DNA from: Reclinomonas americana ATCC 50394 | Lineage: Eukaryota | Assembly: GCA_048213135.1 (NCBI GenBank) | Contig: PS015373.1 | Location: 15,645 to 57,510 of the forward strand | Length of the DNA: 41,866 nt | Reading direction: 5' to 3' | In this document: positions 1 to 41,866 of the stretch, one piece after another | Layout: each line of letters begins with the position of its first letter | Position numbering within the stretch: position 1 is the stretch's first letter | The notes under the pieces: generated by a model | Told to the model about the DNA's origin: nothing | The model's database searches: none | The model's input: the letters and a program-made list of their open reading frames with translations, nothing else | Position numbers and translations under genes: made by a program

Positions 1-140
1 GTACGTACGACGTACGTACGACGTACGTACGTACGTACGTCGTACGTGGTACGGTAGGTGGTAGGTAGGTGTGTGTAGTGTGTGTGTAGTGTAGGTAGAG
101 AGAGAGAGAGAGAGAGAGAGAGGAGGGAGGGATAGAGGGA
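1..140. repeat. Low-complexity microsatellite mosaic (GTAC/GTAG/GT/AG)
   Basis: (GTAC)n grades into (GTAG), (GT) and (AG)n runs at the window start; may be partly low-quality assembly edge. Confidence 0.9.
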
Positions 141-147
141 GACTAAA

Positions 148-252
148 GTGATTGCAGTGTGATTGCAGAGTGATCGCATAGTGACAGACTGATTGCAGAC
201 TGATTGCAGAGTTTGCAAAGTGATTTCCTGAGTGGCTGCAGACTGATTGCAG
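148..252. repeat. Degenerate ~12-bp tandem repeat (consensus about GA[C/G]TGATTGCA)
   Basis: Repeated gtgattgcag / gactgattgcag units, about 8 imperfect copies. Confidence 0.75.
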
Positions 253-326
253 TGAGTGAGTGAGACGAGTGCCCTTCCTCTTAACCCTCCTCTCTCTCTC
301 TCTATCTGTCTCCTTCAGCTGCTGAG

Positions 327-1553
327 ATGGCGCACCGCTGGTGGCCATGGCTCATTCGTCGAGGGCGCGAATGGAGCGATTTCCTTCGGCGCCTGCAGCA
401 GTATCGAGAGGATGTGCAGTCGCGACTGGCGATGGTGTGGGCGCCGTTCAAGGTCGACTTGCTGGAGGAGTCGGTGCAAGAGTTTTTGCGGGCGGTGGGC
501 GATTCTGCGGACGAGGAGGAGGAGGAGGAGGATGCGCCGACGCTGTTGGTGCCGCTGGGGGCGTCGTATGTGACGCGACCGAATGTGGTGCGAGAGGGGC
601 CGGCGATTCCCGAGGTTTGTGAGCGATGCAAGGGGGGAGGAGGGAGGGAAAGGGATCGCACCAACTTGTTCTTGAACGCGCACCTCTTGTGCTTGTCTCT
701 GAATTTCTTCAGAATTGTCTCCGAGATTAGCCACGCTTTGTATTCATGTCGAGATGAGGGACCTGTCAGCATTGTTTCTGCAGTGAGATAAGATGTCAAG
801 ATATGGGGCGTTGCTCGAACTCTTGACTGATAGTCTGTTGCTCAGCGACAAGGGTACACGCAGAGGAGGCTTCTTAATTGTCTCTTCTGTCTCTTTCTTG
901 CAGCAAGTTGTATGTTGAGAGCGCTCTTCTCTCGCCCCCATCCTTTGAACCTTCCCCTCACAGAGATGGCGTTTCGGCGGCCCTCCACACTTCCCCGCCA
1001 TCGACGACGCCGAGGCGGCGTTGCGTGACGACACGATCGCGCGATCGCTCGACTACTCGTACCAAGTCGATGCGGCACGACGAGCCCCGTGGAAATCGCG
1101 CTTCGTGCTGGACGATGGTGCGTGTCCACACTGCTCTTCTCCCCATCGCGCACACGGCATCGCTCACCATTACAACAGCGCGTGAGGGCGATGAAAAGCT
1201 GTCCGTGCCCAACAACGGATTCGCCGACGATCCCGGTTCGCTGCCGCTCGCTCGCTCACTTCCCAGTCTCACTCTTCACTCACTCTCCGCGCAGAGGAGG
1301 TCCCAGACGAGTTCACACCGCACCCGCTCGACTCGTTCGTGCGCCAGATCGACGCACTGCCGCAGCACCGCATCTCCACAGCCGGTCGCGCCGATCGCAG
1401 CGCGTGGATCCTCGGCGAGGTCGAACGCGACAGGTTTGAGGCAAGACGGAGACAGAGAGGAGAATAGCGATCGAATGCTCACTTCCTTTTGTGTGCCACA
1501 GGAGCGCGTTGGTCCGCCGAGCCCTGCAACACGCCGGACTCGAGCCGCAATAG
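327..1553 (+). CDS. Hypothetical multi-exon protein
   Basis: Exon-like segments MAHRWWPWL...GPAIPE, WRFGGPPHFPAIDDAEAALRDD..., AREGDEKLSVPNNGFADDP, EEVPDEFTPHPLDSFVRQ...ERDR and SALVRRALQHAGLEPQ* (TAG 1551-1553), with phase-compatible GT-AG introns in the 3' part. The 5' exon structure is uncertain and no family is recognised. Confidence 0.55.
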
Positions 1554-1855
1554 ATACTGGCGGGAAGAAACCGACTTGTCGGCAAACGTCGCCTCAACAG
1601 CGCGAAGGAAACAGCGACGGAAAGTCGCAAAAAAAGCGCAAGGTGCTGTTCCACGCGAAGACGACGTGAGATTGGAGGCCACTTTTGTTCAGTGCAAATT
1701 CTTCATGGCAAACCCCCTTCTGTCATGTCCTTTCACGGTGATTTTTCCTAGAGGGGGGCACGCAGTCAGAATGAGGTTCGCCACAGGCAACGACACCCCA
1801 AGCAAATAATGAGAAGGGGTGCAGTACCCCTAGAAGATGAAATTTCAGATACATG

Positions 1856-1899
<44 letters not shown>

Positions 1900-1915
1900 T
1901 AGATAGATAGAGAGA
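1856..1915. repeat. (CA)n(GA)n(GATA)n compound microsatellite
   Basis: Directly visible. Confidence 0.95.
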
Positions 1916-2473
1916 TTCCTTCCCGCCTCTCCTCTGATCCCCAAGCTCACCTTTCACCTGCAGGTACAAATCGGCACACNNNNNNNNNNNNNNNNNNNNN
2001 NNNNNNNNNNNNNNNNNNNNNNNNNNNNNNNNNNNNNNNNNNNNNNNNNNNNNNNNNNNNNNNNNNNNNNNNNNNNNNNNNNNNNNNNNNNNNNNNNNNN
2101 NNNNNNNNNNNNNNNNNNNNNNNNNNNNNNNNNNNNNNNNNNNNNNNNNNNNNNNNNNNNNNNNNNNNNNNNNNNNNNNNNNNNNNNNNNNNNNNNNNNN
2201 NNNNNNNNNNNNNNNNNNNNNNNNNNNNNNNNNNNNNNNNNNNNNNNNNNNNNNNNNNNNNNNNNNNNNNNNNNNNNNNNNNNNNNNNNNNNNNNNNNNN
2301 NNNNNNNNNNNNNNNNNNNNNNNNNNNNNNNNNNNNNNNNNNNNNNNNNNNNNNNNNNNNNNNNNNNNNNNNNNNNNNNNNNNNNNNNNNNNNNNNNNNN
2401 NNNNNNNNNNNNNNNNNNNNNNNNNNNNNNNNNNNNNNNNNNNNNNNNNNNNNNNNNNNNNNNNNNNNNNNNN

Positions 2474-4029
2474 GGCCTCGACAACGACTCCGGCACTCCC
2501 TTCCTCTACACAGAAGCTGTCGAAAGGTGGTCTCGGTCTGTACTCGGTGGTGGAGCGAGCGGCCTCTCTGTTGATCATCAACTCGGCGGTGAAGCTGCTG
2601 ACACACTGCCGACCGCTGACTCGTCGCCGTGTGGCGGAGCGCGCATGCTCCACTGCTCGGTGAAGGCGGCCGGTGGTTGTGTCGACGATTTCTCGCCGCT
2701 GCCGACTGCTGGTTTGGTGGCCAAGTACCCACAGACGAACGAGGTCACAGACGTCAATCGCCAGCAGCTGCCAGTTGCCACGCCGCAGCGGTATTTCTCT
2801 GTGTTGTTGTCTCCTGTTGTTCCCCAGGCTGGTGCTGCTGTGGCTGCTCTTGGTGCAGGTGCTCGCTTCCAAGTGGCCACTGATCCGCATGCCCCTCACC
2901 GCGCTGTTCACTCTAATCTGATGAGTGCTGCTCTCGGGCACGCTCTGAAGTTGGGCGTCAGTGTGGAAGTGCATCCGGCTACTGCTCCGATGGTGGTCGG
3001 ACAGCACTTGGCTGACGGTGGTGTTGTGTTTCCCTTTGCCTCTCGCTTCTTGCCTGCGATGTCACACTTCTACTCCAAGCGCCACATTGCTGGCTGGAAG
3101 GACTTGCGGAAGTGTGGTGCTTTCGTCGACTCCATGACGTGGTGGCTCAGGGCAACGGCATCAGCGAGAAGGAGCAGCGCTCCTTGTGCAAGATGCGAAC
3201 CAACTCCGTCGCGCTCAACAACAAGGTGGCGGTCATCAGCGGCAACCCGGGTGGCCCTGCCTCGCTGTGCCCGCTCTGTGGCAAGGAGTCGGAGTCGCTC
3301 GGACACTTGCTCAACGGCTGTGAAAAGCTGCAGGGCTTGTGGACGACGCGCCACGACAACGTGCTCGACGTTCTCCAAGCGGTTTTGGTGCGGTGCCCCA
3401 AGGTGGACGGTGTGGCGTGCCAGCTGCTGCGCGAGCGTGTCGATGCCGACCTGCTGCCAGCGCCGGCGGACATTGCCAACCACGCCAACTTGGCCAGGCT
3501 CAAGCCGGACCTCACCCATCTGGATTATACCAGAGAGGGGACCGGTGAGATCTGCTCGGTCCAGGTGGTGGAGTTCGCCAACGAAGACTCGGTCAAGTCT
3601 GCTGTCAACGGCAAGAAGGCCAAGTACGAGTCGTTGGTCAAGGCCATCAAGCAGAAGGTCGGCGATCAGGCCAAGGTCGAGCTGGTGGTGCTCCCTGTGA
3701 CCTCGATTGGCACGGCCTCGGCCTTGGTGTCGACTGGCCTCCGTCGTCTCGGCGTGCGCAACGTACGACAGTGCATCTCTCGCCTTTGCACGACAAGCTT
3801 ACGTACAAGTTACTCGATGTTTGTCCAGCGCTGCAAGGGTACCCGGGTGTGCATGGTGGCGCAAGGTCATTCGGTCGGCAATGTGCGTGCATGCAGTCAT
3901 GCACTGTCGGCTCGTGCGACTTTGCCAGATGTGCAGTCTGCAGTGCATACTGGCTGGCACCACCGCGTTTCCGGTGTCAAGACACTTTCCGTTCAGCACC
4001 ACCAGCTTGGAGCGCTGCAGCGCACTTGA
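2474..4029 (+). mobile_element. 3' part of an RLE-clade (R2/NeSL/CRE-like) non-LTR retrotransposon, frameshifted
   Basis: RT thumb-like FLY..KLSKGGLGL (about 2500-2540), W..L..CG...WWL, KMRTN, CCHC knuckle CPLCGKESESLGHLLNGC, RHD motif, restriction-like endonuclease KPDL...VEF...KKAKYESL. No introns. Frameshifts near 2510, 2640 and 3150. The RT core would lie in or beyond the gap 1980-2473. Confidence 0.9.
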
Positions 4030-4220
4030 CCGCAGCATGCATATATGAATTGCTCAGTGTATTCGTCCCTTTATTCCTACCTGCTTAAGCTACACATTTC
4101 ACGTGCGGTGCTACCACCACTTGACAGACTGATTCGCAGTTTGAAGCTTGGATGCGTGCGTTTCGCATTGAACACTACTGACTTTACAATTTACGTCATC
4201 AAACACATCATTTGGTGACG

Positions 4221-7200
4221 ATGAGCGCAAGTGCCAGCGCCGCTGGCTTAGGTTCGAGTGACCCTTCTGTGCATGAGGATGAGCTCGAGTATGAGCATGC
4301 GGTGCCTGTCGATCACGATCGCGAGGATGGCCTTGGCTCGTCATCGTCCACTCATCTGCGGCGCATGCTCGAGTTTATCGACTCCATCACCGAGTCCAAC
4401 CTCGTCCAGTCAGTGGTACATGGCTTGCTCGTCGCACTCGCACGCGCCGAGGAAGGCGCTCAAGACGTCTCGTGCGAGGCCATTCTGAGAGAAACGGTGT
4501 GTGCATCCTGGAACACGATGCGCATGCCCTATATATGTCACAAATTCCACCTCTCACTCACACCGTCGCCGCGCGCGGGTGCCACGACACGCACGCACAG
4601 CGCTCCATCCTCCAGAGCATGATCACCGCAACCTGGAGTGATGGAGGCTACTACTGTCCGGCCGACGCCGGTCGCAACATGATCGACGTCGAGCAACGTG
4701 TTTCATTTTATGAAACATTCATCGTGGACATGGTCACCAGTTGTGTACACGCACACGCACGTGCACGCACCCGTGTCTGTAAGAAGCCCACATGCACGCG
4801 CGTACACGTTCTACACCCACTTCTTGTGTGACGCGTAATGTGTAATGCGTGCTGTGTAGACTCAAATGACTCACACCACTACTCGCTCTTTCTCCACAGA
4901 ACTGTATGAGCGTCGTCAATCAATGCACGGCGCCTCTGGCAGTGCAGCTCGCGGCACTGCTCACTGGCTGCATTCATTCGGGGCGTCTACGACGCAGGAC
5001 GATTATCGCCTGTTCATTCCTCTTTTCGGATCAAGTCTCACTCTCTCGCACGAGAGATCAACGAGCGACCGGGAGATGACGCCAGCGCGGACGAAACAAC
5101 TGATCGAGCTGTCTCTCATCACCTGCCACTTCCTCGCTGCAGACAGGTATCTAGGTTATCGGTTCTGCATACAGGCGCGCGTGTACAAATTCTCTCTTGC
5201 TCATCACATTACTTCTGTTTGGCAGTAACACCGACAAGCCAGAGCACGATCTGGATGGCATCTTGTACAACTTGACGACGTTGCGCGGCGCGTTTGAGGA
5301 ATTCGGCCGCACGAGCCGAGGGAACGATCGCGAGCTGGCGGCAATGCGAATCGACTTCGGCGGTGAATGCATCGAGGAGTTGGTGGAGCTCGCAGTGCAG
5401 GCATCCTCACCAGTGCGCCTCCTTGCTGTGGTGCTGATGCACGACTTCGTGATGCGCGAGATGCTCGGCGAGATGAAGCGCGCGGCGAAATCCAAGAACC
5501 CCGCAGCTGTACCTCTTGATCTTTGGAGCAGGCCGGTGGAGCTGAAAAGACTGAAGGACGCGGCGCGCTGTCTGGCTGCTGGCGTGTCTGCCGTCATTGA
5601 GGATCTGACTCGGTACTCGTACGCCAGGTAAGCACACACACACGCGCTTTCTTTTGTTATGCACTTGCACTTCCTTGGACTGAGTTGGCCGTCACATGCA
5701 CAACAGACTGCACAACTTGCCAACTGTGACGTGGCAACGTGCGCGGGTGCAGCGACTGAGGGTGAAAGAGAAGCTTTCACGCACGGGTGGGAATTGCAGG
5801 TGCGTACGTTATGGACGCTACCTGCGCCGAGTGCGTGCGTACCGGCGGGCCAAAGCAATTCTCACAACTTTTGTGCGTCGCAGTCGGCATTCTGCGGAGC
5901 ACTGCGGGCGTGGTGCACCACCGTCAACAGCAGTCAAGCTCGAGGTGCAACCAAAAGATGGGTGTACGCACAAGTTCGAGGCGCTGCGACGACACAAAAA
6001 CGGCGAGATCTCCAATTTGTATACGCTGTTCGATGCTCAAATGCAGACTCCGCCTCCGCTGGCATCAGTGGTCGCGCGCGCTGCTGAGGCAGAGGCAGGT
6101 CCGGGTGTTCCCACTCTGCGTGCATTCCCCAACACTGATCATGGCAGGTAAGCATGCAATCGCTACTACAGCTGTGGATACAGCTCACTCGTGCAAGAAG
6201 TTGCTCATTCACTCGAGAAACAAACTGCAGGCGCCAGCACGGACACGATTCGGCGACACATGCGTCAGCAAAACACCTGAGAGACCACGAGTTGCTGCAG
6301 CAAGTTCGACGCGCGGCTTGTGAACGTGCTGCATCGCAGAGTGGCGCAGCTAGCGCTGCTGCAGGTGGGGGGGGGGCGGGATCGCCATCAGAATCCCTGA
6401 TGAGAGCACCCCCACTCGCAAGAAGAAGCGTGCAAAGTCGTCGCCGGAGGCCAAGACGGTATTCGTATGTCTGCCGGCTGTTGTGCGTGTGCACATCAAG
6501 GAAAACACTCACGCGATATTGCTGTGTGCATGATCGATCGGTGCGACGCAGGCAAAGAAGGCGCCGAGCACAGCTGCTGCGCCACAGCCGGCGGAGGTCG
6601 ACGGTCTGCAGAGTCCGCAGCACGATGCACCTGCTCGACGAACTGGTGGTACTCGGAGGGGAACAAGGGGAAAGCGCAGACCCATCCACCACTCTGTCGC
6701 TTCTGGTACCACCGGGCCGGCCGAGCGCGACCACGCGGTGAGTTGTCTCGATCTCTGTCCCTTTGTGTGACTGTCGTCTCTCACACTGAATCGATACCAC
6801 ATCAGCCGGCACCGATGGACACATCGTCGACTGGCGTTGTCTCCAACAGCAGTGGCGGCGGTCACGATGACGGCGGAGAAAGCGCTGGTGGAGCAGCCGC
6901 TGCTGCAAACGAGGAGGAGCAGTTTCACTTTGCTTTTGATCGCGATGACGACGACTCCGACAGCAGTGAAGATATCGATGATGAGGATTCTGACTGCGCT
7001 GATGCTGGTGCAACCACCGAGAAATTGGTGCTCACGGTGCGTCAAAACGGTCGACGACGACTTTGTGCGAAAGTGGTTGTAGATCATCAATTGACTGTTG
7101 TTGTGCGTGGCGCAGGACGGGAGAGTGACCATACCTGGACGGGCATTCAACGATTGCCAGCACGCCGGCCTTGTCGCCTGTACCTTTTTCCGACTTGTGA

Positions 7201-10200
7201 ACATGGTATTTCGAGTGGGTGAGGTGTTCACTGCCGAGGGCAGCGCTGGTGGAGCTGCTGCAACTCGTACTATTATAGACGCAGCCGAAACAATTCCCGG
7301 TCAGCTGCTTCTTGATGACACAAACGCTGCTGCTTTACGCAGCTGGTGTGATGTGCGTCACTGGACTTCTTTTGTAGTCGCCAGTTGGCATGAGTCTGAC
7401 AAAGTATTCTTCTCTGCTTGCAGGAGGCGCGCAAGTTGTTGGAGCCACAGCGGACGAGATCATCTGCACCCGTGCCCATTGATAGTGGTTCTGATCCACC
7501 CGTGGCCACTTCTAGTTCAGCACCCACTGGAGCACCCGCCGCAGCACCCGTGGCAACTGCAGGGGGACAACCAGGAGATGTGCAACGGGTGCATCAGCAC
7601 GGCAAGTTTACTAGTAACCACGTAGTCGTGGCGGCGCGCATCGCCAACGAGAGCCAACGGACGATCTGTGGATTTTGGAGGAATGCCTGTACCTTCTTCT
7701 CACTCTTGGGACATTGCGCTGGACGCATTACTGCTGCGACAAAGGCCCTCATCGCCTGCGTTGCTCTTCTCTCCCGGTCTAGGGACGGGGCGAGACGGGA
7801 ACTCGTATTGTCGGCACGCACCTGCACAGGAGGAGCCGAGCGGGGAAGGTGATTGTGAGCGAGCAACCAGCGCGCGTTCTCGTCCTCTCGTGCCACTCTT
7901 GTGTGACTCTGTGTCTCGGCCGACGGTCAACGCGTCACTCAACACTCCATTTAATGCATCTTCCCTTCGCAGGTTACGTGTGTTTCCGACCACGTTGAAA
8001 ACCATTGCTGCAAGACGGTACCGACTGCGTCAAGGAGCTGCCAAGGGTGCGAAGACGACTGCAAAGAACAGAGACGCGGCAAAGGAGAAGGCGGAGGCTG
8101 CTGGAGCAAGTCACACTGCGAAAAAGTTACGTACGCGCGCCTCCGTGCGTGTGTGCATGCACGAAGGCTGAATGTGCCGACGCCTCTTTTGTCAGCAGAA
8201 AAGGGACGGGGATCTCCAAATTCCGCGCCTCCTCAAGGAAGAAATGCGTGTGGATTCAAGTGGACGATGTCAACATGGGAGATGCGTTCTCTGTCAACTT
8301 CCGGCAGTTCAAGGCCAACAGCAAGAGTGGTGCCGCTGCGGCAAACAGGGAGAACACTGAACCGGCTGTGACGTTGCGTGCGCTCTGACTCTGTTCTTCT
8401 CGTACGCGGGCTGCACATCATCCCTTGGGTGCATTCTCACTCGTTCAGTTGTAATTGTTTTCCTTCTTGCTGCATACCGCAGTGTCAACGTTGGCACTTT
8501 TGACATCGTTGGAGACGAAAATGCCGCTGCGCTCCTCGCCCCGACACGTTCACGCTACGTGCGGGTATTCCTTGATCACGATGATGCCACGGGCAGTACA
8601 AGGTTAGCAATATTAATTGGTTATCATGCACGGGTGAGTTAATGATCTTGTTGACGTGACACGCTCTCATCTCCCTCTCTGTTCTAGAATCACACATGCC
8701 CGGCTGGAAGGAATTCGCACGTACAAGTGTGGCCTCACCGCACCATCACTCGCGTTGGCACACGCTGCTTCGCGCAAGGCAAGCCGCCAGTACTCGCGCG
8801 GCAATTGCGTTGTACGCTGTCGCCCGCGTGTCACCTTGTTGGCCCGCACGAAACACACTGTTGAAATTCAAGCCGATTCTGATACTCTGCAATCTATGTG
8901 GATGGATTTGCAGGTGAGTGTGTGTTCCAGTTGAGATGCAAACAACATACCACTGACACGCGCGTACGAACGCTCGTTCTCGTCGTGCATGCACTGATCA
9001 TCATGCGCGTGATGTGTGTAGACGATTGAGGAGCATTTCGCATCGCTTTCGATCGCATCCACGTCCATTACCGAGACTGTGACGTTCTTGAATCGACTCT
9101 GCGTGCGGNNNNNNNNNNNNNNNNNNNNNNNNNNNNNNNNNNNNNNNNNNNNNNNNNNNNNNNNNNNNNNNNNNNNNNNNNNNNNNNNNNNNNNNNNNNN
9201 NNNNNNNNNNNNNNNNNNNNNNNNNNNNNNNNNNNNNNNNNNNNNNNNNNNNNNNNNNNNNNNNNNNNNNNNNNNNNNNNNNNNNNNNNNNNNNNNNNNN
9301 NNNNNNNNNNNNNNNNNNNNNNNATTGAGACAATGCGTGGAAGCAAGAAGCGAGAGGTGTACTCGGCCGGCCTTGCGGCAGTTGAAACCATTCTGGCAGG
9401 AGTGGTGGGCACGCACCAAGATGCCGGTGCCGGCCCATCAACAACTGCTGCCGCCGGTGCAAGTCAGCAGCATCACGAGCTTGCCCTGGGTCTCGCTTCG
9501 AGCGTCGCAGCAGGCCGTAGATTTGTTCGCGAGTTGCAGCCACTTCTACTGGCTGCGGCGGCACCACCACCACCACCACCACCACCACCACCACCACCAC
9601 CACCACCACCACCACCACCTTTAGTGCCACCTCTGACAGCGCCCGTCATCGTTGTCGGCGACGGCAACAGTGGTGCACCTGACCATGACATGGATCCAGC
9701 GCTATCAGCAGCATGTGCTGCTGCGCAACAAGCTCTCGCTGTCGGTACGAGCATGACGACGCACATGGACGAAGACACAGTCGAAGCTGTGCGTGTCGAG
9801 ACTGGTGAGAACTTGCTGTAAGGATCGTGTTGATATCGCAATGTGCTGACTGCAATATCTCATGCGATCAAACTACTGTGCGCAGATGCAGATGGTGGTG
9901 ACCGTGAGCAAGACGATGCATATGGTAATCGCGNNNNNNNNNNNNNNNNNNNNNNNNNNNNNNNNNNNNNNNNNNNNNNNNNNNNNNNNNNNNNNNNNNN
10001 NNNNNNNNNNNNNNNNNNNNNNNNNNNNNNNNNNNNNNNNNNNNNNNNNNNNNNNNNNNNNNNNNNNNNNNNNNNNNNNNNNNNNNNNNNNNNNNNNNNN
10101 NNNNNNNNNNNNNNNNNNNNNNNNNNNNNNNNNNNNNNNNNNNNNNNNNNNNNNNNNNNNNNNNNNNNNNNNNNNNNNNNNNNNNNNNNNNNNNNNNNNN

Positions 10201-12629
10201 NNNNNNNNNNNNNNNNNNNNNNNNNNNNNNNNNNNNNNNNNNNNNNNNNNNNNNNNNNNNNNNNNNNNNNNNNNNNNNNNNNNNNNNNNNNNNNNNNNNN
10301 NNNNNNNNNNNNNNNNNNNNNNNNNNNNGCAGCAAGTGACGGCAAGAAGAACGGCAAGAAGAGGGGCAAACGGGGCCCCGGCAAGAGCCGAAAACAAGCA
10401 CAACAGGAGGTGGACGGTGTGCAATCATCCATCTTTCATTGCGTCGTTGCAAAACGTGTTGTCGAAAGCAGCAACTGATATTATTGTGTACTGCGCAACA
10501 CACAGACACGATTGAATACCATATCACTGGAGCAGTTTGTCAGGCCATCAACCTCATCGGCCAAGCGCCCGGCGTGGACATCGACAGTGAATGCGCACGT
10601 ATTGCAGATGCTCTTCTCTCCGAAATCGATCGAGCCCGTGGACTGGAGGAGGGCATGGCCGACGATGACGGGCGTGAGCAGGAGGGTCGCCAACTTGTGC
10701 AACTCCGACTCGACCGTGCCTCAAGTGCTCTGCTGACTGTCGTCGCCGCGTTCAACAAAGTGTCATTGTCACTCGTGGCATTGTGCCACATAATGCATGG
10801 TGTGCATGTAGCTGGCGTGTGTTTATCTGTCTTGTTGATGTCGTGTGAGCTGACGGTGCGTGCTTGTGCTTGTGCTTTTGCGTGCGGCTTTCAGCGCTGA
10901 GAACCGGCGGCGAGTGGCACTCGCGATCGTACACAGCTGATGGGCATGAAGTGCAGACGCTTGGGGACGACCGCGTCAATCGCTATCTCCGATCTGCAGC
11001 TTGTGTTCTTGACAGTGCACAGGCAGAATTAGGTAAGTTGGCATTGAGACGCGTCGACACAATCCTCCTACCGCACGGATATTATTGCTCACCACCATTT
11101 TCCTCATCACCAATGCACAGAGTCTGCCATCGGCAGTCTCAAATACCGATGCAAGCAAAAGCTCGCCAACAACCGCGACATGGAGATGGGGGAAGACAAG
11201 GCTACCACCAACAACGACGACGGCGACCACACCAATGGCCAGGACGATCGCAACGAAGGAGACATGGCTGCGGAAGTTGATCCAGAAACAGCAGCAGCGA
11301 GTGCAGATCAAGAGGCGGCTGATCGATATCGCATCGCGCTGCTTGAAGCAGATGCCGCATCCATGCTGATGCAGGTGCAGGCAGAGGAGCCAGAGGAGTC
11401 GGACGCCACCGCTGATGAACAAGACAACGAGCCTGAAGAAGATGGTGAGCTGACGCATGTTGATTACTCGCAGCTAATCGCCTCTGCTGTGATCTGACAC
11501 GATGATGATGGTTGGTGTATATATGCAGCTGCTCCCATTGGTACATTGTACACCAGTCAAATGCAGCACATCACCATGGGCGAGGTTTTGCGAAAGGCTA
11601 CTCGTCCGTTGTTGCAGTCTTTTGTGAGTGACTGCGTCGCACGGATGTGCGTGCGGGATGCCGAAGACGAAGGACAAAAATCGGTGCAGGCTGAGCTCTT
11701 TTCAACATTCACCGCGGTTGCCCGAGACGCTGCGAGGCTGTTGATGTCGCGAAAAATGTCGACTGCACCTGATGCGCGAGCGGTGTTCCTGGCAGACGCA
11801 GTTCTCAAGGCTGTCAGCAACACAATCGCTCGTGCCGACCCCGATGGTGAAACGCGTCCGAATGGTGTTGATCGAGACGGCGACGACGATGGCTGTGATG
11901 ACGATCTACATTCGGGTGTTGATGTTGAGGCCGATGGTGGTGGTGGTACGCAACAACAATATCAACAACAACAACATGCTTCCCAATCAAGTGCCGGCAC
12001 TGCTGCGGGGAGTGGTGGTGAGGACGAGCACATCATGGACGTGGATGGTGTCATGGCCAGTGCAACCGGATCTGGTGCTGTGCTCCAGTCGGCGTCGGAT
12101 GCACGAACGCCCACTGCGATGCAAGTTGATGGCAGTAGCAGCAGCGCCCACAACAATGCAGACAAGACAGCACTGTCGAAACCGGTGCGACTTGCCGCGA
12201 AGCGATGTGCGTATGATGGGCAGCGAGTTCCTAACTATCACTCTTGCAGTCGATCTACATCTTTCCTCTTGTACATCTACAGACAGTGCTGTTCTTCTTT
12301 GGTCTACTAGAAGCAGCTGTTCTAGGGTTTTATGTGTCTTGCACGAGTCCACCACGTTTGTACTGTATTGGCATTGGTGTTGGTGCTGTTCAGTGTTGTG
12401 CGCGTGCATGTGCTATCATTTGTGCAGCATGCTGTACAACGTGGTATTTACTTCGTTTCGTGGTGGTTGTTGTTGGGTTTGTTGTTGTTACTGTTGTTGT
12501 TGTTGTTGTTGTTTCTATTGCTGTTGGTAGTGTCGGTGCACCACTGCGAAAGTATGTTAATTAATACCGTTGGGGTTTTTTCATCTGTTGACAGTGCGTT
12601 GGTGGTACTATGGTCCGGTGGTGGTGCTC

Positions 12630-12667
<38 letters not shown>

Positions 12668-15600
12668 GCCAATGACGGGGAATGTGCATCAGTTTTTTCT
12701 TGCTGGTTCTTCTTCACCACATGTTCGCACTTTACAATGTCTTCCATCTGTCGCCGTTCATTACCACTGTGCTCGATTACTGACTCCTCCTCCCACCCTT
12801 TGTCCCAGTCTCCGACGCGATGAGCAGATGCGTAGCGGTGAGTGTGCGACGGGAACGACTTGCTCGCACCGCGCTTCAACATCACCACGCCGCGAGTTTC
12901 TCACAAGCGATTGCAAGCGCAACTGGTGCCGTTGCTCTGGACGACGGGAACCGGTACCGCAAATATGCCACCCTTGTTGAGTCGCGAGAAGCACTGGCAG
13001 CTGCTGAAGCGGCATGTGGTAGTCGACCGCAGATCACAGAATTTGCACGGGCAGCCCATTCAACGGCAGCCGATCTGTCACGCTCAGCCACGTGTGATGT
13101 GGAGTCATTTGAGGAGTGCATGTATGCAGCGGAGAATGCGCTCGACGATGCTGCGTCTGAATTCATTTCTGTCGCCGTTCACACCGCCCGACAGTTTTGT
13201 CAGTCGCGACCGTCATCAGCTGGTGACGGTTCTGCCACATCAGCAGCGCCTCCGACGCCGCCGTCGTCTCAGCATGGTGTGCTGATGGAGAAAATCGCTG
13301 CCTCCAACATGCGGCTTGCGAAGCCGTCGCCAATGCAGGCACATCTCACTGCCGCCGGATTTGTCGACTACTTGCTGTGCACGGTCGTTGGAGTCCAGCA
13401 CGGATCAGACGGCGCAGCAGATGCAATGTACCACGAGCACGTACGGCTTGGATTGGAACGGTCACTGCGAGCGGCACTGTCGCATCGACCGCTGAACGCC
13501 ATCATCCCTGCCGGTTTGTGTTGACTCGGTGTATATATGTTGTTGCTTGCCTCTGCAACTAATAACATCATCATTTTTTGTTGCCAGAGCTGCTGGCGGA
13601 AGTTGCCAATGGTGGTGACGACTATGGCTCTTCGTTGCCTTGCAAGCTGCTGCGACAGCAACTTCCTGCGATTAACAGGCTTGTGCTGTTCGCCAATCTT
13701 CTGCGCCGACAGCTCCGGTACAAGTTCCGCACTCTTGTGCTTGCCGCCAAGAGCATAGCAGATCCAGTGGCGGACATCGACTTGTGCTGGTTGACCTACT
13801 TGGATGCACTGGCGAGCATCGTGCCGTGTACTCTGTCGGTCGACGGTGTCGTGCGCGTGACAAGTGGAGGAGTGTCAGCGCATTTGCAGATGCTGGCACG
13901 AGATGGCGAGAGGAACTCGAACGCATTCTCTCTCGGCTCGTTGTGTGATGAAACGACGACCATCGCACGCGAGCTGCTGCGCGTGAGAAACCTGCTCGAC
14001 AGCTGCATCCTATCCTTTTCGACATGTACATCTGGATCCACTGCGTCAAACGGAGATACTGGTGCAGCAGCAGGGTCTTCTCTGCATCTGTCGGTGTCGT
14101 ATCTGCGAGGACTGTTGTCGCGCATTCGATGTGATCAATCACATGTACAGCCAATGCATGTCGATGATGCCGACACCGACGATGCTGGTCATGCCAGTGC
14201 AGCAGGTGTTGGTGGAGGTGAGACTGGTGTTGTCGTCACTTGTTGTGCATGTATCGATCACTGTTGCATGCATCGGTCTACCACCAGCGGTGTACTTATT
14301 CATCGTCTCTCTGCAGTCACTGCAACAACTCAAGCCACGTCGACAAGCAGTGCACGCATGCGTGCGACGGCGGCTGCCGGTGGCGTTGGCGATTGTGATC
14401 ACAGACTTGACCGTGATGGGAGGTCACGTGGTGACCGAGGTGTGTATCACATTTGTGGATCGTGCGCTGCGCACAGCTTGTTTGTTTGTTGACACACTAT
14501 CTTTTTTTGATTCGCTCGCAGTTGCGAGAGACGACAGTGGTGGTGGTAGCGGTGATGATGGGCGCCAGCTGCACATTTCCGCCGTCGATTTGATGTTCTT
14601 CTTGCACGACGACTTGCCTCGGCTGTGGGTGGCCCTCCTGGGCGACACCACTGCGGATCCAGATGCTGATGCAGTCCAGCTCAACAAGCTCAGTCTGGAC
14701 ATCGATTCTGAGGAGAGACAGCACGTGGTTCACGCCTTTCGCCGCGTTCAGTGGGCTGTGCTTGGCGGCGCTGGGACACAATTTTGGAACTCTCCTCTTT
14801 CTACTGCCACCAACAGTGACGGTGAGCGCACCATATAGTGTGCTTGGTCAGTTGTTGGTTGCATGCATTGCTCATCAGAATGCACCTCTAGATGGCGCTG
14901 CAGATGGTTGTGCCTCCAGTTCCATGGCATCGGCAATGCGCGACCATCATGCTGCAGACATCGAGGACTTTATGGATGGCGTCAACGCACTGTGTGATCG
15001 ACTGCATGCGCAGTCGTCGGCGCCAGCTGCGGCGGCAGATTCACTACTATCGACTGCTGCGGCATCGCAGATGCCATCTCGGTCATCGACGACTGTTGAC
15101 GCGTACCGAGCCTGTGCACTGGTGACTCGAAGGCTTGCCGTTACACTGAGCAAGGCGGCACATGATGCAATGCGATCACTAGAAAGAACTGGTCCGTGTG
15201 ACTGACCGCCAATGGCAAGCTGATTGTGTTTGTGCTGACTGTGGCGCTGACCTTCTCATTGCACAGAATTTGGCGATCGATTCAAGTGCTGGAAGCAACC
15301 GGCCGCGGCATCACAAGAGGTTCTGCAAGCTGACGCAGTGGCGGCAGCTCAATCAGATGGCGACATAGGCACGCTGTACATGTGGCTTTGGAGACCTGAA
15401 CTGATCGCACACTCCCATTTCACCGTGCGAGCGGCGATGGACGCTGCTGCTGCATCCACCTTGCCACCATCAGTGTGCGACTGGACGCTGCAGGAATATC
15501 TGTGCACGGTTGCGGCAATCGTCGATTCACAATTCATGCTCATGCCAGATGGTGGTGGTGATGGTGGTGGAGTCGAGGAGAAGGAATGGCTGACCTCAGC

Positions 15601-16156
15601 ACCTGCTGATGACATGCTGCCACTAGTACTTCCACCGGCTCGAATAATTGACTGCGACGGCATCGTGCTGACGACGGCACGTGCTTATCTTGTGGGAGTC
15701 GAGAACGACATCGATGCGTGTGGGAGTCGAGACGGCGTCACGGTGTGCGCACTGCCGCCCTGTACTCAGAATGAGGATGACAAACAGGTTGCTATTACGC
15801 GCCTTCGAAACTCCTATGACCGCTTGTTTCGGATGTGGACAACACATCGTCTGCAATTGGGACCGGCGTCCTTGCTGCAGCGCATGCAGCCACGTTCCGC
15901 ATCGGTGGCCACGACTGCTGCCGCTCTACCACCATCGCCTGATGTTTCTGTTATTATCGATGGAAGTCGAATAACTGTACAAGTTCATGCCGCGGCTGAG
16001 GGTGAGGGTGAGGGTGACGGTGGCGGTGACGGCGATCATGAGGGTGAGGCGTCCTTGGTGCAGCACATGCAGCCGCGTTCCGCATCGCCTGATGTTTCTG
16101 TTATTTTCGATGACGCTCGAAAAGTTCATGCCGCGCGCGCGGCTGAGGGTGAGCTC

Positions 16157-16187
<31 letters not shown>

Positions 16188-19100
16188 ACGGTGACGGTGA
16201 CGGTGACGGTGTTCATGAGGGTGAGGGTGCCGGTGGTGCACCACGACGCGATAATTGTTATATGATACGCGAGTCGCTTGGGAGACTGGCGGATGTGTGC
16301 TCTGTGTTCATCGACAAGGCGTCAAGTCGTTTACACGACACGGGCACCGACACTCAACTGCAATCCGGCGGATCCACTGCGGAGTGTGGTTCCACCGCTA
16401 CTGAGCGCATGCGGTTGCGCTCTCGTGTCACCGACTCTGATCATGATCAGCAATTTGCGCTGCGAGTGCTTCTACCTGAGGCCGGTTGGCTCGCATGCTC
16501 ATCAGTGTTGGTGCGCACCGCACATCAACTTGCGCCACTCTTCTCTGCTGCGGCGGGTCATGAAACGTCGACACTGTTTGCTGCTGAGGAGGAGAAGTCT
16601 AGTGCGCTGCTGGATGCACTGCTGACGTCGGGTGCCAGCTGCGACATTGATCACCGCCACCGTATCTTGAACTGTGGCGGCCGCGGTGCCGAATGCACCA
16701 GGTGCATGCTGAGGACGAAGATTGACGGGTTCACGGCCGAAAAAACAGCGTTGAAGGCGTTATCAGATCACATCAGGATACTTGATGCTATAGCATGTTG
16801 CGTCGTGCATCACCACAAGGAAAAGAGAAGGGCAGACAGATAATAGTTTTTTTCAGGGAGCATGACAGATCTAGAGTCATGCATTCTGAGACCGAGGGAT
16901 GTCTCACCCAACTGTAATGCTTGTTGCAGGCGCTGTGCAATCGGAACGCAGTACTGCATTGCTGCTTGGCAGGCAAGACGCCCTCGGCGTGAGCGTACAG
17001 GCCGCAGCTGCAGGACACAGACACTTGCTGCCGGCACACGGCAATTGCAATGTCACCAACCAACACCCTCTGGATTTGCGACATGCGAGACTCATGCATA
17101 TGGAAGAGGGTAAGTGTGTAAGTAGAATGGGTTTCCTCTCACGGTAGTTGCTGTACTGTTGTCAGCGTGAGCACGCTCTGCTGTCGCCTCGCACTCTTCA
17201 GTGCGTTGAGCACTTAACTATGTATTTTTCTCCGTGATTGCATTCTAGTTTTCTGTTCCGGTCGCTTGCTGCACTTCCTTGTGTCGTCTCTGCAGCTTCC
17301 ATGTGTGGGGTGGAGTCAATAATAATTCTCTCGTCGCCCTCTTTTCTGGTGTCCCTCTTCCTGCAATGCTCGTTGCAACTGACAGTACGCATCATGATCA
17401 GTTCACGAATCGCTGCTGCGATACACGAACAGTTTGAGCTCGAGCATTTTGACACCAGTGCACTGGTGCACTGGTAATCGTCAGCTAGAAGTTGTGCATT
17501 CTCTTGAACAGCGTTTAGTTGCAGAAAGAAAGCACATGAGATTTGCTGGCGATCTCTGGTACGCTGCGATGATTCTCATTGCTGTGGACGGATCAGAGCG
17601 AGTTTGTTTTCCACGTGCACATCCGTTGTCATCAGTTCTGTGGGTTGTTCTGTGGGTTGCGTGCTCAGCATCTCCCTCTCTCTCTCGCTCTCTTCTCGCT
17701 CCCTATCGATGGACTGCCTTTCGCACCGCCTCTCTGTTAGCTGAATCATTCTACTTGCGCAGTCACGAAGCCGACGAGCGTGGTGGCAGGCCTGCGGCAT
17801 GTTGCCTTCACGCAGTCCGAGCAACTCATCCGGTACCTCGTTACTACCAGAAACGAGCACCGCGGCCGGTACCGGGCTGCACATACACGTGGTGGCGCCG
17901 AGGATGACCGCGATGGCCACGCTGACAGCAACAGTGGTGTTGACCCAGCGAAGCCACCTGCCATGCTCGCGTCGATGCCGCCGATCGCGACGTCGATTTC
18001 AATGGAGCCAAAAACCGATCATCAACACTACTTCGGGGCGAGGCGGTCGTGTCGAAGATATGGTGAGACTATCAACAATGAGCGAGTACGGTTGCGATCA
18101 CTTTGCTCATTGTCCTCATGTCCCAGAGTTGCTGAGGGCACGGCGGGGTCTCATTTCCATGGTAACGTGGCTTCGCAATCATCATTCCGTCCGTGCTGAG
18201 GTGTCGCCTGCAGCCGCGCTTTCGGGCGGTAGTCGAAGGCAGCGGCGAGGTCGTCGACACCGGCGACACGGCGGCGGTGGTGGTGGTGGTGGTGGTGAAC
18301 CTGCTCCTGTTGCCGATCCCGGTGCTGCTGCTCCTTCTGCTGCTCCTACTGATGCAGCCACTGGTGCTGGTGCTGCTCCTGCTCCAGTTGTTGTCACTGG
18401 TGCTGCTGCTGCCGCTGTTGCTGCCGCAATTGCTTCCGCTGTTGCTGCCGCCGCTGCAGGTGCTGCTGCTGGTTCCACCACTGGTGCCGTTGCTGCAGCT
18501 GGCGGCGACGACGACGACGATGATGATGGTGGTGATGTCCACATGCACGCGCCTGACTGCAGCAGCGATGATGGCAGTGGCGACGACCATGGAATCATGC
18601 ACGTCGATGGCAATGGTGATGGCGGTCGGCTTCTCGATCGGGGTGTCCCCGTTGCTCTTATTGTGGACTGTGATGGTGGGAGTGAGAGTGGTTCAGCAGC
18701 TGCTGATGTCATGCACGTTGATGGTGATGGTGATGGTTGTGGTGGTGGCGCACCGCACATGTTCATGCATGACGACGTACACACGCACACCGAAGAGAGA
18801 GTTGAAGGCAATGCTGGTGCCGATGGATACGGTGACTGTGGTGGTACCGGTGACAGTGGCGCCGGCTGTGGCGTTGGTGATCTGACCGTGGTGCCCGGGC
18901 CCGCCGGCATTGAGGAGGGTGGTAAGAAGGGTGCAAGTGCATCGGCTTCTCCGGCGACTGAGCACTGCCCCTGCTGCTGTTCGTGCACGTGGATGAGCGT
19001 GTTCAAGGATTCCGACTGTCTGGTTTGCGGGCTACCATTCACAGAGTGCCGTGGGAGGCATTCACGAGTGGAGAAAGCCTGTGGGGTGTGGAAGACTACG

Positions 19101-20440
19101 GACGAATCGAGATGCTTATGTGGGCTCGACAAGGGTATTCGTTGCTATGTATCCGTGGCCACCGCTGGTGAGTTCAATTGCACTGCTCTCTTTCTCCCTT
19201 CCTCTCTCTGCATTTTGTTATCTGTGTCGAGTTTCCCCATGGCTACCACCGACTTCCTCACTGTTCGTCTCTTTTTCTTTCTCTTTTGTGTCTCTACAAC
19301 CTCACACAACCTGCCGTTGTGTATATTGATATTCATGTCCCATTCCACTCTGCAGGCGGCAATGTCGGCCGGTGGGAGATTGTTTATTTTGGTGACGGAT
19401 TCGCCGAGAAGTGCATTCTTCCCGTGCTGCGTCAGCAGGCTCGGTTGCGACGCATTCTTGGTGATTTCGGAGGTCTCGTTGACAAGGGTGTTCGCAAAAA
19501 ATACGAGCGTCGACTGGCGAACACCACCCGCAAACTGAGAGCGAAGCGCTACAACAATGCGCGCAACTTTGTGGACCAGTTGCGTAACAGTCGTTGCTCC
19601 ATCCTGTTGCTGTTGACGTCTGCGGGTACTGACGCGCTGTGCATGTGCGCGCACGTGAAATAATGCAGGGTGGTGGTCGTCCACGCTGTGGTGGCGGATC
19701 CCAACTTCTCTGCCTCGATTTCAGACATGTCGCAGCGAAAGAAGTTCGTCGCAGTCGGCGACGATGGGCTGGCGGTGTTGGAGCGACTGCTCAGTGTCGA
19801 CAACGTGATGAAACTGCAGTACTCTGGATTCGGCGACCAACGACGTGACATGAAGTCAGTGGTGCGTGCGTCTCCTCCTTGCTAGCAGGCCGATATCGAT
19901 CGCAGCAAGCGGCACTTACCCACGCAAGCACGCTCTCTCTCCTTCTGCGCGCGATCGCTTGCAGGAAGCCAAGGCACGAGTGTGTGCACAGCACGATGCG
20001 TCGTTTGCTAGATGGGTGCGGAGGGAGGTCAGCGAGGCCGGCTCAACTTCCCGCTGCGTAGCGTGCGGCAGGTGGCGCAAGGCTGGCCCGAAAAAGGAAC
20101 TCGTCTGCAGCAACACCGAATGCCCGTTGCACAACGCACCCGTGCCTCGCGACGGAAGCTCCGGTTTTACCATCGCACTGCACAGTCTGAAGGTGGTGGA
20201 TGTGTCGCGCCTGGTGGAGGAGAAGAAGGACGATGATGCCGACAAGGGCGGCAAGAAGGGTGGCCTCGGTGGCAAGAAGGGTGGCCCCGGTGGCAAGAAG
20301 GGTGGCCCCGGTGGCAAGAAGGGCAGCAAGACGGGTGGCACGGTGGGCAAGAAGAGTGGCAAGACCGTTGGAGGGAGGAAGCGTGAGCGCCCTCTGTCGT
20401 CGGAATCAGCATCTGACTCCGATCCATCAGAGAAGGATTC
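4221..20440 (+). CDS. Fanzor2: Giant multi-exon Fanzor2 (IS607 TnpB-like) protein, about 3,800 aa, 3' end in gap
   Basis: Phase-compatible GT-AG exon chain: 4221-4496, 4601-4739, 4900-5146, 5226-5627, 5707-5799, 5884-6147, 6231-6458, 6552-6737, 6806-7036, 7116-7352, 7424-7848, 7973-8125, 8196-8372, 8483-8602, 8688-8913, 9022-(gap)-9804, 9886-(gap)-10416, 10506-10799, 10895-11032, 11121-11444, 11529-12206, 12809-13513, 13588-14217, 14317-14439, 14522-14821, 14892-15191, 15267-16631, 16930-17109, 17763-18062, 18127-19167, 19356-19578, 19669-19861, 19965-20440+. It needs one extra base in the G10 run at 6367-6376 and continuity across two N gaps. Confidence 0.72.
7622..8913 (+). CDS. WED/REC-like N-terminal module of the Fanzor2 protein (sub-region)
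   Basis: Ordered motifs resembling IS607-TnpB/Fanzor2 N-termini: VVAARIANESQRTICGFWRNAC (cf. RixPxxeQkxxLxxW), LRVFPTTLKTIAARRY (cf. vPxxikxxA, 7986-8009), ISKFRASSRKKCVWIQVD (cf. kFRSrKxxxxxxi, 8218-8265), then beta-strand-like exons. Matched from memory of the family, not by alignment. Confidence 0.6.
9562..9619 (+). repeat. (CCA)n coding repeat (poly-Pro)
   Basis: About 19 Pro codons inside an exon of the giant gene. Confidence 0.95.
12466..12668. repeat. Intronic (GTT)n microsatellites
   Basis: GTT tracts at about 12466-12512 and 12630-12668 in the 602-nt intron 12207-12808. Confidence 0.9.
15865..16226 (+). repeat. In-frame direct duplication of ~180 bp within an exon
   Basis: Copies 15865-16047 and 16048-16226, both ASLxQxMQPRSAS..PDVSVIxD..VHAA..EGEGEGDG..HEGE. 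Confidence 0.9.
19110..20190 (+). CDS. RuvC nuclease plus C4 zinc finger of the Fanzor2 protein (sub-region, 4 exons)
   Basis: Spliced product CGLDKGIRCYV...EIVYFGDG...LRQQARLRRIL...RKLRAKRYNNARNFVDQ...VVADPNF...DMSQRKK...VEAKA...EVSEAGSTSRCVACG...LVCSNTEC...PRDGSSGFTIAL. RuvC-I Asp 19128-19130, alternative Glu 20034-20036, Cys at 20055/20064/20106/20121, RuvC-III Asp 20151-20153. Introns 19168-19355, 19579-19668 and 19862-19964. Confidence 0.9.
20247..20322 (+). repeat. 21-bp coding tandem repeat (GGKKGGP/L) in the Fanzor C-terminal tail
   Basis: ggtggcaagaagggtggcccc, about 3.5 copies, followed by the basic stretch GGRKRERP. Confidence 0.9.
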
Positions 20441-20593
20441 NNNNNNNNNNNNNNNNNNNNNNNNNNNNNNNNNNNNNNNNNNNNNNNNNNNNNNNNNNNN
20501 NNNNNNNNNNNNNNNNNNNNNNNNNNNNNNNNNNNNNNNNNNNNNNNNNNNNNNNNNNNNNNNNNNNNNNNNNNNNNNNNNNNNNNNNNNNNN

Positions 20594-23500
20594 AGCAGCC
20601 ACGTCGTCGATCACGCTCCCTCCATCGCAACAAAGACGACGATCGGCAGTGGAAGGCGTGGATCGAGAGCGAAGAAGATCGACTGGGAACTCGTCGTCAT
20701 TACGATGACGACGACGACGATGACGACGATGATTACGATGATGATGATGATGGCAGTGATCGCCGTGATGGAGCAAGCGACTTTGATGATGGCGACGATG
20801 ACGATGATGATGAGGGCAGTGATGGTCGGCGATTTCGTCGGCTGTCGGCGACACTGGGACGAGTGTCGTGGGACGCCAGCGAACCCGATGAGTACGCCAG
20901 GAGGAGAACATCGCGTCGGCGATCGTCGGCAGTGCCGGAGTTGCCGTCGTCGCGGGGTGGCAAGCGAGGAGGAGGAGCGAGAGGGCGAGAGAGCGAGTGG
21001 ATGCAGGCAGTGAGCCAGGAGATTGCCAAGGCGCGCGCGGATATGCATCTCACCATCTCGCGCCTCAGCAACGTGAATGCCGAGTTGAGGGAGCAGCAGG
21101 CGGCCGCTGATCATACGGTGGCGCAGTTGCGGTCGGAGCTGGCCGACCGAATGGGGGAGGTGTCGGCGCTGAAGGAGCAGTTGTCGCGGCGGGCGCCCAG
21201 CGAGGAACTGACGAACAAGGGTTCGATGGTCGTGCGAGCGGGAGTGGTGGTGTGTGTTGCTTTAGTTGACTGTTTGCCGCGCAGTTGTCGACTTGCAGCG
21301 GGAGCTGCGGCAGCGTGATCAGCACCTGCAAGACACCGTCTCCAAACTTCAACACATGACGCACCAGTATCGACAGGCCGACGACGACAAGCAGATTGTG
21401 CAGAAACGATTACGTGAGGCGCAGGAAGTGATGGAGACGCTGCGGCAAGGTGTGCATCTCTGTCTCTCTCTGTGTACTTTGCCGGTTGGTTAACGACAGG
21501 TGTGATTTGCAGAAAAGGAGACGCAGCTGATCACCGTGCAGCGCTCGTACGAAACGAGAGTCGCCGAGCTGCAGAGCGGACTGAGTGAGCAAATGGCGAT
21601 TTGTACGCGCCAAGAGCTCGAGTTGAAACAGGCACGATCGCAGCTGGCCGGCACCAATTCGCTGCAGAAACAGTATGCGCTGGCGCAGGCACAGTGGGGC
21701 GTTCGGTGGGTTTCTGTGACAAACGCCAGTGTGGCCTGTGATGGGTGCTGTCTCACATTGCAGGCGACGCGTGCAACAGAGAAAAGGAAAATGAGGAGCA
21801 CATTAATGCGCTGCAGCACGAGCTGAAGCAACTGGCGGTGCAGAAAGATCAAGAACTGCGCGACGTTCGAATCTCGCTGGGTGCCGAGGTGGAGGCGGCG
21901 CGCAAGGATGCCGAGCGTCGGTTCGACATGCTCACATGCGTCTCCGCCAGCACAAAACGACGTTGGTTTTCTCATCTTCTATCCCATGTCGTGCGATGTG
22001 ATGCAGGGTGCGGGTGGCCGAGGAAATGCTGCAGCAGGGCACATTGCGTGCCGAGCAACGCGTGCGGGAGGTGGAGCTTCGTGTGCGCAAGGAGGCCACC
22101 AAGATCCAGTCGCTGGTCACGAAATTCAAGGGCAAGGAGGAGGAGCTGTTGGCGCTCAAGGAGGAGCGTGTGCGTCTGGAGCGGCAGGCGTCGAGCATGG
22201 AACGCGACGCACGGGCAGCAAAGAAAACCATTGCCGAGTTGCAGACGGAGCTGGACGAAGCAAGCAAGGTACGCGCACGCGTGTGTGTGCGTGTGCGTCC
22301 TCATTTGTTGACACTCGGTGCAGAAATGTGCAGAGGAAAGTCGCGAGGCAGAAAACTGCCGGACACGTGCGCGCCAGGCTGAGTCGCAGCTCGAACTGGT
22401 GCGCGAGCGTGACAACAGCCGGCTGGCGCAGTTGCAAGAACAGGCGGCCAATGCCACTCGCGAGTTGCAGGTGGCCAACGAGCACGCCGCGCAGCACCTG
22501 GCCGAACTGCAGCGGGAACACGAAACACGGACGCGCGACCTCACCGCCTCGTACGAGCACCGTTTGGAGGAGTCAGCGCAGCGCGAACAGACTGCATTGT
22601 CGCGCGCCAAGCGCGCCGAGCGGCGACTGAAGACGCTTGAGGTGTGTTTTGCCACGCGTGTTTGTGTGGTTTCCTCATCTCAACGTCTTATCCCACGCCC
22701 CGTGACAGTCACAACTAAAGGAGGCCGAAGAGGAGCAGGCGCGCAAGCAGCAGCTGATTGACGAGGACCGCGTCTCACATCGGCAAGTGGTGGAAGGCAT
22801 GAAGCAGCGACTCAACGAGGCCCAGTCACGCATCCAGACACTGGAGGAGGACTTGCGCACCGCCGAGGCCAACCTGGAGGAGGCGGAGACGTGGAGGCGA
22901 CAAGTGAAGGAGCGGCAACAGAGCGAGGAGCGTGCGCAGCGCGAATTGCAGCGCTTGCAACTGGAGTTGACACGCACTGTGGAGGCTGGCGAGGCGTTGC
23001 AGGCGCAGCTGGCGAACGCCGACAGGTATGCGGACTCTGTCATCGCGCAAGTATTTTGACGATTCACTTACATGTGACTGGCAGTCGCATCAAGGAGTTG
23101 GAGCAGGCGCTGGCGCACGAGACCAAGCTTCGCGGTGAGGTCGCGCGCAAGAACACGGAGCTGGGCACGCGGTGCTTGCGGGTACGCGGCGTTTTTATCG
23201 CTTGAGGTGGGTGACATGCTCACCGCACCGAAAATTATAACGTGCAGGCGGAGGAGAAGGCGCAAGAGGCTGCACTCGTTCTGGAGGCGTTGCTCAGCGA
23301 GACACGCAGCCATGCATCGCCAGTTGCGTCCATCGCAATCGATGTTGACGCGGACAAATACTGATCTCCCTCGCCTTGTGCAGGCCTTCCTCAAATCGTC
23401 GCTTCTCCTAAAGGAGCTCATGCCACCCACCGAGCCAGTGTCGGTACTGGTGGGAGAGCCGCCCACCTCCAAAGTCACGTCTGTCAAGAGTGAGGCAGCT

Positions 23501-24166
23501 TCGCCGGTGCGCTCGTCGCCTCCAAAACCACCACGGCTGGCGTCGCCGCCGAAACGAACCGCAGCGCCGGCGGTGATCTCCAGTGTGACCTCGGCGGCCG
23601 CAGTGGTTGCGACAATACCCGTGGAACCGGAGGAACAGCAGAGTTCGGCTCGAGCACTGCAGAGTCGAGAGGAGCAGCGTCGCATCCTGCAGGAGCTGGC
23701 GCAAAAAGCCAACCTGACTCGCCACGCCGACTCGCACGTGTCGCCCACTGCTCCGGCCTCGGTGACTGCAGTGGCAGGCTCACCGCAACGCTCACCGGCT
23801 GCTGGCAAGGCAGGGTCGCCAGGTCATCGACAGGCGCAGGCGCAGCAGCAGCCAGCTGGCGTCGACTCTGACGGTGACGCCGATGACCAGGTGTTGTTTG
23901 ATGCGGAAGCCGAGCAACGATCCACCAAGTCCGCGCGCCGGTTGCCTTTCAGTGCCGGATCGAGTGGCAGACGACCGTCGCACGCTGACGCCTCCGATGG
24001 CGACGAGGGCGACAGTGAAGGCGACAGCGAGCACGATCGTACTCGACGGGGTCCAGTGCGGCGGCGCTCACTGGAACGGTCATCGCTTCTCGGCACGTCA
24101 GCGCAGCGCCGCTTGAGTGCAACATTGCGCGATTTATCACAAGTGACCGAGCGCTCGGTGTGTTGA
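20594..24166 (+). CDS. Multi-exon long coiled-coil protein with acidic N-terminal and Ser/Pro-rich C-terminal regions; 5' end in gap
   Basis: Successive E/Q/R/L/A-rich heptad-like exons (e.g. EQRVREVELRVRKEATKIQSLVTKFKGKEEELLALKEE) separated by short GT-AG introns; TGA at 24164-24166. Family not recognised. Confidence 0.75.
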
Positions 24167-24369
24167 TCCCTCGTCGCTCCCTGGAATAACACTCTCTCTG
24201 TTTGACTTACCTCCCGCTTGACAGTCGGATGACCGATCACCGCCAGCGCCAGTGGCCAGCGCCGAATTGCTGGAGCATCGCGAGGAAATGGCCAGATTAC
24301 GCAGTGCGGTGGGCCTCTCGCGTGCCAGTCGATGACACAGTGAATCATTCCGACGAACTTCAATTATTT

Positions 24370-27300
24370 TCACTTGGGAGGCACTCGGTACGGCTGCAGT
24401 TCACGGAACTGCGCACACAGATTGTCGACTGCGGCACGATCGGCTCGATGATCGCGCGACGCCAGCAATCGGAACAGCATTATCCTGCCGAGTGGCAGTG
24501 AGCACCCAAGCTGGCGATGTGAGTGAGTCACGTTTGGCGACAGCGTACCTCTGCATGCCACCAGTGTTGGCCACCAACTGAGAAATCTGGGCGCTCGGTG
24601 CCGCAAGATACGCAACGAATGTCTCCTGCAGAGTCATGATGTGTCTGCAGGCGGAGAGATCGAGTCAGCCGCAGCCCCCTTGGCTGGTCGCACGCAAGAG
24701 ACGCAACGCGAGACTCTCATCGCGAATTCCCAGCAATGTGCTCGAGGCGCTATCGTCGTCAAAGAGGAAATGGGCAATTCGCTGTGAATGCGCGTATGCA
24801 CGCACCACGCTCGATGAGACCAACACAATCACAGCTGACACAAGCTCTCTCCTCGCACACAGACCGTGAGAATGCGAAGTCCCGTGTGCACCTGCTCGAG
24901 TGACAGACTGTTCGAGCGCTTTGCAAACAGCACCTCCTCCACACAATTGATGCAGCCCGTCATCTGCGCCGTGGCAATCGCGATCGTGAGACATATTGCG
25001 CGCGGATACGAATCATGCAGGTGATGCGCGATACCATCTTGGACAGGTGATGGTGGAACTCTTCTGGCGCGACATGATTCTCCTGCGAGACCGAAAAATA
25101 TGGTAAGGCGGTAAATCAAGGCAGGGACTGCGAAGCGAGCGCACCATAATGTCGATTTGTGCCTCGATCAAGTCGACTGCGTAGTAGATTGTCAGCGTGA
25201 ACGCCGCACGAATGCACGCAAGTGAGACGAGCACGTATGCGCAACAAACAGGGGTGAGGGCCACAGATATTGCCGACACATCAGACGCTGCCGTCAATGT
25301 CGACGTGAGAGAAAGCACGCGAAAAGAAAACACAAATGACAGCAGGCAGTGGTCGCACCGACAACAGTGGACTTGCTGCCAAAGAGACTGCGGAAGAACG
25401 ACGGATTCTCAATGCCCATGATGCTGGGCACCAGGGGGCGCAGTACACGGAGGACCTGCTCCATCAGAATCAGTGAAGTGCAACCTCACACTCCTCCCCA
25501 CAGCCGTCGTTATCACCTCTTCCACCACCATAGTGTAAATATCTCCACTCAGCGAGCGCAGGCGATCCACGGTACTGTCAAACGATTGCTCCGCAGACGA
25601 GGGCGACGCAAGGGAATACTCCGGACACGCAGTCAGTAGCTCGTGGTGGCTGTCGAGAAGCTCGAGCAACATTTGCACGGCCGCGGCCAAGTTGTTGAGA
25701 TGCACGGCCATCTGCGACGGCGATTGAGAAAGTGGCGATAGAGCGAGGTTACTCACTCACACTCACTTCCGGGGTCAAGAATGATTCCACAACCGGTCCC
25801 CCATGTCGTCGTCCCACGTCAGCAGCAGCGGCGGCAGCAGCAGAGGCCGACGGTGCCGACGGCCGTTTCTGTGTTCGCTTCCTGAACGACTCGACGAGCT
25901 CCATGCCGTAATGCACGAGCGAGTCGCACACTGCCGTCACAATCGTTGAACGCGCTTGCACATAGATATAATCCTCGTGTGCCACAACTTCGTCGCACTT
26001 GTCCAGCGCCGACTGATGTGTGCACGTGCCGTGTGAGACGCACATGTGATGGACAGAATGACGCTGCACTGGTCACCTGACACAGGGTGAAGAGGCGAAC
26101 GACCGATTTCGAAAACAGCGAGGTCGGCGGATCGACGGGTGAGAACTACACACGTAATGTCGCACGTGTGAGCGAGTGGTGGAAGTCTTGAGTAAACGTA
26201 CGCCAGACACGCAACATCCTCGCTGGCAAGCAGACGTGACGAACACTCACGCAGACTGCGCAGCGTCGATGGGTGAGCAAGAACAAAGCGAAGACAGCAC
26301 GGATTGTTCTATCGACGCACAAGTTCACGGCAAAGTTGCACCACTCGTTCAAGTGCGGCCGAAACACTTCACCGAGTGGCACGAACCCGACTCTGCACTC
26401 ACACACACACACACATCAATGATGAGCACTGCAATCCAACAAGGGATTGGTTGTCCACGCACCGATCGCCAATGATCGGAGTCCATTGCTGGGAAAGAGA
26501 CAGCGCAATCCGTCAATGCACAGACATGAACCCATTCCGAGACAGCTTCACAGCAATGACACACCTCGTGAACCTGTCGCATGATGCTGTACAAACTCAC
26601 ACTGCGCAGCAATGCCATCAGCTGTGATCACGGTATCAATACGATGAAAGGTTCCTGACTGCACGCAACAAGGTCGGATCATACGCCTGTTGTCGACCAG
26701 GCGGTACGGCTTTCATAATCTCGGTCACCAGCTCCTCTGCGCGGTGGAATTCAGCAACAGTCGGTTGACGTGACAACGGCTCACGCACAGCCACGCACGG
26801 TAGTAGAGTTGCGCAGAGAAGCGATCCAACTCGTCCTCGCTGCAACAGTTGCCGTCGTGAATAAGTGCCTAATCACAAGTGGTACTGCGAAGAGGAATTC
26901 GCAACAATGTGAAAACATAGGCAAAGTCCTTCCGATCCATCTCCACTGCGGCCATGGCGCCGAGTGCTGCTGCCGAAAGCTCGTGTCCTGGACGACCCGC
27001 TGGACCCAGATGCTCCGCCATTGTCTGCGAGCCGACAATCAGAGTGACCATGTCGGAGATTCCCGGCAGCGCTGAAGCAGGTGACGATGGCGACGGCGCA
27101 CTGCCGGGCACGGCGTCAGGTGGCTTCGCTTCGCGGTACCACTGCAGCATGCGCTTCCTGGTTTGCCTCTGTATACACGTGAGTGTGGTCATTGTCATCA
27201 AGCGCAATACGACTCTCGAGACACACCTCCACGTTGGCGCGCAATACGGCCCACACATCCCCGCCGCACAACGCCCTGTCGTACTCGGCACGATACTGCT

Positions 27301-30300
27301 GTCGGAAGCCGTCGATCTGGAGCACCTGCTCCACAATGCCAATGGCGGTCTCCAAGGATCCGGGAGGCGAGTTTTCTGTGCCACCGCATGTATGGTGGTG
27401 AGCTCAGCGGACACACAGCAGTGCATGCGAGAGCGCGCGTGCAAACCGGGAAATGAGTCCCAGTATGTGCAGATCTTGTCGACCAGAAAGCCGCAGCCAG
27501 TCACCTCGCCGTCTGCCTGCCGCTGCTCGCCGACCACCAGCTTGTGTAAACACTCGAAGAATGCACGCAGTTCTGCCGCCAGAGGTACGTGGCCGACGGC
27601 TACTCGCTGCGACAAGCGCTCTTCGTGCGCTGTTATCAGCGATTGGAGTACCGTCAGTGAGGCCAGGGAGAGTGCCGATTGCGGCTGCTGTTCGGCGACT
27701 GCCCACAGGACTTCTACGGCGCGCACGAAATGCGAATGTGCCGACACGTTGAACAGAGTGCTGAAGCCGGTGAAGATGTTGGCGAAATCCGGCGGGCCAA
27801 ACACATCCGGGTACAGCTCCTTTTCGACTTGCGACACGATGCCGTGCACCAACGATCTGCCGGGCGTGGAACACACGTTAGCATACGCCTCTTGTCTCGC
27901 CCCACATGTGATGACACACCGTTCCAGACGCACGGCCTCATCGGGTGTGCTGCACAAGAGACTGTCGGAGAGCTCGTGGTAAAACATCTGTACGTTGAGT
28001 GAACCTCTGCCGCACATAGTGAGTCCACCGACAGCTCATCCGCACAGTCAAGCACACAAAAGCGCACACCGGACGTCCTTGTCCCTCTTCGACGGACGCG
28101 ACTGCAGGGGGAAGCTCTTGTCGATGAACGTGCCGCTGTTGCTGCCACCAGTGTTTTGCATGGCAATGATTTCTCGAATCTAGCTCCATGTGTCAACAAA
28201 ACCAACAACCACAACCCTACAAGCAGACACATACCGTGAACGACACGCAGCCCTCGAAACGATGCGCACCGAATCGCTCCCAGTCAAAGATCTCAATGTT
28301 GAGGCGCTCGTCGAGATTGTGCACGTACCTTTATGCGCACAAAACACGGTGAGAGCCAAACATGCGTTCACCTTGCCAAGAGACGCAACACTACAGTCTC
28401 TCGGTTCCACACTGGATCCAACGTGTTTGGCACGTGGTCGGTCTCGAAGACGAGTACGCCGTCGAGCAACACCAAAGCGTACGGATCGCTGCTGCCTGTG
28501 ACACAGTTGTCAGCCCATAGTCACTCTTACAACATGCTCTATCCACGTACCAAATAAGTCGCGCCTGGCCACATTGGTTGCGCCAATCACTGCGTGGTGG
28601 AGACAGTGCATTCCTATCAGACGAAGAAGACAGACGCCATACAGTTTCAACAAGGCAGGAACTCACACTTCAGGTAGATTTTGCCAATGGCACCCACGGC
28701 TTTCTGCAACGAAATTTTGGTGCGTGAGTCAGGCGCACCACCCACTGAACTCGCCATCATCTGCCTCATCACTCACAGGATCTGGTGGATATGCTTGATC
28801 TAGCTGCCGCAGAAACCTGCTAATGTGCTCTGTGGCGTGCTGCACGTGCAGAGAGACTTCGGCTGCATCCTGTTGCACGCGCCACATCGCAGTCAGCGGC
28901 GAGCGGCGTTCAAAAAATGACACACAAAGGCCAAACGCACCGAGAAGCGACTCATGAATTGCGGATGACGGTCGGTGACATGCTTGAGGTTGACTTGTAG
29001 CTGATGACGAAAGTGCTGCGAAGCGATAAAACGGCAACGTGAGCAAAGTCAGCCCACCCTCGCATGCAGCTCGCAGGCAATCGTCGCAACGTCGGGAGTC
29101 GCAGAGAGTCGCGCGGTGGCCCGCAGCGCTCGAGCACGGGCGTCATCAAGGCCGAGGGCGTGACTGGTGTACGTCACAATTGAGTACGCACATGGAGAAT
29201 GCCTGCAGGTCTCGCGCAATGGCGACACGGAGTACTTACCGGAGCAACAGGTCGGTCATCACGGTGCGACCCGACACGTGCAGCTCGCTACGAGCATCAC
29301 GCTGGATGCTCTCACGCAGCACATTGTCGATTTCGCCTCTGACAAAGCGCGTGACTTCGCGCGCCACTGCCAAGTCGCATCGATGAGCGAGAAGCACATG
29401 AAGCTGTCATGGAATATGCACGAACCCGCTTCGTTGCCGTCGAGATCGTCCTGCCGAGCAACCACCTCGCTGATCAACGCATCCGCGTGCTGACGGACCA
29501 AGCCAACAGTCGGCCGCTTCGGTCGCTGGAACACTGATGCGTCACGACATCACAAGTGCGTTGCGGTCAGCTCAAAAGAGAGTGGTGTGCGGACAGGCGG
29601 CGTCGACTCACCGAGCTCCTTGAGCAGATTTTTGCCGGCGTGAAACAGGACAGAGAGACCGGTGGCTACCGGCACCGATGGCGCCGACACGAGTGATTGC
29701 ACAAGAAGTGAGCCAGCTGCTGTCGCCGACTCGGCATTGTCGAGCAGCAGCGCCAGCAGGTACTTGAACTCCTCAAAGTCTGCCGCACAGTCGACATGGA
29801 CATGGGTGACGGGAAGCAAGCGCACGCATGCCGCCGTCACCACTCACCGGCATCGCGGATCTCTGTCGAGTCGCTGAGCGCCGACCCAAACAGGTTCACA
29901 CGACCAAATGTGCTGGCCAGCAGTGACAGCGAGCTGTTTGAGTGATGCAACGGTGCCGGTTGCGCACCAGCCATCAACGCCTCAAGCAGCGGCTGCGAGT
30001 ACGTAATCAGCATGGCCAGACCAAACGCCTTCTCACGGTCCTCCACCGCCTCACGCCCTTGCATCTCATTCAGCAGATCCGTGAGCTGTCCCAGACGCAC
30101 ATCATCCTGCACGCAATCTCGCCGTCAACAATATGAATCACTACATCTCCAAGCATGTGACTCCCACCGGCATGGCTTCCCGCGCCACCGTCGGCAGCAG
30201 CGCCAGCGTCGGCGCCTCGCCCGCATGAGTGAACTGCAGCAGATACGCCCACTTTTGCATGCCGGGCTCCGAGGCCAGTGCACTCAACAAAGCCGAGTGC

Positions 30301-30791
30301 TCACTGCATGCTCGTGAGTGACAACTCAACCATGAATCATCGCGCGTATTATGTCACCTTGCGGCATGCGTGCCACTGCCGGAGGCGACTGGCTGCGCCT
30401 GCTTCACGCGTGGTGCAGCAGCCAGAGTGGACTGTGCGTGTGCGTGCGTGCGTGAGAGAGAGAGACAACACACATGCACATGTGCAGAGATTGTGACGAC
30501 TTGCCTCTTCCATGTCCTCCTCCTCGGCCTCCTCTGCCTTTCGCGGTGGTGGCACGCGAGGAGGAGGCACAACAGCAACAGTAGAGTGAGCTCCGGAGCG
30601 TTGTTCCAACACATGCTTCAGTCGCGCGCCCAACGCCGAGTGCGTGTCTGTGGGCACTCGCACAGCGCGTCGTCGCAAGAGACGACCAGCACTGAGAACG
30701 AGTGAGTGACAAGTGCGAAAGAGAGAGAGTGTGTGTGCGTACGAAACGCGGCACTCATGGTCTCCTCGGAGACGCCATCGTCGTCGCTCAT
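24370..30791 (-). CDS. Large uncharacterised multi-exon alpha-helical protein (possibly two genes)
   Basis: Candidate ATG at 30791 (MSDDDGVSEETMSAAF); many - strand exon-like segments (e.g. DFEEFKYLLALLLDNAES, ELRAFFECLHKLVVGEQ, FDSTVDRLRSLSGDIYTMVVEEVI); candidate stop near 24370 (QPYRVPPK*). Not fully spliced. Confidence 0.55.
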
Positions 30792-31017
30792 GACGGAAAG
30801 AAGAAGTAAAGAGGTCAAAAAAATTCCTCGTTTTGGTTCATTCATTTGGGATTCAACAGGAAGAGTACATGCTGCTCGCCCAAGGCCACATCGCGCACAA
30901 AGTCGGCGTCTGTAAACGCCTCCATGCGAACGGGAACCCTGCGTAGAGTTGGAAACAACAAACTGGTTGTCGGAAAAACTGATTGGTGCAGCATGATGGG
31001 ACGGATCCGGAGTCATC

Positions 31018-32424
31018 TCACCACTGAGCAAGCTTGTCTTCCCGCGCCAGTTGCCCGTCCTGCATGCATACAATGTGTGAGTTACGACGTGCGGCAGGAG
31101 GAATTAACTGACGGCAGATACCTCGGCCTCGCCACAACCGTACACTCGACCGGCATCTGCACCACCACGTTTTTAGCTTGCCTTTTCTTTTCTTCTGCAG
31201 GCAGAACAGCTGCTCACCGTCCAGGAATATGGTGGTCTCGGCGCCGGCAAACGCCTTCAGAATGAGCTTGCCTTCGAAGATTGGCTGCAGTAACCGACGA
31301 GGCAACAGTTCGTCTTCGCTCGAATCGTGCCCGAGACGACCCGACAGCCCACGCCCCCACGTAAACACTGTTCCGGTGGCACTAATGGCCACCGTGTGCT
31401 TCACACCGCACGAGACTGCAATGATTCTCTCGTCGGCGATGCGCATGAGACGCGTTGGCTCCCACGCGGCGTCCTCCGAGCCGAGTCCCAGTTTCCCACA
31501 CACTCCCGTGCCCCACATGTACAGGCCTCCATCGTCTGCACACGAGCTTGTTAGTCACGTGCTTGGAGGCCGTCGTCGCTGACAGAACGCAACTCGAAAT
31601 GGCGGCCGAATGCAAGTGCCCTGCCGACACTTGCCGACATCGCTTGTCGCGTAGCGTCGGCACCAGTGAGAACTCCAGCCGGTCGTCCTCGTGACCCAGA
31701 CCAAGCACTGCGCGCATAACAGAGGGCGTTGGAATCGCTCCAAACACAAGCAACGACCAACGCTGCCCTCGTCACACACACACACACACACACACCTCCA
31801 CCAATCCCATTGCCGCACACGCGCACATTCGAATCTTCCGTGATAATGATCGTGTGTGAGTAGCCGCACGCCACCTGTGTCACCCGCAGACCGCCCAAGC
31901 CGATCGTCACGCGCGTTGGAATGCGACGCGTATCGCGATCGCCGTGTCCGAGTTTCCCACGATCGCCTGTCGCACATGAGCCAGCAGCGACCGCCACATT
32001 GCAAGCAGCAGCACAAACCTTCTCCCCACGTAAACAGCATGCCCTCCTCACTAATGCACGCCGTGTAATCCTAACAGCACACATGGTGAGTCTGCGGTCA
32101 CGCTTGTCTTGCATTAGATCTCCATCGTGCACCTTGCCAGCGGCCACTTGCCGCACGGTGACTCCCAACAGAGACTCCACTCGTGTGGGCTCCGTGCGAC
32201 ACTCAAAGTCGCCGTGTCCAAGCTGATACTCCAGTCCCTCACCCCACGTGTACACATGACCGACCTCTGCGCGATCAATCACTCAATGCACATCTCTCGC
32301 GCACATTGGCGTGCAGCAAGAGAGAGAGAGGAGACTGACCAGAGAGCGCCACACTGTGTGTTGGCCCGACGGCAATCTGTGTGAATCGCACCTCTTCCTC
32401 GTTGCCGTACTCTGTCGTGTACAT
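31018..32424 (-). CDS. RCC1/BLIP-II repeat beta-propeller protein
   Basis: Repeats QIAVGPTHSVALS, VYTWGEGLEYQLGHG, LFTWGEGDRGKLGHG, QVACGYSHT, QVSAGHLHSAA, LYMWGTGVCGKLGLG, AVSCGVKHT, VFTWGRGLSGRLGHD; ATG at 32424; 3' end approximate. Confidence 0.92.
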
Positions 32425-32656
32425 CTTCGCAGTGTGTGTGTGGTGTGAGAGAGAGACAGTGAGAGTAAGAGTGAGGATCACAAGTCACGAAACAACAGTG
32501 AGCTTGGTTGGTGTGACGCGATCGAGCATGTCGCCGGTGCCAAGGCGACCACGGCCACCACAGCCGACTACGAAGAGAGCCATTCTCTTGTTGTTATCTA
32601 TGGAGGGGTTGAAGGACACGACGGAGGGCAATGTACACTACTACGTTTGTCGTTGC

Positions 32657-34747
32657 CTACAACTTTGTACTGCGGACAGCACTGGCGCGGATACCTGTGG
32701 CCTCGCCGCGGTATGGTGCGCCGCGTTCGGAAGCACTGGCCACGTCGCGCACCACCGAGCGTCGCTTCTTCATGGCGGTGTCGAGCTTGTTGCGGAACTT
32801 GACGCGGCCAGAGAACGCCTCCTTCTTGCGGTACGGCATCAGGCCCTTGTTCTTCATAATCTGGTACGAGACGTTGCGCTTCTCGCCGTCGTCGACAGTC
32901 GTGTCTGGCAACGGTTGTGGTGCCACACTGCGATCCACGACGTGTCAGCATCACATGCACTCGGCAAATCGCCCCTCTCTTGCACCACACGCAACGGCTT
33001 TCGCGACTCCCGCCTCTGTCGTTTCCTCTCGCTCTGATCCGTAGTGGTCTTCTCGTAGAACGCATCAGCCTCCTGAACACCGGCGGCGTCGTCGGCCAGC
33101 TCGGCATCCAGCTCCTCACGCCGCCGCTTGTTCTTGTTCGCTCTCCTTGTCGCCTCCTCCTCGCCACTCTTGCTGGCCGCCGTGGCCGCCTCCAGCGCCT
33201 GTGAGCGCATCAGCCGTGCCAGCGCCGCCGGATCGGAACCGCTGCGGTCGACAAAGCTGAGGTCGGTGAACTCGTCAAAGTCGCGCAAGTCATTCGGCAA
33301 GTTGACAGCTCCCTGTCGACCGCGCATCTGCTCCTTCTTGGAGAGCGAAAGACGAGTGTAATTGGCCTCCTCGTACTGCCGCCGCTCCTCAGCGAGGCGT
33401 TCTTCCTTCTCGCGACGTCCTCGGTTTGCCGCGCTACCGAACGCGCCGACCACCTCCATCTCCTCCGGTGCGTCCTCCACCTCGGCACGCAGCGACTGCA
33501 CGAATTCGCTCCGTTCTGCTCTTCGCAGCTTCTGCTCCTCCCACCGCTTCTGCTTCTGACGCTTCGCCTCGACCTTTTCTCCATCCTCGTACGTCACGGG
33601 CACCAAGCGTGGCGGGCGGTACACACCACCACTCTCCACCGCCTCGTCGTCGGCCTCCTCCTCCTCATCCACCTCGTCGCCGGCCGCATTCTTGCGCACC
33701 AGAGCCTCCGGCCGTGGTCTGAACGACTTGGCCACGGCCTCGGCGTCGGCTGTCAGCACTCCATCGCCCGTGACCACCTGCCGAGCATCGTGCACCTGCG
33801 CCGCACGCAGCAGCTTCTCGATCGGATACCGTAGCTTCTGATCCAGCGGACGGCACTTTTCCATCACCGCACGCAGTTCCGCCAGTCGTGCAATCACTGG
33901 ATGACGCGCCACCGACCGCGCCTCCAGCTTCAACAACACGTAAAACATGGCATTCATGCAGTACGACAGCAGCAACTCTGCGAAGCGGAAAAACGGATCA
34001 GCATCTCGCCTGTTTGAGTGTGTGAATGTAGCTGGGGAAAGGAGACGCAACGATGCTTGACATGCAAGTAGGCCACGCCATTGGAGGTGGCCAGAGACGG
34101 ATCCTTCTCGGCGCGCTGCAACACAGGCCGCACCGTCTCCTGCACCTCCTTCAATCGCGCACGAATGTCGTCCAACAGATCCAACAGCTCCGGCGCATCG
34201 CGTTGCACCAGCGCCGCCAGCTCCTCCGCCGTGGCCTTTGTCCGCTCCACCGACATGTGCTCCGCGTCCTCCTCATCCTCATCAGNNNNNNNNNNNNNNN
34301 NNNNNNNNNNNNNNNNNNNNNNNNNNNNNNNNNNNNNNNNNNNNNNNNNNNNNNNNNNNNNNNNNNNNNNNNNNNNNNNNNNNNNNNNNNNNNNNNNNNN
34401 NNNNNNNNNNNNNNNNNNNNNNNNNNNNNNNNNNNNNNNNNNNNNNNNNNNNNNNNNNNNNNNNNNNNNNNNNNNNNNNNNNNNNNNNNNNNNNNNNNNN
34501 NNNNNNNNNNNNNNNNNNNNNNNNNNNNNNNNNNNNNNNNTCCATCACTTTGCACACGCGCACTTCTGCATGCTCTGTCTCTAACACACACACACACACA
34601 CACACACACTCGCCTGCACACACTCTCTCTCACTCACTCACCTGTGCTACTTGACGCATCGCTCCTCTCCGCCTTCTCCTCCTCCTCGCGCTGCCGAGCA
34701 GCTGCAGCAGCGTGTGTGAACTTCACCGGCTTGCTCTTGCGAACCAT
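32657..34747 (-). CDS. UTP3: Sas10/Utp3 family SSU processome protein with a neuroguidin/Lcp5-like middle
   Basis: DAPELLDLL; GVAYLHVKHQLLLSYC...HPVIARLAELRAVMEKCRPLDQKLRY (Sas10/Utp3/C1D domain); GVYRPP, DAPEE, RQYEEANYTRL (NGDN/Lcp5-like); C-terminal KRNVSYQIMKNKGL...RVKFR...YRGEATGI...RSTKL* (Sas10 C-terminal domain). ATG at 34747; introns 33978-34051 and 32928-32995; spans a gap. Confidence 0.88.
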
Positions 34748-34862
34748 TCGCGTGTGTGTGCGTGTGTCAATCAGGCGGGACAGATGCGAGAGCGAGCGCA
34801 TCTGTCCTCACTCACTCTAACTCTTACTTATTTCGTTGTTGCACACTGTGCATTGATACACA
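34748..34862. promoter_or_regulatory. Putative bidirectional promoter
   Basis: 115 bp between divergent inferred ATGs at 34747 (-) and 34863 (+); positional inference only. Confidence 0.45.
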
Positions 34863-35285
34863 ATGGCGGCTTCTGGAAGCTCAGCAACAGGCCCGAGCAC
34901 AGCAATGGTTCATTCACTTGCGCATGTCGTCCATCTGCAAGTGTCTATTTTTGACTCACTTGTCTCCCTGTGTGTTTGCACAGGAATCAATGAATATTGC
35001 GCCTCTTGACTGGGAAATCCGATCAACGCGACAGTCGTGGAAGCGGTTTCCGCGACTCTCCAGTGATAAGGTGTGTGTGCATTTCTTTCACATTCACTCT
35101 CAGTCTCACTTTCTCACACACTTTCTCACGTGCAGGGCGCGGTCACTGTGGTGCTCCCCTTCTGCTCTGGTGTGCTGCTGCGCAATCGATGCTATGTTCC
35201 GCTCAACTCAAAGTGGGTGCTGGAGGTGAGTTGATGACGCTCACAAATGTGAGAGTGAGTGTGTGAGAGAGAGACTCACAAAGGC

Positions 35286-35316
<31 letters not shown>

Positions 35317-38300
35317 GGCCAAGCTGCGATGGAGCGCTCGTGTGGAATGTCGAGTCGGAGCGCATTTGATTGTGGTTGCGTTGCTGTCCATTCTTCCGCA
35401 CTATGTCTCTCACACACATTCACTCACTCACTCATCACTGTCACCACCAGCGCGATGCGGATGGCTGTTCAGTGTCGTACACCACAGACGAGAATGCCTC
35501 GTCGGAGGTGCTGATGCGCCTGTCGATTCCGTACGCACTGACTTCGTCGTTTCGTTCTCCTCGCTCTCCCGCCCCACCGTCCTCTTGCCTCGCGCTGACT
35601 GGGTGCTGCAGTGGCTACGTGGACATTCTGTTGGAGGCGAGCTTTGTGGGCTTGAGCACGCCGACGCAGATGAGCGATGGGGATTTGGAGCAGTGTGTGC
35701 TGACGGTGGAGTCGTGCAAGTTGACGCCGGAGCCGGTGCCGGAGCAGCCCATCTCCAAGGGCATGTTGAATCCGCCGACGCCGGTGTCGGTGGACGTGGC
35801 GCCGGCGTTCCCCGGTGCTGGCATGTCGCTCATGTCGCCGTCGGTGGCGGGCAGTTTGCTGCAGACGCTGCATGGGGCGGCCGACACGCTGCTGCGCAAA
35901 ATGTCCGCCGGCAACACCATCATTCAGTCGCATCAGTTCAGTCGCTCGCTCTACGGTGTGATGCGCGAGGAGACGGCGGCACTGTACCAGGCGCTCCGCA
36001 CGCAAGTGCACGAGTTCCACGGTTACTACGCCGACATGCTGGCACTCGGCGTGCGCGGGTGGCAGGAGCGTGTGGAGCTGCAGCAACGTGGGCTGGCCGA
36101 TTTGCAGGCTCGCCTCGGTGGGCGCGCCGGTGAGTGTTGTGAGGATTGTTTCCTATTGTTCTCGTCGCCNNNNNNNNNNNNNNNNNNNNCGTGTATACGT
36201 GCAGCTCCTCACCTCCAGTGCGGCTCCGTTCGCGCAGCTGACTGCCGCAGCACGAGTGCTGTTGGACCAATGCCGCGCCGGTGGTAGCATCCGCCAGGTG
36301 GTCGAGTTGCGCATGCAGCAGATTTCCGACTTGCGAGCGAGCCTTGTCGAGGCGGAGAACAGGCTCAAGTCGGTTGCCGATTGTTGCGTCTCGCTCAATG
36401 ACGTGCCACGCGCTCCATTTTTCTCACAGTCAATTTTCACGCACGCGCAGTGCGCCAACAAAAGTCGCATCTGCAGACCGAATTGAGCAAGAAGCGTCGT
36501 GCCGTGGTGCAGTCGGCGCAGGAGGCGCTGCGACAGAAGTTTGTGCTGAAGAAGGTTCGTTGCATTGGCGCACGCAGGCTGCCACATGCAGTCTTTGTGG
36601 TGACCACTGTGACCGCAGATGGAGCTGTACAGCGAAAAGGAGAGTGTGTATGCGGAGGCGCAGAGGCAGCTAAAGGACATGTTGGATGCGGCCGAGCGCG
36701 ACAAGAACGACCTGGCCGACTTCCTCATCGCCAACGCCGCCTTGATACAGCAGTTCCCTGATGTGGCGGCTGTGGCGTCGTCAGAGCCGTCGGCCTATCG
36801 TATGGTGCTGAACGGGCTGGAGGTGGTGCGCACGTTTAGCGACTACGAGGTGGAACGCAAACTCGGCAACTCCACGTTCCTCGCGCGGTACGTGTGACGT
36901 CTGTTGGCACTTGTTGTGCTTGGCGGTTGCTCATTTTCCCCGCCCCCTGCATTCCACAGTCACAAGGGACAGCAGTGCGTGCTGAAGCGGTACGCCGTGG
37001 ATGAGACCACTGCTGTTGTGGATGGCCTGTGGTGCGTACTCTTTCGGACAACATGATGCACTTCGAATTGAGCGGATGTGCTCACATATGCGTGCTGTGA
37101 AACAGGGCACTGCATCGCCTGCATCACCCCGCCGTCACACCGTTGCAAGCCTACTTTTTCGACTTTACCGTCTTGTACGCGCAAATGCCGTACTATTCAG
37201 TTTCGTCCGCCGCTGTGCGGTAATTTTCAGAGATACACGCCCTCACTCTCTCTTTGACTCCAGGGACCGACGTTGGAGGAGTGGTTGATGGTGAACAAGC
37301 CACACAACCTCGACGTGCGCTTCATCTTTGGCCGCATTGTGCACGGCCTGCTGTACATGCACCAGCACAATGTGGTGCACACGGCGCTCAGTCTGCGCAA
37401 TGTCGTGGTGCACGACAAGCGGCCTGTGATTGTCGGCTTTGATCATGCACAGGAACCCGGATTGACCAACCCGGCTCTGCTGCAGCGCAAGGAGGGTGCG
37501 TGCTTGCAATGGTGCCGCACGCCCCTTGCACACGATCTGACTCTTTTTGGTTTCGTAGACGAGTTCCTGGCGCCTGAGCTGCGCGGCACTCGCGACCCGA
37601 CCTCAGAGGTGACGCCGGCCGCTGATGTCTACAGTTTGGGTGTGATGCTGTGCAAGGCACTGGTCGGCAACAAGCTGCGCGTCGAAGTCGATGCCCATGG
37701 CCAGGTTTGAAAGATGTGATTGTTGGCTTACGTGTGTGCGCGCTCACCAGGGATGGCGATGGTACGTGCAGGTCGGTGGCTTTGACCAGACGCTTGTTGG
37801 CCGCGAGGCATACGAGCTGGTCATGAGCATGCTTCGCGTGGATCCGTCGCAACGGCCCGACATGTTCACCATTTGTGCGCACCCCTTCTTTGCCGACAAG
37901 ACGGCTGAGCACTTGAGGCGAGAGGGTGCGCATAATGTGTAACGGTGTGGGGTACCTTGATTGCTTTTTACTTAATCATCTGTGCACCGCGCGCGCAGGT
38001 CGCATGGTGTCCAGCGACGCCAAGATCAGCGCCTTCCGCGAGGCCATTGGCGTCATTCGCAATCGCGACGATTTCTTGCAGGGCCGGTGCGTGTGTCTTT
38101 ACCATGGATGTCACACTCGTTGCTACCTGGAAGCTCACCTTCTCCTATTCGTATCCGCGCAGCAAGCCCGTCAGCATTCGTCGTGACGCACTGCTCGAGG
38201 ATGTGTTTACGGCATTTGCGACACTAGATGGTTCGTGCATCGTTGTGAGAGCGCTTCACGAAGGACGACCGATTCTTACGCGCCTGCACACACAGAGACG

Positions 38301-39467
38301 GATTACAAGAAGAGCCTGTTTATCACATTCGTCGGCGAGGACGGCAAGGACCAGGGCGGTCTCCTCACCAATCTGTACAATGATGTTGCGGCACTCTTTG
38401 TCCGAGCATTCATGTCTTTGTTGCGCTTCTCATTCATCGACTCGTATCGCTCGCAGTTCTTTGCGCAAGTGATTGCCCAACCGGACCTGTTTGTGTCGGC
38501 AAGTGGCGCGGCGTTCAGCATGCCTGTGGAGGGCCCGTACGATCCCACTCAAACGGCGCGCTTCCGCTCTCTGGGGTGCATTCTGGCCAAGTGCATCATG
38601 GACGCTCGTATGATTCCGGGCGTCTCGTTTGCGCCGGCTCTGTTCAAGTTCCTCACCGGTGCCCCCGTATCACTGCGCGACTTGGAGGTGTTCGATCCGG
38701 TGTTGGCACGTTCACTGCAATCACTGCTGGCCACACCGCACGTGGAGGAGCTGTACACGACGTGGGACACGGCCGGTGGTGACCCCGAACGCATCGTCAG
38801 CGATGCCGACAAGCACGAGTACATTCGCTGCCGCACCACGTACTACCTGTACACGTGTCGACAGGAGGCGCTGGAGCACATTCGCGATGGTACGTCATTT
38901 GTTTATCCCCCTTTTTCCCCCCAACTCTAATTCCGTTCATGCTGAATATGTGTGTGTATCACGCGCGGCACTGTAGGTTTCTTCTGGTGTGCGGGCGTGC
39001 TGGGCATTGAGAGCAGCCTGCGCATGTTGACGTATGAGGAGATTTCGGCGCTGCTGCTCGGCCACACGTCCGTCTCGGCCGCCGCTCTCATGGCGTTCAT
39101 CAACTGGGGCGACCTGCCGGCGGAGATGCAGCAGAACGTGACGCGCCTGTTTAACGAGTGGGAGGCGCAGCAGCCGGATTACATTTGCAAGTTTGTGGAG
39201 TACGTCACGGGCCTGCCGAGTTGCGTCGACACACTGGAGAGGAGAGGGTGGTGGATGGCAGCACTCATGTTCGTACGCACAGCTCTTCCTTCCGGCGCCC
39301 TCTACAATCCCAACTCGTCGGTGTTGTCGGCCGTCAAAATCACCACGGTGCTGCGACTGGACGCACCAGGCGGCGAGACGTACATTCCACAGGCGCACCT
39401 GTGCTCCTACCAGATCAGCCTGTACCCATACTCCACCTACGAGCAACTGCGCGACCGCATGGAGGCT
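34863..39467 (+). CDS. Pseudokinase-HECT E3 ubiquitin ligase fusion protein; last residues in gap
   Basis: N-terminal domain and coiled coil, then kinase fold (DYEVERKLG, CVLKRY, LHRLHHP, YMHQHNVVHTALSLRNVV, IVGFDHA, FLAPE, ADVYSLG, DPSQRP..HPFF), then HECT (IRRDALLED, FVGEDGKDQGGL, DLEVFDP, FVEYVTG, PQAHLC with Cys at 39402-39404, PYSTYEQLRDRM). Confidence 0.88.
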
Positions 39468-39585
39468 NNNNNNNNNNNNNNNNNNNNNNNNNNNNNNNNN
39501 NNNNNNNNNNNNNNNNNNNNNNNNNNNNNNNNNNNNNNNNNNNNNNNNNNNNNNNNNNNNNNNNNNNNNNNNNNNNNNNNNNNNN

Positions 39586-40080
39586 AAAGGGAGGCAGTGA
39601 ATCCCTAAGAAAATGCATGCATCTCTCTGGTGTATGAGTGTGTGTGTGTGTGTCAGTAACGAACCGAGACTGGAGCCACTCATATAGTGCATCAAGCCAA
39701 CACCAATGAGGTTCTTCCAGTGACCCGTGGCAAGCTCCCACGCACGCTGAGCACACACACACACGTGTAAGCACAAGCCAACACACACACACACACACAC
39801 ACAACACACACACCGCTTCCTGCACTTCCGCAGCCTTATCCGACTTGGGCGCGACAACAGCCGACGAGCCTCCTGCTGAGGCAGACGACAGCGAGGAGGA
39901 AGCAGCGCCTGCGCTCTCGCCTGCGCCAGTGAGTGATGCTGCGGTGAGCGGCATGTCGCCGCCCTCTGGCAGCATGGGCGGCGCCGGCAATCGCTGCGGC
40001 TGCTCACTGCTGCCACTGCCGCCGTCCTCGTGCGACAGAGCGCGCACGCTGAGCCACTTTACTTGTCTCTGAATGCGCAT
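39586..40080 (-). CDS. EMC4: ER membrane protein complex subunit 4 (5' part; rest in gap)
   Basis: Spliced RAWELATGHWKNLIGVGLMHYMSGSSL-GI resembles the EMC4/TMEM85 motif aWexAxxPxkxxxmxxfmmyMsGnslxI; start codon uncertain. Confidence 0.75.
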
Positions 40081-40426
40081 GAGTGTGTGTGTGTGAGAGA
40101 GACGAAATCGTCGCAAATTGGTCAATCACTTCTCTTGCGCTTCCGCAGCGGCGGGGGTGTTGTTTCTCTTAGTCCGTTCTTGATGAGAAGAATGGTGACG
40201 CCGCGTCGGTGGTGACTCGAGCACACGCTGCTCTGCTGAGGATTGCTCAGTCACTTTGAGTCGGGCATCTCTTCACTCCACCTCTGTGAGGTGCGTTGAC
40301 GCAGTAGCCCACGGTGTCTGCAGCTGTGTCTCACGCCTCGCATTCACCTCTGCAGCTGGCCATGGGCAACAAGCCAGCGCGAATTTTTGGTTGAAGGCGT
40401 GGTGCTCTCAGTTTCCTTGCCTCACT

Positions 40427-40476
40427 ATGAGCGCAGCATCTGCTTCGGCGTCATGCACGAACCAGTCGCGCGTCCA

Positions 40477-40507
<31 letters not shown>

Positions 40508-41196
40508 GGCACTGCGAAGGATGATTCTCACTCATCAACAACCACGACAGTCACCTCTTTCCCCGAGAGTGCCACTGCGCCGAAGGAGACTGCATTGCTC
40601 AGTCCATCAGCGGCAGCTGGCAGCCGTGCGACCTCCCGCAGACGACGTGCAACGCCCCACTTTCGTGTGCCTCACGGATCTGGGGTCGATGATGACGAGG
40701 TGATGTGTCGCCTGCAACACTGGCTCGAGACAGACGGCCGGGCCACCGAGCAACAGGCGGATCACACTTTTGTTGTGCGGCGGACCACGATTGGTGCGTT
40801 TATGTGTTGTGTGATGATCGTCGTGTTGTGGCAGACACTTTTTGTTTACACAAGTGGCTCTCTCTTTCTCTCTCGCTGCACAGGCAAGCCACCGCCGTTG
40901 AAGAAATGGCGACAAAAGTGGCCAGAGGCTGTCGCGCAGACTGGCGGCCGTGCAGTGGATCCACGCGAGTTGTTGCGAGGCAGCCGGTGTGCGGAGATGG
41001 ATGGGCAGATTTTGGTCGCACTTGCCAAGGAGTACGTCACCGGCGTGATCAAGCCAGAACAGTTTTCAGCCGCCCTCTGTCACCTGCAACGGTCACTGGC
41101 CAAGTGCGTGGTCGACGGCACTGCGGTGTCTGTGGAGACTGTGCCTCTTCTGCGTGTGCTACCGAGGAAGAGACGTGACCCGTATCGAGAACGAGC
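40427..41196 (+). CDS. Hypothetical Arg/Ser-rich protein, copy 1 (3' end in gap)
   Basis: MSAASASASCTNQSRVQRRRRRRRRRSG...RLQHWLETDG...RRTTI, an intron at about 40794-40883, then GKPPPLKKWRQKWPE... Confidence 0.55.
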
Positions 41197-41428
41197 NNNN
41201 NNNNNNNNNNNNNNNNGCTTGGTTGGAAACTGCAATTTCTATCGATATTCTGCATGTTTTGCACTGCATGCAGCAACAGTGATCTTACATGCTCACTCAT
41301 CTTTGACTGCCATGCAGGTCCAGCGTTGGCGGTGGTGGTGCGCTCTTGAAACGAAGTACAAGACCACATTTGCTCTCCGAAATTTTGACTGTAGGCGGGC
41401 GTGGTGCTCCCGGCTTCCTTGCCTCATG

Positions 41429-41866
41429 ATGAGCGCAGCATCTGCTTCGGCGTCATGCACGAACCAGTCGCGCGTCCAGCGACGACGACGACGACGACAA
41501 CGCAGCGGCACTGCGAAGGATGATTCTCACTCAGCAACAACCACGACAGTCACATCTCTTTCCGAGAGTGCCACTGCGCCGAAGGAGTCTGCATTGCTCA
41601 GTTCATCAGCGGCAGCTGGCAGCCGTGCGACATCTCGCAGACGGCGTGCGAAACCCCACTTTCGTGTGCCTCATGGATCTGGGGTCGACCATGACGAAGT
41701 GATGCGTCGCCTGCAGCACTGGCTCGAGACAGACGGCAGGGCCACCGAGCAACAGGCGGATCACACTTTTGTTGTGCGGCGGACCATGATTGGTGCGTTT
41801 GTGTGATGTGTGAAGATCATCGTGGTGTGGCAGTCACTTTTGGTTTACACAAGTCGCCTCCCTCTC
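41429..41866 (+). CDS. Hypothetical Arg/Ser-rich protein, copy 2 (runs off window)
   Basis: Paralogous first exon with the frame preserved and the same G|GTGCGT donor. Confidence 0.5.

Follow-up and report, generated by a model that had tools for sequence, protein, structure and literature searches.

The question raised by this locus is whether the plus strand of the window, the 41,866-nt stretch of Reclinomonas americana DNA analysed here, encodes between 4.2 and 20.4 kb a single giant RNA-guided nuclease, as an initial annotation proposed, or a Fanzor-like gene of more usual proportions. Most likely, a Fanzor-like gene is real but weakly attested and is ordinary in size, and the open reading frames (ORFs) from 4.2 to 16.8 kb are one or two separate orphan genes that neither extend the nuclease at its N-terminus nor interrupt its core. 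The full reading, in which several exons at ~17.1–20.44 kb of the plus strand encode a very divergent TnpB/Fanzor relative of at least 762 aa and the upstream ORFs are separate, is given about an even chance of being correct.

The window consists of GC-rich eukaryotic DNA with short GT..AG introns, which span ~50–190 nt in an RCC1-repeat gene of this organism. The plus strand from 4.2 to 20.4 kb holds long open frames, including those of 530 aa (15251–16843) and 597 aa (17745–19538), and the minus strand carries unrelated Sas10-like and RCC1-repeat genes separated by no more than ~570 nt. Runs of N interrupt the flagged stretch at 9109–9323 and 9934–10328, and a further gap lies at 20441–20593.

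A compact gene model

Between 19.1 and 20.2 kb, four exons with canonical splice sites (to 19167, 19356–19617, 19669–19861 and from 19965) join in phase and bring together motifs in TnpB-like order: D-x-G, a basic helix and [ST][ST]xxCxxC..C..C..RD. The compact model built around them runs from an ATG at 17094 to the gap at 20440 and comprises at least 762 aa, of which ~217 are of low complexity, with five introns; the frame stays open over all six modelled exons (762 codons), with no frameshift or stop. The tentative first coding exon (17094–17109) starts at a presumed start codon and ends in a strong donor, agg/GTAAGT. The putative first intron (17110–17762; 653 nt, GTAAGT..GCGCAG) may be partly intergenic, and its ends carry a 20-nt inverted repeat that is 80% complementary. 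The exon at 17763–18062, in frame 2 of 3, contains a stretch (17792–17839) that by eye resembles a TnpB N-terminus, a likeness left without profile support by a search of 17765–18196 against Pfam, NCBIfam and PHROGs, which returned no family.

The large exon at 18127–19167 holds a Gly/Ala/Asp low-complexity insert of ~217 aa (18225–18875), a Cys-rich stretch (18963–19049), a 'gkWy'-like strand (19077–19100) located 22 codons ahead of RuvC-I, and the RuvC-I-like motif itself, G-L-D-K-G (19122–19136). Once the insert is removed, the RuvC-I Asp becomes residue 223; in ISDra2 TnpB its counterpart lies near residue 190. The exon at 19356–19617 contains the basic helix that comes after RuvC-I in TnpBs (19493–19582) and also the top domain, non-significant, of a TnpB hidden Markov model (HMM), at profile positions 206–224. 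The exon at 19669–19861 would supply the RuvC-II strand (19670–19708). Beyond the zinc-ribbon exon, a Lys/Gly-rich and putatively NLS-like basic tail (20223–20440) enters the N gap with no stop codon, and the gene end previously placed at 20440 is merely the edge of that gap. The three RuvC exons have a third-position GC content (GC3) of 0.63, 0.73 and 0.73, compared with 0.50–0.55 in the upstream ORFs, and the double stop at 16841–16846, which closes the 530-aa ORF, is followed by ~250–900 nt of poor coding sequence.

A zinc-ribbon exon resembling the TNB region of TnpB

The exon at 19965–20231 carries the candidate alternative Glu (within 20022–20057), a zinc ribbon of the form CxxC-x13-Cx4C (20043–20123) and the R-D of RuvC-III (20148–20153). 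For this 89-aa segment the sole Pfam match is PF07282 (Cas12f1-like_TNB; E 0.058, 14.0 bits against a curated cut-off of 26.3), with exon residues 20–53 aligned to positions 20–48 of the 60 in the profile, and the sole NCBIfam match is NF040570 (guided_TnpB; E 0.096, 11.9 bits against 100), with residues 21–63 aligned to positions 339–379 of 389. Both matches are sub-threshold and both fall at the correct profile positions; for a family specified beforehand, the E values correspond to ~1e-5 to 1e-6. In a phmmer search of the PDB, the zinc ribbon of Cas12p (9jfs_A) is the fourth of 12 weak matches (E 0.88). A protein-language-model search (Atlas) scores the exon at 0.90 to PF07282 clusters, a level that by Atlas's own figures 4–10% of shuffled proteins also reach, and all ten of the best matches with a family belong to PF07282 or the same clan. 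A longer piece (19854–20440) had no match in Pfam, and AlphaFold2 on the exon alone returned a pLDDT of 46. At the level of sequence, these results show that the zinc-ribbon/RuvC-III exon resembles the TNB region of TnpB. Together with the signatures considered below, the Pfam, NCBIfam, PDB and Atlas results raise the initial annotation's proposal of an intron-hidden TnpB/Fanzor-type zinc ribbon and RuvC-III Asp at 19.1–20.2 kb to something between a lead and a moderately supported identification.

The spliced protein as a whole received negative scores from a 23-sequence TnpB HMM, which also did not rank the proposed exons at the top of 907 six-frame ORFs, and in the best hhalign alignment (P 0.0024, probability 12%) the TnpB zinc ribbon was paired not with the ribbon proposed here but with the Cys-rich stretch further upstream. 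HMMER returned no match for 17745–19166 among 1.84e9 proteins, and homologue searches found no relative anywhere. No profile match to WED or REC was obtained in 17765–18196, in 18900–19166 or in the exons at 7.9–8.9 kb; the N-terminal halves of Fanzors are described in the literature as highly variable. Convincing terminal repeats were not detected.

Presumed catalytic residues and published signatures

The TnpB/Fanzor signature of Bao and Jurka is D-X(125,275)-[TS][TS]-X-X-C4-X(5,50)-RD (PMC3627910). The spliced model matches it with X = 190 and a second Cys pair of the form Cx4C, a match that depends on inferred splice sites. The zinc part of the signature occurs in one of the 907 six-frame ORFs, and 29 of 300 shuffled sets contain at least one match. 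A hallmark of Fanzors is an alternative catalytic Glu (Ealt) that precedes the zinc finger by six residues (PMC10711439). In the model, six residues separate E628 from the first CxxC, which places this Glu at the Fanzor Ealt position, and a relaxed Ealt-plus-zinc-finger pattern picks out one ORF among the 907 and also matches in 15 of 300 shuffles. The same study describes the RuvC1 motif DPG as occurring 'near exclusively' in Fanzors (PMC10711439); RuvC-I at 19128–19136 reads D-K-G instead.

The regular expression for Fanzors in that source is D[P or not P]G-x(120,160)-E-x6-CxxC-x(12,18)-CxxC-x(4,8)-D (PMC10711439). Neither of its two strict expressions matches the spliced protein, the mismatches being 185 residues in place of 120–160, Cx4C in place of CxxC, and nine residues before the Asp in place of 4–8; loosening the expression to allow x up to 200, Cx2-4C and x4-10 gives a match at residues 440–667. 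In Fanzors the canonical RuvC-II Glu is reported to be changed to Pro or Gly (PMC10530073). A co-linear but non-significant hhalign alignment (P 0.12) puts a Pro on this column, a residue that would fit the Fanzor change insofar as such an alignment can be trusted. The presumed catalytic set would consist of the Asp of G-L-D-K-G, the Glu at the Ealt position and the Asp of R-D. If neither decayed nor tamed, the protein would act as Fanzors do, taking up a guide RNA produced by its own locus and cleaving DNA that matches it, and the basic tail may serve nuclear import.

Comparison with known systems

Fanzor1 proteins are exemplified by SpuFz1 of Spizellomyces punctatus (Bao and Jurka 2013, PMC3627910; Saito et al. 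2023, PMC10432273). The gene in the window resembles them in its eukaryotic host, its introns, its variable N-terminal half, its alternative Glu before the zinc finger, its basic, NLS-like segment and in lying out of reach of TnpB profiles, as expected of Fanzor1, whose ~15% identity to TnpB means that such profiles miss it; a TnpB profile run against the PDB gave 33 matches, none of them a chain named Fanzor. It differs in having DKG instead of DPG, Cx4C as its second Cys pair and a low-complexity insert of ~217 aa ahead of RuvC-I.

Fanzor2 proteins are exemplified by ApmFz2 of Acanthamoeba polyphaga mimivirus (PMC11832414); they stand close to the TnpBs of IS607, which brings with it an N-terminal helix-turn-helix (PF12323) and a neighbouring IS607 serine recombinase. 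Intron gain is reported in Fanzors by Jiang et al., whose tested Fanzor2s were intronless (PMC10530073). The gene shares with Fanzor2 the order Asp, alternative Glu, zinc finger, Asp and the insertion of a zinc ribbon in RuvC, but unlike Fanzor2 it contains introns, has no match to the PF12323 helix-turn-helix and is accompanied by no IS607 TnpA or other recombinase domain among the ORFs scanned. The 'Fanzor2-type' label initially applied to it is contradicted: neither PF12323 nor PF01385 is matched in the gene, and TnpB profiles score nothing, yet a six-sequence TnpB profile that finds nothing in the window's protein retrieves 'TnpB-like protein L79' (PDB 9b0l) at 4.8e-16. We take L79 to be ApmFz2.

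Compared with prokaryotic TnpB (ISDra2; 8exa and 8h1j), the core without its insert is of similar size at ~400–470 aa, RuvC-I lies ~200 residues in and the [TS][TS]xxCxxC and RD motifs are shared, whereas the canonical RuvC-II Glu is missing. An IS609-type ORF of E. coli K-12 matches PF01385, PF07282 and PF12323 at 1e-13 to 1e-35, in contrast to PF07282 only, at 14 bits, here. TldRs, bacterial nuclease-dead transcription factors derived from TnpB (bioRxiv 10.1101/2023.11.30.569447), set a precedent of the kind a fusion to a host protein would imply, that of a TnpB tamed for host function. They are prokaryotic, compact and catalytically dead, whereas the protein described here retains every presumed catalytic residue and gives no sign of a host function.

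Alternative explanations

The initial annotation and the present analysis differ over the extent of the gene. The former had read a phase-consistent chain as one gene of ~3,800 aa, with a WED/REC region at 7620–8910 separated by ~2,300 aa from a RuvC domain at 19.1–20.2 kb. The start of this chain, an ATG at 4221, does open a plausible ORF, and the orphan ORFs of its 5' part (4221–7973, plus strand) yielded no family. Four exons (7974–8125, 8199–8372, 8483–8602 and 8688–8913) join in phase across 7974–8913 of the same strand and are plausibly coding, and TnpB-like strand patterns can be picked out by eye in the expected order. Searches of Pfam, NCBIfam and PHROGs with four pieces from 7.9–8.9 kb brought up no TnpB family, hmmsearch found nothing in these exons and hhalign returned P 0.29, which leaves the WED/REC assignment unsupported. 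The first two motifs are separated by a helical stretch of only ~50 aa, most of it low in complexity; comparison of 4–9.1 kb with 9.3–24.2 kb revealed no similarity (best blastp E 0.028, in an unrelated frame); and two assembly gaps, through which no frame can be followed, separate the halves. The insertion of ~2,300 aa is also unneeded, as the RuvC exon carries its own 'gkWy'-like strand and the compact model has TnpB-like spacing. A core split in this way is very improbable. Phase consistency is itself no evidence here, because a gene finder with a weak intron penalty threads chains window-wide (349 exons over the whole plus strand, 222 over 24 kb of the minus strand). The chain would moreover have to cross the N gaps and splice out the double stop, and the single giant gene is left unsupported.

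The long, helical-looking orphan ORFs at 10655–16846 (plus strand), which end in TAA-TAG at 16841–16846, probably form a separate gene; alternatively, the Fanzor-like module could form the C-terminal domain of a much larger protein, of 2,000 to ~3,800 aa, whose remainder comes from the orphan ORFs upstream, the outcome of an RNA-guided nuclease domain having been acquired by a host protein. An in-phase GT..AG path connects 15251–16796, 16930–17109, 17763–18062 and 18127–19167, leaving the 530-aa ORF by a donor GTTGCG at 16797 and a 133-nt intron; exon 17763 begins mid-codon and so needs an upstream exon; the T-rich AT skew extends across 11–20 kb; and a gap-respecting gene finder run favoured one gene from 10655 to 20386. 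The gene finder, however, over-threads and is unreliable, having skipped the zinc-ribbon exon and chosen wrong frames in the low-complexity stretch, and the link requires the 653-nt intron where the other introns seen measure 51–188 nt. The double stop must be spliced out, the GC3 of the upstream ORFs and the RuvC exons is unlike, and a fusion reaching back to 4221 has both assembly gaps to cross. On balance a fusion or domestication is unlikely, and the particular form in which the ORFs at 10.6–16.8 kb are spliced onto 17763–20440, so that a Fanzor-like RuvC/zinc-ribbon domain closes an orphan protein of giant size (at least 2,000 aa), is improbable. No fused or domesticated Fanzor was found in the literature searched at the level of titles and abstract openings. 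A decaying relic, meaning a once-mobile Fanzor copy that is nuclease-inactive and no longer under selection, would account for DKG in place of DPG, Cx4C in place of CxxC, the stretched spacings, the large insert, the lack of detected terminal repeats and the failure to retrieve relatives; the 762 open codons, canonical splice sites and full set of three presumed catalytic residues make it rather unlikely. An unrelated protein whose C-terminal region is basic and rich in Cys might also mimic a TnpB zinc ribbon by chance, a reading to which the sub-threshold family matches, the non-significant TnpB HMM and hhalign results, the low pLDDT and the Atlas scores of shuffled proteins lend some weight. 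Against such a coincidence, which we consider doubtful, Pfam and NCBIfam each give a single match for the exon, to the hypothesised family and at the matching profile end, Atlas and the PDB search agree in direction, and the Ealt spacing, [ST][ST]xxC, R-D and upstream D-x-G occur in order at distances that the looser published signature allows.

Implications

Should a fusion prove true, an RNA-guided nuclease module would for the first time be seen at the centre of a host protein in a eukaryote, a claim that present evidence does not justify; the protein, with its apparently catalytically complete nuclease domain, would open the list of domesticated or fused Fanzors, far above described sizes, and would bear on whether eukaryotes, like bacteria, have tamed OMEGA-type systems. 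If the compact reading is right, the locus adds one more Fanzor-like gene, but an outlier, marked by five introns, DKG, an odd zinc finger and a disordered insert of 217 aa. Its divergence is so great that standard TnpB profiles miss the gene, which suggests that surveys combining stop-to-stop ORFs with TnpB/Fanzor HMMs under-count intron-rich, fast-evolving Fanzors of protists.

Candidate RuvC and zinc-ribbon module

Between 18900 and 20460 on the forward strand, four exons join in phase via canonical splice sites, across introns of 188 nt (19168–19355, GTGAGT..CTGCAG), 51 nt (19618–19668, GTCTGC..ATGCAG, containing a stop codon) and 103 nt (19862–19964, GTGCGT..TTGCAG). The spliced product carries, in TnpB order, a RuvC-I-like G-L-D-K-G (19122–19136), a basic helix (19493–19582), a hydrophobic strand with a terminal A-D-P (19670–19708) and a 3' part that reads E-x6-CxxC-x13-Cx4C-x9-D, the Asp lying within an R-D pair (20148–20153). 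The RuvC and zinc finger placed at 19110–20190 by the initial annotation are supported by these motifs and by sub-threshold matches of the last exon alone to the TnpB zinc-ribbon region (TNB), and a Fanzor-like nuclease module at 19.1–20.2 kb is quite probably real.

All objective support comes from the last exon (19965–20231, 89 aa). Its sole Pfam match is Cas12f1-like_TNB (PF07282; E 0.058, 14.0 bits against a cut-off of 26.3) and its sole NCBIfam match is guided_TnpB (NF040570; E 0.096), with residues 21–63 aligned to positions 339–379 of the 389 in the profile. As a control, E. coli TnpB returned PF01385, PF07282 and PF12323 from Pfam at 1e-13 to 1e-35. A protein-language-model search (Atlas) placed the exon at 0.90 to PF07282 clusters of eukaryotes and giant viruses, the ten best family-bearing matches all agreeing in PF07282 family or clan, and in the PDB the zinc ribbon of Cas12p ranked fourth of 12 weak matches (E 0.88). 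A single weak match in PHROGs was to a family of unknown function, and the last exon with its tail (19854–20440) had no Pfam match. No homologue of the last exon was found among 166 candidates, nor any in viral, genome or metagenome contigs, and the 474-aa exon at 17745–19166 had no match in 1.84e9 proteins, collections that lack the organism's own proteins. The AlphaFold2 model of the last exon alone had a pLDDT of 46.4, too poor for fold comparison.

TnpB and Fanzor are characterised by Bao & Jurka (PMC3627910) through the signature D-X(125,275)-[TS][TS]-X-X-C4-X(5,50)-RD, which the spliced model matches with X = 190, given the inferred splice sites. Scanned across the window's 907 six-frame ORFs, the zinc-ribbon part of this signature turned up in one, precisely at the last exon, and residue shuffles produced at least one such match in 29 of 300 sets. 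PMC10711439 gives as Fanzor hallmarks DPG in RuvC1, where the window protein reads D-K-G, together with a Glu placed six residues ahead of the zinc finger, which is found exactly (E628); both strict regular expressions of that paper fail (spacing, Cx4C) and a relaxed form matches. Replacement of the canonical RuvC-II Glu by Pro or Gly in Fanzors is described by Jiang et al. (PMC10530073), and in a co-linear hhalign alignment (P 0.12, not significant) a Pro of the window protein falls on the RuvC-II Glu column, with [ST][ST]xxC and R-D in register.

Divergence and Fanzor type

Of 24 loci chosen for a TnpB HMM, one contained a stop and was left out; the remaining 23, from E. coli K-12 and IMG/VR, all bear the canonical Glu, so that the HMM is not an ideal profile here. 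Its best E among the 907 six-frame ORFs was 0.47, in an unrelated frame, with the proposed exons unremarkable, and it gave negative scores for the spliced C-terminus and for the full compact model, the predicted gene that runs from an ATG at 17094 to the gap at 20441. A 6-sequence TnpB profile reached 'TnpB-like protein L79' (PDB 9b0l), which we take to be mimivirus Fanzor2 (PMC11832414), at 4.8e-16. A Fanzor2-type protein should thus be easily detected, and with negative scores for the window protein on the TnpB HMM the proposed 'Fanzor2-type' label is unsupported. No chain named Fanzor was among the 33 PDB matches of the 6-sequence profile, which fits the Fanzor1-TnpB identity of only about 15% stated in PMC3627910. 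The divergence of the window protein, judged from its predicted sequence, is Fanzor1-grade or greater.

In the best-scoring hhalign result (P 0.0024, probability 12%) the TnpB zinc ribbon falls instead on a Cys-rich stretch (18963–19049, forward strand) with about nine Cys in 29 residues, directly before the RuvC-I motif. This stretch might represent an additional zinc finger set into the WED region, or simply noise.

Upstream exons and the extent of the gene

The forward strand from 4.2 to 20.4 kb holds many long ORFs, the largest at 15251–16843 (530 aa) and 17745–19538 (597 aa), and on its sequence the region is coding-like yet orphan. Forward-strand ORFs (10 + 10 + 10) and 8 pieces matched no Pfam family at the curated cut-off, their matches being weak and unrelated; on the reverse strand beneath, 0 of 10 ORFs reached the cut-off and three had weak unrelated matches (E 0.036–0.095). 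The ORF at 5155–5628 had no homologue among 2,277 candidates, from collections lacking the organism's own proteins, and Atlas placed the 530-aa ORF among unrecognised, hypothetical clusters (0.82–0.85). No Rfam family matched, codon-usage log-odds had zero discriminating power, and the search for terminal or inverted repeats returned microsatellites and short chance-level pairs only.

The WED/REC half of the nuclease had been assigned to 7620–8910. Exons at 7974–8125, 8199–8372, 8483–8602 and 8688–8913 are in phase (introns of 73, 110 and 85 nt) and by eye look TnpB-strand-like. Pfam, NCBIfam and PHROGs return no TnpB family for any of the four pieces, the spliced product has no hmmsearch match and an hhalign P of 0.29 against the TnpB profile, its supposed REC amounts to about 50 residues, mostly of low complexity, and similarity of the product to 9.3–24.2 kb was sought and none found. 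The TnpB-like WED/REC reading of these predicted exons is unsupported. Of the two spliced halves that were to be compared with TnpB/Fanzor profiles, the 3' one had sub-cut-off matches (PF07282 and NF040570) in its last exon, and neither the 7974–8913 product nor the full spliced model matched the TnpB HMM.

A single chain of about 3,800 aa at 4221–20440, with WED/REC and RuvC as distant halves of one protein, can begin where it was said to, as a plausible ORF opens at ATG 4221. This chain crosses two N gaps (9109–9323 and 9934–10328; a third N run bearing on the gene lies at 20441–20593) and must splice out the TAA-TAG (16841–16846) that ends the 530-aa ORF. Its in-phase joins are uninformative, for a dynamic-programming gene finder with a weak intron penalty threaded 349 exons over the entire forward strand and 222 over 24 kb of the reverse, so that phase consistency is cheap as evidence in the window. 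Such a split-core protein is very unlikely. The gene-finder models themselves were dropped as evidence: under stronger penalties they varied between runs and even skipped the zinc-ribbon exon.

The module could also be joined C-terminally to the upstream orphan ORFs, since an in-phase GT..AG path leads past the TAA-TAG from a donor GTTGCG at 16797 to an acceptor TTGCAG at 16929, giving exon 16930–17109, and on through a strong GTAAGT donor, a 653-nt intron, exon 17763–18062, a 64-nt intron and exon 18127–19167. However, in-phase joins come cheaply here, the link needs its 653-nt intron where the other introns seen span 51–188 nt, and the three RuvC exons have a GC3 of 0.63, 0.73 and 0.73, higher than the 0.50–0.55 of the upstream ORFs; we regard this fusion as rather improbable. 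Two unrelated reverse-strand genes of the window lie at most about 570 nt apart, and GC3, gene spacing and intron length favour a boundary near 16.85–17.1 kb, none being decisive. The likeliest reading, at about an even chance, places the Fanzor-like module in a gene of ordinary size that is rich in introns and highly divergent. For such a gene, a putative start at ATG 17094 gives 762 aa up to the gap (exons 17094–17109, 17763–18062, 18127–19167, 19356–19617, 19669–19861 and 19965–20231, plus tail). With a 217-aa Gly/Ala/Asp insert removed, 473 aa of core remain, in which the RuvC-I Asp stands at residue 223, close to its place in TnpB, and the compact model fits the known TnpB/Fanzor family layout.

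TGTAA, with copies at 16913 and 17117 after the 530-aa ORF, was rejected as a poly(A) signal, the motif being absent after other gene ends in the window. The ends of the putative 653-nt intron (17110–17129 and 17747–17766) form a 20-nt inverted repeat, 80% complementary, at donor and acceptor. This repeat might bring the splice sites together by pairing, or be the trace of a small inserted element; its perfectly matched 10-nt core is close to what chance would give.

Predicted function

If functional, the protein would by analogy act like Fanzors, with a putative guide RNA transcribed from the 3' end of the locus directing the predicted RuvC site to matching double-stranded DNA, to be cut beside a short motif. 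The predicted catalytic set is D440, E628 (the alternative Glu before the zinc finger) and D667 in compact-model numbering, and the Lys/Gly-rich tail (20223–20440) may have a role in nuclear import. According to Jiang et al. (PMC10530073), Fanzors are compact proteins of about 600 aa. Among the Fanzor papers listed, titles and abstract openings mention no giant, fused or domesticated eukaryotic form; supplementary tables and alignments may contain longer or similar ones.

Genomic setting

The window is eukaryotic, with G+C of 55–60% across its 41,866 bases and eight N runs. RCC1 repeats (31021–32282, reverse strand; Pfam 1.8e-23) in a gene broken by GT..AG introns of about 52–62 nt, a Sas10/Utp3-like ORF identified by protein search (32857–34272, reverse), a protein kinase (37258–37707, forward; Pfam 6.8e-10) and a HECT domain (38187–38927, forward; Pfam 1e-16) mark ordinary host genes. 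The Sas10-like ORF has 15 protein relatives at no more than 43% identity in the best local alignment (31–43% in the ten covering at least 45% of the query), with no self match among them. The organism's own proteins are therefore absent from the searched collections, which limits all homologue negatives accordingly and makes the lack of a self match uninformative on annotation.

Immediately 5' of ATG 4221, the region 2477–4029 contains an ORF (3016–4026, forward) with a weak zf-RVT match under the cut-off (E 0.0028) and, by eye, a CCHC knuckle with a restriction-endonuclease-like motif after it, which suggests that an R2/NeSL/CRE-type non-LTR retrotransposon has its 3' end here. Directly after the gap at 20441–20593, coding-like forward-strand ORFs with acidic runs and coiled-coil-like character (20594–24166) have a weak ADIP match (E 0.0028); they may extend the Fanzor-like gene across the gap or belong to the gene after it. 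Microsatellites lie at 9552–9619 ((CCA)n, poly-Pro), 12437–12677 ((GTT)n), 15981–16236 (GGTGAG/GGTGAC, Glu-Gly/Asp-Gly) and 31740–31833 ((CA)n, intronic). A tandem duplication (40396–40780 and 41398–41779) with about 1-kb spacing and 92–93% identity also copies an ORF whose N-terminus is basic and rich in Ser and Thr.

Follow-up and report, generated by a model that had tools for sequence, protein, structure and literature searches.

Fanzors are compact proteins of about 600 aa which, according to the excerpt of PMC10530073 considered here, have acquired introns, carry N-terminal disordered regions with nuclear localization signals (NLS), and show a rearranged RuvC glutamate. The bacterial side is represented by TnpB of the IS200/IS605 type, such as InsQ of E. 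coli IS609. Host take-over of TnpB in eukaryotes did not appear as a described case in the title-level listings of a literature search. Genes with symmetric exons offer another point of comparison. In the human genome, such exons are over-represented, and (1,1) exons contain 24.16% disorder as compared to 17.17% for asymmetric exons (PMC3632108, in the part consulted).

The window, i.e., the whole stretch of DNA analysed, consists of 41,866 nucleotides from Reclinomonas americana ATCC 50394 (contig PS015373.1). As judged from its sequence, the + strand most likely holds one intron-rich microbial-eukaryote gene of at least 2,660 residues, extending between about 9.3 kb and 20.44 kb or beyond and modelled here as M1. 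Like Fanzors, M1 has in its tail a colinear RuvC-I (GxDxG), CxxC...C...C zinc ribbon, and RD-type RuvC-III; the only families that the tail matches, weakly, are the RuvC-associated zinc ribbon (TNB) and guided_TnpB. Further shared traits of M1 are its eukaryotic genome, its introns, and its basic NLS-like runs. By eye, its RuvC-II glutamate is not at the usual site, which may recall the rearranged glutamate of Fanzors (PMC10530073, same excerpt). Unlike the proteins of about 600 aa described there, M1 is at least 2,660 residues long, has neither detected WED/REC domains nor transposon ends, and yields similarity scores that all fall under the family thresholds. With InsQ, the M1 tail shares an alignment over the C-terminal half (z of about 3) in which, by eye, the RuvC-I to RuvC-II helices and a TS(Q/R)xCxxCG motif line up. 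Unlike InsQ, M1 would be a spliced eukaryotic gene; the N-terminal half of InsQ finds nothing in it, and the best BLASTP E value is 0.29. As in genes with symmetric (1,1) exons, 15 internal exons of M1 are flanked by phase-1 introns and the product looks largely disordered. In contrast to those of exon-shuffled genes, the M1 exons range from 33 to 1,365 nt, are not copies of each other, and contain no known domain; thus neither module shuffling nor tandem duplication of exons is apparent.

The gene model and its long orphan part

M1 was built by pairing the splice donors listed in a first-pass annotation with frame-compatible AG acceptors and by adding one intron (19626-19724). It comprises 18 exons and 2,666 codons from 9324 to 20440 with no stop, and 16 phase-1 introns in a row are followed by a single phase-0 intron (19862-19964). 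Masked N runs lie before readable exon 1 (9109-9323), inside exon 2 (9934-10328), and after readable exon 18 (20441-20593); they conceal portions of these three exons, whose extents are given as readable. The predicted features, all on the + strand, are as follows.

Exon 1, 9324-9804, +, readable part after the masked run; contains a candidate ATG (9333) and poly-Pro encoded by (CCA)n; its phase-1 donor is 9805
Exon 2, 9886-10416, +, 531 nt, interior predicted across the masked run; basic NLS-like run KKNGKKRGKRG...
Exon 3, 10608-10799, +, 192 nt
Exon 4, 11000-11032, +, 33-nt micro-exon; frame kept with or without it
Exon 5, 11121-11444, +, 324 nt, acidic
Exon 6, 11529-12206, +, 678 nt; M[HDQ]VD[GD] at 12035 and 12119; donor ambiguous (12018, 11946, or 12207), phase 1 in every case
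Intron before exon 7, +, 602 nt, T-rich, contains (GTT)n
Exon 7, 12809-13513, +, 705 nt, helical-looking block
Exon 8, 13588-14217, +, 630 nt; M[HDQ]VD[GD] at 14154
Intron before exon 9, 14218-14316, +, 99 nt, in frame and stop-free
Exon 9, 14317-14439, +, 123 nt
Exon 10, 14522-14821, +, 300 nt
Exon 11, 14958-15191, +, 234 nt; weak donor 15192 (GTCCGT)
Exon 12, 15267-16631, +, 1,365 nt; internal duplication and (GAGGGT)n repeats; 3′ end ambiguous between a weak phase-1 donor (16632), a stronger phase-2 donor (16702), and read-through to a stop (16841)
Exon 13, 16930-17109, +, 180 nt (16973-17109 in the phase-2 variant); its donor 17110 is the strongest of the gene
Exon 14, 17763-18062, +, 300 nt
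Exon 15, 18127-19167, +, 1,041 nt; Gly/Ala/Asp low-complexity run, M[HDQ]VD[GD] at 18597 and 18711; after it a Cys-rich stretch and then RuvC-I-like GLDKG at 19122-19139
Exon 16, 19356-19625, +, 270 nt; helical segment, by eye the RuvC-I to RuvC-II stretch; weak donor 19626 (GTACTG)
Intron before exon 17, +, in-frame TAA at 19661-19663
Exon 17, 19725-19861, +, 137 nt
Exon 18, 19965-20440, +, readable part, running into the masked stretch; CxxC...CxxxxC zinc ribbon from about 20055, RuvC-III-like RDGSSGFTIAL at 20148, then Lys/Gly repeats

The frame of M1 is the one in which G at codon position 1 is highest in 16 of the 17 exons of at least 100 nt. Exon chaining scores 167.0 on the + strand versus 25.5 on the reverse strand. 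Chains confined to one phase score 150.2 (phase 1), 111.9 (phase 0), and 91.4 (phase 2); the unconstrained chain surpasses the phase-1-only one by 17 units, via frame switches in low-complexity stretches. Donors are weak at three junctions (15192, 16632, and 19626). A six-frame translation of the window contains the short acidic motif M[HDQ]VD[GD] five times, always in M1 frames: twice in exon 6, once in exon 8, and twice in exon 15, which ends in the RuvC-I motif. Being common to these exons, the motif ties the long part of M1 to the nuclease-like tail. We infer that the gene runs unbroken across all its exons.

From 9324 to the RuvC-I motif there are about 2,350 codons of orphan sequence in which Ala, Gly, Asp, and Ser abound and the acidic motif recurs; the composition of M1 as a whole is A 14.1%, G 9.9%, D 8.6%, S 8.2%, and L 8.1%. 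The alternation of helical blocks with acidic or Gly-rich linkers, pointed out in the first-pass annotation, is recognizable as helical-looking blocks between acidic, Gly, or Pro runs, and these runs derive from trinucleotide repeats. Exon 8 is predicted as an all-helical fold of six helices, and confidence is low for both predicted folds (pLDDT 43 for exon 8 and 46 for the other). Sequence searches found no homologue of the long part, and its exons match no Pfam or other family. Exon-against-exon BLASTP returned low-complexity matches only, and an all-against-all comparison of the 17 introns for introner-type similarity gave a single 12-nt match.

The long part had been interpreted earlier as an insertion of about 2,300 aa in the WED-RuvC linker. 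The size was right; its status as an insertion is not supported. NCBIfam and Pfam recognize no WED or REC in the upstream open frames and exons, although such domains are poorly conserved in sequence. The N-terminal half of InsQ scores 40 at best in local alignment, below the 47 reached by shuffled windows, and gives a z of 1.0-1.45 in chained alignment. An N-terminal extension or fusion partner would fit the long part better. The phase-1 block also takes in RuvC-I and the following exons, with introns at 19168 and 19626, so it is not restricted to an insert. Upstream, the 4.2-8.2 kb model has an ATG at about 4221, an in-frame stop at 8169, and intron phases other than those of M1; this region may therefore be a gene of its own.

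The nuclease-like tail

The last 235 or so residues before the Lys/Gly-rich end appear to form a very divergent RuvC plus zinc-ribbon (TNB) module of TnpB/Fanzor type, an identity based on weak, colinear signals confined to this segment. In a six-frame scan, the RuvC-I, zinc-ribbon, and RuvC-III patterns occur once each, in this order, on the + strand. GLDKG is the only GxDxG-pattern match in six frames and provides the RuvC-I aspartate at motif level only; the RD motif at 20148 provides that of RuvC-III, and the four zinc-ribbon cysteines are present in exon 18. Both aspartates are thereby kept. When the spliced model is compared with InsQ by eye, Leu stands where the canonical RuvC-II glutamate would be.

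Exon 18 has one Pfam match, PF07282 (Cas12f1-like TNB; E 0.065, 13.8 bits versus a cut-off of 26.3), and one NCBIfam match, guided_TnpB (NF040570; E 0.1, 11.8 bits versus a cut-off of 100), which covers only profile positions 339-379 of 389; neither family threshold is passed by any match of the tail. Residues 674-711 of the 741 of Cas12p are matched at E 0.92, and in the nearest named Atlas clusters (scores 0.89) PF07282 is found in 43% and 28% of members. The 235-residue segment aligns with the C-terminal half of InsQ with a score reached by 14 of 1,000 shuffles; the BLASTP comparison is not significant. A phmmer search of exon 18 against 1.84 billion representatives returned four matches at E ≤0.001, with no TnpB among them; all four are repeat proteins, aligned in 3 to 16 stretches. 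The exon piece with RuvC-I belongs to no Pfam or NCBIfam family, and its Atlas recognition is low. Inverted repeats within 8-24.5 kb are trinucleotide runs only, with no transposon ends seen, and Rfam gives no match; the 3′ end of the gene runs into masked sequence.

Intron phase and codon composition

All 15 donors that had been listed as phase 1 begin with GT and lie at phase 1 of the only long open frame there, which ends just after them, with G at −1 in 14. The junctions were ranked with a generic splice matrix trained on sequence other than this gene. Phase 1 is the top GT-AG pair between the anchoring frames at 12 of the 15 junctions; at 10800 and 14822 it is the best pair which does not re-use the donor of the preceding junction. 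The listed donor belongs to the top pair at 8 of the 15 junctions and to the top six at 14. The junction missing from the top six is 16632, where the best pair is 16702-16972 in phase 2; phase 1 is poorly supported here, the donor (GTGCCA) scoring 0.7, the lowest of 17. Phase 2 at this junction, the twelfth, would leave 13 of the 15 internal exons symmetric. The short introns show, by eye, branch sites resembling CTGAC as well as pyrimidine tracts. The upstream part had been described as mostly phase 0 and 2, and the 4212-8105 model agrees (0,1,2,2,2,2,0,2). As background, 12 of the 38 introns of other genes in the window are phase 1.

The suggestion that symmetric exons could be gained or skipped without frameshift holds in M1, where exons 2-16 are all (15 of 15) multiples of three; as all flanking introns are phase 1, each exon could be left out or inserted without disturbing the frame. 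A G|GT bias in Gly/Ala/Asp/Glu-rich sequence, already proposed as a partial cause, is likewise borne out: 44.5% of M1 codons start with G, and a GNN codon is interrupted by 15 of the 16 introns in phase 1. Of the donor-like GT sites that lie unused within exons, 139 of 222 at a score ≥0 and 16 of 21 at ≥4 are in phase 1, so that this phase accounts for 63-76% of donor-like sites in the coding sequence, whereas acceptor-like sites show no such bias. Among used acceptors, the 11 that score ≥4.5 are all phase 1; strong unused acceptors inside exons are rare (seven at ≥4, one of them phase 1). The phase-1 run exceeds chance, yet much of it is explained by composition. Donors would need G|GT, and where nearly half of the codons begin with G, hexamers like GGT-GAG (Gly-Glu) would land in phase 1. 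Of the 17 introns in the prediction, between 14 and 16 sit after base one of a GNN codon. Because almost all predicted introns follow base one of a codon, the internal exons are nearly all multiples of three. The part of the excess beyond composition is an unexplained remainder.

Competing readings and possible significance

The joint best explanation, which we favour tentatively and at slightly less than an even likelihood, is a single gene that joins an orphan N-terminal extension or fusion to a divergent RuvC-TNB tail, with phase-1 introns driven in large part by composition. As to predicted function, the basic NLS-like runs would suggest a nuclear protein, the tail would serve as a module for DNA binding or cleavage that descends from a Fanzor and has either a rearranged glutamate or no activity, and the disordered extension would be a scaffold. 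Junction 12 could instead be an artefact of chaining open frames across two + strand genes: a helical/acidic protein ending at the stop 16841, to which the exon 12 frame reads, and a Fanzor-like gene of about 800 residues (exons 13, 14, and 15 plus the RuvC exons) starting at the ATG 16899, in the exon-13 frame. Donor 16632, the weakest of the 17 and outside the six best pairs, favours such a division, as does a length closer to the 600 aa or so quoted for Fanzors in the excerpt of PMC10530073. The division is nevertheless unlikely, given that M[HDQ]VD[GD] is found in exons 6 and 8 and in exon 15 and nowhere else in six frames, that only 56 nt separate stop and ATG, that the good alternative splice 16702-16972 maintains the open frame, and that phase-1 introns lie on either side of the junction. 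The locus might also hold no working gene, the tail being a decayed Fanzor relic, the open frames a by-product of GNN-rich trinucleotide repeats, and the introns picked from abundant GT and AG. The exons of the long part have no homologue or family, an in-frame TAA (19661) separates two same-frame RuvC pieces, the canonical RuvC-II Glu is missing by eye, 222 unused GT sites score ≥0, and the repeats also hold long antisense open frames. Against these observations stand the codon-position periodicity in 16 of 17 exons, the strong strand asymmetry of the chain score (167.0 versus 25.5), the scarcity of strong unused acceptors (one of the seven in phase 1) while the 11 used ones all fit the frame, and the branch sites and pyrimidine tracts seen by eye; we regard the absence of a working gene as quite improbable.

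Highly improbable, in our view, is one Fanzor gene from about 4.2 to past 20.4 kb, with the WED before 9022 and some 2,300 residues of modular phase-1 exons inserted in the WED-RuvC linker. Closely spaced same-strand open frames with some strand-like sequence at 8361-9026, a shift of intron-phase regime near 9 kb, which could be the boundary of an inserted block, and an over-spliced chain that can connect 8.1 with 9.6 kb are consistent with it. The 4.2-9 kb open frames, however, carry no TnpB or WED signal, and the N-terminal half of InsQ is unmatched; the upstream model ends its last good exon at the in-frame stop 8169, the candidate strands are separated from exon 1 by a stop at 9027-9029 and a masked run, and the phase-1 block extends over RuvC-I and later exons.

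The single gene of extension and tail could have a more specific history, of small probability: a Fanzor-derived RuvC-TNB module taken over by the host and fused to a disordered scaffold of about 2,350 residues, grown by trinucleotide-repeat expansion and cut into symmetric phase-1 exons. Such a fusion would represent an exapted eukaryotic TnpB that carries a large adaptor, marked by recurring acidic M-x-V-D-G motifs, to nucleic acid, and exon skipping could yield in-frame isoforms of differing length. If transcripts confirm M1, the protein would be far longer than the Fanzors of about 600 aa in the cited excerpt (PMC10530073), with a possibly altered core and a very large disordered extension, and would point to a eukaryotic TnpB taken over by its host. 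If M1 fails, the locus would be an ordinary orphan low-complexity gene adjoining a Fanzor relic. The phase-1 run also offers a compact system for asking to what extent intron phase is set by protein composition alone, the M1 coding sequence having donor-like sites that are strongly phase-biased and acceptor-like sites that are unbiased.

Splice sites and proposed unity of the predicted gene

The 15 phase-1 donors named in the first-pass annotation all begin with GT, in 14 cases preceded by G, and all 15 fall in phase 1 of a long open frame which ends just downstream. All stop-free GT-AG pairs between neighbouring frames were scored with a generic splice matrix and ranked at each junction. The phase-1 pair scored highest at 12 of the 15 junctions, and at 10800 and 14822 it came top after dropping pairs that re-use the preceding donor. 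Donor 16632 is poorly supported, as it lies outside the six best pairs and the phase-2 pair 16702-16972 is clearly better.

M1, the model obtained by joining the chosen sites and adding an intron at 19626-19724, is a predicted plus-strand gene of 18 exons and 2,666 codons which runs from 9324 to 20440 without a stop. Its first 16 introns are consecutively in phase 1 and the last one is in phase 0. Every exon from 2 to 16 has a length divisible by three, as have 5 of the 17 introns. Weak donors are found at 15192 (score 1.9), 16632 (0.7) and 19626 (1.5). The predicted intron 14218-14316 (plus strand, 99 nt) is in frame and stop-free, and its retention would add 33 residues; it could equally be read as coding sequence.

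Independent support for the M1 frames is provided by G at the first codon position, which amounts to 0.445 across M1 and is maximal in the M1 frame for 16 of the 17 exons of at least 100 nt. Exon chaining scored 167.0 on this strand versus 25.5 on the reverse strand, and among chains restricted to a single phase, the phase-1 chain scored 150.2, the phase-0 chain 111.9 and the phase-2 chain 91.4. These scores serve for strand and phase comparison only, as the program inserts too many introns when their penalty is low, and changes frame in low-complexity runs. Such frame changes are the reason why the unconstrained best chain mixes phases, and the codon-position-1 G pattern speaks against them.

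Junction 12, which links exon 12 to exon 13, can be read in three ways: in phase 1, in phase 2, or as a stop at 16841 with an ATG downstream of it at 16899. The third reading leads to a rival explanation, two genes on one strand split by this stop and ATG, which is possible. The best argument for one gene is a short motif, M[HDQ]VD[GD], with five matches in the six-frame translation of the window, all five in M1 frames; roughly estimated, residue frequencies would give about 0.1 chance matches.

Positions of the M[HDQ]VD[GD] motif
12035 and 12119, plus strand, exon 6
14154, plus strand, exon 8
18597 and 18711, plus strand, exon 15

Exon 15 carries motif copies and ends in a RuvC-I-like motif. 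Because the motif is common to exons 6 and 8 and to this RuvC-I-bearing exon, the long part (the first ~2,350 residues) and the nuclease-like tail (the last ~235 residues before the Lys/Gly-rich end of exon 18) are probably parts of one gene. The motif is acidic, often with I or V directly before it, and may resemble the SUMO-interaction type, a hydrophobic core flanked by acidic residues.

The 3′ end of M1 is masked by an N run at 20441-20593. The M1 frame may run on beyond it into the following exons, which may either form a separate gene or continue M1.

20636-24314, plus strand, acidic and long coiled-coil exons, intron phases 0,1,2,0,0,2,0,0

An RRLSATL motif occurs near both ends of this stretch, at about 20.9 and 24.1 kb.

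Sources of the phase-1 run

As far as sequence signals go, the phase-1 run is real and unusual. The part upstream had been said to use mostly phases 0 and 2, which agrees with the phases of the gene model found there.

4221-8169, plus strand, upstream orphan gene model of nine exons, starting MSASASAAG at an ATG, intron phases 0,1,2,2,2,2,0,2

The last good exon of this model is in the frame stopping at 8169, and no Pfam or NCBIfam family was matched by it. Several CAG|GTAAG donors in the model have an intron that makes an in-frame stop. Five other regions of the window, modelled in like manner, have 14 introns in phase 0, 11 in phase 1 and 5 in phase 2. Taken together with the upstream model, 12 of 38 introns in other genes of the window are in phase 1. 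For human genes, one study gives intron phases of 46%, 33% and 21% and describes an excess of symmetric exons, the (1,1) exons being richer in disorder (PMC3632108).

The size of the excess depends on how the introns arose. Insertion by exon-side consensus alone would give 39-47% phase 1 on the M1 coding sequence, and under this expectation the probability of at least 15 of 17 introns in phase 1 is near 5e-4 or less. Unused donor-like GT sites within M1 exons are mostly phase 1 (139 of 222, and 16 of 21 at a score of at least 4) because GGT-GAG and GGT-GTG are read as Gly-Glu and Gly-Val. If donors arose from coding sequence (63-76% phase 1), the same probability is 0.02-0.19. Acceptor-like AG sites are unbiased (52 of 126 in phase 1, falling to 1 of 7 among those that score at least 4), and the used acceptors scoring at least 4.5 are all in phase 1 (11 of 11). 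The suggestion that a compositional G|GT bias explains part of the pattern is therefore upheld for a large part of the run, and a remainder is left over. In an all-against-all comparison, neither introns nor exons were mutual copies. Introner bursts and tandem exon duplication were ruled out on these grounds as the source of the run.

The nuclease-like tail and the long part

The patterns for RuvC-I (GLDKG, 19122), a four-Cys ribbon (from ~20055) and RuvC-III (RD..., 20148) have one match each in the window, colinear and on the plus strand. The sole Pfam match of exon 18 is PF07282 (E 0.065) and its sole NCBIfam match is guided_TnpB (E 0.1, at C-terminal profile positions); it also weakly matches the Cas12p C-terminus, and all tail scores are below family thresholds. 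Its nearest Atlas neighbours include clusters bearing PF07282. Alignment of the spliced 235-residue segment with the C-terminal half of InsQ, the E. coli TnpB of IS609, gives z ~3, and 14 of 1,000 shuffles attain the observed score. By eye, the intervening helices match in this alignment, and another residue stands in place of the canonical RuvC-II Glu. The other RuvC exon pieces matched no family, and a PDB sequence search with the RuvC-I piece and exon 16 returned only unrelated weak matches. No true relative emerged when 1.84 billion representatives were searched exhaustively with exon 18, and none was found in viral contigs. The predicted fold of exon 18 is poor (pLDDT 46.2). On this evidence a TnpB/Fanzor origin of the tail is quite probable, and for the tail alone is the Fanzor label plausible. 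Fanzors are described as proteins of ~600 aa with acquired introns, NLS-bearing N-terminal disordered regions and a rearranged RuvC glutamate (PMC10530073). In the literature searched, titles and abstract openings mention no Fanzor with a kilobase-scale extension and no host-adopted eukaryotic Fanzor, and supplementary tables of the Fanzor papers may list long or fused ones.

The long part matched no Pfam or NCBIfam family. Searching proteins of 806-2,300 aa with the exon-12 frame gave no homologue, and metagenome contigs searched with exons 8 and 18 yielded no relative. A PHROGs search gave one weak, unnamed match. Ala, Gly, Asp and Ser are abundant in the long part, which contains runs from (CCA)n, (GGT)n, (GAY)n and (GAGGGT)n repeats; (CCA)n at 9552-9619 in exon 1 is translated as ~19 prolines. 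Across 8-24.5 kb, repeats are mainly of the trinucleotide class, and long (GTT)n runs lie at 12449-12677, inside the 602-nt intron 6. Exon 8 is predicted with low confidence to fold into six helices (pLDDT 43.2).

The absence of homologues is weak evidence for orphan status. It weighs little because the protein library is without a close relative of the source organism. The ten best-scoring of 15 library matches to a Sas10-like gene in the window, among them an MMETSP transcript, green algae and a liverwort, have 31-43% identity.

32854-34272, minus strand, Sas10/Utp3-like gene

The long part had been proposed to be an insertion of ~2,300 aa in the WED-RuvC linker. This placement is not sustained, as neither the frames at 4.2-9 kb nor the exons preceding RuvC-I yielded any WED or REC signal, and the phase-1 block extends past the RuvC-I exon. 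Since it also covers the introns after that exon and exon 16, the block is not an inserted cassette in an otherwise different gene. Between the candidate strand-like frames at 8.3-9.0 kb and exon 1 lie a stop, at 9027-9029, and an N-masked run. It is simpler to read the long part as an N-terminal extension or fusion. By eye, exon 12 holds three colinear look-alikes of TnpB REC/WED sequence (EKEWLTSAP, SYDRLF and LLPEAGWL), which were set aside as statistically unsupported and matching no family. A TnpB-like core starting in exon 12, itself statistically unsupported, could make a true linker insertion of ~560 residues.

Neighbouring genes

The window is eukaryotic, with a GC content of ~55% and genes with short GT-AG introns. 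Its N-masked stretches include 9109-9323, 9934-10328 and 20441-20593. Besides the Sas10-like gene, the neighbours include a kinase, a HECT domain, RCC1 repeats and a non-LTR retroelement fragment.

3016-4029, plus strand, open frame weakly matching zf-RVT (PF13966, E 0.0028), adjoining a masked run at 1980-2473
37261-39464, plus strand, protein-kinase-like exon and HECT-like domain, chained as one open model
40199-41806, plus strand, 535-codon open frame with two near-identical copies of a ~130-residue segment (SAASASASCTNQSRVQRRRRR ... ETDGRATEQQADHTFVVRR)

The first frame resembles the zinc-binding C-terminus of a reverse transcriptase from a non-LTR retroelement. The second model could represent either a fusion of kinase and HECT in one gene or two adjacent genes. 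The two ~130-residue copies in the third frame are spaced ~1.1 kb apart at the window end, which points to a recent local duplication.

Follow-up and report, generated by a model that had tools for sequence, protein, structure and literature searches.

We tentatively favor the view that a locus on the forward strand of the window, by which we mean the whole stretch of 41,866 nucleotides of Reclinomonas americana DNA analyzed here, holds a decayed or co-opted module derived from TnpB, in an intron-split gene or gene remnant, and is not a working Fanzor. The last recognizable exon would encode the zinc-ribbon and RuvC-III end (TNB) of a protein of the TnpB superfamily, and the exons before it would be laid out like the remainder of a RuvC domain, diverged past statistical recognition. 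The RuvC-III Asp would have been kept, a second Glu would happen to occupy the alternative position of Fanzors, and the RuvC-I Asp would be either displaced, lying too far upstream in GLDKG, or replaced by Asn in GGNVG. As far as sequence allows one to judge, the protein is probably incapable of RNA-guided DNA cleavage, and may therefore be either a copy in decay or a module co-opted for nucleic-acid binding or a structural role within a larger low-complexity, possibly coiled-coil, protein, to which coiled-coil exons farther downstream, from 20600 onwards, may belong.

Predicted gene structure

Every string named in a first-pass annotation of this DNA was found on the forward strand, at the place given there. 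These strings are listed below, together with the predicted exons and introns.

Features of the candidate locus (positions in the window; exons and introns are predicted)
Feature	Position	Strand	Remarks
Exon 1, 3' part	18993-19167	+	Counted from ATG 18993, the last in frame, up to the donor; Cys-rich; contains GLDKG
GLDKG	19122-19136	+	Asp codon 19128-19130
Intron 1	19168-19355	+	GTGAGT...CTGCAG, 188 nt, phase 1, 72% pyrimidine; join in frame
Exon 2	19356-19583	+	Opens (G)GNVGRW, closes FVDQL; Asn codon AAT 19361-19363
FVDQ	19568-19579	+	
GTAACA	19584 (start)	+	Donor
Intron 2, preferred model	19584-19724	+	GTAACA...CCCAAC...TTTCAG, 141 nt, phase 1
Intron 2, rival models	from 19606, 19612 or 19618 to 19668	+	In frame; VVADPNF stays coding
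VVADPNF	19688-19708	+	
Exon 3	19725-19861	+	LAVLERL 19769-19789 (Glu codon 19781-19783), YSGFG 19820-19834
Intron 3	19862-19964	+	GTGCGT...TTGCAG, 103 nt, phase 0; join in frame
Exon 4, TNB-like part	19965-20201	+	Alternative-position Glu 20034-20036, CVAC, CSNTEC, RuvC-III Asp 20151-20153
VSEAGSTSRCVACG	20028-20069	+	Glu and first zinc knuckle; CVAC at 20055-20066
CSNTEC (CxxxxC)	20106-20123	+	
PRDG	20145-20156	+	
RDGSSGFTI	20148-20174	+	
Exon 4, continuation	20202-20440	+	Lys/Gly-rich KKGG repeat tail, then a Ser/Asp/Glu-rich stretch into the N gap 20441-20593

All three introns are of the GT-AG type, each with an in-phase solution, and the GC of the exons, taken by codon position, resembles that of coding sequence (0.63/0.40/0.61 in exon 2 and 0.64/0.31/0.73 in exon 3). 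The joins are in frame, and the splice sites given are the ones we consider best among several. For intron 1, a second phase-1 donor is possible (GTATTC at 19135), which leaves the hhalign score unchanged, and exon 2 may also end at 19589, 19592, 19605, 19611 or 19617. Upstream of the exon 1 donor the frame is open since 17745; the low-complexity stretch found there may be non-coding, since its GC3 is 0.39 against 0.65-0.68 in reference exons. Downstream of RuvC-III, exon 4 continues as an open reading frame of KKGG repeats, with 21-nt repeats at 20247-20356. Five open reading frames on the minus strand under the locus yielded no Pfam family.

Intron 2 has more than one solution. The preferred one keeps the frame, with C|AC (His) as the junction codon, and the spacings that result agree with those of the reference proteins. 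It has CCAAC about 21 nt before its AG, as does, in our reading, one intron of the RCC1 gene of the window. It encloses and removes the whole of VVADPNF, together with a TAA at 19661-19663, and the Pro of this motif is coded in some splice models only. On the other side, the introns of the RCC1-like gene are, as we read them, short (about 52-62 nt) and have weak donors, which makes a short intron of the type assumed in the first-pass annotation plausible; moreover, the stretch 19670-19723, intronic in the preferred model, has a coding-like GC of 0.67/0.39/0.72 in the frame of that annotation. The annotation had also held that use of the GTAACA donor leads to a stop and would refute its reading. 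Joined to the acceptor at 19668, this donor does give LRWWSST... followed by stops, but the acceptor at 19724 keeps the frame, so the stop is not obligatory and the test was too narrow. Read-through or reassignment of the TAA in place of intron 2 was set aside: the protein would gain about 47 residues to which nothing in TnpB corresponds.

Part of this evidence would fit a dead pseudogene, that is, an old TnpB or Fanzor fragment no longer made as protein, in which what we take for introns would be decay, or in which the 19584/19668 splice would produce a premature stop. A single in-frame TAA parts two stretches of one frame, and donor 19584, when joined to the first AG past a TACTGAC branch-like site, shifts the frame and runs into stops. 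Conservation is not detectable over most of the domain, no N-terminal lobe was detected, and both the exon 2-3 read-through and exon 4 are orphans in the large searches described below. We nevertheless think that a pseudogene is unlikely, if worth serious consideration, given the in-phase solutions of all three introns, the coding-like GC of the exons, a frame without a stop for 158 codons or more, starting at 19965 and interrupted only by the assembly gap at 20441, and the retention of family-invariant residues of the zinc ribbon and RuvC-III.

Similarity to TnpB along the locus

Only the last exon, in its part from 19965 to 20201, is demonstrably TnpB-like at the level of sequence. Compared by hhalign with 120 IS607-type TnpBs, it scored 46.9 (Prob 92.6), and none of 100 Cys-preserving shuffles reached this score, their maximum being 23.4; the height of the score is partly a selection effect, because this narrow-profile family had been picked as the best tblastn match. 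With a broader profile of 29 sequences the score was 27.6, again reached by 0/100 such shuffles (maximum 27.1). The sole NCBIfam match was guided_TnpB (NF040570, E 0.065), in which residues 21-63 pair with positions 339-379 of the 389-position profile, at 12.5 bits against a cut-off of 100. A tblastn search of plasmids (7.3 Gb) returned two best matches (E 0.04): one falls on the C-terminal end of a TnpB adjoining an IS607 transposase, and the other, out of frame inside a 490-aa ORF, was dismissed as noise. PF07282 was present in two of the top three ESM Atlas clusters, with a score of 0.90, a level (0.9) attained by 4-10 per 100 shuffled proteins, and the Atlas neighbors were eukaryotic and giant-virus TNB clusters, fungi included. 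In the PDB, Cas12p ranked 4 of 12 (E 0.74), in register.

Each of the matches from NCBIfam, PDB, ESM Atlas and tblastn is weak and below its own significance threshold, and all of them are to the same domain. The family-invariant positions on which exon 4 agrees are S, T, R, C, C, G, C, N, C, P, N, R and D, and its pattern reads E-x6-CxxC-x13-Cx4C-x9-D. The zinc knuckles (CxxC...CxxxxC) and the Asp of PRDG pointed out in the first-pass annotation belong, by NCBIfam, Atlas, tblastn and hhalign, to a zinc ribbon of the TnpB/Fanzor type with its RuvC-III Asp. Folding exon 4 alone with AlphaFold2, without an alignment, gave an unusable model (mean pLDDT 47.9).

A lineage-specific, Cys-rich, low-complexity protein unrelated to TnpB, with a zinc ribbon that resembles TNB by chance or convergence, would be in keeping with the subthreshold level of every single database match, with the silence of Pfam (no family, the TnpB entries PF01385 and PF07282 included, on five pieces and the exon 2-3 read-through), with the Atlas scores of shuffled proteins and with the lack of significance of the N-terminal part. 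We hold such an origin to be improbable. Four independent libraries agree on both the domain and its register, Cys-preserving shuffles did not reach the hhalign score with either profile, the matches extend to invariant positions other than Cys, including the R-D of RuvC-III, and the upstream motifs are collinear and spaced much as in the references.

No homologue emerged from the searches for closer relatives. With the exon 2-3 read-through (TAA as X), phmmer against 1.84 billion representatives returned only P0002, a 958-aa repeat protein matched in five stretches, which we judged spurious. In a word-indexed search of 5.8 billion clusters, exon 4 had no match at E<=1 among 122 longer candidates and no candidate of near length, and none was found in viral contigs. 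A metagenome match (L092) was rejected, as it covers 20 residues, runs antisense within a 638-aa ORF and lies on a short contig. Only irrelevant weak matches came from phmmer on the PDB with exon 2 and the read-through, and the ESM Atlas had no usable match to exon 2.

The whole spliced core scored 48 by hhalign, collinear over 197 columns, and 0/60 shuffles reached this score (maximum 23.1); with the broad profile it was no more than 27.5, the best shuffle reaching 25.0. Taken alone, the RuvC-I/II part, which carries GLDKG and VVADPNF, is collinear with TnpB, with a similarity not significantly above chance. Its score was reached by 21/100 shuffles with the narrow profile and 6/100 with the broad one in a first test, by 26/100 and 5/100 in a second, and in a further test by none of 40 with the broad profile and by 13/40 and 10/40 with the narrow one. 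Custom TnpB profiles gave nothing above shuffles in hmmsearch. Global hhalign of seven splice variants, an erratic method to which we attach little weight, aligned all three of the new variants and the alternative-donor variant end to end with the narrow profile and none of the three of the first-pass type; results with the broad profile were mixed.

No signal of a WED/REC lobe emerged when two N-terminal TnpB profiles were compared with 77 translated segments of 14500-19200, the best matches being on the opposite strand; the sensitivity of this search is low, since profiles of this kind fail to detect the RuvC part as well. Inverted repeats flanking the gene were absent from 16800-21400, and the window contained no paralogue of the locus, no IS607 TnpA-like sequence and no Rfam match.

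Candidate catalytic residues

The first-pass annotation took Pro or Gly at RuvC-II, combined with an alternative Glu, as the mark of Fanzors and related IS607-type TnpBs. This background is stated in PMC10530073, where Fanzors, along with some of the TnpBs, are distinguished by Pro/Gly at RuvC-II and a Glu farther downstream, and PMC10711439 defines the alternative Glu of Fanzors by its place six residues ahead of CxxC. The Glu noticed just before the zinc finger lies exactly six residues ahead of the first CxxC (E-AGSTSR-CVAC, 20034-20066). The Pro of VVADPNF, proposed as the canonical RuvC-II position, fails on both spacing and profile alignment. In each of the three in-frame splice models that keep VVADPNF, this Pro is 77 residues from the alternative Glu, whereas G416 and E467 of ApmFz2 are 51 residues apart. 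Moreover, hhalign leaves VVADPNF in a gap and matches the LAVLERL Glu (19781-19783) to the canonical one, the invariant E313 of the IS607-associated TnpB family, pairing LAVLERL with IVVENL and SGFG with SMFG of that family.

The Glu of LAVLERL is the residue 50 positions before the alternative Glu and stands 57 residues ahead of the first Cys, in agreement with the canonical Glu of TnpBs, which precedes the zinc finger by about 50 residues. The inert Pro or Gly that a Fanzor has some 51 residues before the alternative Glu was not found, in an assignment that draws on weak alignments. When mafft --add was used, the Glu of LAVLERL fell on the canonical column in two of four runs and four residues off in the other two. 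This Glu most likely occupies the canonical RuvC-II position, in place of the Fanzor-type pairing of Pro/Gly with an alternative Glu.

The RuvC-I residue may be either the Asp of GLDKG, with a spacing of 108, or the Asn of GGNVG, with a spacing of 93 (references 91-92). The former sits 15 residues upstream of the in-register residue, which hhalign takes to be Asn with the broad profile and Gly with the narrow one; with the latter profile NVGRW is aligned with NVGHF of the family. Placement by mafft was unstable (GLDKG in 2/4 runs, GLVDKG in 2/4), and a PSSM of the RuvC-I block had no offset above the null. The Fanzor RuvC-I motif DPG does not occur in the spliced models, where the candidates are D-K-G (19128-19136) and N-V-G (19361-19369).

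A Fanzor-type protein would have a rearranged triad made of the GLDKG Asp, an inert Pro in VVADPNF, the alternative Glu and the PRDG Asp, and its function would be RNA-guided cleavage or binding. Several observations suit it: the exact E-x6-CxxC, at the alternative-Glu position of PMC10711439; donors at 19606, 19612 and 19618 that join acceptor 19668 in frame, with VVADPNF coding; introns of about 50-60 nt, weak GTT-type donors and the TACTGAC branch-like site, which in our reading fit the organism; the coding-like GC across 19670-19723; the eukaryotic and giant-virus TNB clusters among the Atlas neighbors; and a distance of 92 from the GGNVG Asn to the Pro in the model ending exon 2 at 19605. 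We regard it as improbable, however, in view of the 77 residues between Pro and alternative Glu in all three models, the hhalign alignment that skips VVADPNF for the Glu of LAVLERL, and a distance of 184-188 from the GLDKG Asp to the alternative Glu, beyond the x(120,160) of the pattern published in PMC10711439. In addition, DPG is absent, the second knuckle reads Cx4C and then x9-D where the pattern asks for CxxC and then x(4,8)-D, and no WED/REC, transposon ends, transposase or RNA family was found in the regions searched.

Between an active nuclease and an impaired binder, we lean toward the impaired state, because RuvC-I may be Asn and no WED/REC was found. No nuclease-dead or domesticated eukaryotic Fanzor was met in a literature search at the level of titles and the opening lines of abstracts, which does not imply absence in print.

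Implications and comparison with known systems

It is conceivable, although doubtful, that the gene is a eukaryotic, intron-bearing descendant of a non-Fanzor IS607-type TnpB (with a canonical Glu and a Cx4C second knuckle) that lost WED/REC and the RuvC-I Asp and was co-opted as a domain of a large low-complexity or coiled-coil host protein. If co-option took place, the locus would parallel, in a eukaryote, the domestication of TnpBs in bacteria, and would be a counter-example to the view, found in PMC10711439, that eukaryotic TnpB relatives with the canonical Glu are prokaryotic contamination only. If real and expressed, it would represent a RuvC/zinc-ribbon core of the TnpB type that has persisted in a eukaryote without conforming to the Fanzor pattern as defined, with no DPG, with one Glu in the canonical position and another in the alternative one, with a different second knuckle and apparently stripped of the RNA-binding lobe. 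This would bear on the number of TnpB entries into eukaryotes and on whether eukaryotes reuse dead TnpBs as bacteria do. If it is merely a decaying copy, it would be an ordinary transposon relic, useful mainly as a warning that catalytic residues can be misplaced when motifs are read through introns that are not verified.

The closest family compared is that of an IS607-associated TnpB (L001:1463-2755, on Lactobacillus crispatus plasmid NZ_CP083390.1, with 120 listed relatives). The candidate shares with it S-T-x-R-C-x-x-C-G, a Cx4C knuckle followed by P-x-[YH]-N, nine residues leading to R-D, and NVG[HR][FW] after the RuvC-I position. The distance from the canonical Glu to the first Cys is 57 residues in the candidate and 53 in the family, and that from the RuvC-I position (Asn in the candidate) to the canonical RuvC-II position is 93 and 91, respectively. 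Identity to this TnpB is about 31% over 74 aligned positions, in the C-terminus only, and the loop of the zinc ribbon is 13 residues shorter in the candidate. Unlike this TnpB, the candidate has no in-register RuvC-I Asp and no detected WED/REC lobe, its gene has introns in a eukaryotic context, and no IS607 transposase lies nearby.

With the Fanzor2 protein ApmFz2 of Acanthamoeba polyphaga mimivirus (D324 / G416 / E467), the candidate has in common a eukaryote-type setting with introns and a Glu that precedes the zinc finger by exactly six residues. The spacing from RuvC-I to the canonical RuvC-II position (93 against 92) is close, as is that from the latter to the alternative Glu (50 against 51, a value available for ApmFz2 only). 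Its Lys-rich basic tail, also a trait of Fanzor2, could serve nuclear import. In contrast to Fanzor2, the candidate has Glu and not Gly or Pro at the canonical position, and NVG or DKG instead of DPG at RuvC-I; its CxxC-x13-Cx4C-x9-D does not match the published Fanzor pattern CxxC-x(12,18)-CxxC-x(4,8)-D, and neither WED/REC nor a guide RNA or transposon was detected at the locus. A PDB search by pieces gave no significant similarity to solved Fanzor chains.

The TldRs of bacteria and phages, TnpB-like nuclease-dead repressors to which we liken the candidate by description only, retain RNA-guided DNA binding, whereas no guide RNA, WED or REC was seen at the candidate, whose host is a eukaryote. 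The idea common to both is that of a TnpB descendant that lost RuvC catalysis and was kept for another role, and the possible change from Asp to Asn at RuvC-I is the only hint of a TldR-like nuclease-dead state in the candidate.

TnpB likeness of exon 4

In the predicted protein, likeness to TnpB is demonstrable for exon 4 only. The single NCBIfam match of this exon was guided_TnpB (E 0.065; 12.5 bits, cut-off 100), with exon residues 21-63 on positions 339-379 of the 389 of the profile. In a phmmer search of the PDB, Cas12p ranked fourth of 12 (E 0.74), the match lying at its C-terminus, and PF07282 clusters (Mucoromycota and Nucleocytoviricota) made up two of the top three in the ESM Atlas, with a score of 0.90. 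Eight records were returned by tblastn against 7.3 Gb of plasmids, the two best both at E 0.04: one is a TnpB C-terminus adjoining an IS607-family transposase; the other, out of frame within a 490-aa ORF, was discarded as noise. The identities sit on family-invariant positions in pairwise and family alignments, and include the family-specific second knuckle Cx4C-P-x-[YH]-N followed, nine residues on, by R-D.

Exon 4 was also compared by hhalign with a narrow profile, built from 120 relatives of the IS607-associated TnpB met by tblastn (the L001 family), and with a broad one of 29 sequences, left after redundancy removal from 91 (84 plasmid or viral-locus ORFs matching a TnpB profile plus seven of the 120 relatives). 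The narrow profile gave a score of 46.9 (Prob 92.6), in part a selection effect because the family had been chosen as the best match, and the broad one 27.6. When exon 4 was shuffled with every Cys kept in place, none of 100 shuffles attained the real score with either profile. A chance resemblance to TnpB, improbable in our judgment, is opposed by these shuffles and favored by the position of the sequence below the Pfam and NCBIfam cut-offs. An AlphaFold2 model of exon 4 alone had a pLDDT too low to use (47.9). The plasmid with the TnpB that represents the L001 family, the 200-kb Lactobacillus crispatus plasmid NZ_CP083390.1 (L001, W01), carries nine guided_TnpB matches, seven of them above cut-off and one of the nine with an internal TAA.

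The stretch running from the tail of exon 1 through exon 3 showed no significant hhalign similarity to either profile. The real score was attained by 21 and six of 100 shuffles (narrow and broad, respectively) in a first test and by 26 and five of 100 in a second, while in a third the counts out of 40 were 13 and 10 for the narrow profile and none for the broad. Custom TnpB HMMs gave no signal, Pfam found no family in any piece of the gene, and exon 4 had no relative in word-indexed protein searches or in scans of contigs. When the exon 2-3 read-through was searched exhaustively by phmmer among 1.84 billion representatives, the sole match was a repeat protein, judged spurious. The sequence is an orphan across all searches run.

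Gene model and splicing

We infer the splice sites throughout the gene model from sequence. All strings named by the first-pass annotation lie where it had placed them.

Positions of motifs and introns of the TnpB-like gene
Feature	Position	Strand	Basis or signals
GLDKG	19122-19136	+	sequence
Intron 1	19168-19355	+	GTGAGT...CAG, phase 1; open frames joined cleanly
FVDQ	19568-19579	+	sequence
GTAACA	from 19584	+	sequence
VVADPNF	19688-19708	+	sequence
Intron 3	19862-19964	+	GTGCGT...CAG, phase 0; open frames joined cleanly
VSEAGSTSRCVACG	20028-20069	+	sequence
CSNTEC	20106-20123	+	sequence
PRDG	20145-20156	+	sequence

Exons 2 and 3 share one frame, which is open from 19172 to 19885 (plus strand) save for a lone TAA at 19661-19663; it takes in the 3' end of intron 1 and the disputed intron 2 as well as both exons. 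Joining donor 19584 to acceptor 19668 yields the frameshifted peptide and stops that had been predicted; with this acceptor, the frame is kept only by the weak donors GTTGCT (19606), GTTGAC (19612) and GTCTGC (19618). A second solution joins GTAACA at 19584 (phase 1) in frame, through the junction codon C/AC (His), to a TTTCAG acceptor ending at 19724, which is preceded by a pyrimidine tract and has CCAAC about 21 nt upstream; donors 19590 and 19593 are also in frame with it. In favor of the earlier splicing, in which VVADPNF is coded, the 18 codons of 19670-19723 have a coding-like GC by codon position.

The RCC1-repeat gene of the window (31560-32140, minus strand) has four very short apparent introns of about 52-100 nt, placed by eye against the repeat consensus and without RNA. 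Their donors are weak (GTGCAC, GTTTGT, GTGTGT, GTTGCG), one intron holds a (GT)n run, and the shortest measure about 52-62 nt. CTAAC, CTCAC or CCAAC lies in a branch-like position 13-24 nt ahead of AG. Since weak donors, short introns and such branch-like sites occur there, both intron-2 models are compatible with the splice signals. For intron 1, use of another phase-1 donor, at 19135, would place GLDKG beside GNVGRW, with the same hhalign score as the main model.

GC by codon position is coding-like in exons 2-4. A plain unexpressed pseudogene, which we regard as unlikely, is opposed by this and by the clean joins at introns 1 and 3, and favored by the lone TAA and the frameshift of the 19584-19668 join. 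Upstream, 17745-18900 (plus strand) is low-complexity sequence rich in Gly, Ala and Asp, a run of about 385 codons open on both strands; GC3 in the frame upstream of about 18900 is only 0.39, and therefore this long ORF may be non-coding.

Catalytic positions

Local hhalign alignments of the spliced core were collinear across about 200 columns. The Glu of LAVLERL (19781-19783) fell on the canonical RuvC-II Glu, SGFG opposite the family SMFG, S-T-S-R-C opposite S-T-Q-R-C, and the R-D of PRDG on that of RuvC-III. VVADPNF, whose Pro had been proposed as the canonical RuvC-II residue, was left in a gap when included in the splice model, and in all three models that code it this Pro lies 77 residues from the alternative, Fanzor-type Glu before the zinc finger, against 51 in ApmFz2, the Fanzor2 of Acanthamoeba polyphaga mimivirus.

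Residue spacing agrees with the hhalign placement of the LAVLERL Glu, the references being D222/E313/C366/D411 in the L001 family and D324/G416/E467 in ApmFz2. From RuvC-I to the canonical RuvC-II position there are 91 residues in the family, 92 in ApmFz2 and, in the candidate with intron 2 at 19584-19724, 93 from the GGNVG Asn or 108 from the GLDKG Asp. In that model the canonical position is 50 residues from the alternative Glu (51 in ApmFz2) and 57 from the first Cys (family, 53), which is 32 from the RuvC-III Asp (family, 45). In the three earlier models, GLDKG Asp to alternative Glu measures 184-188, more than the x(120,160) that the published Fanzor pattern (PMC10711439) allows.

The alternative Glu does stand exactly six residues ahead of CxxC, as first described; given the LAVLERL Glu as well, the predicted protein probably has Glu at the canonical and alternative positions alike. 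A Fanzor with a rearranged triad, as the first-pass annotation read the locus, would account for the alternative Glu and appears improbable, with the LAVLERL Glu aligned on the canonical column. At RuvC-I, the broad profile placed the GGNVG Asn (AAT, 19361-19363) on the Asp column and the narrow one the neighboring junction Gly, because NVGRW matches the family NVGHF. GLDKG took this place in two of four mafft --add runs and GLVDKG in the other two; a block PSSM was uninformative.

Surroundings and known families

The window is draft, eukaryote-like DNA with eight N gaps and a GC of about 0.55-0.6; tRNA and Rfam scans of it gave no matches, and the HECT, RCC1-repeat and Sas10/Utp3 genes in it are split between reading frames. 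A segment of about 385 nt is tandemly duplicated (40396-40780 and 41398-41779; 92-93% identity, spacing about 1 kb); it belongs to an open frame whose N-terminus is Arg-rich and Ser/Thr-rich. A 337-aa open frame (3016-4029, plus strand) has a sub-threshold match to zf-RVT, the reverse transcriptase zinc-binding region (E 0.0028; 18.7 bits, cut-off 27.5), and may be a retroelement fragment.

No WED/REC signal appeared in 77 translated segments of 14500-19200, a test of low sensitivity. Flanking inverted repeats were not found, nor an IS607 TnpA-like sequence or a paralogue in the window, nor an alternative gene on the minus strand under the locus. Beyond RuvC-III the frame runs into KKGG repeats, an acidic stretch and an N gap. 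There is one copy of the GGCAAGAAGGGTG-type unit (protein GGKKG) at 18916-18933, upstream of the TnpB-like part, and there are four downstream, at 20245-20337. Past the gap a long exon run (20596-24166, plus strand), acidic and then coiled-coil, has weak, sub-threshold Pfam matches.

The reading we tentatively prefer, at somewhat less than an even chance, is that an intron-bearing gene carries a RuvC/TNB module derived from TnpB, with an active site not rearranged in the Fanzor manner. The RuvC-I Asp and the RNA-binding lobe are probably lacking, so the module would not be an RNA-guided nuclease; it would be a decaying copy or one co-opted for another use. Of the defining Fanzor features compared, it shares one, the position of the alternative Glu, and lacks the DPG at RuvC-I, the Pro/Gly at the canonical position and the second knuckle CxxC-x(4,8)-D. 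Its nearest detectable relative is an IS607-associated TnpB family of bacteria and phages. Among the titles and opening abstract lines searched, no dead or reused eukaryotic TnpB counterpart was found; as described at abstract level, TldR offers a bacterial precedent for a dead, reused TnpB.
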